Origin: an uncultured Acidimicrobiia bacterium
GTDB taxonomy: Bacteria; Acidobacteriota; Terriglobia; Versatilivoradales; Versatilivoraceae
Assembly (NCBI GenBank): GCA_963786955.1
Contig: CAWBAT010000005.1
Coordinates: 1,120,001-1,184,000, forward strand
Direction: 5' to 3'
Length of the DNA stretch: 64,000 bases
The notes under the pieces were generated by a model. That model was not told the DNA's origin and ran no database searches. It saw only the letters and a list, made by a program, of their open reading frames with translations. Numbering within the stretch: position 1 is the first letter of the stretch; every line of letters starts with the position of its first letter. A program made the translations under genes and the position numbers. Positions 1 through 64,000 of the stretch are shown piece after piece.

Positions 1-1213
1 GCAACGGGTCTTTGGATTGAATCTTCAAGGCGGCGTTGATCCCGGCGATCAATCCTTGACAGGCCGCTTCTTCATATCCAGTAGTCCCGTTGATTTGCCC
101 GGCATGGAATAACCCCTCGACCCGTTTGGTTTCAAGCGTCGGACACAGTTCCGTCGGTTCTACGAAGTCATATTCAATCGCATACCCGGGTCGAATGAAT
201 TCGGCATCCTCCAAACCAGAAATGGCCCGCACCAGCTTCATCTGAACATCCACGGGCATACTGGTCGAGAGTCCATTGAGATACACTTCGTTGGTGTGGA
301 GACCCTCCGGTTCGAGAAATAATTGGTGGCGGGACTTATCTGGAAATTTGACGACCTTGTCTTCAAACGAGGGACAATACCTTGGACCGATGCTGTTTAT
401 CTGGCCACTATAAAGCGGCGATCGCCCCATGTTATCCCGGATGATTTGGTGTACGGCGTCATCCGTATACGTAATATAACAGGAAATCTGCGGTTGAGTA
501 ATGGCCCGGGTCTTGAAGGAAAAGGGCGTTGGGCGTTCGTCTCCCCGTTGTTCTTCGAGTCGGCTGAAGTCAATACTCCGCTTGTCTAGCCGAGGCGGTG
601 TACCGGTTTTCATTCTCCCCCAACGAAAACCAATCGATTGGATCGAGTTCGCTAAGGCGATTGAGGGAGATTCTCCGCTCCTTCCTGCGGAATGGCGGTT
701 CTCTCCCACATGGATCAGGCCGTTCAGGAAAGTCCCTGTGGTCAGGATCACGGCTTGGGCTTGAATCCTGCGGCCGTCTCTAAATTCCACACCCTGCACA
801 GCCTTCTCATCTCTCAAAATAGCCACGGCTTCGGCCTGTTTTATCTTCAGACCTGGCTGGCTCTCCAAGACACGACGCATTTCTATCCGGTAGGCCTGCT
901 TGTCCGCTTGGGCGCGGGGAGACCAAACGGCAGGGCCGCGGCTGCTGTTTAGCAAACGAAATTGGATACCCACTTTATCGATGACTTCACCCATCACGCC
1001 ACCGAGAGCGTCAATTTCGCGAACCAGGTGGCCTTTGGCGATGCCTCCGATGGCCGGGTTACAGGACATCTGGGCAATAAGATCGATATTCATCGTAATG
1101 AGGGCAGTCTTCATCCCCATCTTAGCTGATGCAAGGGCTGCCTCGCATCCTGCGTGGCCGGCTCCAACAACAACTACGTCGAAATGGTCATCAAAGTCTG
1201 TTCGCAAAATCAT
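1..1213 (-). CDS. mnmG: tRNA uridine-5-carboxymethylaminomethyl synthesis enzyme MnmG (GidA), 3' end beyond window
   Basis: Not in the ORF track. Translated by eye: [26 protein letters not shown] at the N-terminus and [23 protein letters not shown] near position 1. Lies directly after mnmE. Confidence 0.95.
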
Positions 1214-1228
1214 GGTTCCAGTAAGATT

Positions 1229-2605
1229 TCATTTTCCAATACAAAAAGTCGAAAAGATGTTTTCCAAAATATCCTCAACCGTCGTCTCGCCAGTCAAGGC
1301 ATTTAAAGCTTTCAGAGCCGCATAAAGGTCTAAGAGCACGATTTCATGAGGCAGTTCCTGGCTGGCTGAAGAAGAGCTTCTGGCCAGCGCCTCGAGTGCT
1401 TCTTGGACCAGGTGCTCATGCCGTATATTGGTGACAAGCCCTTCTTCTACCTCAAAGCCGCCGTGACTGCCCGAGAAATCTGAAAAAAGCGCCTCTTTCA
1501 GTGATTCCACCCCTTCACGGGTCTTAGCCGAGACCCGGCAGGTCAATTTAGGCCGTGCCGGGATAGAAACTGGATCCAGTCTTTGAGCTAAGTCGGCCTT
1601 GTTGATAATCAGAAAGTAGGGGATTCCCGCAAGTTGCTCGACCAGTTTAAGGTCTTGCTCCCCCATCGTTTCTGATCCATCAACCACAAGGAGGATGCAG
1701 TCCGCATCCGCAATCGCCTCCCAGGACTTGTTAATTCCGATTCGTTCGACCTTGTCCACAACCTCTCGAATACCCGCTGTATCCAGGAACCGAACCGGAA
1801 TCCCACGGATCTGGCTGGTCTCAGAGATCAAGTCCCTGGTCGTCCCTGGAATGTCCGTTACAATCGCCCGGTCTTCATCGAGGAGAGCATTGAAGAGACT
1901 CGATTTGCCTACATTTGGACGGCCAATGATGGCAATACTCAGTCCCGTTCCGATAATCTTACCAAATTTGAAACTGTTGTGCAGTTGGCCCAGGCTTTCC
2001 TGAAGTCTGGTCAACTCGGTCACGATCTTATTCCAGGGCAGGATCGAGACATCATCATCGGCAAAGTCAATTCCCGCTTCGAGGAGAGAGATCAGCCGGA
2101 TCAGTTGCTCTTTATCCGGTTTGAGCCGTCGCGAGAGCGACCCCATCACTTGCTGCTGGGCAATCTTGGCCTGAAAGAGGGTTTGAGCTTCGATCAGATC
2201 CCGTACCGCCTCTGCTTGGACGAGATCGATCGCTCCATTTAAGAAAGCCCGGAGAGTAAATTCTCCAGGGCGTGCCAGCCGCGCCCCTGATTCGAGAATG
2301 GCACCCAGGATCGCTTTGAGAAGCACCGGGCTGCCATGACAACTGATCTCGATGACGTCTTCACGCGTGTAGGAACGGGGTGCCTGGAAATAGGTGACAA
2401 CGACCTGATCGAGAATCTGCTGAGTCGCTGGGTGGAAGATGTTTCCGACGAGCGGTGAACGGTCCTGCAAAGTCTTGCTTCCCGATCGAAAAAGCTTGCC
2501 CATCAGGTTGAGAGACTCCTTGCCACTGAGCCGAATCACCCCAATTCCGCTCTTCCCGAGAGGAGTCGAAAGGGCAACCATTGTTTCTTCCAGCTGAGAA
2601 TGCAT
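1229..2605 (-). CDS. mnmE: tRNA modification GTPase MnmE (TrmE)
   Basis: GRPNVGKSSL P-loop, IVTDIPGTTRD, DTAG and C-terminal FCIGK. Confidence 0.97.
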   Translation of the reverse strand: MHSQLEETMVALSTPLGKSGIGVIRLSGKESLNLMGKLFRSGSKTLQDRSPLVGNIFHPATQQILDQVVVTYFQAPRSYTREDVIEISCHGSPVLLKAILGAILESGARLARPGEFTLRAFLNGAIDLVQAEAVRDLIEAQTLFQAKIAQQQVMGSLSRRLKPDKEQLIRLISLLEAGIDFADDDVSILPWNKIVTELTRLQESLGQLHNSFKFGKIIGTGLSIAIIGRPNVGKSSLFNALLDEDRAIVTDIPGTTRDLISETSQIRGIPVRFLDTAGIREVVDKVERIGINKSWEAIADADCILLVVDGSETMGEQDLKLVEQLAGIPYFLIINKADLAQRLDPVSIPARPKLTCRVSAKTREGVESLKEALFSDFSGSHGGFEVEEGLVTNIRHEHLVQEALEALARSSSSASQELPHEIVLLDLYAALKALNALTGETTVEDILENIFSTFCIGK

Positions 2606-2611
2606 TGTCGG

Positions 2612-3037
2612 TTAACACGGGTAGATCACGACCTGGCGTTTTGCTCCCAATCCTTCACTTTCCGTTCTTACTTCCTTGTCCTCCGCAACCGCCAAGTGAA
2701 GGATGCGTCTCTCATCCGGTTCCATTGGGTTGAACTTAAAGGCTCTGCCGGTTTGCTTGACGTTGTCGGCGGCCGTCAAAGCCATCAATCGCAACTCTTC
2801 AGCTCGATTAGCTCGATACCCGTTAGAATCTAAGAAGAACTTGCGGCCACTTTTCTCAAAGATTCGATTGATCAGATACTCTAAAGCTTTCAAGGCTTCA
2901 GCATTTCTAGCTAAAAGTATCGATGCGTCTCTTCCTTTCAGCTCAATTTGGTCATATTCTGCTCCCGAATCGACCGTGTAAGATAAGTCAAACATCGAGA
3001 TCCGGATGAACATTTTGAGGAATTCTTCAACCGTCAT
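2612..3037 (-). CDS. jag: Short Jag/KhpB-like RNA-binding protein (KH-like + R3H)
   Basis: R3H motif ERRILH..ESEGLGAKRQVVI; conserved position between yidC and mnmE. Confidence 0.8.
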   Translation of the reverse strand: MTVEEFLKMFIRISMFDLSYTVDSGAEYDQIELKGRDASILLARNAEALKALEYLINRIFEKSGRKFFLDSNGYRANRAEELRLMALTAADNVKQTGRAFKFNPMEPDERRILHLAVAEDKEVRTESEGLGAKRQVVIYPC

Positions 3038-3078
3038 AGCTAGATAGGCTCTCCCTTCAATACCCTGGTCTTTTCAAA

Positions 3079-4749
3079 TCATTTCTTCTTCGATTTCCTC
3101 TGCGAGCTGTTGGCCGACGCATTGGGCCCAAACTTGTTTAAGAAGTATTGCTGCCCGATCCCTACGACATTGCTTGTCAGCCAGTAGAGAACCAAGCCGC
3201 TCGAAGTAAATGCCAGCATGAATCCAAAGAAAACCGGCATCGCAAGCATCATCTTGGCTTGAACCGGATCTGCCGATGGCGTTGGCGTCATTTTTTGCAT
3301 GACGACCATAGATAAGGTCATCAGGATGGGCAAGACGTATGTGTGGTCCGCAGCCGAAAGGTCGGTGATCCAGAGCATGAAGGGCGCATGCCGCAACTCA
3401 ATGGCCACCGAAAGCAAGTTATAAAAGGCGATGAAGAATGGCATTTGTAGCAAAAGGGGCAGGCATCCTCCTAATGGGTTGACTCCATGCTCCTTATAAA
3501 GCGCCATCACCTCAGCATTCATCTTCTGACGTTTGGGATCGGTAGGTTTCAACTTTTTATAAGACTCTTGAATCGCCTTCATCTGAGGTTGCAGCTTCTG
3601 CATTTTTCCGGCAGAAACAATGGATTTATACTTGAGCGGAAATAGTGCAATATTGATAAATATCGTAAGAAGAATGATCGCAACCCCGTAGTTTCTCACA
3701 TAAGAATGAATCCATTTAAGCACAAGGAAGAGGGGCTCGCAAACCACTCTAAACCATCCATAATCAATAACTTCAGTCAGGTATGGCCCCGTTTTCTTCA
3801 GGACCTCTGTGTCCTTAGGCCCTACAAACAAGCGAACTTCTTGACCCTCTGCCGGAATTGCAAAAGCGGAACTACTCAGGAGCTTCTCTTTCTTGCCGTC
3901 CGCCAGGACATTCTCGTCGGCAGCGAAATGGATGCGGTGCAGCATGTCGTTCTTTGGCGGCAGAAAGAGGGCCGCGAAATACGTGTCTTCAAGACCGGCA
4001 AAGTCAAAGGCACCAGAGAACTCCAATCCGGCACCCATGTCGCCCTCTTTAAGCCGCTTCACCTTTCCATCCGTCCGATAAACGCCCCGGCGAACCGTCA
4101 TTCTTGCATCCACCGTAGTGTCCCCGAATCCGGAATACCACCCTAAGAAATAAGAGGCCGGACGCCCTTGAACCCAAACTTGGCAATCGACGCTGACGAC
4201 ATAGCTACCAGGAACAAATGTCAGCTTTTTGATTACCCGTAGGGTTTCATCCGCATATTCAAGAGTCACAGATTGAGCACCACCTGCTGGTCCTGTAAGA
4301 TCAACCCGGTCCGGTGCATTTACAACAAATATCATATTTTTCAATGCCTTAGATACTTCCTCTTCTTTGTCGATCCGCAAGGCAAGCGGGTAACCGAAAG
4401 CTTGAGCTTTTCTTCCATCGACAACATCAAGTAACTTCCCGTTATTGTCTGTGTACCGTTTGAGCACCCAATTTAGGACGACCGCTTCTTTATTGGAAAG
4501 AGTCAAATGGTACAAATCCGTTTCTACCGAAATTCGTTTTTCAGAGACTCCCTTCTTGAGGTCATTTGAGCTGCTCGCTAGACTCACGGGCGCTGGAGCT
4601 GGGGTCTTGGCCTGGGGAGAGGCCTGTTTTTGTTCCGCAGTTTTGCCTTCGGGCGTCGTCACGGGAGCTCTTTGAGGTTCCCAATAAGGTCTTGTCAACA
4701 TGATCACCAGGAATGAAAGGGCGAGGGCTAGAAGTAATCGTCTCTCCAT
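3079..4749 (-). CDS. yidC: Membrane protein insertase YidC
   Basis: IDYGWF, NPLGGCLPLLLQMPFF and GLVLYW motifs; N-terminal TM segment plus periplasmic domain. Confidence 0.97.
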   Translation of the reverse strand: MERRLLLALALSFLVIMLTRPYWEPQRAPVTTPEGKTAEQKQASPQAKTPAPAPVSLASSSNDLKKGVSEKRISVETDLYHLTLSNKEAVVLNWVLKRYTDNNGKLLDVVDGRKAQAFGYPLALRIDKEEEVSKALKNMIFVVNAPDRVDLTGPAGGAQSVTLEYADETLRVIKKLTFVPGSYVVSVDCQVWVQGRPASYFLGWYSGFGDTTVDARMTVRRGVYRTDGKVKRLKEGDMGAGLEFSGAFDFAGLEDTYFAALFLPPKNDMLHRIHFAADENVLADGKKEKLLSSSAFAIPAEGQEVRLFVGPKDTEVLKKTGPYLTEVIDYGWFRVVCEPLFLVLKWIHSYVRNYGVAIILLTIFINIALFPLKYKSIVSAGKMQKLQPQMKAIQESYKKLKPTDPKRQKMNAEVMALYKEHGVNPLGGCLPLLLQMPFFIAFYNLLSVAIELRHAPFMLWITDLSAADHTYVLPILMTLSMVVMQKMTPTPSADPVQAKMMLAMPVFFGFMLAFTSSGLVLYWLTSNVVGIGQQYFLNKFGPNASANSSQRKSKKK

Positions 4750-4770
4750 AATTTAATGATCCCCCTAGGG

Positions 4771-4989
4771 CTACTGCAGTGGGTCGTAACCTCCTTCATG
4801 AAATGGATGGCATTTCCCTAAACGTCGGGCCGTCAAAGCAATGCCATGAAAAACCCCATATCTAGAGATCGCTTGGAAGGCATAATCGGAACAGGTCGGC
4901 AAAAATCTACACGAAAAGGGCAGAAATGGTGAGATGTAAGATTTGTAGAAGGCGAGACCCCAGAGGAAGGTCTTCTTTAAGGGTTCCAA
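4771..4989 (-). CDS. yidD: Membrane protein insertion efficiency factor YidD
   Basis: [23 protein letters not shown]; synteny. Confidence 0.93.
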
Positions 4990-5369
4990 TTTCTTCTCAA
5001 TGGCTTGAGTAATAGCATTAACTCATCTTGGACGCGGCCGCCGCTAAGTTCCTTTGAAGACGTGCGCACCTGGATAACCAGGTCGAGCCCTTCGGGGAGA
5101 TCTTCCTTGTGGGTCCGGAACGCCTCCCGAATCCATCGCTTAAGCAAATTTCTTTGCACCGCCTTACCCACGCGCTTACTGATGGAAATGCCGACACGTG
5201 AAATTAAAGACCCATTTTCACAAGAATGAATCTGGAAATGCCGACCTCTGCGTACCTTTCCTGTCTTGTAGACCCGAAGGTAGTCTTTCGACTTTAGGAG
5301 CCGGACAGACTTTGGAAAGGAATGATCGGCACTCCTGTCATGGGATAAGACGTTTACGCCCTTTGTCAC
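4977..5369 (-). CDS. rnpA: Ribonuclease P protein component
   Basis: [34 protein letters not shown] (RNR-like motif); synteny. Start uncertain. Confidence 0.93.
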
Positions 5370-5472
5370 GGCGACGTTTCAAGACCAGTCTTCCAGCTTT
5401 TGTGCTCATTCGGCTGCGAAACCCATGGGTCTTCGCTCTTTTTCTATTATTGGGCCGAAAGGTTGGTTGCAT
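5338..5472 (-). CDS. rpmH: 50S ribosomal protein L34
   Basis: Below the ORF-track size cutoff; translated [44 protein letters not shown]. Confidence 0.97.
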
Positions 5473-5555
5473 GGCAGCTCCTGCGATAAATGAATACGGG
5501 CAACTTCATTGGGGCAGCGGTTCAACACGCTAATCCCTTAATTCTGCAAATGGTC

Positions 5556-5585
5556 TTTATAACACAGCGTTTTTTAGAGTGTCAA
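5556..5585 (-). promoter_or_regulatory. sigma70-type promoter for the rpmH operon
   Basis: TTGACA-18 nt-TATAAA with extended -10 TG on the minus strand. Confidence 0.65.
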
Positions 5586-5590
5586 TTCAT

Positions 5591-5620
5591 TTGAATCACT
5601 ACCGATGCCTATGCTATATT
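5591..5620 (+). promoter_or_regulatory. sigma70-type promoter for dnaA
   Basis: TTGAAT-18 nt-TATATT with TG extension, back-to-back with the rpmH promoter. Confidence 0.55.
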
Positions 5621-5768
5621 TACCTGCTCAATTATAGAGTCGTAATTCAACCATCATCCATTGCCAATTCGGTGGATGTTATTCGCCATTTCTCACCCAT
5701 AATTTAACGGCCCTAAGATCCCAGACTCAGAGACCAGGGTTCATTTTAGTCATTATTATGTTGCCGTC

Positions 5769-7094
5769 ATGAATGCCTGGCAAAGAATTCTCGAATTCAT
5801 TGAAGTTCGGATCAGTAAACAAAATTTTGCGACTTGGTTTAAACCGACCCAGTTTCAGCAGCTCGATGAGAGTAATCAGCTGATTGTCACGGTCCCCAAT
5901 CAAGTTTTTGAGGATTGGCTCACCTCAACTTACTCCGGCCTTATCGACGAAGCAATTCGAGGAACCGGGCTACAAGATTTAAAGATAACTTTTCGTGCGC
6001 TGCCCCTGTCGCCCTCCAAAGTAGAGGGTGCTTCCCCGGCCCCACCTATTCAAAAGACGCTTGATTTTGATTCCGTCGACTATCTGCTCAACCCTAAATA
6101 TACTTTTGAGCGTTTTGTTGTCGGCTCCTCCAATCAATTTGCTCATGCCGCCTCTCTTGCGGTCGCAGAGTCCCCAGCCAGAATCTACAATCCACTTTTC
6201 ATTTGTGGCGGTGTGGGACTGGGAAAGACTCATCTCATGCAGGCCGTAGGTCACCGTATCAAGGCGCTGGATCGAAGAGTCCGTTTGAGCTATGTCTCAT
6301 CCGAGAAATTCACCAATGAGGTCATCAATGCGATCCGCTATGACCGTACTCTGGCATTGCGGGAGAAGTATCGCAATGTCGATATTCTTCTCATCGACGA
6401 CATTCAATTCATTTCTGGAAAGCAAGCGACACAGGAGGAGTTTTTTCATACTTTCAACGACCTTTATGATGCGCAAAAGCAAATTGTCCTTTCCAGTGAC
6501 TCCCTCCCAAAGGAAATTCCTGATATCCAAGAACGGTTACAGTCCCGCTTTGAATCGGGTCTCATAGCCGATATCCAGCCGCCCGATTTAGAAACCAAGG
6601 TGGCAATCCTGAAAAAGAAAGCAGAGTTTGAGAATTTTAATATACCCGACAACGTGGCGTTTTACATTGCAAGCAAAATAAAATCCAATATCCGCGAATT
6701 AGAAGGGTCCCTGTTACGACTCATGGCGTTTAGTTCATTGCGAGATGAAAAAGTTACGTTGGGGATGGCACAAGAAGTTCTCAAGCATATTCTCAAATCC
6801 CAGGAAAAACACATCTCGATTGAACAAATCCAAAAGCTTGTAGCGGATTATTTTGACTTAAAGGTCAGTGAACTCAAGTCCAAAAACAATTCCAAAGCAA
6901 TCGCTCAGCCGCGACAAATTGGAATGTACCTATGCCGTCAATTGACTGACGCCTCCTTACCAGAAATTGGGCGAGAATTTGGCGGGAAACATCACACCAC
7001 GGTTCTGCACTCGATTAAAAAAGTTGGGGAGAAAATGGGCGTTAACAGGGAATTCAACAGTTTGATCAGTAAACTCAATGATTCCTTTCAATGA
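5769..7094 (+). CDS. dnaA: Chromosomal replication initiator DnaA
   Basis: YNPLFICGGVGLGKTHL, LLIDDIQF, NIRELEG and GGKHHTTVLH. Confidence 0.98.
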   Translation: MNAWQRILEFIEVRISKQNFATWFKPTQFQQLDESNQLIVTVPNQVFEDWLTSTYSGLIDEAIRGTGLQDLKITFRALPLSPSKVEGASPAPPIQKTLDFDSVDYLLNPKYTFERFVVGSSNQFAHAASLAVAESPARIYNPLFICGGVGLGKTHLMQAVGHRIKALDRRVRLSYVSSEKFTNEVINAIRYDRTLALREKYRNVDILLIDDIQFISGKQATQEEFFHTFNDLYDAQKQIVLSSDSLPKEIPDIQERLQSRFESGLIADIQPPDLETKVAILKKKAEFENFNIPDNVAFYIASKIKSNIRELEGSLLRLMAFSSLRDEKVTLGMAQEVLKHILKSQEKHISIEQIQKLVADYFDLKVSELKSKNNSKAIAQPRQIGMYLCRQLTDASLPEIGREFGGKHHTTVLHSIKKVGEKMGVNREFNSLISKLNDSFQ

Positions 7095-7328
7095 GTTAAG
7101 ATTTTTTCCACAGCGTCTTAGGAATTGCGTTTACGTTGTACTGTGGATAAAATACCCCTGTACTGTGTTTCCTCAATCGGAGGGGTATTTTGCACTTGGT
7201 GAATAAACAATCTCCCACAGGGTTTCGAATTCAATCCGAAGAAGTTACTTTAGTTTTCCACAATTTTGAGGTGGTGACTACTATTACTAAGTAACTTACT
7301 ATTTAAGTTAGTATAAAAGGATTAGTCG
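7095..7328. other. Replication origin oriC (dnaA-dnaN intergenic)
   Basis: DnaA boxes TTTTCCACA 7104-7112, TGTGGATAA 7142-7150 (perfect) and TTTTCCACA 7254-7262, with weaker ones near 7198 and 7211. Followed by trio-like CTACTATTACTA and an AT-rich stretch to ~7320. Confidence 0.88.
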
Positions 7329-8441
7329 ATGGAATTCACTGTTCGAAAATACGATATCTTACGCGAGATTGGTTTAACTCAGGGAGTTGTCGAAAAGAAG
7401 AATACAATTCCTATCTTGGCAAATGTTTTGATTGATGCGGATGGGGATCGAATCCAGATTTCAGCTACTGACCTGGAATTGGGAATTAAGTGTACCTGTC
7501 CAGCCAAGATCAAAAAAGCCGGATCGATTACCACACCTGCAAAGAATTTCTTGGATATCATTCGTGCCCTGCCCGATGATGATATTAAGGTTAAGTCTCT
7601 GGAAAATAATTGGGTCCAAATTAACTGTGCCTCTGCAAGTTTTAAGATTGTCGGCTTACCCAAAGATAATTTCCCAAACTTGCCCGAATCCTCTAAACCC
7701 GTCGTCGATTTACCTTCCAAGATCTTGTTAAATATTATTAATAAGACTGTTTTTGCAATTGCTACCGAAGAATCCCGTTATACCTTCAATGGTGCCCTCT
7801 TGCTCTTACGACCGCTCAGCGTCACGATGGTGACTACAGATGGGCACCGGTTGGCACATATTGAGACTCAGGTTCGTTTCGAGCACTTGACTAGTGAAAT
7901 GAGGACCTTGATCCCTAAGAAGGCTTTGGCAGAACTTCAGCGCTTGCTTTCCGAAGCCGAGGAGCAAGATGTGGTCAGTTTTAGTAAAGATGAAACCCAT
8001 CTTTTCTTTAGGCTTAAGAACCGGTTGATGATTTCGAGAATGTTAACGGGACAATTTCCAAATTACGAAGCGGTCCTGCCGAAAGAAAATAGCCGGGTAG
8101 TGGTCTTGGAGAGAGAAAGACTGGGAGCGGCCATTAAGCGGGTTGCTCTGCTGGCTGATGATAAATCCCGATCGATTAAAATATGTTTAGATAAAAACCA
8201 GATGGAGATTTCAGCTGCCAATGCGGAGTTAGGCGAGGCCAAAGAGTCTCTGGAAGCTACCTATAGTGGCCATCCCGTCCAAATCGGCTTTAATTGTCAG
8301 TACTTGCTGGACTTTATTGCGGCCACCGAAGATGAAAAAATCAGCTTTGAATTCAAAGACGATCAAAGCGCCGGTCAGCTGAGGCCAGCCAATGAAGAAG
8401 AGTGCCGATACCGATACATTGTGATGCCGATGAGACTCTAA
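7329..8441 (+). CDS. dnaN: DNA polymerase III beta sliding clamp
   Basis: IPILANVLI, ATDLE, TDGHRL, GQFPNY and YIVMPMRL. Confidence 0.98.
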   Translation: MEFTVRKYDILREIGLTQGVVEKKNTIPILANVLIDADGDRIQISATDLELGIKCTCPAKIKKAGSITTPAKNFLDIIRALPDDDIKVKSLENNWVQINCASASFKIVGLPKDNFPNLPESSKPVVDLPSKILLNIINKTVFAIATEESRYTFNGALLLLRPLSVTMVTTDGHRLAHIETQVRFEHLTSEMRTLIPKKALAELQRLLSEAEEQDVVSFSKDETHLFFRLKNRLMISRMLTGQFPNYEAVLPKENSRVVVLERERLGAAIKRVALLADDKSRSIKICLDKNQMEISAANAELGEAKESLEATYSGHPVQIGFNCQYLLDFIAATEDEKISFEFKDDQSAGQLRPANEEECRYRYIVMPMRL

Positions 8442-8494
8442 TTCGCACTGGAATCCTACCTCGTCCAGATCCGTTCGTTTACCCTTCTTCCGGA

Positions 8495-12132
<3,638 letters not shown>

Positions 12133-12175
12133 GCTCTCAGCATGGGGCGTCACACTCTAAATCAAAAGGAAGCGC

Positions 12176-14645
12176 ATGGAAGGCCAACTCCCTCTTAACA
12201 CCACCCCAGTCAACATCGAAGATGAGATGAAGCGGTCGTACATTGATTACGCCATGAGCGTCATCATCGGGCGTGCGCTCCCGGACGTGCGGGACGGGTT
12301 AAAACCGGTTCATCGACGCATTCTGTATGGGATGCAGGAGATGGGGCTGGGTTCTAACAAGCCTTACCGAAAGTGTGCCAAAATTGTCGGCGAGGTCATG
12401 GGGAATTTTCATCCTCACGGGGACAGCGCGATCTACGACACCCTGGTTCGCATGGCGCAGGATTTCTCGATGCGCTATCCGCAGATCGATGGCCAGGGTA
12501 ACTTTGGGTCGATTGATGGGGATCCGCCAGCGGCCATGCGTTACACCGAAGCCCGGCTGGCTCGAATCGCCCACGAAATGCTGGCCGACATCGATAAGGA
12601 AACGGTTGATTTCACACCCAACTATGACGAAAGTCAGCAGGAACCCCTTTACCTGCCAGCCCAGATTCCAAACCTACTCGTGAATGGATCCTCGGGTATT
12701 GCCGTTGGCATGGCCACCAACATCCCCCCGCACAATCTCAACGAAGTTATTCACGCGGTGATTCACTTCATCAGCAATCCAGAATCAACGGTGCAGGACC
12801 TCATGCAATTTGTGCAAGGCCCGGACTTCCCCACCGGAGGCTTTATCTATGGGCGAGCGGGAATTCTCCAAGCCTTTACGACAGGTCGCGGGAGCATTGT
12901 GATGCGCGCCCGTGCCGCCATCGAAAAACAGGCTCGCGGGGATAAGGAAATGATCGTCGTGACCGAAATTCCTTATCAGGTCAATAAGGCCAAGCTGATC
13001 GAGCGCATTGCAGAACTTGTTCAGGAAAAGAAAATTGAAGGAATTACCGACCTTCGTGATGAAAGCGATCGGGACGGAATGCGGATTGTCATCGAGTTGC
13101 GCCGGGGCGAACAGCCCGAAGTCATCTTGAACAACCTCTACAAGCAGACCGCGATGCAATCCAGCTTCGGGGTCATCACCCTGGCCATCGTGAATGGACA
13201 ACCACGGGTTTTGAATCTGGTCGAGGTGATTAAATATTTTGTCGAGCATCGTATTGATGTCGTCCGGCGACGAACCCTCTACGAGCTGCGCAAGGCAGAG
13301 GAGAGGGGCTCATATCCTGGAAGGGCTCAAAAAAGCTCTGGACAAGATCGAGGCCGTGATCAAGTTGATTCGTGCCTCCAAATCTCCCCAGGAAGCGCGC
13401 GAAGGCCTGATCCGCCAGTTTGAACTGAGCCAAGTTCAGGCCCAGGCCATTCTCGATATGCAATTGCAGCGGCTCACCGGCATGGAGCGGGAAAAGATCC
13501 TGGAAGAGCTGGAAAATCTAATGAGGCGAATTGCCGAACTGAAAGAGATTCTAGCCAGTGAGAAAATGCTCAAAAGCGTGGTAGTTAAAGAACTGAAAGA
13601 AGTGCAGAAAGAATACGGGGATGAACGGCGGACAGAGATTGTGGATGAACACGCGGAAATCAAACTTGAAGATCTCATCACCATGGAGGATGTCGTCGTT
13701 ACGGTAACCCACACCGGCTATTTGAAACGAACGCCAGTCAAAGATTACCGAATGCAACACCGCGGCGGAAAAGGGCGGATCGGTATGAAAACGCGGGAAG
13801 AAGATTTTGTGGAACACATGTTTGTGGCCTCCACGCACAACTATTTGCTGATCTTCACCAACCAAGGTAAGGTGCACTGGCTCAAGGTTTATGAGATCCC
13901 GGACGTCGGCACAACGGGGAAGGGAAAAGCGATCAACAACCTGGTGAATCTGGCTCCCGACGAAATGATGCGGACAGTACTTCCGGTGACCGAATTTGCG
14001 GAAGATCGGTTCGTCATGTTTGCTACTCGCCAAGGAGTGGTCAAGAAAACCCGTCTCGACGCTTTCAGTAATCCAATGGCTCGTGGGATCATGGCGATCT
14101 CCATCGATGAAAACGACGAGCTCATCGCAGTGGAGTTAACCACGGGCAAAGATCAAATATTTCTCGGGACGCACGAGGGGAAGAGCATTCGCTTTCATGA
14201 AGAGGATGTGCGGGACATGGGGCGCCAGGCTCGCGGTGTCAAAGGGATTGAGCTGGGAAAGAAGGATTATCTCGTGGGCATGACGGTGGGCGGGGACGAA
14301 GGCCTCATTCTTTCAGTGACGGAAAATGGATTCGGAAAACGAACTCAGATCAGTGCGTATCGGGCTCAGACCCGGGGTGGCAAAGGTGTGATCAATGTCA
14401 AGACCACCGCGAAGAACGGTCGTGTCGTGGCGATCATGAAGGTGGATGACGAATCAGAACTCATTATCATTACCGCCCAAGGGAAAGTGATTCGCCTTGA
14501 GGCGGGGCCCATCCGAGCTGCCGGGAGAAGTACGCAGGGAGTCAAACTGATTGACCTGGGAGGAGAGGATAAAGTCACGGCGGTTTCGTTGATTACCAGT
14601 CAAACCGAACACCTTCTCGACAGTGGCCCCCCCACGATTCACTAA
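12176..14645 (+). CDS. gyrA: DNA gyrase subunit A, split into two frames by one extra G at 13305-13308
   Basis: [13 protein letters not shown] and AAMRYTE in ORF 12176-13423; AHILEGL, GyrA-box QHRGGKG and pinwheel repeats in ORF 13239-14645. Removing one G restores KAEERAHILEG. Confidence 0.93.
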
Positions 14646-14722
14646 GTAGTGCTATTCACAAATACGGTGACGTTATCTTATGATAGGCGCCGGGTGAGGT
14701 TGGGGCTATGAGAAGGCCCTAA

Positions 14723-16702
14723 CCCAACTTCGTCACGTTAGAGTCGATTTTAGTTTTTTTGATGGTTGGGGCGAGGGAAGTGGTTTGTTTACAGCACTGG
14801 GATTGTGGAAAGCCGATGTAGTGCAGACCTACCCCCTTGTGTGGGCTCGATCGGCATGTCACTATCGGGCCTTATGTTTCTGCGATCTCATCAGCGAAGC
14901 AAAGATGGTAAGGATCATCGTTACTGGTCTTTGGTCGAGACGGTTCGCACGCCTGACGGGCCAAGGCAGCGAACGCTCTGTTACCTGGGAGAACTGAATG
15001 GCAACGCGCAGGCCCGTTGGCTAAAGACCATTGAGGTGTTCAACGAACAAGGGGAAAGTCGTCAGTTAAAGTTGTTTCCGGCGGAGGTGGAGTTTTCCGA
15101 CAACGATCCGAATGTGGCGCGAGTGTTGTTGAAGAAAGTTCGTTTGGAACGAACGCGCCAGTTTGGAAACTGTTTTTTGGGTCTGGAACTGTGGAAGCGA
15201 CTGGGACTGGATAGGTTTTACGAAGGGCAGCTGGATCAAGAGAGGGCCCAGGTTGGCTGGTCGCGGGTGGCGGCGGTTCTGGCGATCAACCGGCTGTGTG
15301 CTCCTGGCAGTGAGTTGTCGATTGAAGAGCGTTGGTATCCGTCCACAGCCTTGGATGATCTGCTGGGGATTGGGGAGGGCCAGCTCAACGACACCCGCCT
15401 GTATCGTTGTCTGGATCGTTTGTTGCCGCACAAGAAGAAGCTGGAACAACATCTCAAGCAGCGTTATGGGGAACTGTTTGGGGCGGAGTTTGATGTCCTG
15501 CTGTATGACCTGACGAGCAGTTATGTGGAAGGGGCCGCCGAGCAGAACCCGCTGCTGCAGCGCGGGTATTCGCGGGATCACCGGCCCGACTGCAAGCAGT
15601 TGATCATCGCTTTGATTGTGAATGTCGAGGGATTTCCATTCAGTTACGAGACTATGGATGGAGACCGTGCGGATGTGACCACGCTGGAAACGATGTTGCA
15701 AATGGTGGAGCGAAAGTATGGAAAGGCACGGCGGGTGTGGGTATTTGACCGGGGGATCGTCAGTGAGGAGAACCTGGCTGCTTTGCGAAAACGCGGGGGG
15801 CAGTATTTGGTGGGAACGCCGCGGAAGAAGCTGAAGGAGTTTGAACAGGAGTTACTGGCAGAGGGCTGGGAGCAGGTGCGGCCGGAGGTAGAAGTGAAAC
15901 TGGTCGCGACGCCGGCTGGCGAAGAAACCTACGTGTTGTGCCGGACGGCCGCTCGCCAGCAGAAAGAGAGGGCGATTCGGAGTCGCTTCTCGGCCCGGAT
16001 CGAGGAGGCGCTCGGTCGACTCGCCAAACGCGTGCGGGAGGGAAGGCTCAAAGACCGCAACAAGATCGAGCGCCAGATCGGAAAGATCCAAGCCCGCCAT
16101 CCGCAGGTGGCGGATTTGTACCAGATGGATGTTGAGGAAACCAGCCAGGGGCTTCGCTTCGTCTGGAAGCTGGTGAAGGACTGCCAAGCCTGGCAGCAAC
16201 TGCGCGAGGGTGCTTACCTGCTGAGGACCAATCTACAGGCTGAGAGCGCTGAACAGCTCTGGAGCCAATACATCCAACTGACGGAAGCCGAGGCGGCGTT
16301 TCGTGTCTTAAAGAGCGAACTGTTGATTCGTCCGCTCTTTCATCAGCTCGAACGCCGCGTGAAGTCCCATGTCTTGGTGGCCTTCCTGGGTTACGCGCTC
16401 TGGGTGACGCTCAAACATCTTCTTCATCGAAAAGGCTCAAAGCTGTCTCCGGCCAAAGCCTTGTCGCTGCTGTCAAGCGTACACAGCACTGACATCATCC
16501 TTCCGACAACCGACGGCCGTCAGATCAGGTTGCGTCGAGTGACGACGCCGACCGAAGAGCAAAATACCTTACTCGACCACCTCGGCTTGGAGTTGCCCGA
16601 AAGACTCAATTTTGACTATGAATGTAGTGCAGACTTAGCAGCAGGCTAAATTGTTTCTAAACGACTTAACAGAAAATCAGGTCACTTCGTGACGAACTTG
16701 GG
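14723..16702 (+). mobile_element. IS1634-family-like insertion sequence, 1980 bp
   Basis: 15-bp inverted repeats CCCAACTTCGTCACG (14723-14737) and CGTGACGAACTTGGG (16688-16702), one mismatch; 4-bp duplication CTAA at 14719-14722 and 16703-16706. Confidence 0.9.
14874..16649 (+). CDS. DDE transposase (IS1634 family)
   Basis: LLYDLTSSYVEG, RGYSRDHRPD, VFDRG and Y..L..AEAAFR.LKS.L.IRP.FHQ..RV..HV; start set at ATG 14874. Confidence 0.9.
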   Translation: MFLRSHQRSKDGKDHRYWSLVETVRTPDGPRQRTLCYLGELNGNAQARWLKTIEVFNEQGESRQLKLFPAEVEFSDNDPNVARVLLKKVRLERTRQFGNCFLGLELWKRLGLDRFYEGQLDQERAQVGWSRVAAVLAINRLCAPGSELSIEERWYPSTALDDLLGIGEGQLNDTRLYRCLDRLLPHKKKLEQHLKQRYGELFGAEFDVLLYDLTSSYVEGAAEQNPLLQRGYSRDHRPDCKQLIIALIVNVEGFPFSYETMDGDRADVTTLETMLQMVERKYGKARRVWVFDRGIVSEENLAALRKRGGQYLVGTPRKKLKEFEQELLAEGWEQVRPEVEVKLVATPAGEETYVLCRTAARQQKERAIRSRFSARIEEALGRLAKRVREGRLKDRNKIERQIGKIQARHPQVADLYQMDVEETSQGLRFVWKLVKDCQAWQQLREGAYLLRTNLQAESAEQLWSQYIQLTEAEAAFRVLKSELLIRPLFHQLERRVKSHVLVAFLGYALWVTLKHLLHRKGSKLSPAKALSLLSSVHSTDIILPTTDGRQIRLRRVTTPTEEQNTLLDHLGLELPERLNFDYECSADLAAG

Positions 16703-17084
16703 CTAAGCCTCCAAAGTTGTAGGCATGAAGCATTCTCAATGCTTCAACACCGCCCCGGCGTTAACGTCACCGTAATCACGAATAGCTGTTCTAAGTAACC
16801 GCATTCCACCTCACGACCCAGCTATTTTCTGCTTCCAGACCTGGGGGATTCCCGCTTTCCCGGGTCTCATTATCCTCCCGCATCTTCTTCACTCTGTTCC
16901 CCTTTCCCCCGTTTTGCACCTGCCCTACTTGAAGCCGCAACTTACGGAATTCTCTTGATTTGAACATGATGGGATCCCAGTCAAAATAAGGGGGAAGGTC
17001 AACCAATCAAAATAATGCCTTCCCCAAATTATGCCGATTTAGCTTTCTATAGAATGGTTTAGTCTGGATTGAAGGTCGGGCGAC

Positions 17085-17780
17085 ATGAAATCTGAAGCCT
17101 CAGCAAAAATATGGGTTGTGGATGATGATGTTGGATATGCCGGCGTGCTGGTAGACTGTTTTGCGGGTCTCAAATTCGATGTCGTCTATATGGACTCGGG
17201 CGAGAAGGCTTTGGAGGAACTTGAGCGGTCGAGGCCAGATCTGATCCTGCTGGATATTAAAATGCCCCTGATGGATGGCTTCGAATTGTGCCAGCGAATT
17301 CGAAGCCATCCCGAATACGATGGGGTCCTTATCATCATGCTGACCGGGGTGGGGGAAGTCGAGGACAAGATTAAGGCCATCGAAATTGGTGCTAACGATT
17401 ACGTGGTCAAGCCTTCCGGGCTCTCGCAATTGTTTGAGGTGATTGCCCGGGTCAACCGCTTTCTCGAAACCAAGCGCGGATATCTTCAAAAAATGGAAGA
17501 AGAGAAATTCGGGGCACTAAAGGGCACCACGAATACCCTCTGCCACGAGATCAATAACCCGCTCACCGCCATCTTTGGTTCAGCCAGAACTCTTGCCAAC
17601 CGGCTGGCAGAGAGGGACGAATTCTCAGACTTGCTAAGGGAAACCAACAATATCCTGGACGCTTCCCAGAGAATTCGCACGATCACCCAACAACTGGCTC
17701 GCGCAATCCGCGTGGTCACCACCGAGCCGGTCCCTGGGGTAACCATGATCGATCTCGACGCCTCTGCCAAGGAAGAGTAA
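17085..17780 (+). CDS. Receiver domain + HisKA-like dimerisation domain protein (no ATPase domain)
   Basis: VVDDD, LLDIKMP and YVVKP in the receiver; H-box CHEINNPL; protein ends ~75 aa after the His. Confidence 0.85.
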   Translation: MKSEASAKIWVVDDDVGYAGVLVDCFAGLKFDVVYMDSGEKALEELERSRPDLILLDIKMPLMDGFELCQRIRSHPEYDGVLIIMLTGVGEVEDKIKAIEIGANDYVVKPSGLSQLFEVIARVNRFLETKRGYLQKMEEEKFGALKGTTNTLCHEINNPLTAIFGSARTLANRLAERDEFSDLLRETNNILDASQRIRTITQQLARAIRVVTTEPVPGVTMIDLDASAKEE

Positions 17781-18006
17781 TCCTACAGTGCCAACAGACC
17801 TTCGGGACAGCCCTGGCAGGACAGCCTCGCCGAGACTGCCGATGATTTAGCGTGCCATCCAATTGCCTCTTCCTTTAATTTACCCGAACGGGATTCCTAT
17901 CTGACTGCAGTGCTACGGACATGGCCGCCGATGAACGCTGATAAACAGGAAAGAGAAGAAGGGTTTGCTTACGGCTGAGCCTTCAATTGTCAGGTTCGTA
18001 AACAGC

Positions 18007-18240
18007 TCAAGAGGCCTCCTGCCGGAAGGCTTCCAGAGTCCAAATGGTCACATCTTCTCCCCAACGATTGCGCAGAACATAAAAGTTGTTGTCTTCGGCT
18101 CTGACTCGAAAATAGCTGTTGCCGGGACTGTACCACTGGTCTGTCACCTCTTTAACTTCAAGGCACCGATCTCCCAGAAAAAAGCGCAAGGGGCGCTCAT
18201 CAGCCTTATATCCGGAATGACATTCAACCCGAATGCGCAT
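18007..18240 (-). CDS. Small hypothetical protein
   Basis: MRIRVECHSGYKADERP..DQWY...SYFRV; co-oriented behind the Mo-hydroxylase operon. Confidence 0.7.
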   Translation of the reverse strand: MRIRVECHSGYKADERPLRFFLGDRCLEVKEVTDQWYSPGNSYFRVRAEDNNFYVLRNRWGEDVTIWTLEAFRQEAS

Positions 18241-18299
18241 AAGTTGTATCGTTGCCCCCTGAACAACTGGCAACAGGAAAGCAATTTCGGAATTCGAGC

Positions 18300-20576
18300 T
18301 TATGGGTTCTGTTTCTGCTGTAGAGCCTTAAAGATTCGCGGCGGAGACATGGGCAGCTCATACATTCGCACGCCGATGGCGTGATAAATGGCATTCGCAA
18401 TAGCCGCGGGCGGCGGGACAATCGGAACCTCACCGACTCCACGCACTCCGTAAGGGTGGCCCGGGTTGGGGACCTCGACAATAATGGTTTCTATCATCGG
18501 TAGATCCAGGCTTGTTGGCATTCGATAGTCCAAGAAACTGGCGTTCAGCATTTGTCCGGTTTCATTATAAACGTACTCCTCGTTGAGGGCCCAGCCGATT
18601 CCCTGCACAGCCCCACCTTGCATTTGACCTTCGACATAGCTCGGGTGGATGGCTTTTCCAACATCCTGAACCGCCGTATATCGCAAGATGGTCACTTTGC
18701 CTGTTTCCGGATCCACCTCAACATCAGCAATATGAGTTGCAAACGCCCCGCCCACGCCGGCGGGGGTAACCGTTGTGCGGGTCCCGATATCAATGCCTCT
18801 CTCGGCCAGATTTGCGGCGAGCTTTTTGAAGGTGATGGTCTGCTCGGGGTTGGGGATTGATGAAAACAGGCCATCTTCATAACGGACCTGGTCTGGATTG
18901 ACCTTCCACAGCTTAGCAGCTTCCGCGATCAACTGTTTCTTGATCTCTTGGCCTGCCTCATAGGCGGCCCAACCGGTCGCAAAGGTCACGCGGCTTCCCC
19001 CGGTTACTTCCGTGTAACCGACGGACTCGGTGTCGACCACCGATGGGTGCACGTCTTCTGCTCGAATCCCGAGAGACTCGGCGAGTTGCATCGCCACCGA
19101 CGTCCGGGTGCCGCCAATGTCTGTAGAGCCTTCCGCCAGAGTGACGGTTCCGTCACCATTGAGTCGTGTCACGACACTGGAAGTGAAGCCCACATTCAAC
19201 CAATAACCGGAAGCCACCCCTCTTCCTCGATACGGTCCAGCCAGGGGAGAGCGATAGTGCTCGGAGCTGCGGGCGGCCTCAACAGTTTCGATATTGCCAA
19301 TCTTGGGATGGCGTACGCCATGAGACTGAAGATCACCCTCCTTGGCGGCATTCTTGAGGCGGAATTCAAAGGGGTCCATTGCGAGGAGCTCGCAGAATTC
19401 ATCGATCAAAGCTTCGGTCGCAAATTCGGCGTTGGGAGCTCCCGGTGCTCGATAGGCCGCCGTTTTCGGCTTGTTGACGACTACGTCGTACATTTCAATG
19501 ACCACGTTTTCCACGTTGTACGGGGCGATCAAACAAATCCCTCCGCAATTCACAATGGATCCTGGGAACGCACCCGCTTCGTAGGCCAGCATGGCCTCGA
19601 CAGCGGTGATGTGACCGTCCCGCGTAACCCCCATTTTCAAGCGGACGTAGGACGCAGAAGTCGGCCCGGATCCAATAAAAACTTCCGTTCGGTTCATCTG
19701 GACCTTCACCGGACGTCTGGCTTTTTGGGAGAGCAAGGCGGCAATGGGTTCCACATAGACGGGAATCTTTCCGCCAAACCCTCCGCCAATCTCGGTCGGA
19801 ATTACTTTGAGTTTTGAAACCGGGATGTTGAGGATTTGATGCACACTCGTGCGGACGGTAAAAGCACCTTGCGTACTGCTCCATATCGTGAGTTGGCCAT
19901 CGGCATTCCACGATGCCGTGGCGGCGTGAGGCTCGATATACCCCTGATGGACTGTGGCGCTTCGATATTCACGTTCAAGAATGTGGTCAGCCGCGGCAAA
20001 TCCTGCCTGGATATCCCCTTTTTGAAAGGTCTGATGAGAAGCCACATTACTCGGAGCAGCGCTCTTGTGGCCCAGCTCGTCAGTGTGAAGGGTTTCGTGC
20101 AGCAAGGGAGAGGTTTCTTTCATGGCCGCGAGAACTTCGAGGACAACGGGAAGCACTTCGTATTCAACCTCGATCTGCTTCAGCGCCTCTTCTGCAATAT
20201 GAGGGCTGGTGGCAGCCACGGCGGCAATGGCATGGCCATGATAAAGGACCTTGCCCGAAGCCAGCACATTCTGGCTCAGGTATTTGAGAGGAACTTCCCC
20301 TAACTCCCCCAAGAGAGCCGTACGATCACCCATATCCGGAAGATCAACGGCTGTCACGACGGCTTTGACTCCCGCCATCGCCTCTGCTTTTTCTGTCTTG
20401 ATCGATTTGATTCGGGCATGGGCGTGGGGGCTGCGCAAAATCTTCCCATGGAGCAGCCCGGTAAGCTGGATATCGGCCCCATACAAAGCTCTTCCTGTGA
20501 CTTTGTCTACTCCATCGTGTCGTACAGGCCGTGTGCCAATGACTTTGTAAGGCCCCTCCATCGTTGTCGAACTCAT
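18300..20576 (-). CDS. Xanthine dehydrogenase-family molybdopterin-binding (large) subunit
   Basis: DKVTGRALY, LRSPHAHA, IGGGFGGK, AYRAPG, EGQMQGG and RGVGE. Confidence 0.92.
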   Translation of the reverse strand: MSSTTMEGPYKVIGTRPVRHDGVDKVTGRALYGADIQLTGLLHGKILRSPHAHARIKSIKTEKAEAMAGVKAVVTAVDLPDMGDRTALLGELGEVPLKYLSQNVLASGKVLYHGHAIAAVAATSPHIAEEALKQIEVEYEVLPVVLEVLAAMKETSPLLHETLHTDELGHKSAAPSNVASHQTFQKGDIQAGFAAADHILEREYRSATVHQGYIEPHAATASWNADGQLTIWSSTQGAFTVRTSVHQILNIPVSKLKVIPTEIGGGFGGKIPVYVEPIAALLSQKARRPVKVQMNRTEVFIGSGPTSASYVRLKMGVTRDGHITAVEAMLAYEAGAFPGSIVNCGGICLIAPYNVENVVIEMYDVVVNKPKTAAYRAPGAPNAEFATEALIDEFCELLAMDPFEFRLKNAAKEGDLQSHGVRHPKIGNIETVEAARSSEHYRSPLAGPYRGRGVASGYWLNVGFTSSVVTRLNGDGTVTLAEGSTDIGGTRTSVAMQLAESLGIRAEDVHPSVVDTESVGYTEVTGGSRVTFATGWAAYEAGQEIKKQLIAEAAKLWKVNPDQVRYEDGLFSSIPNPEQTITFKKLAANLAERGIDIGTRTTVTPAGVGGAFATHIADVEVDPETGKVTILRYTAVQDVGKAIHPSYVEGQMQGGAVQGIGWALNEEYVYNETGQMLNASFLDYRMPTSLDLPMIETIIVEVPNPGHPYGVRGVGEVPIVPPPAAIANAIYHAIGVRMYELPMSPPRIFKALQQKQNP

Positions 20577-21058
20577 TTTTTCAATTCCTCCAGGCGACTT
20601 TCTGCGTCAAGAACCGCTCGAATGATCTTATCGTAGCCGGTGCAGCGGCACAAATTTCCGGCACACCAGTGGCGGATCTCGGCTTCCGTGGCGTGTGGAT
20701 TACGGTCTAGCAGAGCCTTCGCAGCGACAATAAATCCCGGTGTACAAATGCCACATTGGAGCGCGGCGTTCTCAAGAAACGCCTGCTGCAAGGGATGTAA
20801 TCCATTGGGTCCCATGACCCCCTCGATCGTTTCGATGAGGGCTCCCTCTGCTTCTGGTCCTAACACGAGGCAGGAGTTGACGAGCAAGCCATTCATGATG
20901 ACGTTACAAGCCCCACAATTCCCATTATTACAGCCTTCTTTGGAACCGATGAGGTTGAGCTCATCCCGCAAGACTTCCAGCAGGCTTTGTCGCGGCTCGC
21001 AGAGAAACTCGATATGGTCTCCGTTGATCGTGGTGTTGACCTGGACTTTTCCTGGCAT
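20573..21058 (-). CDS. Xanthine dehydrogenase-family 2x[2Fe-2S] small subunit
   Basis: GCNNGNCGAC..C, QCGICTPG and GNLCRCTGY. Confidence 0.95.
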   Translation of the reverse strand: MPGKVQVNTTINGDHIEFLCEPRQSLLEVLRDELNLIGSKEGCNNGNCGACNVIMNGLLVNSCLVLGPEAEGALIETIEGVMGPNGLHPLQQAFLENAALQCGICTPGFIVAAKALLDRNPHATEAEIRHWCAGNLCRCTGYDKIIRAVLDAESRLEELKK

Positions 21059-21060
21059 CG

Positions 21061-21936
21061 TTAAGCCCCCTTTGCTCGTTCAATAGCCGAATGAAGCGCA
21101 CGGCGGGTCAGGACCCCCACCAGATGGCGCCGGTATTCCGCAGTTCCTCGCATATCGGTAATTGGATGCGAAACAGCCTGTGCTGAAGCGGCCGCTTTCT
21201 GAATCGATTCCTCGCTGATCTTTTTTCCGGTGAGATAGGATCCCGCTTCTTTTGCCAACAAAGGGGTGGGGGCCACGGCTCCAAGAGCGATTCTTGCTCG
21301 AACGCACGTCAGTCGATCCGCGCTTAACTCGATGGAAACCCCGCAGCCGACCACGGCGATGTCCATTTCATTCCGAGGAATAAATCGCAAATAGCTTGCG
21401 CCAAAATGCTTCGGTGGAGGTGGGATCTTCAGGGCAACCAGGAGTTCGGTGGGCGACAATACGTTTTTTCCCGGCGCGGTGCAAAAATCCTCCACGGGAA
21501 CCGTTCTTGTGCCTTCAGGCCCCGCAATCCAACAGACCGCATGATGCGCGATGAGTGCAGGAATCGAATCTGCGGCCGGCGATGAGTTACAGAGGTTTCC
21601 CCCGAACGAGGCGCGGCTTTGGATTTGGACGCCGCCGACGAGCGATGCGGCGTCGACTAGCCCCGGGTAGATTTTTTGGATCCCAGGGTCTTCATAGATC
21701 CGGTAGCAAGGGACAGAGGCGCCCAGATGAAGGCCTTGAATCGGGTCGTACCGCATTTCTATCAGTTCGGGGATCTTCTTGATATCGATCATCATGTCGA
21801 GATGACGGCGGTCTTCCCTGACCTGGACGATTAGGTCCGTCCCGCCACTCAAAACTCGAGCACGATTTCCTTTTACCTGGAGTAAGGCAAGCGCTCCCTG
21901 CAAAGTGGACGGAGCCGCGTATTCAAACGTTTGCAA
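21061..21936 (-). CDS. Xanthine dehydrogenase-family FAD-binding medium subunit
   Basis: SGGTDL, ASFGGNLCNSSPAAD and D.RGTAEYR; TTG start after an AGGGAGG RBS. Confidence 0.92.
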   Translation of the reverse strand: MQTFEYAAPSTLQGALALLQVKGNRARVLSGGTDLIVQVREDRRHLDMMIDIKKIPELIEMRYDPIQGLHLGASVPCYRIYEDPGIQKIYPGLVDAASLVGGVQIQSRASFGGNLCNSSPAADSIPALIAHHAVCWIAGPEGTRTVPVEDFCTAPGKNVLSPTELLVALKIPPPPKHFGASYLRFIPRNEMDIAVVGCGVSIELSADRLTCVRARIALGAVAPTPLLAKEAGSYLTGKKISEESIQKAAASAQAVSHPITDMRGTAEYRRHLVGVLTRRALHSAIERAKGA

Positions 21937-22017
21937 TTTTCTTACCTCCCTATGTTCTGATCGAAGAATAATCGAACGAAGAAAGAGAATCAATCGAAAG
22001 CGAAATAATGTAGAGAA

Positions 22018-23187
22018 TCACCGACTGATCTGCCGGGTGGCTTCTTCGATTCGGTCCAGAGCGTTTGCCAGGTTCTCCATTGAATTGGCGTAGGAGAGTC
22101 GAATGAATCCTTCACCGTAGGCCCCGAACGAGGCACCTGAAAGGACCGCCACGCCTGCCTTATCGAGCAGGTAGTCCGCAAAGTCAGCACTGTTCATTCC
22201 AAAAGACCGGATGTTGGGAAACGCATAAAATGCCCCTGGAGGACAAACACAGTGAATCCCGGGTATGGCATTGAGCCGCTTCCAAACGAAGTCTCGCCTG
22301 CTTCGAAACTCCTCCACCATCTGATGGACTTCCTTCTTTGTGTGAGTCAGCGCCACCAGGCCGGCTCTTTGGACGAATGGAGCCGTGCAAGAGACGCTGT
22401 TCGTAACCAGAGTAGAGATGTGTGTCTGCAAGTCTGGATGCATGATTCCGTAACCCAATCGCCAGCCCGTCATGGCATAGGTCTTCGAAAAACCATCTAA
22501 GATGACGGTTCGCGCAAGCATATCCGGGAATGAGCTGATACTGTGATGTTTGCCTTCATACAGGATCTTCCCGTAAATTTCATCGGACAGAATCCAGATA
22601 TCTTTGTCTCTGGCAATGTCTGCGATCGCCTCGAGATCGCCTTCGGTGAGGACACCGCCGGTAGGGTTCTGAGGTGAATTGATAATAATCAACCTCGTCT
22701 TAGAGGTGACTCTTTGCTTCAGGTCTTCTACTCTGAACCGGAAATCGTGCTCTTCAACAAGAGGAAGTGAAACAGGTTTTCCACCGACGAAGTTGATCAT
22801 CGATTCGTAGATCGGGAACCCGGGGTTTGGAGTAATGACCTCATCTCCGTCATCGACGACGGCCAGGATGAGGTAAAACATAATGGGTTTGGCGCCGGGC
22901 GTGATCACAACCCAATCCGGATCCACCGAGATTCCTCTGGTTTGCCCGACTTCTGTGGCAATGGCTGCGCGAAGTTCGTTCAATCCCGATGGACCACAAT
23001 AATGCGTATACCCCTCATCGAGCGCCTGTTTCGCGGAATCGATCACCGCTTTGGGAGTGGGGAAATCAGGCTCGCCAATTTCGAGATGGATAATTTGCCT
23101 GCCTTGAGCCTCCAGGGCCTTGGCTTTTACCAAAACCTGGAAGGCACTCTCCGTTCCAAGTTTGCTGAGACGTTTGGCCAGTTTCAA
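22018..23187 (-). CDS. PLP-dependent class I/II aminotransferase
   Basis: IGEPDF, NSPQNPTG, SDEIY and SKTYAMTGWRLG; TTG start after AAGGAG. Confidence 0.93.
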   Translation of the reverse strand: MKLAKRLSKLGTESAFQVLVKAKALEAQGRQIIHLEIGEPDFPTPKAVIDSAKQALDEGYTHYCGPSGLNELRAAIATEVGQTRGISVDPDWVVITPGAKPIMFYLILAVVDDGDEVITPNPGFPIYESMINFVGGKPVSLPLVEEHDFRFRVEDLKQRVTSKTRLIIINSPQNPTGGVLTEGDLEAIADIARDKDIWILSDEIYGKILYEGKHHSISSFPDMLARTVILDGFSKTYAMTGWRLGYGIMHPDLQTHISTLVTNSVSCTAPFVQRAGLVALTHTKKEVHQMVEEFRSRRDFVWKRLNAIPGIHCVCPPGAFYAFPNIRSFGMNSADFADYLLDKAGVAVLSGASFGAYGEGFIRLSYANSMENLANALDRIEEATRQISR

Positions 23188-23191
23188 ATGT

Positions 23192-24040
23192 TTACTCCTT
23201 ATCCGTTGAATCGAGCAAAATTTTGTAAAGGGTCCGTTTAGGGATGCGAAACTGAATGGCCAGTTCTTTAAGCGCTTCATTCTTAGTCATTCCCAGCCGT
23301 TCGATCAACTCCTTGGTTTTTTCTTCGACCAGGTCTTTCATAGGGAGGCTTGAGGGGATCTCGGGCAAGTGTTTTTTCTCGAGGATCAAAACAATTTCGC
23401 CCTTTACAGGTTTTTTTGAAAAGTGGATGAGTGCCTCCGCGACGGTTCCAAAGAAAATCTCTTCGTAGATTTTTGTGATTTCTCTGACAACGGTGATCAG
23501 TCTTGGACCCAGGATTTCTTGAACATCCGCAAGCGTATCCAACAACCGGAGGGGCGATTCAAAAAGGATCACGGTATGGAGTTCTTCTTGGAGCGATTCT
23601 AAGCTCGCGCGGCGAGGATTCTTCCGCGCCGGAAGAAAGCCGAGAAAGATAAAGGAGTCTGTCGGACGGCCTGACGCGCTGAGGGCCGCGGTAAAAGAAC
23701 AGGGACCCGGAATCGGAACAACGCGAATTCCGTTCTCGAGAGCCTTTCGAACGATTCGGTATCCAGGGTCGGAGATGCAGGGTGTCCCCGCGTCGCTGAC
23801 GAGGGCAATTTGTCGCCCGTTTTGTAACTCCGTGAGTAGGCGCGAAGCCTTCTCCAGTTCATTGTGTTCGTGGTAGCTGATTTTGGGCTTATCAATTTGA
23901 TAATGTGTCAGGAGCTTCACCGTATGGCGAGTATCTTCGCAGGCGATCCAGTCGACTTCTCTTAGAACCTGGAGAGCACGCAAGGTAATATCTTCCAAAT
24001 TTCCAATGGGCGTGGCTACTACGTAAAGGGTACCAGACAT
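23192..24040 (-). CDS. rsmI: 16S rRNA (cytidine1402-2'-O)-methyltransferase
   Basis: LYVVATPIGNLEDIT, ACEDTR and SDAGTPCISDPG. Confidence 0.96.
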   Translation of the reverse strand: MSGTLYVVATPIGNLEDITLRALQVLREVDWIACEDTRHTVKLLTHYQIDKPKISYHEHNELEKASRLLTELQNGRQIALVSDAGTPCISDPGYRIVRKALENGIRVVPIPGPCSFTAALSASGRPTDSFIFLGFLPARKNPRRASLESLQEELHTVILFESPLRLLDTLADVQEILGPRLITVVREITKIYEEIFFGTVAEALIHFSKKPVKGEIVLILEKKHLPEIPSSLPMKDLVEEKTKELIERLGMTKNEALKELAIQFRIPKRTLYKILLDSTDKE

Positions 24041-24157
24041 GAAGAATTTGTACTTACAGAAAGCATGGCGTCAACATTTTCCCCCAAAGTAGGAGAATTC
24101 ATAAAGCGGACCCTTCAAGCAAGAGAGGACAATATCCCCAAACGGAAATCGGCAAGG

Positions 24158-24970
24158 TCAGAGTCCCCAGTCTCGCAGATAATGGAAGTCATGCATGATG
24201 GATCGCGGAGAGAGTTTGCTGATAATGGGTCCGCGTCGTTTGAATTGAGAATTCTGAATTTTCTGAACAATTTTGTGGACAAATTCCTCTTTGAAGCCTT
24301 TCTGAATGAGGGTTTGGGGCCGAGACCGGTTATCAATAAGCTCATGGAGCAATTCATCCACTTCGGCGTATGTAAACCCCAACTCGTCTTCGTCGGATTG
24401 GCCAGCCCACAGATCTGCGGTTGGCTTTTTTTTCAGAATGGAGTCCGGAATACCCAGGTAGGCCGCCAACTGAAAGATATCTGTCTTATAAAGGTCGCCA
24501 ATAGGATTGATGGCCGAGGCCATGTCGCCGTAGAGAGTACCGTAGCCGAGAAGCAACTCGGTTTTATTGGAGGTTCCCAGGACGAGAGCCCGCTTTTCCA
24601 TGGACTTATCGAATAGGACAATCATGCGTGCCCGCGCCATGGCATTCCCGCGACGCAACGAACTGGCTTCCGGTTGTGAGGCAAAATAACCATCAATAAT
24701 AGGAGTAATCTCGATGATTTCACTGGAAACCTGCAATCGATCGACCACCGCCATGGCATCCGTGAGGCTCTCCTTGCTGCTGGTCTTGTACGGCATCAGA
24801 ATCGCATGAACACTCGTGGGGCCCAGCGCTCGCTCGGCCAGAACACAGGAAACGGCAGAATCAATGCCTCCGGAAAGCCCGACAACGATTCGGGAGAAAC
24901 CGGTTTTTCCCAGTTCATCGCGAATAAAGCTTTCAAGTACCTTGGCGGTCAATTCACAATTGATTCTCAT
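24158..24970 (-). CDS. nadE: NAD+ synthetase (synthetase domain only)
   Basis: GLSGGIDS, GTSNKTE..LGYGT.YGD and PTADLW.GQSDE. Confidence 0.95.
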   Translation of the reverse strand: MRINCELTAKVLESFIRDELGKTGFSRIVVGLSGGIDSAVSCVLAERALGPTSVHAILMPYKTSSKESLTDAMAVVDRLQVSSEIIEITPIIDGYFASQPEASSLRRGNAMARARMIVLFDKSMEKRALVLGTSNKTELLLGYGTLYGDMASAINPIGDLYKTDIFQLAAYLGIPDSILKKKPTADLWAGQSDEDELGFTYAEVDELLHELIDNRSRPQTLIQKGFKEEFVHKIVQKIQNSQFKRRGPIISKLSPRSIMHDFHYLRDWGL

Positions 24971-25829
24971 TGCGTTTACCTGCAATTCTTTGTAATTCCC
25001 TGAGAGTCAGATCGAGTCGCTCATCTCGAAGAACTGGCGTGAAGAGCCGTGCCCGCCGTACTTCTTCCAGGTCGAGCTCATAGAGCAGTAAATCCTCTTC
25101 GAAATACTTTGCCCGGGCAACAACCATGCCGGAGGGATCCACCACCATTGACCCTCCTGGGAAATGGGCTCCATCCTCAAAGCCCACGCGATTCACGTAG
25201 AGATTATAGACAGTTTGAAACTGGGCGGCGGTTTTAAGCAAATTTTCCCATCCTTCGGACGTTGCAAAAAGATTGTCTCCCCGAATGCCACGTCCGGGAC
25301 TACAGGAGGGCACGATAATTGCGCTGGCGCCTTCCAAAGCCAGGAGATGAATCGTGGAAGGATGCCACATGTCCTCACAGATCAAGATTCCTAATTCTCC
25401 CCATGCGGTCTGAAAGGTTCGAAGTGCCTCCCCCTGAGCGAAGAAGCGCTTTTCGTCAAACATGCCATAGGTGGGAAGATAAAGCTTTCGGTGAACGTGC
25501 CGTATCGTTCCTTCGCTTGCATACGCCGCGGAGTTATAAAAATTAAAGTTGTCAGAGAGTTCCACAAAGCCGAAGATGCAGGCAATGTTCTGAGCACGAT
25601 CCAGGAGAGGCTGAAGGACAGAGGTTTGGGACAAAGAAATCGCCAAATCAGGCACCAGGTCTTGGAGAATGTACCCAGTCAATGACAGTTCGGGAAAGAT
25701 AATCAGCTCGGCCCCCGCGGCCTGGGCACGATCGATCCAGGCACAATGAAGCTCGATGTTCGAGGATAAGTTCCCCAGCTTGGGTGATATCTGAGCTAAG
25801 GCAACAGGGAATCTGGTTTTCTTGATCAT
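24954..25829 (-). CDS. Carbon-nitrogen hydrolase, probable glutaminase partner of NadE
   Basis: FPELSLTGY, RKLYLPTYGMFDEKRFF and ICEDMW (E-K-C triad); overlaps the nadE start. Confidence 0.88.
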   Translation of the reverse strand: MIKKTRFPVALAQISPKLGNLSSNIELHCAWIDRAQAAGAELIIFPELSLTGYILQDLVPDLAISLSQTSVLQPLLDRAQNIACIFGFVELSDNFNFYNSAAYASEGTIRHVHRKLYLPTYGMFDEKRFFAQGEALRTFQTAWGELGILICEDMWHPSTIHLLALEGASAIIVPSCSPGRGIRGDNLFATSEGWENLLKTAAQFQTVYNLYVNRVGFEDGAHFPGGSMVVDPSGMVVARAKYFEEDLLLYELDLEEVRRARLFTPVLRDERLDLTLRELQRIAGKRNENQL

Positions 25830-25967
25830 TGGCTTGACATTAGGAAGCCTGGTTTAAGGAGCCGTTTCCCTTCACATCCAGTCACGGGATAGGTTCGGAC
25901 CCAACAATATCGATCCCTCGAGAATTTCCCTCGCAAGGAGAACCGAAACTTTCGCTATAATCTTGCC

Positions 25968-26759
25968 ATGAGGAAACATAAAAAAGCACTCACCATTTTA
26001 ATGTCTTGCTGCATCCCCTTCTTCTTGGTTGGCGTGTCCCAAGGATTTCAGCAAGATGATCTCACTGCAGATTTCGACGAAAGTCTCGATATCTTGAGCC
26101 ACACCATTGAAGCCATTACCTTAGACACGCTCAGCATGAAGAATCTTCGCTGTTTGGAAACGATCACGATTGATGAGTTCGACAAGAAAAACAATTTGAC
26201 ACAGCATCATGTGTATACAGGCCAATATGAGGTCATGCGCAAGATTAAACCAAGGTCAGCGGAACACATCGGCTTTACGGAGTCTCGCATCCCTGAATCC
26301 ATTGACGCCCCTCAACCCGACTTGACCAATTTTCCTTTAATCGAAAAACCTTTTACAGGAGAGCTCATCAAAAATTTCACGATTGAAAATCGAATCGGCA
26401 CGGATTTCAAAAAACTGCGGGAAGAAACCGTGGCAGGGCGTAAATGCCTGGTATTCGCATTTCAGACCGTTAAAGATGCCTCGCCCCTCAGCATTATTCT
26501 GGGAGGCACATCGCTACCTCTTCGTCAGCAAGGGATTATTTGGATTGATGAAAAAGCCCAAGAGATTGTTCGTATCAGTGCAACAATGAAAAAGTTACCT
26601 AAGGGAATGCAGTCCTATGACTACCTGGCCGAATTTAAGACACATCGGCTTTTTGGGAGGTCAATGGCTTTGCCAGAACAGATTGAAATCAAAGCCGCAT
26701 ATAAGGACAGGAAAACTCAAATTGTCCAACGATATGTCGATTTTCGAGAGAACCCTTAG
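25968..26759 (+). CDS. Hypothetical exported protein
   Basis: 263-aa ORF with a signal-peptide-like N-terminus. Confidence 0.75.
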   Translation: MRKHKKALTILMSCCIPFFLVGVSQGFQQDDLTADFDESLDILSHTIEAITLDTLSMKNLRCLETITIDEFDKKNNLTQHHVYTGQYEVMRKIKPRSAEHIGFTESRIPESIDAPQPDLTNFPLIEKPFTGELIKNFTIENRIGTDFKKLREETVAGRKCLVFAFQTVKDASPLSIILGGTSLPLRQQGIIWIDEKAQEIVRISATMKKLPKGMQSYDYLAEFKTHRLFGRSMALPEQIEIKAAYKDRKTQIVQRYVDFRENP

Positions 26760-26786
26760 ATTAAGGGGAAGCCCCCCAAAGCATTT

Positions 26787-27575
26787 TCACAGACTTTTTG
26801 GGGTCGTCTGATTCTGAATGGCAGGTTTTTTGGTAAAAATAGAAGAAAAAAATAACCAGGCAGCCGGCATAAGAATCAGGGAATAAGTGATAAAACGTCC
26901 ATATTTCCCGTCGGGGCCATAAGGCTCGGTTAATTGATGAAGCAAGTCACTGTTCGGGAGCAGGGAGGCCTCGGCCATTTCGTGGAATGAGTAAATGAGG
27001 AGTTGGATGACGAAGATAAAGAGGAAAATCGCGGTAACCTGAAAGAAACGGGTGAGGTTGATCCGATATCCAAAGCGCGTCCATAAGTAGGTCATGGTCG
27101 CTGCTGCCACGATTCCAAGCACAGCTCCTATGAACATCGGTCGAGTGGCTACCTGAAACATCAGTGAGCTCAAAAGCAAAGCCGTTTCAATTCCTTCTCG
27201 CGAGATCATCAATACGGTAAACACATAAACCGCAAGGTAAGCGCCCATTCCAGTGTCTTGCGATGAAGCTACTTCCAAATGATCTTCAATATCCTTCTTG
27301 ATGGTACGGCTGCTGCGCCACATATGCACCGTCAATGAGGCTACGAAAATGGCGGCGATCAAGGAAAAGATGGCTTCCCAAAAGGACTGATTGAAGGCGA
27401 CTTCATAGAGCAGGATGCCGGCCATTAGGCAAACCAAGACCGCTGTTGCAATCCCCCAGTAGACGGCTGACTGGAGCCTCTGGCGTCCGGTTTTTTTTAG
27501 GAAGGTGATACAGAGTCCAACAATGAGGAAAGCCTCCATTCCTTCCCTCAGTGTAATCACAAAACCTTGAAGCAC
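26787..27575 (-). CDS. FTR1-family iron permease
   Basis: Two RExxE motifs (REGMEA, REGIET); multiple TM segments. Confidence 0.9.
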   Translation of the reverse strand: MLQGFVITLREGMEAFLIVGLCITFLKKTGRQRLQSAVYWGIATAVLVCLMAGILLYEVAFNQSFWEAIFSLIAAIFVASLTVHMWRSSRTIKKDIEDHLEVASSQDTGMGAYLAVYVFTVLMISREGIETALLLSSLMFQVATRPMFIGAVLGIVAAATMTYLWTRFGYRINLTRFFQVTAIFLFIFVIQLLIYSFHEMAEASLLPNSDLLHQLTEPYGPDGKYGRFITYSLILMPAAWLFFSSIFTKKPAIQNQTTPKSL

Positions 27576-27597
27576 TCAAAACCTCTCCACTCGCGAG

Positions 27598-28710
27598 CTA
27601 TTTGATGGCGGGTTGCCCCGATCTTTTGAAAAAATGCGCCTCGGGTGATGCCGGAGGATGTGTTTCCTTTTCCACGATCAGTGTCTTTGAGATTTTGTCG
27701 TGCCAGGTCAGTCGGTCTTGGTCGAACACGGCCCACAAATAACCGAGTCCAAAACAACCGAGCGAAATGAGATATCCCAGAGTGCGCAGGCGAGATTCTT
27801 CCACTGAAATGGATTGCCCTTCAAAGTTGACCACCTGCAGCTGTTCATAATCCATACCAAGAGTTCGGCCACCCAATGCGGTAAAAAGATAATGGTACGA
27901 GACGAAGAAGATCACCCAAACCGTCACCAATGCCAACAAGGAAGGTTTTGTTAAGAGCTTGAATTCAGGAATAAATAAGATAATCAACAAGAAGAACAAG
28001 AAACAACCCGTGACAAATAGGCCATCGATTGCTCCGGCACGGATTCGTTCCGAAACACCCGCAGCCGCCAGGCCATTTCGAATCAATTCTTCCGGGGAGG
28101 TTGCATGACCCTCTTCGTAGGAATCGAAGGGGAGCGTCCCCTGATTCAAATCGATTTCAATTCGTTCGATTCGGTCTAATCTTCGGGTTTGGGGTCTAGA
28201 TATCGTATTCTTGGGGGAGGCAGGTGGAGCCACTGACGCTGGCTCCACAAAGCCAGTTTCCAATTCCTTATCGGGGAGCACGGTCACTGCCCGTTGCACC
28301 TGTTCCAGCTTCTGAAGAGTTCTCTTTGCGAGAGGATGCATTTCGGCGTTCTCTGAGCTAACGACCGAGAGTGGAATTTCTTCTGACCGTTCTTGACCGG
28401 GTCTCACGAATTCCCGATTGCGTAACGATTCCACCAGTTCAAGTGGGGGATTCTTATCGGCTTCCGAGGTTCTGACCTTAATTTCTTCAAGCTTCAAGTT
28501 AAGCTGATTCCGCCAACCCTCGTTTTCGTGGGAAGGGGCATTCTGTGGACCGAAGGAATTCATGGCTGCAGAGATTAGTTTCGCTTTTCGCAAAGTGACG
28601 ACGTTCTTTGGCGGTATGACAGCTGGGATAGCGGTCTCGATGGAAGATCTACAATGAATGCAAACCTGCGCCGTGGGTACATTCAAGAGGCCACAGATTG
28701 GGCAATTCAT
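27598..28710 (-). CDS. RDD-family membrane protein with N-terminal zinc ribbon
   Basis: CPICG..CIHC at the N-terminus; RIRAGAID, GRTLG and WHDKISKT at the C-terminus. Confidence 0.82.
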   Translation of the reverse strand: MNCPICGLLNVPTAQVCIHCRSSIETAIPAVIPPKNVVTLRKAKLISAAMNSFGPQNAPSHENEGWRNQLNLKLEEIKVRTSEADKNPPLELVESLRNREFVRPGQERSEEIPLSVVSSENAEMHPLAKRTLQKLEQVQRAVTVLPDKELETGFVEPASVAPPASPKNTISRPQTRRLDRIERIEIDLNQGTLPFDSYEEGHATSPEELIRNGLAAAGVSERIRAGAIDGLFVTGCFLFFLLIILFIPEFKLLTKPSLLALVTVWVIFFVSYHYLFTALGGRTLGMDYEQLQVVNFEGQSISVEESRLRTLGYLISLGCFGLGYLWAVFDQDRLTWHDKISKTLIVEKETHPPASPEAHFFKRSGQPAIK

Positions 28711-28839
28711 GGATTTCAACTTGGCACGCACAAAGTTGGAATGGACAAATTCAGGCTTGATGTATCCTTAATTGCAGCCCCCACCAGGCAAAGGATTCTA
28801 CGAATGTCATGGTAACAAAAGCCCTAGAACGTCGCAATA

Positions 28840-28868
28840 TTGAATTGTCCATCCCCCCATGTTAGATT
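28840..28868 (+). promoter_or_regulatory. sigma70-type promoter
   Basis: TTGAAT-17 nt-TAGATT with TG extension. Confidence 0.65.
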
Positions 28869-28872
28869 AGCG

Positions 28873-29050
28873 AGAATAGCCGTGAGGAGGATGTGCCTCC
28901 CCGTTGATCAGGTGACTGAGTTATCGATTCCCAGGCCACGATTGATTGGTTTGGGCAAGGTACTCGTTTGAGTTTAAGTAATCACAATTAAAAATGAATG
29001 GGGCGCGCGCTCTCTCACTTCTAATCCCCACGCAACGGTTCCGAGATTCT
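28873..29050 (+). ncRNA. Candidate 6S RNA-like structured RNA
   Basis: Pairings GTGAGGAG/CTCTCTCAC and CCCCGTT/AATGGGG, an A-rich central bubble and apical stem CCCAGGCCA/TGGTTTGGG; ~178 nt directly behind a promoter. Confidence 0.5.
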
Positions 29051-29065
29051 TATTGAGATTCAGAA

Positions 29066-31396
29066 TTGCCATCTGACCACTGTCCTCAAAGAACTTTAAT
29101 TCTGAGAAAGCTCACGGGCCGGGGAAGCCTTTTATTCAAGCGAGGCCCCAGCAGGACCGAGCAGGCGTATTATTGGGGAGGATGCTTTCTGTTTTGTGCG
29201 TGGGTGATTCTCCTGTTGTGGCCGTTCCAGCTTAGCGCGGAAGGGCAGAATCCGATAGCGGCGACGACAGTGCAGCCGCCTTCGATATCGTCCCCTCCAC
29301 CTGGGAGTGATGAAGTCACCATTCAAGCGGAGACCCAAACCCGATTGGGCAAGCATGACTATCAGGCCAAAGGGAAAGTGGAAGTCCGATATCAAGACAT
29401 GCTTTTGAGGGCAGATGAAGTCTGGGGAAATGATGAAACCCATGAAGTGGAAGGACAGGGCAATGTTTATTTTGAGCAGGGTACTCAAAAAGTTTGGGGG
29501 GAGAGATTTAAATTTAACTTTTTCAGCAAAACGGGGGCCTTCTACCGGGCGAAAGGCAGGGTTGATCCCGGATTCTTGTTTGATGCTGAGGAAGTCGATA
29601 AGCTGGCTGATGATCAATATCGGGTTCTTAAAGGAATCGTCACAGCCTGCGAAGAAAAAGTCCCTAAGTGGACCTTCCATGTCGAAGAGGCGATCATACG
29701 GAAAGAGCACAACGCCAAGCTCAAGCAGACGGTCTTTCGGATTAAGAAAATTCCTTTACTTTATAGCCCTTACCTCATCACGCCAACCGACCAATTAAAG
29801 CGACAGACGGGGTTTCTTATTCCCGTTACAGGCAACTCGTCTGATAAAGGAAGGATGTTTGGGGATGCCTTTTATTTGACTCTTGGGCGAAGTGCTGATG
29901 TATTGACCCAAGCCGAGTACTTCTCCCTGCGGGGGTGGGGTGGCGCGGTTGAATTTAATGCCAGGCCAAACGAAAAAACCCGCATCTTTGCCAGGGAATT
30001 CTTCGTATCCGATCGGCTGGGGAACGGCGGCCAACTCACCCGTATCCTTGCAGACACCACCTCTGAGAAAGGCTACCATGCGGCAGCGGACATCTTCGCA
30101 ACCAGTTCCCAAAATTTCCTGCAAACCTGGTCCAACTCCTTTTCGACGCTTACCCGACCTGACGAGGTATCATCCGCTTTTTTAACCAAAGACAGTCCCG
30201 ATTTCAGCTTGAACGTATTTGGTGAAAGGCGTTTAACCCTGTACCCTGTTAAACCAGTGACAACTCGCACCCTTCCTAGCTTTGACTTGTTTGGCCTGAA
30301 TCGCCAAATCAAGGAATGGCCATTCTTTTGGTCCTTTGATACTGCCGTCGAAGGCTTAAGCCGAATAGACCAATACATCACCACGTCTCCGCTGGTACAA
30401 CGGTTTGACTTCTATCCGCGTTTAACCATCCCCCTCAGGAAGTTCTCGCTCTTTAATTTCACTTCATCTTTCGGATTCCGAGAGACCTTTTACTCAGAAA
30501 GAATGGATCCCGAGTCAAGCACAGGAGTTTCACCCCAGCATTTGACTCGAACGTCCTTTGATTTTCAGGGTCGGCTCGACGGCCCGAGCTTTGAAAAAAT
30601 CTTCAACGTTGGTGGCAAGCAGGTTAAACACGTTATTGAACCTGAGGTCACCTACCGTTTTGTGAATGGGGTTAGTGATTTTGCTGAGATCATCCGATTT
30701 GATGAAAGAGATGTGCTTGCGGACACAAGTGAAGTGGAGTACGACCTGACGAACCGGTTCTTTTCGAAGCGTAAGATGTCAGATGGCAGCATGACAACCA
30801 GTGAAGTCTTGTCTATCCGGATAGGCCAAAGATATTTCTTTGAGCCCACGTTTGGTGGTGCACTCGTGCCGGGCCAGCGAAACGTTTTCTCTCCGTTGGA
30901 TGGGTTGACGGCATTTGCCTTTGAAAATGAGGTGAGGAATTACTCACCGGTCATTTTGCGTGTTCGATACACTCCTGTGGAACGATATGCGGTAGACTTC
31001 AGGATGGATTATGACCCGGTGGTCCGTATGTTCAGGGCTAGCAGCCTTTCGGGTAGCGCCTATTTGAGCAAGGGCTTTATTTCCCTCAGTTACTACAATA
31101 CGCCAAATCTTCCCCCTAATCAGTATGCGTCAAACCAGGTCCGAGCAACCATTGGCTACGGCAACTCTTTGAGGCAGGGGTTTAACGCGGCGTTCGGTGT
31201 CGACTACGATTTCACGACAAGCCAGTTACAGCACAGTGTTTCGCAGTTGACTTACAACTGGGATTGTTGCGGAGTATCACTGGAATATATGCAATACAAT
31301 TTTGGAATTCGTCAAGAGAATGCCATCCGTTTTAGCTTCTCGTTGAAAAACATCGGGTCGTTCGGAAACATCCGAAAGCAAGAGCGGTTGTTCTAA
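29066..31396 (+). CDS. lptD: LPS-assembly protein LptD
   Basis: OstA-like N-domain, RQTGFLIP, KHVIEP and C-terminal YNWDCCG..SLKNIGSFG. Start uncertain. Confidence 0.85.
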   Translation: MPSDHCPQRTLILRKLTGRGSLLFKRGPSRTEQAYYWGGCFLFCAWVILLLWPFQLSAEGQNPIAATTVQPPSISSPPPGSDEVTIQAETQTRLGKHDYQAKGKVEVRYQDMLLRADEVWGNDETHEVEGQGNVYFEQGTQKVWGERFKFNFFSKTGAFYRAKGRVDPGFLFDAEEVDKLADDQYRVLKGIVTACEEKVPKWTFHVEEAIIRKEHNAKLKQTVFRIKKIPLLYSPYLITPTDQLKRQTGFLIPVTGNSSDKGRMFGDAFYLTLGRSADVLTQAEYFSLRGWGGAVEFNARPNEKTRIFAREFFVSDRLGNGGQLTRILADTTSEKGYHAAADIFATSSQNFLQTWSNSFSTLTRPDEVSSAFLTKDSPDFSLNVFGERRLTLYPVKPVTTRTLPSFDLFGLNRQIKEWPFFWSFDTAVEGLSRIDQYITTSPLVQRFDFYPRLTIPLRKFSLFNFTSSFGFRETFYSERMDPESSTGVSPQHLTRTSFDFQGRLDGPSFEKIFNVGGKQVKHVIEPEVTYRFVNGVSDFAEIIRFDERDVLADTSEVEYDLTNRFFSKRKMSDGSMTTSEVLSIRIGQRYFFEPTFGGALVPGQRNVFSPLDGLTAFAFENEVRNYSPVILRVRYTPVERYAVDFRMDYDPVVRMFRASSLSGSAYLSKGFISLSYYNTPNLPPNQYASNQVRATIGYGNSLRQGFNAAFGVDYDFTTSQLQHSVSQLTYNWDCCGVSLEYMQYNFGIRQENAIRFSFSLKNIGSFGNIRKQERLF

Positions 31397-31458
31397 TGTT
31401 GAATATAAGAGTGGCCTAGATCACAATCCCAATGGTTTGTAGGTGAGGGGAGAATTTC

Positions 31459-32430
31459 ATGGATACGCCCTATTATCGACCCCGCCGTCTGCGGAGAACC
31501 GAGACCCTCCGCTCTATGGTTCGGGAAACACGACTTGCAGTGGAGAATTTTGTTTATCCCTTATTTGTCTGTCCGGGGGAAAAAGTTAAGAAGGGAATCT
31601 CCTCGATGCCCGGCAATTACAACATGTCGGTCGATGAGATTCTCAAGGAATGCACACTGGTTCAGTCGTTGGGAATTCCTGCGGTTTTGCTGTTTGGCTT
31701 GCCACCCCACAAAGATGAAAACGCCTCAGGGGCGCATGCCGATGACGGAATCATCCAACAGGCGGTGCGAGCCATCAAAGCTTCCGTCTCGGGGTTACTC
31801 GTCATCACCGATGTATGCCTTTGTGAATATACGTCGCATGGTCATTGCGGCAGAATTCGGGATGGAGATGTCCACAATGATCAGACTCTCCCCTTATTGG
31901 CAGCAACGGCCTTGTCCCATGCCCGGGCAGGAGCTGATGTGGTTGCACCCTCCGATATGATGGATGGGCGCATTCGGGCGATTCGCAGGGTCCTCGATGA
32001 GAATGAATTTGAAAATACGCCGATTCTTTCCTATGCGGCCAAGTACGCATCCGCTTTCTATGGACCGTTTCGCGAAGCAGCCGATTCCGCCCCGCAATTT
32101 GGCGATCGACGCTCGTATCAGATGGATCCGCCCAACCAGCGCGAGGCTATTCGGGAAGTCGCACTGGATATTGAAGAAGGCGCCGACATGGTGATGGTCA
32201 AGCCAGCAATGCCCTACCTGGATGTCATTTATCGGGTGAAAACAGAATTTCAAGTGCCCGTCGCGGCCTACCAGGTCAGCGGAGAATATGCCTCGTTAGT
32301 CGCTGCCCAGCAGAATGGCTGGCTGGATAAAGACCGGACAATTTTGGAATCGCTAACGTGTATTAAACGGGCGGGTGCGGATCTGATCATTACTTATTTC
32401 GCCAAAGAAGCAGCTCGTCTTCTGGGCTGA
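31459..32430 (+). CDS. hemB: Porphobilinogen synthase
   Basis: [20 protein letters not shown] and [10 protein letters not shown]. Confidence 0.97.
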
Positions 32431-32445
32431 AAAGAGAGAGGGAGA

Positions 32446-33771
32446 GTGTTCGAAAAATCCAAACAACTCTATGACAAAGCCCAGCAACTTATTCCCGGTG
32501 GTGTGAATTCTCCCGTTCGCGCCTTTAAGGCAGTGGGAGGCCATCCGCTCTTCATTTCTAAAGGTGCCGGATCCAAGATTTTTGATGTTGATGGGAATGA
32601 GTTTATTGATTACGTCGGTTCATGGGGGCCCCTCATCCTTGGACATTGTCACCCGGAAGTGATGGAAGCCTTAGCCATTGTGCTAGAGACGGGGACAAGT
32701 TATGGGGCCCCTACCGAACGCGAGATTGAATTAGCTGAGTTAATTACCCAGGCCTTTCCTTCCATTGAAAAGGTCAGGCTGACCAACTCCGGGACGGAAA
32801 GCACTATGGCCTTGCTCCGGCTGGCACGCGGATATACCGGTCGGTCCATGATCCTGAAGTTTGAAGGTTGTTATCACGGCCACGGCGACAGCCTGCTTGT
32901 CAAAGCGGGTTCCGGAGTTGCCACATTGGGACTGCCGGATAGTCCAGGTGTGCCTGCCGAATTAGCTCGGCTGACCCTCACCTGCCCATTTAATGATCTG
33001 AACAGCGTCAAAGAAGCCTTTTCCCTGCATGGCAAAAACATCGCTGCAGTAATTGTTGAGCCTGTTGTCGGCAACATGGGATGTGTCCCCCCTCAACCCG
33101 GTTTTCTGCAAGGACTACGCAGTTTCACCACAGCGAATGGCAGTCTGCTCATTTTTGATGAAGTTATGACGGGATTTCGCGTTGCCTATGGAGGAGCTCA
33201 GGAGTTATATGGTGTCAACCCCGACCTGACCGCCCTGGGGAAGATCATCGGCGGCGGGCTGCCCGTCGGAGCCTACGGGGGGAAGCGCGACATTATGGAT
33301 CAGGTGGCTCCTGTAGGACCCGTCTATCAAGCAGGCACCTTATCGGGCAATCCTCTGGCGGTCACGGCCGGCATTATGACCCTCAAGCTCTTGAGGAGAG
33401 AAGGGACTTACCGGCGGCTAGAAGAACGATCGAGAAAGCTCTCTCAAGGCATGTTGGATGCGGCAGAGAAAGCCGGCATACCGGTCCTAGCCAATCGGGT
33501 GGGGTCGATGTTTACGCTGTTCTTTACCGCTCCCCAGGCCCCTCTATCCTCAGAGCCAGCCCGGCAAGGCGGTGTAAAAGCCGTCAGCAATTGGACAATG
33601 GCCAAGCAATCGGATACTAAGAAATTTGCCCGCTTCTTCTGGGCCATGCTAGAAAATGGCGTTTATCTGGCACCCAGCCAGTTTGAAGCAGGCTTCCTTT
33701 CCACGGCCCACAGCGACGAAGACATTGACAAGACGGTGGAAGCCGCCAGAAAAGCGTTTGGCTTGATCTGA
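32446..33771 (+). CDS. hemL: Glutamate-1-semialdehyde 2,1-aminomutase
   Basis: [20 protein letters not shown] and [15 protein letters not shown]. Confidence 0.97.
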
Positions 33772-33899
33772 CCTTAACCTTCACGCTCCCTTCTTATTTC
33801 CGGAGGGACGAAGGAATAACTTAAGAAGTACCGCCTTAAGCTTCATAACTTCTCCTGCCTTCTCAAGGGAGTAATGCATTATCTCTGTAAAACACCCCT

Positions 33900-35405
33900 G
33901 TGAACAGCATCACGAACACTCCTTCGCATTTTACCTTTCTTGACTATTCAATTGTTGCTGCATACCTAATCGGGATTACCATCGCCGGCGTCAAACTCGC
34001 GGGGCAGCAGCATTCGTTGCGAGATTATTTTCTTGGCGGCAAAACCATGTCATGGTGGGCCGTGGGTTTTTCCATGGTAGCGAGTGAGACCAGTACTCTG
34101 ACATTCGTGAGTGTCCCCGGACTCGCTTACATGGGCAACTTGAACTTTCTGCAATTGGCCTTTGGTTATTTCATTGGCCGATTGTTGGTCGCGGTCTATT
34201 TTATTCCAGTCTATTACCGGAGGGACCTAGAAACGGCGTATGATTTCCTGGGAAAAAGATTTGGGCTTCGCCTGCGACAAGTGATTTCAATTGTGTTCTT
34301 GTTCACGCGGGTTCTCTCCTCTGGGGTGAGGCTTTTTGCAACTGCAATCCCCGTTCATCTTGTCACCGGCATAGGGTATCGAAATTCCATCCTGTTGATT
34401 GGCCTCTTTACAATTGTTTACACCTACCTGGGCGGTTTAAAGGCTGTTGTAACCATGGATGTGGTTCAGTTAGCAATCTATCTCTGTGGGGCAGCGATTT
34501 CCGTCATCATTATCCTGACTCGTCTTCCCCATGGCTGGGCAGACGTCTTGAGCCATGCTTATTCAGGGACATCGAGCAAATTTGACGTGCTAAACCTGGA
34601 ATGGGGAAATTCATTGAACCAGTTTCTGAGCACTCCTTACACCTTAATGGGAGGGCTCATCGGAGGGACGTTTCTTAGCATGGCTTCTCATGGTACCGAC
34701 CAACTCCTTGTCCAACGCCTGTTGGGATGCAAATCTTCTCAAGACAGCCAACGAGCCCTCATTTTGGATGCGCTGCTCATCAATATTCAGTTTGCCTTCT
34801 TCCTGATTTTAGGACTGTGCCTGTTTGCCTTCTATCACGGGCGAGATCTTTCAGCCTTGGGCCTACAGTCTTCTGATGAAATATTTCCGAAATTTATTGT
34901 AGAGAATCTACCTCCGGGAGTTGCAGGGATCGTTGTGGCGGGAGTTCTAGCCTCTGCCATGGGGACACTGTCCTCTGCGATCAGTTCTCTTGCCTCCTCT
35001 TCTTATCTGGATCTTTATAAGCGGGGTTCCGGAGGAAATCGGGTAGAACAAAGCAATGAGATTGCAGGGTCCCGATTCTTTGCGTTATTTTGGGGAGTCG
35101 TTCTGGTCGCAGGGGGGATGCTTTTTAAAGATACCAAGGCGCCTGTCGTGGTGCTGGGCTTGAAGATCGCTTCCTTTACTTATGGCAGTATGCTGGGAGT
35201 CTTTCTGTTAGGAATCTTTTTCAGACAGGTCAATCAGAAAGATGCCATGATTGGTTTCCTCATGGGTATCCTTTGCACAGGAGCGATTCTGAAATATACG
35301 ACCATCGCATTTACGTGGTACGGCTGTATTGGCTGCGTTGTAACGTTGGGAGTGGCAGCTGTTTCGAGAGTTTTATGGAAGCAAGATCGAGGGGCGCTCA
35401 ATTAA
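33900..35405 (+). CDS. Sodium:solute symporter family transporter
   Basis: DYFLGG, SETS, GGLKAVV and DQLLVQR; many TM helices. Confidence 0.9.
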   Translation: MNSITNTPSHFTFLDYSIVAAYLIGITIAGVKLAGQQHSLRDYFLGGKTMSWWAVGFSMVASETSTLTFVSVPGLAYMGNLNFLQLAFGYFIGRLLVAVYFIPVYYRRDLETAYDFLGKRFGLRLRQVISIVFLFTRVLSSGVRLFATAIPVHLVTGIGYRNSILLIGLFTIVYTYLGGLKAVVTMDVVQLAIYLCGAAISVIIILTRLPHGWADVLSHAYSGTSSKFDVLNLEWGNSLNQFLSTPYTLMGGLIGGTFLSMASHGTDQLLVQRLLGCKSSQDSQRALILDALLINIQFAFFLILGLCLFAFYHGRDLSALGLQSSDEIFPKFIVENLPPGVAGIVVAGVLASAMGTLSSAISSLASSSYLDLYKRGSGGNRVEQSNEIAGSRFFALFWGVVLVAGGMLFKDTKAPVVVLGLKIASFTYGSMLGVFLLGIFFRQVNQKDAMIGFLMGILCTGAILKYTTIAFTWYGCIGCVVTLGVAAVSRVLWKQDRGALN

Positions 35406-35898
35406 GGGGAGTCGATGCAGAATCGGCCGGCCCTGTCATCTCGTAACGAAGGACATGGTCCTGCATGATAAAAAAATAGCGTACTCCGCTAGCGGCAACT
35501 CCTGTAGGAACGGAGGGGGTTGCCGTCGCCGTGTATTCATCTGCAGGGGATGTTCCTGGAGAAGACTCGAAAACATAGCCACTCTTGATGCCTGACCCTA
35601 CAAGATTGTCGACGATACTTTCCTGGTTCAGGGATGCCAATGTTGTGTACTGTCCCTGAGTTTGACGATAAACAAGCTGACCGCCCGCGATGAGCTTTAG
35701 GGTTGAAACGGCTGATGCCTCATTCGCTGCTCGGCGCGCTTTCATAAGATTTGGAACGGCGATGGAGGCCAGTAAAGTAATAATGGCCAGTACAAGCAAG
35801 AGTTCTAAGAGAGTAAAGCCTTGCGGCGCAGCTCTATTGAACGGCGCGTTGACCCGTGCTGAAGAATTAGATTGTGACTCCGCATTGTCACTTTTCAT
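35398..35898 (-). CDS. Type IV pilin/pseudopilin-like protein
   Basis: Prepilin motif G|FTLLELLLVLAII followed by ARRAANEASA. Confidence 0.85.
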   Translation of the reverse strand: MKSDNAESQSNSSARVNAPFNRAAPQGFTLLELLLVLAIITLLASIAVPNLMKARRAANEASAVSTLKLIAGGQLVYRQTQGQYTTLASLNQESIVDNLVGSGIKSGYVFESSPGTSPADEYTATATPSVPTGVAASGVRYFFIMQDHVLRYEMTGPADSASTPLN

Positions 35899-36012
35899 GC
35901 TGACTCTATGATCGTCATTCCCGGTCTCCGGGTTTATAGGCAGGTTAGAGAATTCAAGTTAGGGAACCGATGAAATCGTTTCGCCACAATACCTGTTCTT
36001 TCAATTGCTTAG

Positions 36013-36172
36013 TACTGCTATTGGTAATTGCTGTGACGCATCTTACGACAGGCGCCGCGTGAGGCTGGGGGCTTTGAGAAAGCCCCCAGCCTACAAAGTT
36101 GTAGGCATGAAGCATTTTCAATGCTTCATCACCGACCCGGCGTTATCGTCACTGTATTTATGAAAAGCAGTA
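36013..36172 (+). mobile_element. 160-bp MITE-like element, copy 2 (intact)
   Basis: Ends TACTGCT...AGCAGTA flanked by CTTAG at 36008-36012 and 36173-36177. Internal hairpins AGGCTGGGGGCTTT/AAAGCCCCCAGCCT and ATGAAGCATT/AATGCTTCAT. Same length as reconstructed copy 1. Confidence 0.8.
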
Positions 36173-36223
36173 CTTAGATTAAGATCAGGGGAAGAGGAAC
36201 CCACCCATTTGGAGGCATACGAT

Positions 36224-36532
36224 ATGAAACTCCACTCCGTCGTTCTACTGACTTTGCACACACCAAGGGAAAGGATCTGGGGGCTACTGATGGATTTAAC
36301 CCCTGCGGGCATTACGGTCTGCGGGATTGATCTCAGCGCTTTTGAGGACTGGCTTAGTCAGGTAGGCACAGATGAAGAGATGGGTCTGAGCACGGTCTTT
36401 TACCCTCTTCAACGAGTAGAGCGGGTTGCAATGGACGAACGGATGGGGACCCTCCCCTCCCTGCACGACCGATTTCAACTGAAAACCATGAAACAATTAG
36501 TCGACTACGTGGAAGATTTCGGTTTCAAGTAA
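36224..36532 (+). CDS. Hypothetical protein
   Basis: GGAGG RBS before ATG 36224; 102-aa ORF. Confidence 0.7.
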   Translation: MKLHSVVLLTLHTPRERIWGLLMDLTPAGITVCGIDLSAFEDWLSQVGTDEEMGLSTVFYPLQRVERVAMDERMGTLPSLHDRFQLKTMKQLVDYVEDFGFK

Positions 36533-36801
36533 ACCAAGGTGGCCCCCCATCCGCCAGCTTCCGGAGCAGCATCCTTAATCTCCAAAACTCGGGAGTCTTT
36601 GGAAAGATGATGTCGTACCATTCGCCGCAAGCTTCCGGTTCCTCTCCCGTGAATTAGGCGGACGCGATGAAATCCCTTTTCCTGGCACTGAAAAAGGTAT
36701 TCATCGATCAATGGCTTGATTTCCTTCGGAGAGAAAAAATGAAGATCAAGAAAATCTTCAATCGGAATTGGGACAGGTTCGTCTTCTTTTGGACCTGACA
36801 T
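36505..36801 (-). CDS. Stand-alone Smr domain protein
   Basis: LDLH, LIHGRGTG.LR and GGWGAT. Confidence 0.88.
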   Translation of the reverse strand: MSGPKEDEPVPIPIEDFLDLHFFSPKEIKPLIDEYLFQCQEKGFHRVRLIHGRGTGSLRRMVRHHLSKDSRVLEIKDAAPEAGGWGATLVYLKPKSST

Positions 36802-36870
36802 CGGGTTTGCTGGTTCATTTTGCCTACCACGAACGGAGCAAGGCGTCCCGTAACAGGCAAGATTTTAAAA

Positions 36871-37251
36871 TCATTCCCGGTTGTAGCGATCTTCGAGTCG
36901 GACAATGTCTTCTTCGTTAAACTCTCCGAATGAGATCTCTAGCCAGCGACCCGATTTTTCCCCTACACCGGCCATTCGATGGTTTGTTCCTCGGGGGATG
37001 AAGATTTCCTCATAGGGTTCTGGTTCCCAGTTTCTTTCCCCCAGTGTCACCTTTAAACCCCGATCGAGTGCCACCCAAAGTTCATCACGATGATGATGGT
37101 ATTGCAGAGAAAGGATTTCGCCAGGGTTGACGGTAATGATCTTGACTGTGCTGATTTGGTTGTGTGTGTAACGGCGGAACCCTCCCCATGGCCTACTTTC
37201 TTGATAGATTGAGGAAATGGGATTTTGATTTGAGCGATTCATGCGAAACAT
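36871..37251 (-). CDS. Mannose-6-phosphate isomerase type II C-terminal-like cupin
   Basis: RPWG, LSLQYHHHRDELW and EEDIVRLEDRY. Confidence 0.85.
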   Translation of the reverse strand: MFRMNRSNQNPISSIYQESRPWGGFRRYTHNQISTVKIITVNPGEILSLQYHHHRDELWVALDRGLKVTLGERNWEPEPYEEIFIPRGTNHRMAGVGEKSGRWLEISFGEFNEEDIVRLEDRYNRE

Positions 37252-37399
37252 ATCTCCCGTTGGAAAATGAAATGACCGACGTGAACTGAAGAGCGGAAGT
37301 TACAGGGTGATGGTTTTTTACCGCAAAACTTTCTCAACACGCTAACGCCCTTGTCGAATCCATTCAAGGTTTCGAAAATGTCTTCCATGGAAGGATAAC

Positions 37400-39583
37400 T
37401 CACCGACTCGTGTGCATCAATCGCTTGCATGCCTTGATCTCATCCAATAATTGGTAGGCATGCTTGAGCTGCTCCTGGCTCGGTGGTTCCGAACCAAATC
37501 GAAGGGCATTATAAATTGTGGTGATCTCCTCCACCTGACGACCGATTGCGTCCCGGGCAAAAGTAGCTGCAAATTCATTCGGAGTCAAATATTCCGTTTT
37601 TGTTCTGCCTAGACTCCTCAGCAAACGCAGAAGAGCCGTGTAGAGCTGAATTGCGGTTGCCATTTGGCGGCTCTGTCCCACTGCTTTATCTGGTCCTTTT
37701 CGCCTTACAAACCAGACCATGCAACCGAAGAGTGCAACACAAAGCAGGAGCCAGATTACGATCCAAAAAGCGCGAACGAATCGGATGGCCTGCCAGGTGC
37801 TCACGGTCAACCGAAAGAGTTTCTCACCGAACTGCCAAGTCGTCCAATAAAAGGCGTTTTGGCCGAGCCGGACCCAGTTGCCGGCGTTCTCCTCCAGACC
37901 TCTAAAGAGGGAGGTCTGGACCAGACTATCGTATCCCAGAATCCACTCTCCCCAGAAAAGGTCAAGGGCGTCGAGGCAATTATTAAAAGTTTTGAAGAGA
38001 CGGGTCTGTTGAGACCCTTCAATAGCTGCGGGAGTCGGGTCAAATGAACTCCATCCACTATCGGGTATGAAAACCTCAACCCAGCTGTGAGCCATTCGAG
38101 CTCTCACTACCAGATCACCGGCAATCTCGTTATAATCGCCTCCGCGAAAACCGTTCACAATTCGAGAAGGGACTCCAAGGTTTCTGAGCAAAACGACCAT
38201 GGCGGTCGCAAAATACTCACAATGACCTTTTCGAGTTTCGAATAGGAACGATTCCAATGGCTGTGGATTCAAAATCGGGGCCTCGTCCAGAGAATAGCGG
38301 TAGTTGTCGCGCAGGAATTTCTCGGTTTTGTCAGCGAGAGCTCGTTCACCTAGAGCGTTGGATGAAATTCCCTTTGCCAGTGCCGCAACCCGAGAGTTCA
38401 AGCTGGGGAGCTGCAAATAGCAACGGCGGTCCTCATCCGTCAGGACGATCAAGGATGGTGACGCGGTGGCGTCGCGCAAGAGGGATTCCGCTTGGTAAGC
38501 CAGTCGACGAAACGGATGGGGCGGCGCGCTCAGGGAATCATCTGCTGGATCCCAGATCACAGGAGCTGCATCGATCTTTAAACGTTGAATACGGTCGAGA
38601 GCAAAAAGATAGCCGGAGTAACTGGGTTCCATCAATACTTGATAATGGACCCAAGGCCCGTGCCCAGAGCTTTGGGATAAGGCATAGTCTCCATTTCCAC
38701 GAAGAGCGACTGTTCTTCTCTGTGTAGACTTAAACCAACCTTTCCCATCAAAAAAATCCAGTGCAATGCCTCGCCACTTGGCATCCCTTAGTGGTGTCAA
38801 GTTTTCCGAAATACGAATCCGCATAACCACCGAGGAATCGAGCTGGATGGACCCAATCCCGCCTAGACGGATATGATCCGAAAAGCCGCTCAGGCTTTGT
38901 GATAATTGAATTCTCCCGTGGAAGGTTCCGGCACCGTACCTGGGTAAAGAAAAAAAAAGGACCGCCCCGAGGGCGGACCCCAGAACCAAGATGATGACCC
39001 CCAGAGACCAAATGAAAGGAACCGCTTGAACTGCATGTCTGTCAATGAGTTCGCAAGCTTCACCGTCAATCTGGATTTTCTCCTTCTCCCCTCCTTTTTC
39101 AACGGAGTGGGAGGCAGCGGTCCGCGAAGCCCTCTTGAATTCGAAGAGAAGCAAACAACAGATACAAAGGAACGCAAATATAAGGAACAAGAACAAAAAA
39201 GAGAGATCAATCGTGAGGGATGAGGCAGCTAAGACCTCTAGAAAACTGAGCACGATCAAGTAAAAGTAATCTTTGTCTCGCCTTGGTTGGTGCATCTTCA
39301 TCAGTTGTACAAACAGAATTAGATGAAGTGCCGCGATGACAAAAGATCGAGAGAGTAGAAAAGTATCGATCAGGAAGAAAGGAACATATAGCCAAGTCAG
39401 GAGGTTACCCTGACGGACCGTTAACCAGTCACTGCGGCCGAAATGGGGTGTAAAGGCAAGAAGATAAGGAATAACAAAAAGAACAATAACCCACGGGGAA
39501 AATTGCTTTGCCAACGCCAGCATGGCGAAGCCGATGCCAACAAGGAGGTATGTCAGCAGGTGAAAAAGTCGTTCCAGTGACAT
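37400..39583 (-). CDS. TgpA-like membrane transglutaminase-domain protein (DUF3488)
   Basis: N-terminal TM region, GHCEYFAT, AHSWVEV and FDPTP. Confidence 0.9.
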   Translation of the reverse strand: MSLERLFHLLTYLLVGIGFAMLALAKQFSPWVIVLFVIPYLLAFTPHFGRSDWLTVRQGNLLTWLYVPFFLIDTFLLSRSFVIAALHLILFVQLMKMHQPRRDKDYFYLIVLSFLEVLAASSLTIDLSFLFLFLIFAFLCICCLLLFEFKRASRTAASHSVEKGGEKEKIQIDGEACELIDRHAVQAVPFIWSLGVIILVLGSALGAVLFFSLPRYGAGTFHGRIQLSQSLSGFSDHIRLGGIGSIQLDSSVVMRIRISENLTPLRDAKWRGIALDFFDGKGWFKSTQRRTVALRGNGDYALSQSSGHGPWVHYQVLMEPSYSGYLFALDRIQRLKIDAAPVIWDPADDSLSAPPHPFRRLAYQAESLLRDATASPSLIVLTDEDRRCYLQLPSLNSRVAALAKGISSNALGERALADKTEKFLRDNYRYSLDEAPILNPQPLESFLFETRKGHCEYFATAMVVLLRNLGVPSRIVNGFRGGDYNEIAGDLVVRARMAHSWVEVFIPDSGWSSFDPTPAAIEGSQQTRLFKTFNNCLDALDLFWGEWILGYDSLVQTSLFRGLEENAGNWVRLGQNAFYWTTWQFGEKLFRLTVSTWQAIRFVRAFWIVIWLLLCVALFGCMVWFVRRKGPDKAVGQSRQMATAIQLYTALLRLLRSLGRTKTEYLTPNEFAATFARDAIGRQVEEITTIYNALRFGSEPPSQEQLKHAYQLLDEIKACKRLMHTSR

Positions 39584-39588
39584 GAGGG

Positions 39589-40944
39589 TCAACTTCTTTT
39601 CTGAAGCTCGCGGGTGAATACCACGTGGGAGGAAGTCCACACTGCCGTTGGTATTTCTCCCCGATGACTCGCTGAAAATACTATTTTGAAAGCCTTATCC
39701 CCGGCAAGATTCATGATCGTTTGAGATCTTTCAGGGGTTGGCTCAATAAGCGCAAGGATCTTGAGGATTTCCACCAAACCCACCCGCGTGTTCGAAAAAG
39801 CGGTGCTGCTTTCGGTGGTAACCAGGCGAATCTCGCAGGCCATCTCGTGAAAGTGACGGGCAGCATTGGCACACAGCACAATGGCCCTTTCAAATGCAGG
39901 TCGCCAGGATTGTTCGAAGCCGGGGAAGTAATTATCAAATACGAAGCAACACCTCCGGTCGTCTTCCCGCGTGAATTCCCGAAACATCAGGGATTCGGTT
40001 TTAGCACTGGCCTTCCAATCAATAAAGCGGGCCGAATCACGGATGGAATATTCCCGTAGCGAATGGAGGTCCACACCCCCTCCACGGAAAAAGCTTCCAA
40101 GGGCACCACTCAGGAGGGGCAAAGTTTCAAAAAACTCATCCGGCGGTTCCAGCGCCGGTAACACCAACACATCTCGAGGCGGGCCAGCACTCCTGGCCTT
40201 TTCAAAAAATCCGAAGGGGAACCGGCTGCTAACCTTTATATTCCTGAGTGTATGCCGGCCGCGACGGGGGATTCGAAGCGGTAGGTTGTATTTTCTTTCC
40301 GCGGCCCCTGGCAGAAAAGGCAGGTAATGGGGAAGGCTTTCCGAAATTTCTTTGATGCTTTCCCTCTCAATACCCAATCCGTTTTCGGCTAATCTGATGC
40401 TTCCGCCGTTGAGTTGTAATGAAAATGAAGGCAAATTCCATTTCGTGTTCTTCAGGGTGATGCCCACATTGAATTTCTGCTGGGCGGCGACAACCTCGGG
40501 TAGATCAATGGTGGTTTGAAGCCGATAGAGATTCAGCCTAGAAAGTACCTCGGAAACAATCAGAACAGCTAACTCCACTGAGAAAATGACAAATAAGAGA
40601 TTATTGCCAGAATTGAAAGCGGCCACACCGGTAACGAAAAGGATCAGCATGTAAAGCCACGCTTCTCGAGTCGCATTAAAGTGGAATGTCAACCATTCTC
40701 CACGAACGCGATTCAGCAGGTGAGGGACGACGGTCAAAGAAATAGTCAGGGCGAGCAGGAGAGAGAAAATAGCGAGTCCCACAGCACCGACCCAATTCCC
40801 TTCTCGAGATGCCACCGATGAAGCCAGGGCTGAACCGAGTGCGAGGCCCAGGGCAAGCGTCCCGAGCAAATTCATGCATAATTGCCGCCAGCTAAAATTC
40901 CAATGGGTAAAGAGGGGAAGCTTCATAGGAGGTGTTGACGTCAA
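39589..40944 (-). CDS. DUF58 domain protein
   Basis: SRFPFG and LREYS..D..R.IDWKASAK; lies between moxR and the transglutaminase gene. Confidence 0.88.
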   Translation of the reverse strand: MTSTPPMKLPLFTHWNFSWRQLCMNLLGTLALGLALGSALASSVASREGNWVGAVGLAIFSLLLALTISLTVVPHLLNRVRGEWLTFHFNATREAWLYMLILFVTGVAAFNSGNNLLFVIFSVELAVLIVSEVLSRLNLYRLQTTIDLPEVVAAQQKFNVGITLKNTKWNLPSFSLQLNGGSIRLAENGLGIERESIKEISESLPHYLPFLPGAAERKYNLPLRIPRRGRHTLRNIKVSSRFPFGFFEKARSAGPPRDVLVLPALEPPDEFFETLPLLSGALGSFFRGGGVDLHSLREYSIRDSARFIDWKASAKTESLMFREFTREDDRRCCFVFDNYFPGFEQSWRPAFERAIVLCANAARHFHEMACEIRLVTTESSTAFSNTRVGLVEILKILALIEPTPERSQTIMNLAGDKAFKIVFSASHRGEIPTAVWTSSHVVFTRELQKRS

Positions 40945-41012
40945 TTTTTATGATTGCTGTCAGCCTGACCGCTGACGGTGGTCCGGCTGTTTGACTAAGA
41001 AGTGACGGCGTC

Positions 41013-41963
41013 TCAAATCGGAACGGGCACGGAATCGACAATATCCCGTAAGATCTTCTCCGTTTCCTCGCCCAGTCGCAATGTTGTTGAAAAACGACTA
41101 TTCACCACCACACGATGCCCCAGAACGGCGGGAACCAGCGCCTTCACATCGTCAGGCAGGCAATAGTCGCGCCCTTCCACGAAGGCCCGTGCTTGGGCGG
41201 CCCTCAATAGAGCCAGGGAACCGCGAGGGCTCACGCCAAGACTCAGGAGTTCTGTTTGGCGGGTCTTTTCGATAATCTGGAGGGCGTAATGCAGAATGAC
41301 CTCGTCCACCGGAATCCTTCGAACGAATTGTTGCATTTCGAGCACTTCATCGACGTTGAGAACAGCTTCCACGGATTCAATCGGATGTCGTCCCAACTGG
41401 CTGCGGAAGATAGTCTTCTCCTCATCCAAGGTCGGATAGCCGATTCTAATTCGCATGAGGAATCGGTCTAGCTGCGATTCCGGAAGGGGATAGGTCCCAT
41501 GATGTTCGATAGGATTTTGAGTTGCCAGAACCATGAACGGACGAGGGATTTCCAGAGTCTGACCGTCGGCCGTCACTTGTCCTTCACTCATCGCCTCGAG
41601 CAGAGCACTTTGAGTTTTAGGAGTGGTCCGGTTGATCTCATCTGCTAGAATCACATTTGCGAAGATGGGTCCCGGCTTGAACTCAAAAGTGCGCAGCCCC
41701 TGGTTGAAAATCGAGATTCCAATGATGTCCGAAGGGAGAAGATCGCTGGTAAATTGAATCCGATGAAAACGACATTGGATCACCAAAGCCAAGACATGTC
41801 CCAAGGTTGTTTTCCCCACACCGGGTACATCCTCAATCAGAAGATGTCCACCAGCGAAGAGTGCGGTCAATGCTTGCTTGACAATTTCGCGTTTGCCTTT
41901 GATGACGGTTTCAATCGTGTTCACTAAGGAAACAACTTTCTGCTGCTGATCGACCTTTAGCAT
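41013..41963 (-). CDS. MoxR-family AAA+ ATPase
   Basis: EDVPGVGKTT, RIQFTSDLLPSD, LADEINR and PLPESQLDRF. Confidence 0.95.
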   Translation of the reverse strand: MLKVDQQQKVVSLVNTIETVIKGKREIVKQALTALFAGGHLLIEDVPGVGKTTLGHVLALVIQCRFHRIQFTSDLLPSDIIGISIFNQGLRTFEFKPGPIFANVILADEINRTTPKTQSALLEAMSEGQVTADGQTLEIPRPFMVLATQNPIEHHGTYPLPESQLDRFLMRIRIGYPTLDEEKTIFRSQLGRHPIESVEAVLNVDEVLEMQQFVRRIPVDEVILHYALQIIEKTRQTELLSLGVSPRGSLALLRAAQARAFVEGRDYCLPDDVKALVPAVLGHRVVVNSRFSTTLRLGEETEKILRDIVDSVPVPI

Positions 41964-42069
41964 CCAACCTCGTTTCTAGTCCTATTACGGCCGTTCTAGC
42001 GGGAACTTTGGTCTTGTCTAAATCATCGGGACCATGGTACAAGAGCACCGGTTTGCTGCTGAACCAGAT

Positions 42070-42144
42070 GGGCGCTTAACTCAGCGGTAGAGTGCCACCT
42101 TCACACGGTGGAAGTCAGAGGTTCAAATCCTCTAGCGCCCACCA
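42070..42144 (+). tRNA. tRNA-Val(CAC)
   Basis: Acceptor stem GGGCGCT/AGCGCCC, anticodon arm CCACC-TTCACAC-GGTGG, T-loop GGTTCAAATCC and encoded CCA. Confidence 0.96.
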
Positions 42145-42265
42145 TTCTGACCTTTTCTCCTCACTTCCTCGAACAGAATAGCCTGAAAAAGGCTCAGGCT
42201 GACAGGGCCTGATCGTTCGCCGGATTCTTGCGCAAGGCATACTCCTGTTTTATCGCTCGGAGAGG

Positions 42266-43453
42266 TTATTTGGGCTTCGAAGTCCTGAGCTGCTGGATCG
42301 TGCGACGCAGAAGCTGGGCAGGAGAGTTCAAGGTCTTGCTAATCAGCACGGCCTGAAATTGCTGATTGGCCCTAGTATAATCCTGGATGAAAAAATAGTT
42401 ATACCCTAGGAGAAATCGAGCGTCCAGGTTTGATGGATGGCGTCGCACAAAGCCTTCCAGGGACTGAAGCTGCAGGTCGAACTCCACAGGATTTCGATAG
42501 AAGTCCCGACGATTGACGGGTTTCTCTGCATAGTCGGGATTGATCTGTAAACCCTTCACAATTGCCTGAGTAGCCTCCTCAAATTTTCCTAAGGCAAACA
42601 GAGAATCTCCGTAGGCGATGTGCGCTTCGGATACTTCCTGGCCCTGCTCGATCGCTTTCTTATAGAAGCTAGCGGCCTTCGCAAACTCTGAATTTCGAAA
42701 GAAGGAATTTCCATATGAAATCAGCTCTTCCAAGGGAATCTCATCGCTCTTTTCCGGGGAGGATGGGGGACGCGAGAATTTGGCCTCCTGCCCGGAAGCC
42801 AGTGAAATATTTTCAAGGAATAACCTGGCGATTGTCGATGTCGGATCTTTCTTTAAAGCTTTTGAAAATGACTCATGGGCCTGAGAATAGTCTTCGCTGA
42901 AGAACTGAATGTATCCGAGTAAAAGGTATGCTACCGAATCCCCCGAAATACTGATCTTATCCAGGAGATCGTTGACCACGGGTGCTGTAAAACTGGGATC
43001 TTTAAAGAAGGGCATTTCGATGTGATTGATCGCCCAATCTGGATAGAGTTTCAGTCCTTTCTCCAAGGGTTCCACAGCCTCATTGTATTTGTGCAAAAAG
43101 ATCAACGTATGCCCCAAGCCAAAAGGGGCCAGAATGAGTTCTTCATCAATTTCAATCTGCTTGAGAGATTCTTGAGGTTCCCGCTCTGAAACTTGCTGCG
43201 AGAGAAAATGAGTCAGGCGGCGGTCAAGTTCGCGAAAGTACCTTTCCGAAGCCAGGAAATTTCGCATGGAGAAAGAGCGGTTTGCGCGACCTAAAATTTC
43301 CACACTGCTGTAACTCGAGAGATCCGGCCGCTCTTCTCCCCACAAGAGGGTAAAAGGTGAAATCAGAAGCATGAAAACCAGAGTCCATCCGCTTGACTTG
43401 GCGAACCGCAAAACAAAGGGATTCCAAAAGTGATTGGTCATGCTCCAGCCCAA
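42266..43453 (-). CDS. Exported tetratricopeptide-repeat protein
   Basis: Repeated A..LLG..Y/F..A...F..AL helical motifs; hydrophobic N-terminus. Confidence 0.8.
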   Translation of the reverse strand: MGWSMTNHFWNPFVLRFAKSSGWTLVFMLLISPFTLLWGEERPDLSSYSSVEILGRANRSFSMRNFLASERYFRELDRRLTHFLSQQVSEREPQESLKQIEIDEELILAPFGLGHTLIFLHKYNEAVEPLEKGLKLYPDWAINHIEMPFFKDPSFTAPVVNDLLDKISISGDSVAYLLLGYIQFFSEDYSQAHESFSKALKKDPTSTIARLFLENISLASGQEAKFSRPPSSPEKSDEIPLEELISYGNSFFRNSEFAKAASFYKKAIEQGQEVSEAHIAYGDSLFALGKFEEATQAIVKGLQINPDYAEKPVNRRDFYRNPVEFDLQLQSLEGFVRRHPSNLDARFLLGYNYFFIQDYTRANQQFQAVLISKTLNSPAQLLRRTIQQLRTSKPK

Positions 43454-43454
43454 A

Positions 43455-43907
43455 CTATTTCTTCACAACAACGACGGGGATCTTAATATTTGTGGCAGAC
43501 CGGCCACAGTATTTATCTTTTTCAGAACAATAAATGTAGGTCAATCTACCATCCAGTTCATATTGTTTCGGGGGGATCTCCAATCGGGTCAGAACTGAGA
43601 TTTCGAGAGGCTTGAGTTCTCCGTAGTACTCCGGGTCTTTTCCAGCTCGAGCCTCTTGAAAAAGGACCGGACTCTTCACTTCGAAATTCGGATTAGACGC
43701 CAGTTGCAGCATTGGAGGAGGTTTCTTGGCAATCTTAAAACCCTCCTTGACCCCTAACTCCAGAGTGACAATTCCCGGTTCGCCGGATGTCAACTGGTTG
43801 GCCGTCACCCGATGCTGCAGCACCGTGCCTGGGTCGGACTGCCCCATTAGGAATAGGACGACCGAGAAGATTTGAAGAGGTGCCAGAATCAAGGATGTGA
43901 ATCTCAT
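43455..43907 (-). CDS. Exported DsbD N-terminal-like protein
   Basis: Signal peptide and C-terminal YIYCSEKDKYC cysteine pair. Confidence 0.6.
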   Translation of the reverse strand: MRFTSLILAPLQIFSVVLFLMGQSDPGTVLQHRVTANQLTSGEPGIVTLELGVKEGFKIAKKPPPMLQLASNPNFEVKSPVLFQEARAGKDPEYYGELKPLEISVLTRLEIPPKQYELDGRLTYIYCSEKDKYCGRSATNIKIPVVVVKK

Positions 43908-44096
43908 GCCCCAGGGTGAATAGGCTAAAAACTCCAGGTAATCCTATCGTATCCAGTTGGATCAAAACATAATCCAGCTTCCCAGAATTTGAAAATAAAG
44001 TCAAACTCGCCTGCGGCGAGGGCGAAAAGGTTTGACAATGTTTTTCCCCCTTCGATACCATTTACTGTTTTTGTGTCTTCATGAGGTTGCATTCCA

Positions 44097-44675
44097 ATGT
44101 CCTTCCAAGTATTAACTCCCGCCAACCAGTTGACCATCTTACGAATGGTTTTCATTCCAATCTTCGTTATTTTGCTGGTTTATGACTATTACGGATGGGC
44201 ATTTGCAATTTACATTCTTGCAGGGGTGACTGATGGCTTAGACGGTTTAATGGCGCGCTGGCTCAAACAGAAAACATCTTTGGGGGCCTACCTGGATCCG
44301 ATTGCCGACAAGCTTCTCCTCACGACCTCGTTTGTAGTCCTTTCAATTAAAGGGATGGGCTTACCCAACTTGATCCCTCTCTGGCTTACTATCATTGTCA
44401 TCAGTCGTGACGTGATCCTTGTGGCCAGTGTCCTGATCATTGTCATTAGTACGGGTCACCGATCATTTCCCCCGTCAATTTATGGGAAGGCGACCACGTG
44501 CTTGCAAATTCTGACAATCTTGGGAGTGCTTTATTTCAATTATCAAAGAACCATCTGGATTGGTATGAATGGGCTGTATCTGGCGACCGCGGCCATCACT
44601 GTTTTCTCGGGATTGGATTATGTCTACCGTGGTAAGAAGAAATTGGTGTCTGAAAGTTTTCAAGTGCACCATTGA
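44097..44675 (+). CDS. CDP-alcohol phosphatidyltransferase (PgsA-like)
   Basis: PANQLTILR and DGLDG.MAR......LGAYLDPIADK. Confidence 0.93.
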   Translation: MSFQVLTPANQLTILRMVFIPIFVILLVYDYYGWAFAIYILAGVTDGLDGLMARWLKQKTSLGAYLDPIADKLLLTTSFVVLSIKGMGLPNLIPLWLTIIVISRDVILVASVLIIVISTGHRSFPPSIYGKATTCLQILTILGVLYFNYQRTIWIGMNGLYLATAAITVFSGLDYVYRGKKKLVSESFQVHH

Positions 44676-44684
44676 GAAAGCCCG

Positions 44685-46046
44685 ATGAATCCTGAATCCC
44701 CCAACAAATTGGACCCACAGACAGCCGGAGTTTTGATCCATGGAGTCGATGCGGACTCGATCGCAGAGGAAGTCGGGTTGGCTGCTGGAGATCGGCTTCT
44801 GGCCATCAATGACCGCTTGATCGAGGACGTTTTGGATTATCGCTACATTGCCTCGACGGTCGAATCTGAGCTGACCTTGAGAATCATGAAGGCCTTTGGA
44901 GAAGTTTGGGAAATCGAAATCGAGAAGGATGAAGATGAAGACCTGGGCCTCGAACTCGAGGGAATACAGACCAGGATTTGCAAGAACAATTGCATTTTCT
45001 GTTTTGTTCACCAGCTCCCCCGAGGAAAGCACATTCGCCGGACTCTTCGGGTGAAAGATGAGGACTTTCGACTCTCCTTTCTGTTTGGACATTATCTGAC
45101 CCTGACCAATCTTTCGGAGGAGGACTTTCAGAGAATTTTCGAACAACGGCTTTCGCCTTTGTATGTCTCTGTGCATGCCACGGATCCCGCGCTGCGAAAA
45201 TACCTATTGCAGTCCCAAATACCCGACGACCTGCTGGGGAATATGCGTCGCTTAGTGGATGGCGGAATCCAGCTTCACACCCAGGTCGTCCTCATTCCGG
45301 GAATTAATGATGGGATGAATTTGGAGCGTTCACTTCATGATCTACGCCAATTTTACCCGTCCGTCATGAGTGTCTCGATTGTCCCTGTCGGATTGACCGA
45401 CCATCGAAAGGGGCTCCCTCAGCTAAGGTCTGTCGATGGGGCCTACGCGACCGAAGCCATTGCCCATGTCGAGCAGATTCAGCAGAAGAATAGAAGCGAA
45501 ATGGGAGTCCCCTTTTGTTTCCTGGGGGATGAGTTTTACATCAAGGCGGGACATCCGATCCCCCCCCGCTCCCATTATGGGGATTTTCCACTCGTCGAAA
45601 ATGGTGTCGGGATGATTCGAAACTTCCTCGACGAATTTGCGGAAACGATGTCTCTCGATTGGACCCGACCTCGGGGTTTGCCAGTCCGCGCAACGGTCGT
45701 CACAGGAGTCCTCTTCTACCCGACTCTCAAGGAATGCGTCGATCGGATGAACACCAAATTCCAAATCGACCTGCGCTGCCTGCCGGTGGAGAATCGTTTC
45801 CTCGGCAAAGGGATCACAGTTGCCGGGCTGCTTAGCGGGAGTGATATCTATGCTTCAGTTCAGAATCAAATGTATGGAGACTTCCTGATTCTCCCGTCCG
45901 AATGTATGACTGGGGATAAAGGGCTATTCCTGGATGACTGGGTTCAAACTGACCTGGAAACTCGCCTCCAGAAACCGGCCCTAGGGGGGGGTGATCACGT
46001 GGCTGATTTTTTCAAATTGATCTTCTCCGACAGGCAGACCCACTAA
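44685..46046 (+). CDS. PDZ + radical-SAM-like DUF512 protein
   Basis: N-terminal PDZ-like region, CKNNCIFC, KDEDFRLSFL and ENGVG. Confidence 0.88.
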   Translation: MNPESPNKLDPQTAGVLIHGVDADSIAEEVGLAAGDRLLAINDRLIEDVLDYRYIASTVESELTLRIMKAFGEVWEIEIEKDEDEDLGLELEGIQTRICKNNCIFCFVHQLPRGKHIRRTLRVKDEDFRLSFLFGHYLTLTNLSEEDFQRIFEQRLSPLYVSVHATDPALRKYLLQSQIPDDLLGNMRRLVDGGIQLHTQVVLIPGINDGMNLERSLHDLRQFYPSVMSVSIVPVGLTDHRKGLPQLRSVDGAYATEAIAHVEQIQQKNRSEMGVPFCFLGDEFYIKAGHPIPPRSHYGDFPLVENGVGMIRNFLDEFAETMSLDWTRPRGLPVRATVVTGVLFYPTLKECVDRMNTKFQIDLRCLPVENRFLGKGITVAGLLSGSDIYASVQNQMYGDFLILPSECMTGDKGLFLDDWVQTDLETRLQKPALGGGDHVADFFKLIFSDRQTH

Positions 46047-46063
46047 CGTCGCTTCCTTACCAA

Positions 46064-46861
46064 TTACTCAATCCTCTCTAATTCAAACTCCTCCCGGCCA
46101 CTGACTTTCAAAACGATGGCTGCTGATCCGCAATGGACAGAGATTTCCAAATAACCCGAGCTCCCGAAGATCGTGAAGGGCGTTCTTGTTTCGGCTTCCG
46201 CATAGGAACTCAAATGCTGTCGAATCTCGTGCCCGGCAATGCGAAGCACAAACCTGCCCACCGGTTCCGGGAAGTCTTTTGTCGTTAGGTTCGTGATGAG
46301 GTTGCCGAACTTGTCTATCCGCAGAATCGTACCCAGGACATGCTGGCCCATTCGTTTCGGCAGGGGTAATTTCAGGGTCAATAAATCTTGGATTCGGGGC
46401 CCGAATTCGGAGGGAGGTGTTCCTTGGGAGAGCCATCCAGCAACGGGCGCGAAGATGTCCCTTCCGTGAAAAGTGCGACTCAGTTGCTTCAGAAAGAAAC
46501 GGTCTTGAATCAAATGATAGATCCGCACGTCTTTTTCCTGTTCCAAAGCCGGAGAGAGGAGGCCATTATCGGGTCCGACGAAAAAATAATCCTCTGTCTG
46601 AACTAGTAAAGGTCGACGTGAACTTCCTACCCCGGGATCGACCACCCCAACATGGATGGTGCCTTTGGGAAAAAAGCGAAAACTGGAACTGAGAGCGAGA
46701 GCACCGGCGAGAATATCTTGTGAAGCGATTCCGTGAGTGATGTCAACAATTTGGCAATCCCGGTGAATGTTGAGAATAACCCCCTTCATAATGCCGACGT
46801 AGGGATCCTCTAGGCCATAGTCCGTGGTCAATGTAATCAATGGAATCCCAACGTTCTGCAC
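46064..46861 (-). CDS. SAM hydroxide adenosyltransferase / chlorinase-fluorinase family (DUF62)
   Basis: LTTDYG, VVDPGVGS, GPDNG, TFHGRDIFAP and IDKFGN. Confidence 0.93.
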   Translation of the reverse strand: MQNVGIPLITLTTDYGLEDPYVGIMKGVILNIHRDCQIVDITHGIASQDILAGALALSSSFRFFPKGTIHVGVVDPGVGSSRRPLLVQTEDYFFVGPDNGLLSPALEQEKDVRIYHLIQDRFFLKQLSRTFHGRDIFAPVAGWLSQGTPPSEFGPRIQDLLTLKLPLPKRMGQHVLGTILRIDKFGNLITNLTTKDFPEPVGRFVLRIAGHEIRQHLSSYAEAETRTPFTIFGSSGYLEISVHCGSAAIVLKVSGREEFELERIE

Positions 46862-46931
46862 GAACCCACTCCCCGCACAACCGCCAGCATGAAGTTACTT
46901 CATGAGCCGGCATCAATCTATAGGACTTCTG

Positions 46932-47963
46932 CTATCTTGTATCATTTGCCAACGAAAGGATTTTTTTTAGTTCCCCCTCATTGACTTTCAAAAGATCAAT
47001 CCTGGTCAGCCGAGTTGTCAGCTCCACCCAATTTCGGTCCGCCTCAAAAACTGTTCTGAAGATAGGGAGCGATTCAGCAAGATGTCCTGAATTCGCTAAG
47101 CCGATTGCGTGCCAGTATTTCATCTCGATATTTTCAGGATTCAGGGCCTCAGCCGCGCTGTATTCGCGGAGTGCTCCCGCAAGATCACTTTTTTCTACAG
47201 CCAGGTCACCGGAGTTCATGTGCTCATAAGCCTGATGAATTCTCACCAGGCGCCGCAGTTCCTTAAGGGGTTCGGGGTGATCTTCGACCCGTAAATCTAT
47301 TTTTCTGTCAAGCCACGGCTTGCCACTCGATTTGCCGCTGACAACCAGGATTGCTGCGGACTGTTTTCCTCGAATATCCCCTCCAACTGCTTGTGCAGCT
47401 TCTAGCGCAGCTAGCATTCGATCTGACAATTCACCTTGTGCCTGGCGATAGGCAGATGCCATGGCGGGCCAGATCTTGTCGTTTAACATAAGGTTTGCTT
47501 GCACGGAAAATTGCACTCCGCTTTCATGGCCGGCTGCGGGGATACATCGGGATCCAGTGTGGACAGCGACAGTACCCAGGGCGTCGATCATTGCGACTTG
47601 GCGAACAGCACGACCGGAATCTACGGCCAGTAATGCTTCCAGCGCTTGCCTGGCTGTCTTGCCTCCACGCATCAGTTCCAAGCCCAGAAGGCCATAGGAT
47701 TGATCGACAAAGGACTGTGTGGCAACGGCTCCTACTCCGGCTTCTGCCCAGGGCACAAGGGATCCGACGGAAAACCAATGGGATTGGACGGCAACGCCAA
47801 GATCACCATTTATCGGGTTTCTGGCAACAATGGAATAGGTATGTATGGGCCGGGTCTCGGCAAAGGCGCTAACGAAAGCCAGCAGCCAGCCGACCGTGAA
47901 CAATGATTTGCGAAGCATAGAGACTCCTCTTGCGGCGGCTCTGGTAATTCTAGTCTTCTTCAA
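46932..47963 (-). CDS. DUF1028 (Ntn-hydrolase-like) protein with C-terminal TPR
   Basis: HTYSIVAR, GVGAVATQ, GGDIRGKQSAA and DLRVEDHPEP. Start uncertain. Confidence 0.88.
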   Translation of the reverse strand: MKKTRITRAAARGVSMLRKSLFTVGWLLAFVSAFAETRPIHTYSIVARNPINGDLGVAVQSHWFSVGSLVPWAEAGVGAVATQSFVDQSYGLLGLELMRGGKTARQALEALLAVDSGRAVRQVAMIDALGTVAVHTGSRCIPAAGHESGVQFSVQANLMLNDKIWPAMASAYRQAQGELSDRMLAALEAAQAVGGDIRGKQSAAILVVSGKSSGKPWLDRKIDLRVEDHPEPLKELRRLVRIHQAYEHMNSGDLAVEKSDLAGALREYSAAEALNPENIEMKYWHAIGLANSGHLAESLPIFRTVFEADRNWVELTTRLTRIDLLKVNEGELKKILSLANDTR

Positions 47964-48016
47964 GGGCGGATAATATTTGTGATCAAACTGATGAATTCAA
48001 GAACTATGCAGAAACC

Positions 48017-49669
48017 TTACCCCAAGTTCCCTTTTTTTAACTCTTCGGCCAAATAATCGGTGGCTCGCCAGGCCAAAGCCAAAATCGTCAGTGTGGGATT
48101 TTTTTCGGTAGCTGCGGGAAAGGCACTTCCATCGACAACGAATAAGTTCTTCACATCGTGCATCTGGCAGAATCCATTGAGTGCCGATTGCTTGGGATCA
48201 CTTCCCATGCGGCAAGTACCATGCTCGTGAATAGCCTTCCCTGGCTGATCCACAGTTCCTCGCTTGTAACCGATTAATTCTGCTTTGGCTGAATGCATCA
48301 CCTGTTCGGCCGTGTCGTACATTTCTTCCAACATCTTTCGCTCATTGTCGCCAATCGAAAACACGATCTTGGGGAGCGGAACTCCATATGCATCGACGGG
48401 CGTCCCTTCCACGGTGATGTGGTTATCGGCGCGGGGCAAGACTTCTCCGTAGGGGTGCATTGCGATCCAGGCCGGATAGCGCCGCTTGATCTCTTTCTTG
48501 AAGTCTGAACCAAAGCCCGGCAGCTCCGTTGCATAATGGCTGGCCCCAGGCTGACAACCAATCCCCCAGAATTGGGCGCCAAAACCGCGCAGATAGTCTC
48601 TGGGTTTGCCGCGATGGTTGAACCGCGGCATATAGAGATGCTCTCCTCCGATCCCGTCATCGTTGCTCGACGGAAAACCATAGAGGTCAGGAAGGAAACC
48701 GTGAACATGAAACCGTACCTGCTCGCAAAGGTATTTCCCGATAACTTCTGAGCTGTTTCCGATTCCGTTCGGATATTGACGGGATTTGGAATTTAAGAGG
48801 ATTCGCGTGGAGTCGATGCACGACGCCCCCAGTACGACAACTTTGCCTTGTGCCCGGAATTCCTCTTTGGTATGGCGGTCAAAATACTGTACAGAACCGG
48901 CCCGGCCCCTTTCATTGGGAAGGATTCTTGCAACGACAGCGTTGGTTTGCAGGGTGAGATTTCCAGTCTCGAGGGCGTAGGGGATCAAATGATCAGCAGA
49001 ACAAAAGAAGGAGGCTGTATCACAACCCTTCCCACAGGCCCCACAATAGTGGCATGGTGGAAACCCACGATGGGGCTGGGTCAGCACTGCCCGTCGACCC
49101 GAAACCATCGGGATTCCGAGTTGATGAGCCGATCGCTTCAGGAGGAATTCTCCACAACGCATTCGCGGAGGAGGCATGTGGTAGCGGCTCCCAGGGAGGA
49201 CATCGGAATCATCATTACCACCGCACACTCCGATGAGCTGATCAACCTTGTCATAGTAAGGTGCAATATCTTTATAGGAAATGGGCCAGGGAATTTCCCA
49301 GCCGTCGCGTTCGGCAGCCTGAAAGTCCAGGTCCCCATATCGGAGAGACACTCTCCCCCAGATGTTTGTTTTCCCTCCGAGTCCCCAGACTCGAGTTAAG
49401 TCAAACGGCTTACCCGGAGGCGTAAAATAAGGTTGCTCTTGACGGCTCAAGAGGAAGTCGGGAGGATGCAGGCCGCGCTTCTCACGTTCACGGGCCTCAT
49501 CCGGCCAAACATGCGTCCAGTATCCCTCACGCTTGAAACGCTCACCCGCGTCCAGCATCAGGACTTTGGCACCTTGGCGCGTCAAATTCCAGGCGGCTAT
49601 CCCGCCAGAGGCGCCGGAACCGATGACTACAACGTCATACATGACCTGGTTGGGAACTAAATCTTGCAT
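48017..49669 (-). CDS. GMC-family flavoprotein oxidoreductase
   Basis: [28 protein letters not shown] and [10 protein letters not shown]. Confidence 0.92.
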
Positions 49670-50038
49670 GGGGATCTAAGTTAATATATAGAGACTGACA
49701 CAATCTACAATCAGAAAAGAAACCTACAAAGTGCGAACAATTCTAAGCTGTTGGAAAGGGAAGAACAAGCGGAAGTGAATGTGGTTTGAAAGATCGTGGC
49801 TGGCGCACTCGTGTGTTTTTTGCATGACTGCGAAGAGTACACTGGTTGAAATTTTAAAGGCTTAAAGTTGATCCAGCTGGAAATTCTATCTTCTAAAAGT
49901 TAGGTGGTAATTTTGCTATGGACCCTCTGCCCTCCTATTGCGCCTTCCCGCAGACATGCACAAAACACATGGGTGCAACACTGGCCGTTTTCCATATTAT
50001 GTTAAGGTATAATGTTTGATATTGGCATCGGGCAAAAC

Positions 50039-50060
50039 TGCCCGAAAACTCATGTTATCA
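50039..50060 (+). other. attI-like integron recombination site
   Basis: TGCCCGAAAACTCAT-GTTATCA resembles attI1 (GCCCTAAAACAAA-GTTRRRY) and precedes the first cassette; no intI nearby. Confidence 0.45.
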
Positions 50061-50139
50061 GGGGAATCCTTCCTGTTAATCAATGGTTGGGCCATCCGAG
50101 TACTCTCGGGCTGAAGCCGAGCATAGCCGTAGGTTTCAA

Positions 50140-50168
50140 TTGCCGCTGGCTTGCTCCTCGGTTACCAT
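50140..50168 (+). promoter_or_regulatory. Toxin-antitoxin operon promoter (likely leaderless)
   Basis: TTGCCG-17 nt-TACCAT, 7 nt before ATG 50176; no RBS. Confidence 0.6.
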
Positions 50169-50175
50169 CGAAGGC

Positions 50176-50487
50176 ATGACGTTGATCCAAGCAATTCGCG
50201 CAAAGGTTTTATCGGGTGCTTTTGAATTCTCGCAACACGCAGTTGACCAGACCATCCTACGACATATTAGCGTTCACGAGATCCGAGAAGCTATCAACGT
50301 GGGACAGGTGATCGAGGATTACCCGAACGACAAGTATGGTCCCAGTTGCCTGATCTTGGGATTCACCCAGGCAGGACGGCCGATTCATGTCCAGTGCAGT
50401 TATGCCTCTCGCCTGTTGGTGAAAGTCATCACGACCTACCAACCCGATCCGAATGAGTGGGTCGAATACAAACAACGGAGAAAATAA
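50176..50487 (+). CDS. DUF4258 putative toxin
   Basis: FSQHAVDQ, VIEDYPNDKYGPSCLILG, RPIHV and VITTYQPDPNEW. Confidence 0.88.
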   Translation: MTLIQAIRAKVLSGAFEFSQHAVDQTILRHISVHEIREAINVGQVIEDYPNDKYGPSCLILGFTQAGRPIHVQCSYASRLLVKVITTYQPDPNEWVEYKQRRK

Positions 50488-50488
50488 C

Positions 50489-50725
50489 ATGCCTGTTGAT
50501 ACGTCGGAAGAGACTTTTGTAGAACAGAAAGTAACCTACACCCTGGAAGTGCAAGGGCGTTTTATTATCATTGAGCATGTGCCCGCGCGCGTTTCGCTTC
50601 GCACAAGTGAACGATTCTTTTCTCCCGAGACGGTGGAGTGTCTCCAGAGGATTGTTTGGGAGCAAGGACCGCCCAGCCGTGTTATTGAAACCCCGGTGTT
50701 TGAGTATCCAGGCGTCATGGCCTAA
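50489..50725 (+). CDS. YgiT-type (MqsA N-terminal-like) putative antitoxin, lacking Zn-binding cysteines
   Basis: VTYTLE..G..IIIEHVPARV....ERFFSPETV; lies directly after the DUF4258 gene. Confidence 0.8.
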   Translation: MPVDTSEETFVEQKVTYTLEVQGRFIIIEHVPARVSLRTSERFFSPETVECLQRIVWEQGPPSRVIETPVFEYPGVMA

Positions 50726-50781
50726 CCACGGCATCACCCGACGCAAAACCGCGGCGGCGGGTGATGCCTCAGTCGTTCCGC
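50720..50781 (+). repeat. attC-like site 1 (62 bp)
   Basis: R'' GCCTAAC overlapping the stop codon, stem GGCATCACCCG/CGGGTGATGCC and R' GTTCCGC. Confidence 0.75.
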
Positions 50782-50800
50782 CACAGAGGAGAGGATACTT

Positions 50801-51367
50801 TTGTTGGCAATTGTGAGTGACAACCTTGTCGTTGCCCAGCCGATCTCCGGCGGTTTTAGCTGGACACTCGCCTCGCGCATTTGCCAGATGATCACCAAGG
50901 CTGAGGCCCAGTTTGGCGCTCGGGACCGGTCGTTCACCGTGTTGGGGGTTGAGTTCAGGAATGGAGTTCCGCAAGTTTGGTTCCCCGGTAACTGCGGACA
51001 TGTCGTAGTCCAACTCGGTCTATCTGCGATGCAAGACCCGAACCGAGCGTTGTTTCAACTCGCTCACGAGTGTGTGCATCTTCTGGATCCCGCACCAGGA
51101 GCGACCAATAATCTCGAAGAAGGCGTCGCCACCCATTTTTCACTTGAGTTTATGCAAGCCGAACTTGGGTTAACTTATTCGACAGGCGACGCGAAGTATG
51201 ACAGCGCGTGCAGTCTTGTGCGGTTGCTGATTTCGACGAAGAGTGATTCCGTCAGAGAACTTCGACGTTTACACGGCCCTCTACGTGGCATTACGACTCA
51301 ACAGATTTCAGGGATTTGCCCAAGTTTGAACGCAGGAACTGCCAGCCAGCTAGCGAACCCCTTTTAG
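50801..51367 (+). CDS. Hypothetical HExxH metallopeptidase-like cassette protein
   Basis: FQLAHECVHLL..LEEGVAT; GAGGAG RBS just after attC1. Confidence 0.75.
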   Translation: MLAIVSDNLVVAQPISGGFSWTLASRICQMITKAEAQFGARDRSFTVLGVEFRNGVPQVWFPGNCGHVVVQLGLSAMQDPNRALFQLAHECVHLLDPAPGATNNLEEGVATHFSLEFMQAELGLTYSTGDAKYDSACSLVRLLISTKSDSVRELRRLHGPLRGITTQQISGICPSLNAGTASQLANPF

Positions 51368-51375
51368 CGATGCCG

Positions 51376-51468
51376 GCCGAGCGAGGCGCTGCACCTGAAC
51401 GGGGCCGCTATACTGGTTTCGCGCGACATCAAGTTCTTGCTGCGGCCCCGGGAGCTTGGTCGTTAGAA
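51376..51468 (+). repeat. attC-like site 2 (93 bp, degenerate)
   Basis: GCCGAGC (mutated R''), GCTGCACCTG, stem CGGGGCCGC/GCGGCCCCG and R' GTTAGAA; the L' arm appears to have a small deletion. Confidence 0.7.
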
Positions 51469-51485
51469 AGATAAAAAAAGATCGT

Positions 51486-52211
51486 ATGGATAAAGAACAC
51501 ATCCTTTCTGAAATCAGACGTACGACCGAGGAAAACAGAAACAGTCCACTAGGTATCGCCAGGTTTGAGAAGGAAACTGGAATAAAAGTGTGGGATTGGA
51601 GAGGAAAGTATTGGACTAGATGGGCTGATGCACTTGCAGAAGCTGGGTACAGCAACCCTAATGAGATGCAAACCGCTTACCCGGATGAATTCTTAATTGA
51701 GAAGCTCATAGAGCTAATCCAGGAACTTGGTCACTTCCCTACAACAACCGAGCGCAGACTCAAGGGTCATCAAGACAAGAACTTCCCAACTCATAACACA
51801 TTTTCAAGATTCGGGGGCAAAGCAGACTTGATAGAGGCTGTTCTGAAGTATTGCGATACTCATGACAAAGATGCTGAAATCGTTGCAGCCTGCAAGGTAG
51901 CCGCTTCCACCGGAAAACTTCAGCTACGAGATAGAGCAGGACCAGAACCAATCGAATTAGGTTTTGTTTATCTGATGAAATCAGGCAAATATTTCAAGAT
52001 AGGCCGAACCAATTGCGCGGAAAGACGCGAATTTGAGCTCCGAATCCTGCTACCTGAGAAACTTGAATTGGTTCATAAGATTAAAACTGATGATCCTTGT
52101 GGAATTGAAAAATATTGGCACGATCGCTTTAAAGACAGCCGCAAAAGTGGAGAGTGGTTTGACCTTTCGCCCAGTGACGTCAAAGCCTTCAAGCGACGGA
52201 AGACGATGTAG
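51486..52211 (+). CDS. GIY-YIG (T5orf172-like) nuclease with N-terminal repeats
   Basis: GFVYLMKSG.YFKIGRT..RRE..E.YWH.RF...R..GEWF; N-terminal W.DALAEAG and F.RFGG helical repeats. Confidence 0.85.
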   Translation: MDKEHILSEIRRTTEENRNSPLGIARFEKETGIKVWDWRGKYWTRWADALAEAGYSNPNEMQTAYPDEFLIEKLIELIQELGHFPTTTERRLKGHQDKNFPTHNTFSRFGGKADLIEAVLKYCDTHDKDAEIVAACKVAASTGKLQLRDRAGPEPIELGFVYLMKSGKYFKIGRTNCAERREFELRILLPEKLELVHKIKTDDPCGIEKYWHDRFKDSRKSGEWFDLSPSDVKAFKRRKTM

Positions 52212-52215
52212 AACT

Positions 52216-52236
52216 GCCTAACGCCATAGGCTGCAC
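52216..52236 (+). repeat. Truncated attC-like site 3 (left arm only)
   Basis: GCCTAAC 4 nt after the stop, complementary to the cassette's leading GTTAG, then GCTGCAC; no right arm found. Confidence 0.45.
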
Positions 52237-52402
52237 ACTACGTCCACCGACCCCTTGTCCTCCATCATTTAAGGGCTGCCCCCTCCCCCCCCGGCCCTCT
52301 TGCAAAATTGGGACTTTCAAGGGATCATGTGCTTCCTTAGATAGAAATAGAAACAGATAGAAACATGGCCCACATTATTCCGGGCGGGAAGGAATTCACC
52401 GA

Positions 52403-53428
52403 ATGAGTGGAAGGAAAACCCTGGGAGTTGTCTTGTTCCAACTTGGAGGTCCGGATTCTCTGGACTCCATTGAACCTTTTCTTCTCAATCTATTTCGAGA
52501 TCCCGACATCATTGATTTCCCCTTTGCCAAGATTGCCCGCGAACCGTTGGCGAGGTTAATCTCGTCCTCCCGAGCAAAAAGAGTGAGGAATCATTATGCC
52601 AAGATCGGTGGCAAGTCTCCGATCCTGGAATTTACGAAATTGCAGGCACGAGCCCTAGAGGCGGAACTGCAGACGGTTTGCGATGCAAAGGTGCATATTG
52701 CGATGCGATACTGGCACCCTCTTACGAAAGAGGCGGTTCGTTCTGTGGAGCAACAGTTGCCGGAGGAAGTTGTATTGTTACCCCTTTATCCACAGTATTC
52801 CAAGACGACCACGGGCAGTAGCTTAAACGAATGGGAACGTCAGACCCAAGTTTCTCCTATTGGCCGGATCCCGACTCGAACGGTTCGTGAATTTTACTCC
52901 TACCCGGGCTACCTCAGAGCCATTACGAGCAGGATCAATGAAAGCTTGACCCGCTTTCCGCTTACGGAAGAAGTCCATTTTGTTTTTAGTGCTCACAGTC
53001 TTCCAGTCAGCGTGATCGAAGGCGGAGATCCTTATCGGGACCAGATCGAAAAGACCGTAGATCTGGTTCTGGAATGCGGCGGGTGGAGCTTTTCCCACAC
53101 ACTTTGTTATCAAAGCAAGGTGGGGGCGAGCAAATGGCTGCAGCCCTCCTTGCACGACACCATTCATCAGCTTGGGATGAAAAAGGTCAGAAATGTTTTG
53201 GTCATACCGATTGCCTTTGTCTCCGATCATGTCGAGACTCTTAGTGAAATCGAACATGAAGCCCGGGAAGAGGCGGCTCATCACGGAATCCTGCAATTTG
53301 AAATGATGCGAGGACTCAATGATTCTCCTGAGTTTATTCAGGCTCTTGCCAAACTCGTGCTCAGCGAGTCAATGGATGCAAGTGCAAGAGATTTGGATCG
53401 AAAGGCGGTCAGGAGTTTTACCGGCTGA
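52403..53428 (+). CDS. hemH: Ferrochelatase
   Basis: QLGGP, AMRYWHP, PLYPQYS.TTTGS, FSAHSLP and FVSDHVETL.EI. Confidence 0.95.
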   Translation: MSGRKTLGVVLFQLGGPDSLDSIEPFLLNLFRDPDIIDFPFAKIAREPLARLISSSRAKRVRNHYAKIGGKSPILEFTKLQARALEAELQTVCDAKVHIAMRYWHPLTKEAVRSVEQQLPEEVVLLPLYPQYSKTTTGSSLNEWERQTQVSPIGRIPTRTVREFYSYPGYLRAITSRINESLTRFPLTEEVHFVFSAHSLPVSVIEGGDPYRDQIEKTVDLVLECGGWSFSHTLCYQSKVGASKWLQPSLHDTIHQLGMKKVRNVLVIPIAFVSDHVETLSEIEHEAREEAAHHGILQFEMMRGLNDSPEFIQALAKLVLSESMDASARDLDRKAVRSFTG

Positions 53429-53542
53429 GTTACAGACACGGGCAGTTTAGGGCTAAAAGAAAACCATATTCCTTCGACAACAGTACGCACTTTCCCTCTA
53501 ATTGCTCAGGTTATTGCCTCAAAGCCTGGGGGCAATTGCACC

Positions 53543-53571
53543 TTGACGTTCTGAATTCTGAATGATAGATT
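53543..53571 (+). promoter_or_regulatory. sigma70-type promoter of the ACIII/oxidase operon
   Basis: TTGACG-17 nt-TAGATT with TG extension. Confidence 0.65.
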
Positions 53572-53638
53572 CACGCCTCAACTTTAGTAGGCTCCGGTGA
53601 GTCAGCCCTTATTTATGAGCCGGATAGAATAGTCTCAC

Positions 53639-54289
53639 GTGTCACAGATCTTTCATCGCAGCACCAATACAATTTCACGAGTCACCATTTTTGGGGCGAT
53701 CTTCATTATCGCTGCACTCTTGACTGTGGCGCTCATGATTAATCGTTCCGGATACGTTACACAAGCCGACGTCCCTCGCGAGCAACCTGTACCTTTCAGC
53801 CACCAGCACCACGTGGGAGGAATTGGGATCGATTGTCGTTATTGTCACACGACTGTTGAAATTTCCCATTCCGCTAATATTCCGTCTACAAAGATTTGCA
53901 TGAACTGTCATTCCCAAATATGGACGACAAGTCCAACTCTCGAGCCCGTTCGTGAAAGCTTTCGCAAAGACAAATCTATTCCCTGGATTCGCGTTCACGA
54001 TTTGCCGGATTACGCCTATTTCAACCATAGCATTCACGTGAACAAAGGCGTTGGATGTTCAACCTGCCATGGGCGCGTGGATCGCATGCCGCTGGTTTGG
54101 CAACATGCCTCACTCCAGATGGAATGGTGTCTGGATTGCCATCGTCAGCCGGAAAAATATGTGCGACCTCGTGAAGAGGTGTTTGATATGGAGTACCAGC
54201 CGCCTGCAGACCAAATTGAGTTGGGCAGGAGACTCGTGAAGGAATACAAAATCCAAAGCTTAACACACTGTTCCACTTGCCACCGATGA
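53639..54289 (+). CDS. actA: Alternative complex III pentaheme cytochrome c
   Basis: Five CxxCH motifs, N-terminal TM segment and QPVPFSH..H. Confidence 0.92.
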   Translation: MSQIFHRSTNTISRVTIFGAIFIIAALLTVALMINRSGYVTQADVPREQPVPFSHQHHVGGIGIDCRYCHTTVEISHSANIPSTKICMNCHSQIWTTSPTLEPVRESFRKDKSIPWIRVHDLPDYAYFNHSIHVNKGVGCSTCHGRVDRMPLVWQHASLQMEWCLDCHRQPEKYVRPREEVFDMEYQPPADQIELGRRLVKEYKIQSLTHCSTCHR

Positions 54290-57200
54290 CAAGAAACCAC
54301 AGTCTTATAGACCTGGCTTCCGTCCGGTCGAAATTGAATCAGACCCAAGGACAAGCGTATTGGCGAAGCCTGGAAGAATTGGCAGACACCCCTGGATTTC
54401 AGGAATACCTGTATCGAGAATTCCCGCAGAACGTCGATCAGTGGATCGATCCGGTTGGCCGCCGCCGTTTCCTTCAATTGATGGGTGCCTCCCTTGCCTT
54501 GGCAGGCTTGACAGGCTGCACCAAGCAACCCGCTGAACACATTATGCCCTATGTCAAGGCTCCCGAAGAAATCGTGCCCGGCAAACCGTTGTTCTTTGCC
54601 ACCGCCCGGCCTCATATGGGGTTTACTGAAGGGCTGCTCGTTGAAAGCCATATGGGACGCCCCACCAAGATCGAAGGCAATCCTGAACACCCTGCCAGTC
54701 TTGGATCCACAGACGTGCTCTCGCAGGCTTCTATTCTGACGCTTTACGATCCGGATCGCTCCCAAGCGGTCACACAATACGGAGAAATTCGCTCCTACCC
54801 ATCCTTTCTTGGCGAAATGAGGAATACGGTTTCACTCCTTAAGGGGAGCCAAGGGGCGGGCCTCCGAATTCTGACAGAATCCACTACCTCGCCTTCACTG
54901 GCGGCCCAAATCAAAGACCTATTGGCCCTTTATCCCCTAGCTAGATGGCACCAATATGACGCTGTGAGTCGTGATATGGCTCGCAAAGGGGCCCTCATGG
55001 CATTCGGGGAGCACCTCGATACACGTTATGATTTTTCCAAAGCGAATGTAGTGCTTTCTCTCGATGCAGACTTCCTGACAGATAATCCCGGACGTCTGCG
55101 GTATACGCGCGATTTTGTCTCTCGGCGACGTGTTCGCGAAGGCCAATTCGAGATGAATCGCCTCTACGTTGTTGAGCCCACGCCCACCAACACCGGATCG
55201 ATGGCGGACCATCGTCTGCCTATGAGCGCTGGAGACGTTGAGAAATTTGCCTGGGCGCTTGTTCAGGAATTAGGCATCCCGGTTCAAAAGAAGAATTTAG
55301 AGGGAGCGCCCGGCGCTGCCTGGATCGCTCCGCTTGCAAAGGATTTGCGACTAAACTCGGGGAAATCGATTGTCATTCCAGGAGAACATCAGTCCCCGAC
55401 AGTTCATCTCTTGACTCACGCCATGAACCAGTTTCTCGGGAATATCGACAGTACTGTTTTTCATACCGATCCCGTGGAAGCCGATCCTACCGACCAATTC
55501 GCCTCGTTGCGCGATCTCGTGCGCTCGATGGAAGCAGGAAGTGTTGATACATTGCTCATTCTCGGGGGCAATCCCGTCTATACGACGCCCGCCGACTTAA
55601 ATTTTGCGGACGCCCTAACCAAAGTAAAACTGCGAATTCATTTGGGCCTATACAACGATGAAACAGCATTCCTCTGCCATTGGCACATCCCAGAAGCCCA
55701 TTTCCTTGAGTCCTGGAGCGACGGGCGGGCATACGATGGTACGCTTAGTATTTTACAGCCGTTGATTGCTCCTCTCTATGATGGCAAAACGTCACACGAA
55801 TTGCTCGCTGCTTTCACGACCAGGCCCGACCGATCCAGTTATGAAATTCTGCGAGATTATTGGAGGAGAAATTGGCCAGGCGCCGCTGTTCCAAAAGACA
55901 CAAGGCAATCCAAAGTGCCGTCCACTCAGGCGGAGGGGTTCGATCATTTTGAGCGGCAATGGCGGCAAGCGATCCACGACGGGTTTATTGCCGGAACGGC
56001 TTTGCCCGCGAAGAAGACTTCGATGGACGCCGGCCTGGTAAATCAACTGCAGCCGACCGCAATTTCCAGCAATCAAGCCAACAGCCAACTTGAGATCATT
56101 TTCCGTCCAGATCCGCACATTTTCGACGGTCATTTCGCCAATAATGGCTGGCTGCAAGAATTACCCAAACCTCATACCCGGCTCACTTGGGATAATGCGG
56201 CTCTCGTGAGCCCAGCTACCGCACAGAAGCTGCGACTGAATAATGAAGAGCTGGTTGAATTGAGTTACCAGGGACGTAAGGTTGAAGCGGCCGTATGGAT
56301 TTTGCCCGGTCAGAGTCCGAATTCAGTCACCCTTCATTTGGGATATGGCCGGACGTGGACAGGGCGAGTAGGTAAAGGGGCCGGATTCAATGCCTACTTG
56401 CTCCGCACCACGGATACAGCGTCGTTTGGTTCTGGCTTAGAGATTCGGAAAACCGGCAAGCACTACCCATTGGCCTGTACACAGCATCATTCCAGCATGG
56501 AAGGGCGTAACCTTGTCCGTGCCGGAACGCTTGAGGAGTTCAAGCAGAATCCTGATTTCGTTCAGGAGATGGGAGAGAATCGTCCCAACAGTCTTTCCGT
56601 GTACCCGGCATTCAAATACGAGGGAAACGCCTGGGGGATGGTGATCGACTTAAATGCATGCACAGGCTGCAACGCCTGTACTATCGCCTGCCAGTCCGAA
56701 AATAACATTCCGGTTGTCGGGAAAGAACAAGTCGTCATTGGTCGCGAGATGCACTGGATTCGGGTGGATCGTTACTTCAAAGGCGAACTGGACAACCCCG
56801 AAACCTATAACCAACCTGTTCCTTGCATGCAGTGTGAAAATGCTCCGTGCGAAGTCGTTTGCCCTGTGGGTGCCACTTCGCATAGCCCGGAAGGGCTAAA
56901 TGATATGACTTATAACCGTTGTGTGGGTACGCGTTATTGTCTCAATAATTGCCCTTACAAGGTGAGACGCTTCAATTTCCTGCTCTATTCGGATTTTGAA
57001 ACGCCAAGCCTGAAGCTGGGTCGAAATCCGGACGTCACCGTTCGATCGCGTGGAGTCATGGAGAAATGCACGTACTGCGTGCAAAGGATTAATGTGGCCA
57101 AAATCAATGCGGAAAAGGGAAATCGGCCCATTCGCGATGGAGAAATTGTGACCGCTTGCGAAGCCGTGTGTCCTGCTAAAGCCATTACCTTCGGGAATCT

Positions 57201-57336
57201 CAATGACCCGGCGAGTCGTGTGACTCGCCTCAAAGCTGAAAAACTGAATTATGGCCTGTTGGCCGATCTCAATACCCGGCCCAGAACGACGTATCTGGGA
57301 CGATTGAGGAATCCGAATCCGGAGATGATCCTCTAA
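54286..57336 (+). CDS. actB: Alternative complex III subunit B (Tat, molybdopterin-fold + Fe-S)
   Basis: YWRSLEEL, RRRFLQ Tat motif, CTGCNAC..AC and CMQCENAPC; ATGA overlap with actA. Confidence 0.92.
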   Translation: MTRNHSLIDLASVRSKLNQTQGQAYWRSLEELADTPGFQEYLYREFPQNVDQWIDPVGRRRFLQLMGASLALAGLTGCTKQPAEHIMPYVKAPEEIVPGKPLFFATARPHMGFTEGLLVESHMGRPTKIEGNPEHPASLGSTDVLSQASILTLYDPDRSQAVTQYGEIRSYPSFLGEMRNTVSLLKGSQGAGLRILTESTTSPSLAAQIKDLLALYPLARWHQYDAVSRDMARKGALMAFGEHLDTRYDFSKANVVLSLDADFLTDNPGRLRYTRDFVSRRRVREGQFEMNRLYVVEPTPTNTGSMADHRLPMSAGDVEKFAWALVQELGIPVQKKNLEGAPGAAWIAPLAKDLRLNSGKSIVIPGEHQSPTVHLLTHAMNQFLGNIDSTVFHTDPVEADPTDQFASLRDLVRSMEAGSVDTLLILGGNPVYTTPADLNFADALTKVKLRIHLGLYNDETAFLCHWHIPEAHFLESWSDGRAYDGTLSILQPLIAPLYDGKTSHELLAAFTTRPDRSSYEILRDYWRRNWPGAAVPKDTRQSKVPSTQAEGFDHFERQWRQAIHDGFIAGTALPAKKTSMDAGLVNQLQPTAISSNQANSQLEIIFRPDPHIFDGHFANNGWLQELPKPHTRLTWDNAALVSPATAQKLRLNNEELVELSYQGRKVEAAVWILPGQSPNSVTLHLGYGRTWTGRVGKGAGFNAYLLRTTDTASFGSGLEIRKTGKHYPLACTQHHSSMEGRNLVRAGTLEEFKQNPDFVQEMGENRPNSLSVYPAFKYEGNAWGMVIDLNACTGCNACTIACQSENNIPVVGKEQVVIGREMHWIRVDRYFKGELDNPETYNQPVPCMQCENAPCEVVCPVGATSHSPEGLNDMTYNRCVGTRYCLNNCPYKVRRFNFLLYSDFETPSLKLGRNPDVTVRSRGVMEKCTYCVQRINVAKINAEKGNRPIRDGEIVTACEAVCPAKAITFGNLNDPASRVTRLKAEKLNYGLLADLNTRPRTTYLGRLRNPNPEMIL

Positions 57337-57389
57337 AGAGGCTTCAAGTTCCTATGGGCAGAAGCGCCTGAATTATTTCACCTGAACTC

Positions 57390-58775
57390 ATGAATCAAGA
57401 TCAATCCAGTCCGACAACCACCCATTTGACAGAGACGGCACCTATCATTGAGCCGGGCTATACTTTTGCCTCCGTGACGGACAAGATCAGCGCTGTTGTC
57501 TTGACTCATCGGACCCCGCGAGGCTGGTATTTTGGTTTCGGAATCGGCTTCATCCTGGTCATGCTGCTCCTCACGACGATCGGCCGGCTTCTGGTTGTCG
57601 GAACTGGCATTTGGGGCGTAACGAATCCTGTTGGTTGGGGATTTGACATCATCAATTTTGTCTGGTGGATTGGCATCGGACATGCCGGCACTCTGATCTC
57701 GGCCATCCTCTTGCTTCTGCGTCAGGAATGGCGGACTTCGATTAATCGGTTTGCGGAGGCCATGACTCTCTTTGCAGTTGCCTGTGCGGCACTCTATCCC
57801 TTGTTGCACACCGGCAGACCTTGGTTGGCCATCTACTGGCTCTTCCCCTATCCCAACACCATGGGACTCTGGCCGCAATTCCGCAGTCCACTCATCTGGG
57901 ACGTTTTCGCGGTTTCGACGTACGCAACAGTCTCCTTGCTCTTTTGGTTTGTTGGATTGATCCCGGACCTGGCTACACTCCGAGATCGTTCCCCCAACCG
58001 TTTTGGACGAATCCTGTTTGGGATTTTGGCCATGGGATGGCGCGGGTCAGCCCGCCACTGGACTCGTTATGAAGCGGCCTATTTGCTTCTGGCGGGCTTA
58101 TCTACCCCCCTTGTCCTATCGGTCCACTCGATCGTTAGTTTTGACTTCGCGGTCTCCGTGATCCCGGGCTGGCATGCAACCATTTTCCCGCCCTACTTTG
58201 TTGCGGGCGCCGTTTTCGCGGGGTTTGCCATGGTGCTTATTTTGGCGATTCCCATTCGGAAATTCTACGGTTTGGAAGATTTCATTACCCTGCGGCATCT
58301 CGATAACATGGCCAAGATTCTTTTGGTGACGGGCCTGATCGTGTCTTACGGCTATATGATGGAAGCCTTTTTCGGCTGGTACAGTGCGAATCCTTACGAG
58401 AGTTATATGATCTTGAATCGGATGAAAGGTCCTTATGCCTTCTTTTACTGGGTATTGATTTTCTGCAATGTTGTGGCACCGCAAGTTTTTTGGTCGAAAC
58501 GCATGCGGACAAACATTGCTGTGCTGTTTACCGTCTCCATTATTGTCAGCGTCGGAATGTGGCTGGAGCGCTTCATCATTGTCGTGACGAGCCTCAGTCG
58601 TGATTTCTTACCGTCGTCTTGGGGAATGTACTATCCGACTCGCTGGGATTTTGGAATGTTCTTCGGAACCATCGGCCTGTTTGTCAGCCTTTTGTTTTTG
58701 TTCCTGCGCTTTCTACCGATGATCTCAATTTTTGAAATGCGCACGATTCTCCCGCAAGCAGAGGTCAAGGAATAG
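57390..58775 (+). CDS. actC: Alternative complex III NrfD-like subunit C
   Basis: [18 protein letters not shown] and [14 protein letters not shown]. Confidence 0.92.
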
Positions 58776-58828
58776 AAAGGCAGGCCTTCGTTGAGTCATA
58801 TGAAACGAGAACCACTGGAGTTCAACGT

Positions 58829-59371
58829 TTGATGCGGTCGAGATCTTCTCTTTACGGATTAATGGCGGAATTTGACAGTGCCACGTCATTGGTGGCTGCT
58901 GCAAAACGCACCCGTGACTATGGGTATAAGAAAATGGATGCGTATTCGCCATTTCCCATTGAAGAGTTAAGTGAAGCCATTGGGTTTCACGATTGGCGCC
59001 TGCCGTTCATTGTTCTTTGCGGAGGCATAATGGGCTGCCTTGCCGGCTTCTTTTTCCAATATTGGACGACTGTGGTGGATTATCCGGTGAATATTGGCGG
59101 TCGCCCTTTGTTTAGTTGGCCGTCGTTTATTCCGGTAACCTTTGAGACGACCGTGCTGGGAGCCTCCCTCGGGGCGGTCCTGGGGATGTTAGGTCTCAAT
59201 GGTTTGCCGATGCCCTATCACCCGGTCTTCAACGTGTCCAGGTTCGCGCTTGCGAGCCGCGATCGTTTCTTCTTATGTATTGAGGCACGGGATCCAAAAT
59301 TTGATCAGGAGGCCACTCGACGATTTCTCGAGTCGCTGGGACCACGCATTGTTCATGAAGTCCCCCATTGA
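58829..59371 (+). CDS. actD: Alternative complex III subunit D (DUF3341)
   Basis: DAYSPFP and GGRP.FSWP.FIPVTFE. Confidence 0.9.
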   Translation: MMRSRSSLYGLMAEFDSATSLVAAAKRTRDYGYKKMDAYSPFPIEELSEAIGFHDWRLPFIVLCGGIMGCLAGFFFQYWTTVVDYPVNIGGRPLFSWPSFIPVTFETTVLGASLGAVLGMLGLNGLPMPYHPVFNVSRFALASRDRFFLCIEARDPKFDQEATRRFLESLGPRIVHEVPH

Positions 59372-59374
59372 TTT

Positions 59375-60112
59375 GTGATGAAGAGCATCGTGCGTTTTAT
59401 GAATTGCGCCAAACAATTCAAGAGCCGGTCTGGCCTATGGGCTAATGAGAACATGGGCCAGTTCTGCCTGAACTCTTTTTCTACTTCTCGAGCTCTGTCT
59501 CCGTTCTTGCTGGTCCTGGGATTGACGATCCTGACCGGTTGTCGTCAGGACATGCAAAATCAACCCAAATACAAAGCGCTGGCTCCCAGCAGTTTTTTCT
59601 CAGACGGACGTTCTGCGCGACCACTGGTGTCTGGAACGGTGGCCAGAGGGGATCTCCGAGAAGATACGGATCTCTACCTGGGTAAAGTTGATGGAAAGCT
59701 GGTCGATGCATTCCCCTTTCCTGTGACCAAGCAGATCCTGGAACGAGGGCAGGAACGTTACAATATTTATTGCGTTCCCTGCCACGACCGGGTTGGAAAT
59801 GGGCAGGGGATGGTTGTGAAGCGGGGGTTTCGGCCCCCACCGTCCTACCATATTGAACGTTTGAGGCAAGCTCCGGCAGGATATTTTTATGATGTGATCA
59901 CGAATGGGTTTGGCGCGATGCAGGACTATTCCGTGCAGGTCCCAGTTCGAGACCGATGGGCGATCGTGGCGTATATTCGAGTGTTGCAGTTAAGCCAACA
60001 TGCCAGCCTGAATGACGTGGCCGAAGCAGATCGCAATAAGTTGAATGGAGAAGCCGGTTCCCGGTCCACACCGCCGCATCCCCAGGAAAACCATGGGTCA
60101 ATTGGTGAGTAG
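59375..60112 (+). CDS. actE: Alternative complex III monoheme lipoprotein subunit E
   Basis: Lipobox LTGC-RQDM and CVPCH. Start uncertain. Confidence 0.88.
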   Translation: MMKSIVRFMNCAKQFKSRSGLWANENMGQFCLNSFSTSRALSPFLLVLGLTILTGCRQDMQNQPKYKALAPSSFFSDGRSARPLVSGTVARGDLREDTDLYLGKVDGKLVDAFPFPVTKQILERGQERYNIYCVPCHDRVGNGQGMVVKRGFRPPPSYHIERLRQAPAGYFYDVITNGFGAMQDYSVQVPVRDRWAIVAYIRVLQLSQHASLNDVAEADRNKLNGEAGSRSTPPHPQENHGSIGE

Positions 60113-60139
60113 GTTAAAGACAGGGTCAAAGGGGTTCTA

Positions 60140-61324
60140 TTGATCGAGATTCAGGATGCAACTCTAAACTTACCCATTCTCCAAAGGGTGCAGAAGCGAA
60201 GCTTTGCCGCGGGCGGAATTTTTCTAGCCTTGTGCATTGGGGGTGCCATATCAAACCCCGACCAATTTTTTCGATCCTACTTATTTGCCTTCGTCTTTTG
60301 GAGCGGGATTCCACTGGGTTCCCTGGCGATCCTGATGCTTCAATACCTTACGGGGGGCGCATGGGGGATCATGATACGGCGGTTGCTTGAAGCCTCAACG
60401 CGCACATTGCCGATCTTGGCTGCACTGTTCGTCCCAATCTTTTTCGGGATGCAGCACCTCTATGAGTGGGCCCAGCCTGAAAAGGTGAAAGCCGACAAGA
60501 TCTTGCAGCATAAGGCCCCTTATTTGAATATCCCTTTTTTTGCCTTGAGAACCGTCGTGTACTTTCTGGCGTGGTACAGCCTGATTTACTTTTTCAATAA
60601 GTGGTCGCAGCAACAGGATGACAACAAGGCGGCCCGGACAAAATTCAACGCGGAGAGTCTGAGCGGCCCTGGGCTTGTTATTTTTGGGGCTACCGCAACT
60701 TTTGCTTCTTTCGACTGGGTGATGTCTCTTGAGCCGCACTGGTATTCCACCATATTTGGCATGTATTACATGATCGGGCAAACCTTAACCACATTTTCTT
60801 TTACGATTTTGGTTTTGATCCTGCTGGCGGAGAGGAAGCCCTTGTCGGAAGTACTCTCACCCGAACACCTCCATGACCTGGGAAAGTTGACCCTTGCCTT
60901 CGTAATGATTTGGGCCTACCTGTCCTTCTCCCAATTCTTGATTATCTGGTCTGGAAATTTGCCGGAAGAAACACCGTATTATTTAAAACGTTTAGCCAAC
61001 GGCTGGTGGTGGCTGCAACTTGCATTGATCTTGTTCCACTTTGCACTCCCGTTTATTCTATTGCTCTCACGGAGCTTGAAGAGGGCTCCTCGGCAGCTGA
61101 TTAAAGTGGCGTCTTTGATCCTCTTCATGAGATTGATTGATTTGTTCCTCCTGATAGCCCCTACTGGACACGATGGGCATTTCCGCATCCATTGGATGGA
61201 TCTGGCTGCGCTCTTGGGAATCGGTGGCGTCTGGTTGGGAGTATTCTGCAGGACCTTGATTGCCCGACCAGTGCTTCCAGTTCATGATCCTGCGTTTGAG
61301 GAGGCGCTGCAAGGTGGCCACTAA
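60140..61324 (+). CDS. actF: Alternative complex III membrane subunit F
   Basis: DWVMSLEPHWYSTIFG and FSQFLIIWSGNLPEE. Confidence 0.88.
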   Translation: MIEIQDATLNLPILQRVQKRSFAAGGIFLALCIGGAISNPDQFFRSYLFAFVFWSGIPLGSLAILMLQYLTGGAWGIMIRRLLEASTRTLPILAALFVPIFFGMQHLYEWAQPEKVKADKILQHKAPYLNIPFFALRTVVYFLAWYSLIYFFNKWSQQQDDNKAARTKFNAESLSGPGLVIFGATATFASFDWVMSLEPHWYSTIFGMYYMIGQTLTTFSFTILVLILLAERKPLSEVLSPEHLHDLGKLTLAFVMIWAYLSFSQFLIIWSGNLPEETPYYLKRLANGWWWLQLALILFHFALPFILLLSRSLKRAPRQLIKVASLILFMRLIDLFLLIAPTGHDGHFRIHWMDLAALLGIGGVWLGVFCRTLIARPVLPVHDPAFEEALQGGH

Positions 61325-61787
61325 GCACGGAAATCTTGAGCAGATACCGCCTGAAAGCCAACATGAAGCTAGTGATGTCAGCGCTAGGCCTATCTTCTAC
61401 TTTGCCATTGCTCTTGTCATTCTCATCATTTTTACCGTGATCTCGATGAAGGGGCTCTTCAATTTTCTTGATCAAGAAGCCGATCGCTCTGACACGCAGC
61501 TTTCCGGTGTTGCCTTCGAGCGCCCCACACTGCCCCCCTTACCTCGTTTGGAGTCGGATCCGGTTGCTGTTCGAAGACAATTTTTCCAAAATGAAAAGAA
61601 AATCATTGAGAGTTATGGCTGGGTAGATCAGAAACAGGGTATTGTGCGAGTTCCAATCAATCGGGCTATGGAATTACTGGTTGAGCGGGGTTTGCCAGTG
61701 AGGGCTGAGGCCAAAGTGAACCCAAGCAGTGAGCAATCTCGAGAGCCGGGAAAGTTAGAAGCAGAGAAAAGCCCAGCTGGAAAGTAG
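61314..61787 (+). CDS. Single-TM protein of the ACIII/oxidase operon (ActG-like)
   Basis: HEASD, one TM segment, PPLPRL and YGWVD..G.VR.PI..AM; GTG start after GAGGAGG. Confidence 0.7.
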   Translation: MATKHGNLEQIPPESQHEASDVSARPIFYFAIALVILIIFTVISMKGLFNFLDQEADRSDTQLSGVAFERPTLPPLPRLESDPVAVRRQFFQNEKKIIESYGWVDQKQGIVRVPINRAMELLVERGLPVRAEAKVNPSSEQSREPGKLEAEKSPAGK

Positions 61788-62780
61788 GTGAGAGGAAACA
61801 TGTTACGAAGTCACTACGAGTACGAATCGATAAGACAGGCATTCAGGCGATTTTCATCTCTGGTCCCGCCGGGGAGAGAGGCGCGTTGTCGCTCAGTTTC
61901 TTCGCCCCTTCAGCGATGGAGGAAAATAGTGACTTTCTCGCTCCCCTCGAGTTTTCGAGTCCTCAAATTGTTTTTCATGGCTTGCCTTTTCATTTTCAGG
62001 GGAACGAGCCTAACGGCGTCGACCCTTCAGCCGGCCCCAAACCAGCTCCCCGAAGCTGTGCGCAACGTGGGCATTGATCAGCGGCTCAATGAACAGTTGC
62101 CGTTGGATTTGGTGTTTAGGGATGAAAATGGGAAGGCCGTCCAGCTCGGAGACTATTTTCGGGAAAAGCCCGTTATCTTGACCCTCGTTTATCACGAATG
62201 TCCGATGCTCTGCAGTGAAGTGCTGGATGGATTACTTCGCACGCTGCGTGTCTTAAAATTCAATATCGGTAAGGATTTCGACGTCATCACCGTGAGTTTT
62301 AATCCCGAGGAGGATGCCACGATTGCCCGATCTGTCAAGGAAACCTACCTGAAGCGATACAGGCGGGAGGGTGCGGAAGCGGGATGGCATTTTCTGACTG
62401 GAGAACAACCTTCCATTGAGAAGTTAACGAAAGCTGTGGGGTTCCGCTACGGCTATGATTCGGCCAAAAAACTGTATGTCCATGCGGCAGGGATTATGTT
62501 GGTGACTCCTCAAGGGCGGTTATCGCGTTACTTCTATGGAATTGAGTTTCCGGCCAAAGATCTCCGTTTAGGACTGGTTGAGGCCTCACAAAATAAGATC
62601 GGTTCAGTAGTAGACCAGGTTCTACTCTACTGTTACCACTATGATCCGGCCACCGGGACATACGGCCTGGTCATCATGACGATTGTCCGAATACTTGGAA
62701 TTGCTTTTGTCCTTGGCATGGGGTTATGCATCGCTCTCATGTTGCGCCGGGAGAAGGGCGCAAAGTATTTAGTTTCGTAA
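61788..62780 (+). CDS. SCO1/SenC copper chaperone
   Basis: CPMLC, GWHFLTG and H in YVHAAG; true start probably downstream. Confidence 0.9.
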   Translation: MRGNMLRSHYEYESIRQAFRRFSSLVPPGREARCRSVSSPLQRWRKIVTFSLPSSFRVLKLFFMACLFIFRGTSLTASTLQPAPNQLPEAVRNVGIDQRLNEQLPLDLVFRDENGKAVQLGDYFREKPVILTLVYHECPMLCSEVLDGLLRTLRVLKFNIGKDFDVITVSFNPEEDATIARSVKETYLKRYRREGAEAGWHFLTGEQPSIEKLTKAVGFRYGYDSAKKLYVHAAGIMLVTPQGRLSRYFYGIEFPAKDLRLGLVEASQNKIGSVVDQVLLYCYHYDPATGTYGLVIMTIVRILGIAFVLGMGLCIALMLRREKGAKYLVS

Positions 62781-62823
62781 TCGCTTTTTCGCATTGAAGT
62801 AAGATTCCAAAATACCGATCACT

Positions 62824-63828
62824 ATGCATTCCGAATTCCCATTATTTCCGGATCAAGCCTCTACGCTGGCCGCTGAAGTGGATCATCTGTACTTCTTTTT
62901 GTGCCTGGTCACGCTATTTTTTTCAACCCTGATTGCAGGGCTTCTTTTATTCTTCGCAATCCGATTCCGCCGCCGGTCGGAAGTTGAATTGCCTCAGCCG
63001 GTCACGGGTTCTTCGACTCTTGAGATTCTATGGACTGTGATCCCGTCCATTATTCTCGTGGTGATTTTCTTTTGGAGTGCCAAGATCTACTTCTCTATCG
63101 CCCGCCCTCCATCCGATGCCATGCCCATTTACGTCGTAGCGAAACAATGGATGTGGAAACTGCAACATCTGGAGGGACAGCGGGAAATCAATGAACTCCA
63201 TATTCCCGTTAACCGCGCGGTTCGCCTGATCATGTCGTCTGAAGACGTGATCCACAGTTTTTATGTGCCGGCATTCCGAGTCAAACAGGATGTGCTGCCG
63301 GGGCGCTATTCAACCCTCTGGTTCAAAGGGACGCGACCCGGCGAATACCATCTGTTTTGTGCGGAATATTGCGGGACAAAGCACTCGGGTATGATTGGCA
63401 AGGTGGTGGTCATGGAACCGGCTGATTTTCAAAATTGGCTGAGTGGAGGCTCTCGCGAGGAATCGATGCAGGTGAGAGGCGAGCGCCTCTTTCAGAACTT
63501 TTCTTGCGTCAATTGTCATCACTCGGACGGGAAAGGCCGTGGGCCGGCACTCGAAGGGATCTTCGGAAAACCTGTCAGGCTGCAAACCGGCCAAACGATC
63601 ATTGCCGACGAGAACTATTTGAGAGAATCAATCTTGAATCCAAGCCTAAGAGTGGTTGAAGGATACCAACCGCTGATGCCGATGTTTCAAGGCTTAATTA
63701 ATGAAGATGGACTGGCCCAGATTCTGGCATACATCAAATCGCTGACCCCTCAGGTTCCAGAGGCTGTCAGCGCCCATGCCACGAAAGATCTGGCCAGACC
63801 GAATGAAAGGCAGAATCAAAAACCATGA
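62824..63828 (+). CDS. coxB: Cytochrome c oxidase subunit II with fused cytochrome c (caa3 type)
   Basis: DVIHSF, CuA motif CAEYCGTKHSGM and heme motif CVNCH. Confidence 0.95.
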   Translation: MHSEFPLFPDQASTLAAEVDHLYFFLCLVTLFFSTLIAGLLLFFAIRFRRRSEVELPQPVTGSSTLEILWTVIPSIILVVIFFWSAKIYFSIARPPSDAMPIYVVAKQWMWKLQHLEGQREINELHIPVNRAVRLIMSSEDVIHSFYVPAFRVKQDVLPGRYSTLWFKGTRPGEYHLFCAEYCGTKHSGMIGKVVVMEPADFQNWLSGGSREESMQVRGERLFQNFSCVNCHHSDGKGRGPALEGIFGKPVRLQTGQTIIADENYLRESILNPSLRVVEGYQPLMPMFQGLINEDGLAQILAYIKSLTPQVPEAVSAHATKDLARPNERQNQKP

Positions 63829-64000
63829 GTACCTTAACGGCTCCTGTCACCCCGGTGGAAACTCGAGAACATTATCTCAATTCCAGTTACGGTATTAAGT
63901 CGTGGCTGCTTACTACCGATCACAAGAGGATTGCGCTCTTATATTTGATGTCCATCACCTTTTTCTTCTTCCTGGGTGGCCTGTTTGCCGTTTTGATTCG
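63825..64000 (+). CDS. coxA: Cytochrome c oxidase subunit I, 5' part
   Basis: Translated by eye: MSTLTAP..SWLLTTDHKRIALLY; ATGA overlap with coxB. Confidence 0.9.
   Translation, partial: MSTLTAPVTPVETREHYLNSSYGIKSWLLTTDHKRIALLYLMSITFFFFLGGLFAVLI

Follow-up and report, generated by a model that had tools for sequence, protein, structure and literature searches.

The described systems closest to the locus reported here come from two worlds, that of the DDE-type MITEs and that of the REP sequences with their RAYT nucleases. On the MITE side, bcr1 forms a cruciform with two independent stem-loops (PMC3184786, PMC10969869), and PIF/Harbinger and IS5 elements are described as making 3-bp duplications (PMC4122938). 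Of the prokaryotic MITE clusters surveyed across 183,232 genomes, 98.2% were confined to one genus (PMC11602168), so that a lineage-restricted family is the norm and such finds are common. On the REP side, group 3 REPs are described as perfect palindromes with loops of 3-4 nt and a GTAG tag 0-2 nt away (PMC8266576), and a pair of units whose GTAG tags face inward is called a tail-to-tail heterodimer (PMC3733652).

The locus studied here lies in a 64-kb stretch of DNA, hereafter the window, that spans a chromosomal origin region (gidA, trmE, yidC, rnpA, dnaA, dnaN, recF, gyrB and gyrA) and also holds ordinary housekeeping and respiratory genes. Two unrelated loci within it carry the same short element (Table 1). 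We consider it moderately likely that this element is a miniature transposon of the DDE type, non-autonomous, old and restricted to its lineage, which duplicated TWA within CTWAG and has a cruciform interior; it is probably no longer active. Copy A measures 162 bp if its ends are taken as G...C and 160 bp if they are taken as T...A, and copy B is also 162 bp long once the insertion sequence (IS) that interrupts it and one CTAA are removed. The two copies align end to end, with 137 of 169 columns identical. A blastn search of the window with positions 36008-36177 returned the right half of copy B (16706-16774; 91.3% over 69 nt, E 2e-22) and its left half (14642-14719; 78.5% over 79 nt, E 4e-9), and together with the alignment it confirms what the initial annotation of this DNA had described, a 160-bp element present twice and alignable from end to end. 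The element itself is real and far beyond chance.

Copy B adjoins gyrA (ORF 13239-14645). The neighbours of copy A are a divergently oriented pilin-like gene on the minus strand (35398-35898) and a 102-aa ORF on the plus strand (36224-36532), and 50 nt separate the end of the copy from the start codon of that ORF at 36224. Neither Pfam nor NCBIfam gives a match for the 102-aa ORF; the ESM Atlas clusters nearest to it consist of unnamed proteins of about 105 aa (scores 0.96-0.97) and are commonest in Acidobacteriota. A cyanobacterial origin, prompted by the precedents of Nezha and GTAG-15, was rejected, the HIP1 octamer being present only twice in the 64 kb.

Beyond these two loci, blastn with the 170-mer found no further copies in the window, the rest of the matches being the self-palindrome and short chance matches. 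A profile built from three copies (the two in the window and one in a relative, described below) and run with nhmmer --max found no divergent copies in the window or in the relative's contig, where the best other match had an E value of 0.5. Word searches with the inverted repeats in the same two sequences gave extra matches that all fell within coding regions and were never paired. The status of the element as a repeat family thus rests on two independent insertions (n=2).

The element has no coding capacity of its own: the ORFs that run over it are 30-64 aa long and their frame is not kept between copies. An open frame of 66 aa across copy A had no protein relatives and a 63-aa ORF across the relative's copy had none among 1.84 billion representatives, searches that tell only that gene callers made no proteins from copies in those frames. 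The right hairpin of all copies also contains a short frame that starts with ATG; a coding role for this frame was considered and rejected, as all differences in it are non-synonymous and the spacing to a ribosome-binding site is poor. At 162 bp and non-coding, the element falls within the size range that we applied for MITEs (about 50-800 bp, no coding capacity).

Table 1. Coordinates of the element, its parts and the resident IS (positions in the window, except for the last row).
Feature	Position	Strand	Basis or remark
Copy A	36012-36173	+	alignment, blastn
Left terminal inverted repeat of A, 27 nt	36012-36038	+	21/27 against right arm
Right terminal inverted repeat of A	36147-36173	+	arm comparison
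Left target copy of A, TTA	36009-36011		inside CTTAG 36008-36012; flanks GCTTA / element / TTAGATT
Right target copy of A, TTA	36174-36176		inside CTTAG 36173-36177
Inner stem of A, left arm GGCGCCG	36051-36057	+	pairs with CGGCGTT 36138-36144
Left hairpin of A, G+C-rich stem of 12-13 bp, 3-nt loop	36062-36092	-	hairpin scan; directly after GTAG (complement of CTAC 36091-36094)
Central palindrome of A, CCTACAAAGTTGTAGG	36090-36105		both GTAG tags facing inward; predicted third small hairpin
Right hairpin of A, A+T-rich stem of 10 bp, 3-nt loop	36107-36129	+	2 nt after GTAG 36101-36104
Copy B, left part, 77 bp	14646-14722	+	cut by IS; alignment, blastn
Copy B, right part, 85 bp	16707-16791	+	alignment, blastn
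Left inverted repeat of B	14646-14672	+	within left part
Right inverted repeat of B	16765-16791	+	within right part
Left target copy of B, TAA	14643-14645	+	the gyrA stop codon
Right target copy of B, TAA	16792-16794		
Inner stem arms of B	14686-14692 and 16756-16762	+	
Right hairpin of B	16726-16746	+	with central palindrome in right part
IS1634-family IS, 1980 bp	14723-16702	+	transposase ORF 14766-16649; NCBIfam NF033559, E 2e-93; Pfam DDE_Tnp_1
Element in the relative (L001)	7593-7738	-	position in the relative's contig

The IS that interrupts copy B belongs to the IS1634 family and is not part of the element. It sits inside the left hairpin of the copy, with inverted ends of its own and a CTAA duplication (14719-14722 and 16703-16706), and since it lies inside copy B, the IS arrived later than the element. 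As a partner of the element this IS was rejected; its ends are unrelated and only a CGTCAC hexamer is in common. The window has 107 ORFs of 100 aa or more; Pfam was run on 56 of them, the other 51 overlapping longer ORFs and being left out. Among these 56 the only transposase seen was that of the IS1634-family element, and no transposase with matching ends was found in the window.

The ends of the element carry imperfect inverted repeats of the GTACTGC..., GTACTGCTATTC type. The initial annotation had put them at about 26 bp, and this held up: over 27 bp the two arms match at 21 positions in copy A, at 20 in copy B and at 19 in the copy of the relative, each above the lower limit of at least 10-15 bp that we applied for the terminal inverted repeats of a MITE. 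Outside them stand direct repeats, CTTAG/CTTAG around copy A, CTAAG/CTAAG around copy B and CTAAG...CTAAA at the same gyrA site in the relative. The pentamer CTWAG is palindromic except for its central base, which is T on both sides of copy A and A on both sides of copy B and of its counterpart in the relative. Because the central bases are identical at the two ends, whereas an inverted repeat would have made them complementary, the pentamer as a whole does not behave as inverted-repeat sequence; the flanks moreover agree within an insertion and differ between insertions, as expected of a target-site duplication. The flanks accordingly argue for a duplicated core of TTA in one case and TAA in the other, as had been proposed from the sequence at the outset (CTTAG or CTAAG, or alternatively a 3-bp TWA duplication). 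That CTWAG might be part of the element would have required flanks invariant in every copy, and what we found was CTTAG at one site and CTAAG at the other. Lengths of 3, 4 and 5 bp for the duplication all fit, since the C...G beside TWA can be assigned either to the duplication or to the outermost pair of the inverted repeats. With the element taken out and one TTA left in place, the copy-A site would read ...GCTTAGATT....

Small size, absence of coding capacity, inverted ends, two unrelated loci and direct repeats that differ between them all bear out the earlier description of the element as MITE-like, and a rough scheme for its spread can be proposed. A transposase, encoded elsewhere or since lost, would have bound the terminal inverted repeats of about 27 bp. 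A staggered cut in the palindromic target CTWAG would then have allowed the insertion of the element, and repair of that cut would have left the central TWA duplicated. Duplication of a 3-bp TWA within a palindromic target is characteristic of IS5 and PIF/Harbinger transposases, and maize PIF has an extended palindromic target; a literal literature search for the PIF target motif returned no paper. The inner hairpins and the central GTAG/CTAC palindrome would be ordinary MITE cargo with a cruciform or multibranched fold, as in bcr1- and Correia-type elements, and a REP nuclease would not act on them. From the window two independent insertions can be read, each of which duplicated a target of its own. 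At gyrA the element landed on the TAA stop codon and regenerated it through the duplication, and copy A entered the divergent promoter or 5' region between the pilin-like gene and the small conserved ORF.

The age of the gyrA insertion can be judged from a relative. A collection of 185,579 species was scanned with one 20-mer common to both copies, and this 20-mer core occurred in a single stretch, a MAG contig (L001) that carries it at the orthologous gyrA site. A 20-mer is expected to match about once by chance in the 596 Gb of that collection; this match, however, is not a chance one, because the locus is syntenic with the window (14384-24321, at about 88-92% identity). In the relative, the element follows the gyrA stop codon in precisely the position of copy B and is 146 bp long, since its left hairpin region is shorter by 16 alignment columns; the IS is absent from it. 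An element at the same gyrA site means that the gyrA insertion is older than the species split, and it therefore predates the separation from this relative of about 89% identity. Since that split, decay of the inverted repeats has roughly kept pace with that of intergenic DNA, and the left hairpin has degenerated in copy B, where the IS struck it as well, and has been lost in the relative. Within the relative's assembly the 20-mer core is single, which is compatible with a copy-A site that is empty, diverged or unassembled. According to the initial annotation, a finding of only these two copies and no empty orthologous sites would have spoken against its interpretation; this came about in half, in that only these two loci turned up in the sequences searched and the one orthologous site seen, that at gyrA, is filled, not empty.

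The interior of the element is built from an inner stem, two hairpins and a central palindrome. The inner stem GGCGCCG/CGGCGTT is identical in all three copies, in agreement with the multibranched hairpin first described. The predicted fold of copy A is very stable: the plus strand reaches -78.7 kcal/mol (z -7.7) and the minus strand -73.7 kcal/mol (z -8.3), with 0 of 200 shuffles folding as well. The hairpin scan recovered both tagged units of copy A, one on the plus strand (GTAG at 36101, 2 nt, 10-bp stem) and one on the minus strand (GTAG at 36094, 0 nt, 12-bp stem), and one GTAG unit in copy B (16719, plus strand). Two GTAG hairpin units pointing away from each other had been reported for the element as a whole, and this stands for copy A only: in copy B the left hairpin has degenerated and is interrupted by the IS, and in the relative it is replaced by a stretch shorter by 16 alignment columns, in which the G+C-rich hairpin no longer forms. 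The pair is indeed inverted, as its earlier name 'head-to-head' implied, but with its tags facing inward it is 'tail-to-tail' in the usage of Di Nocera et al. The central palindrome is unchanged in all copies save for one base in copy B. This one palindrome supplies both GTAG tags as its arms, which pair with each other; the tags therefore do not amount to independent evidence for REPs. The right hairpin region has no T-run of an intrinsic terminator.

Conservation is uneven along the element. A core block (36090-36146), made up of the central palindrome, the right hairpin and the 3' spacer, matches at 52 of 57 positions between copies A and B, against 85 of 112 in the rest of the element, and at 54 of 57 between copy A and the relative's copy. 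Between the orthologues, copy B and that of the relative, the core agrees at 55 of 57 positions, the left inverted repeat at 25 of 31, the left spacer at 16 of 21 and the right inverted repeat at 26 of 30; around them, the intergenic flank is identical at 241 of 294 positions (82%) and neighbouring coding DNA at 90-93%. The right hairpin is the best conserved part of the element. Fisher tests on the orthologues gave p 0.009 for core versus rest of the element and p 0.004 for core versus intergenic flank, and p 0.02 for the core between copies A and B, values that are indicative only, the segment having been picked after viewing the alignment. In classical MITE families it is the inverted repeats that are conserved best. 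Between copies A and B of this element they rank lowest, at about 71-73%, and the core with its GTAG hairpin ranks highest.

This pattern is what a recognition module of HUH/REP type, or a host function, would give. Between orthologues, conservation of the core cannot be selection for transposition. Judged from the alignments, it is probable that the host has kept this core in place at the 3' end of gyrA, plausibly as a protective 3' stem-loop of the gyrA transcript; gene conversion and small-sample chance are the alternatives. The uneven conservation thus keeps bolder readings alive. In one of these, the core 36090-36146 would be a working module inside a DDE-type shell, either a REP-type unit for a tyrosine nuclease of this lineage that resembles a RAYT or a TIR-associated tyrosine transposase (TIRYT), or an exapted RNA 3'-end or regulatory signal. 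We regard this as quite unlikely; were it true, one element would stand under two regimes of mobilisation or selection, with the shell decaying and the core kept.

It is also unlikely that the whole element is a REPIN- or BIME-like unit, that is, a tail-to-tail REP heterodimer recognised as ssDNA by a RAYT (TnpA-REP) or a TIRYT, with the outer palindrome belonging to the same unit. Its form does invite the comparison: both hairpins have the group 3 REP form of a perfect palindrome with a 3-nt loop and GTAG 0-2 nt off (PMC8266576), while tail-to-tail heterodimers, dimers in long palindromes and TIRYT genes in Acidobacteria are all on record (PMC3733652). The nearest Atlas clusters of the neighbouring ORF are mostly from Acidobacteriota, and the part of the element that is best conserved is its GTAG-hairpin core. 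However, GTAG hairpins number three in the 64 kb, all of them inside the element, against 4.3 by chance (the mean over 30 shuffles under the same loose rule). In the window and 8 kb of the relative there were no stand-alone copies of either hairpin, and the high copy number expected of REP units was not seen. The left unit is dispensable, as it is lost in the relative and decayed in copy B, and the two tags are no more than the arms of one central palindrome. Direct target repeats are present at both insertions, and HUH single-strand transposition (IS200/IS605, REP) is not known to yield target duplications; the duplication therefore speaks against HUH-type mobility. Given hairpins at three against 4.3 expected, a target duplication and no Y1 transposase among the 56 Pfam-scanned ORFs, we do not follow the initial annotation in assigning the hairpins to the REP class in the RAYT sense. 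Its proposal of a hybrid, in which a REP doublet that already existed was taken up by a DDE-mobilised shell and one element came under two mobilisation systems, is very unlikely. Both sets of hallmarks do occur in one 162-bp unit, and mixed architectures exist, since inverted repeats in Pseudomonas are described that consist of degenerate GTAG-1 units joined to unrelated stem-loops (PMC3733652). But neither the window nor the relative's contig holds an independent REP family with these stems, no RAYT was seen among the scanned ORFs of the window, GTAG next to a hairpin occurs at about chance frequency under loose rules, and nothing requires a second system. It is the shape of the element, and only the shape, that suggests a REP doublet in a DDE shell.

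Retention by the host could also be taken further, with the element as a host-functional structure (an RNA 3'-end or regulatory module, or a protein-binding cruciform) that was duplicated to two loci and kept by selection. The very stable fold (z -7.7 and -8.3), a core identical at 55 of 57 positions between orthologues against 82% in the intergenic flank and 90-93% in coding DNA, and the positions, one directly behind gyrA and the other 50 nt ahead of a start codon, would all suit such a role. We nevertheless hold it to be improbable. At gathering thresholds Rfam has no match over the element and only one in the 64-kb window, a tRNA-Val at 42070, and a permissive Rfam scan of 35900-36300 gave three implausible hits of 14-17 bits (E 0.6-7.5), far below thresholds. 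An RNAalifold consensus of the three copies, which are too few sequences to exclude a structured RNA, contains no compensatory pair change, and the variation mostly breaks pairs. With the same limit of three copies, these results on Rfam and covariation also go against the mobile structured RNA family that had been offered as a further option for this DNA. The scan of copy A for intrinsic terminators and sigma-70 promoters found neither inside it. The two contexts, a 3' UTR and a divergent promoter, have nothing in common, and a host role leaves the inverted ends and the differing direct repeats unexplained. These last are what a DDE-type miniature transposon, the explanation that we prefer, would leave behind.

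On this reading the class of MITEs, which is very large and for the most part uncatalogued, gains one more lineage-restricted member. For annotation, the element explains the non-coding DNA at the gyrA stop codon as well as the structure in the 5' region of the small conserved ORF, and it marks the target of an IS1634-family element. The gyrA case further illustrates that a TWA-duplicating element can hit a TAA stop codon harmlessly, because the duplication restores the stop. If the core were bound or cut by a tyrosine nuclease, or were a host RNA signal, the worlds of REP/RAYT and DDE-type MITEs would be joined in a single element; how the two relate has been raised in the REP literature and is unsettled there.

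A match to an already described family would have settled the matter differently, but our searches of the literature, of Rfam and of plasmid and phage collections found none, the last two having been searched with the 170-mer by blastn in distant mode. Among named families, Correia/NEMIS, ERIC, bcr1, Nezha and Chunjie come close: like the element, they are described as about 100-240 bp long with inverted repeats of 15-30 bp and direct repeats, and as lying between genes with a very stable predicted fold (PMC3184786, PMC10969869). Unlike them, it is known from two loci, has inverted repeats that are less conserved than its core and showed no partner IS in the window; searches of the Rfam, plasmid and phage collections gave no sequence match to any of these families. 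Tourist-like MITEs and the IS5/PIF-Harbinger elements share with it an A+T-only duplication (TTA/TAA) of 3 bp (PMC4122938 for the length) in a palindromic target. Here the differences are that the duplication in our case may be 3-5 bp long and that no IS5-type transposase was found among the 56 Pfam-scanned ORFs of the 64-kb window.

The likeness to GTAG REPs, BIMEs and REPINs lies in the GTAG placed 0-2 nt 5' of a perfect palindrome of 10-13 bp with a 3-nt loop (PMC3733652; PMC8266576), and that to REP tail-to-tail heterodimers in two inverted units with inward tags that can form one larger hairpin (PMC3733652). In contrast to REPs, the units of the element are not repeated alone in 64 kb and come with no RAYT in the scanned ORFs, inverted repeats and a target duplication enclose the whole, and one unit has been lost in the relative. 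The nearest parallels in architecture are GTAG-15 of A. variabilis and CGTC-1 of H. neapolitanus. These differ from the element in sequence and host, and the account of their shells in PMC3733652 gives no target duplications. They nevertheless have the same architecture, a REP-like dimer that always lies inside a longer palindromic shell, with the shell not occurring without the dimer (PMC3733652). A REP dimer within a long palindrome is thus an architecture that has already been published, and is not new with the element described here.

Copy A of the 162-bp MITE-like non-coding repeat fills the entire 5' region of a small conserved hypothetical ORF (see the table below), so the promoter of that ORF must be situated either within the element or on the far side of it. 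Its 102-aa product has no match in Pfam or NCBIfam and is a member of unnamed ~105-aa protein clusters in the ESM Atlas (scores of 0.96-0.97).

Coordinates of annotated features in the window
Feature	Position	Details
IS1634-family insertion sequence	14723-16702	1980 bp; 627-aa transposase; ~15-bp inverted ends; CTAA duplication
Conserved hypothetical ORF, 102 aa	36224-36532	good ribosome-binding site, GGAGG 8 nt upstream
DUF4258 protein	50083-50487
T5orf172/MUG113 (GIY-YIG-like) domain protein	51456-52211

The Atlas clusters nearest to this ORF occur most often in Acidobacteriota. The window, with a G+C content of 50.6%, also encodes a long YidC that has a periplasmic domain, as well as alternative complex III and type IV pilin-like proteins. 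Taken together, these features fit better with a diderm phylum than with Acidimicrobiia, and the label 'uncultured Acidimicrobiia', which the contig of a relative (L001, described below) bears, may be wrong. Further along the window, a group of genes (50083-52211) flanked by those for a GMC oxidoreductase and ferrochelatase contains the DUF4258 and GIY-YIG-like domain proteins as well as two ORFs without a Pfam match, and could represent a small islet of a mobile or toxin-antitoxin-like kind.

The gyrA gene (12176-14645), whose stop codon adjoins copy B of the element, is broken into two ORFs that overlap (12176-13423 and 13239-14645), with a change of frame near 13296-13310. The Pfam DNA_topoisoIV match crosses between frames near the G-run in ...GAGAGGGGCTCATATC..., and a single extra G in that run would explain the break. 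Since the gene is essential, a sequencing or assembly error in the homopolymer appears a better explanation for the split than a pseudogene. This calls for caution elsewhere in the window, where homopolymer lengths may be unreliable, including that of the G-run in the left hairpin, a G+C-rich stem-loop within the element.

In a relative whose syntenic contig (L001, ~89% identical DNA) carries the element at the same gyrA site, the 169 bp at 17788-17956, immediately following a response-regulator gene (17085-17780), are missing (L001 ~6594-6597). Neither inverted ends nor a duplication were obvious on inspection of this stretch, so it may be a simple indel or a further small insertion. Also missing in the relative is the IS1634-family insertion sequence, which makes its insertion into copy B a recent one. 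It is located within the left hairpin of that copy, and, according to the Delihas review, some IS families are known to insert into REP-like palindromes.
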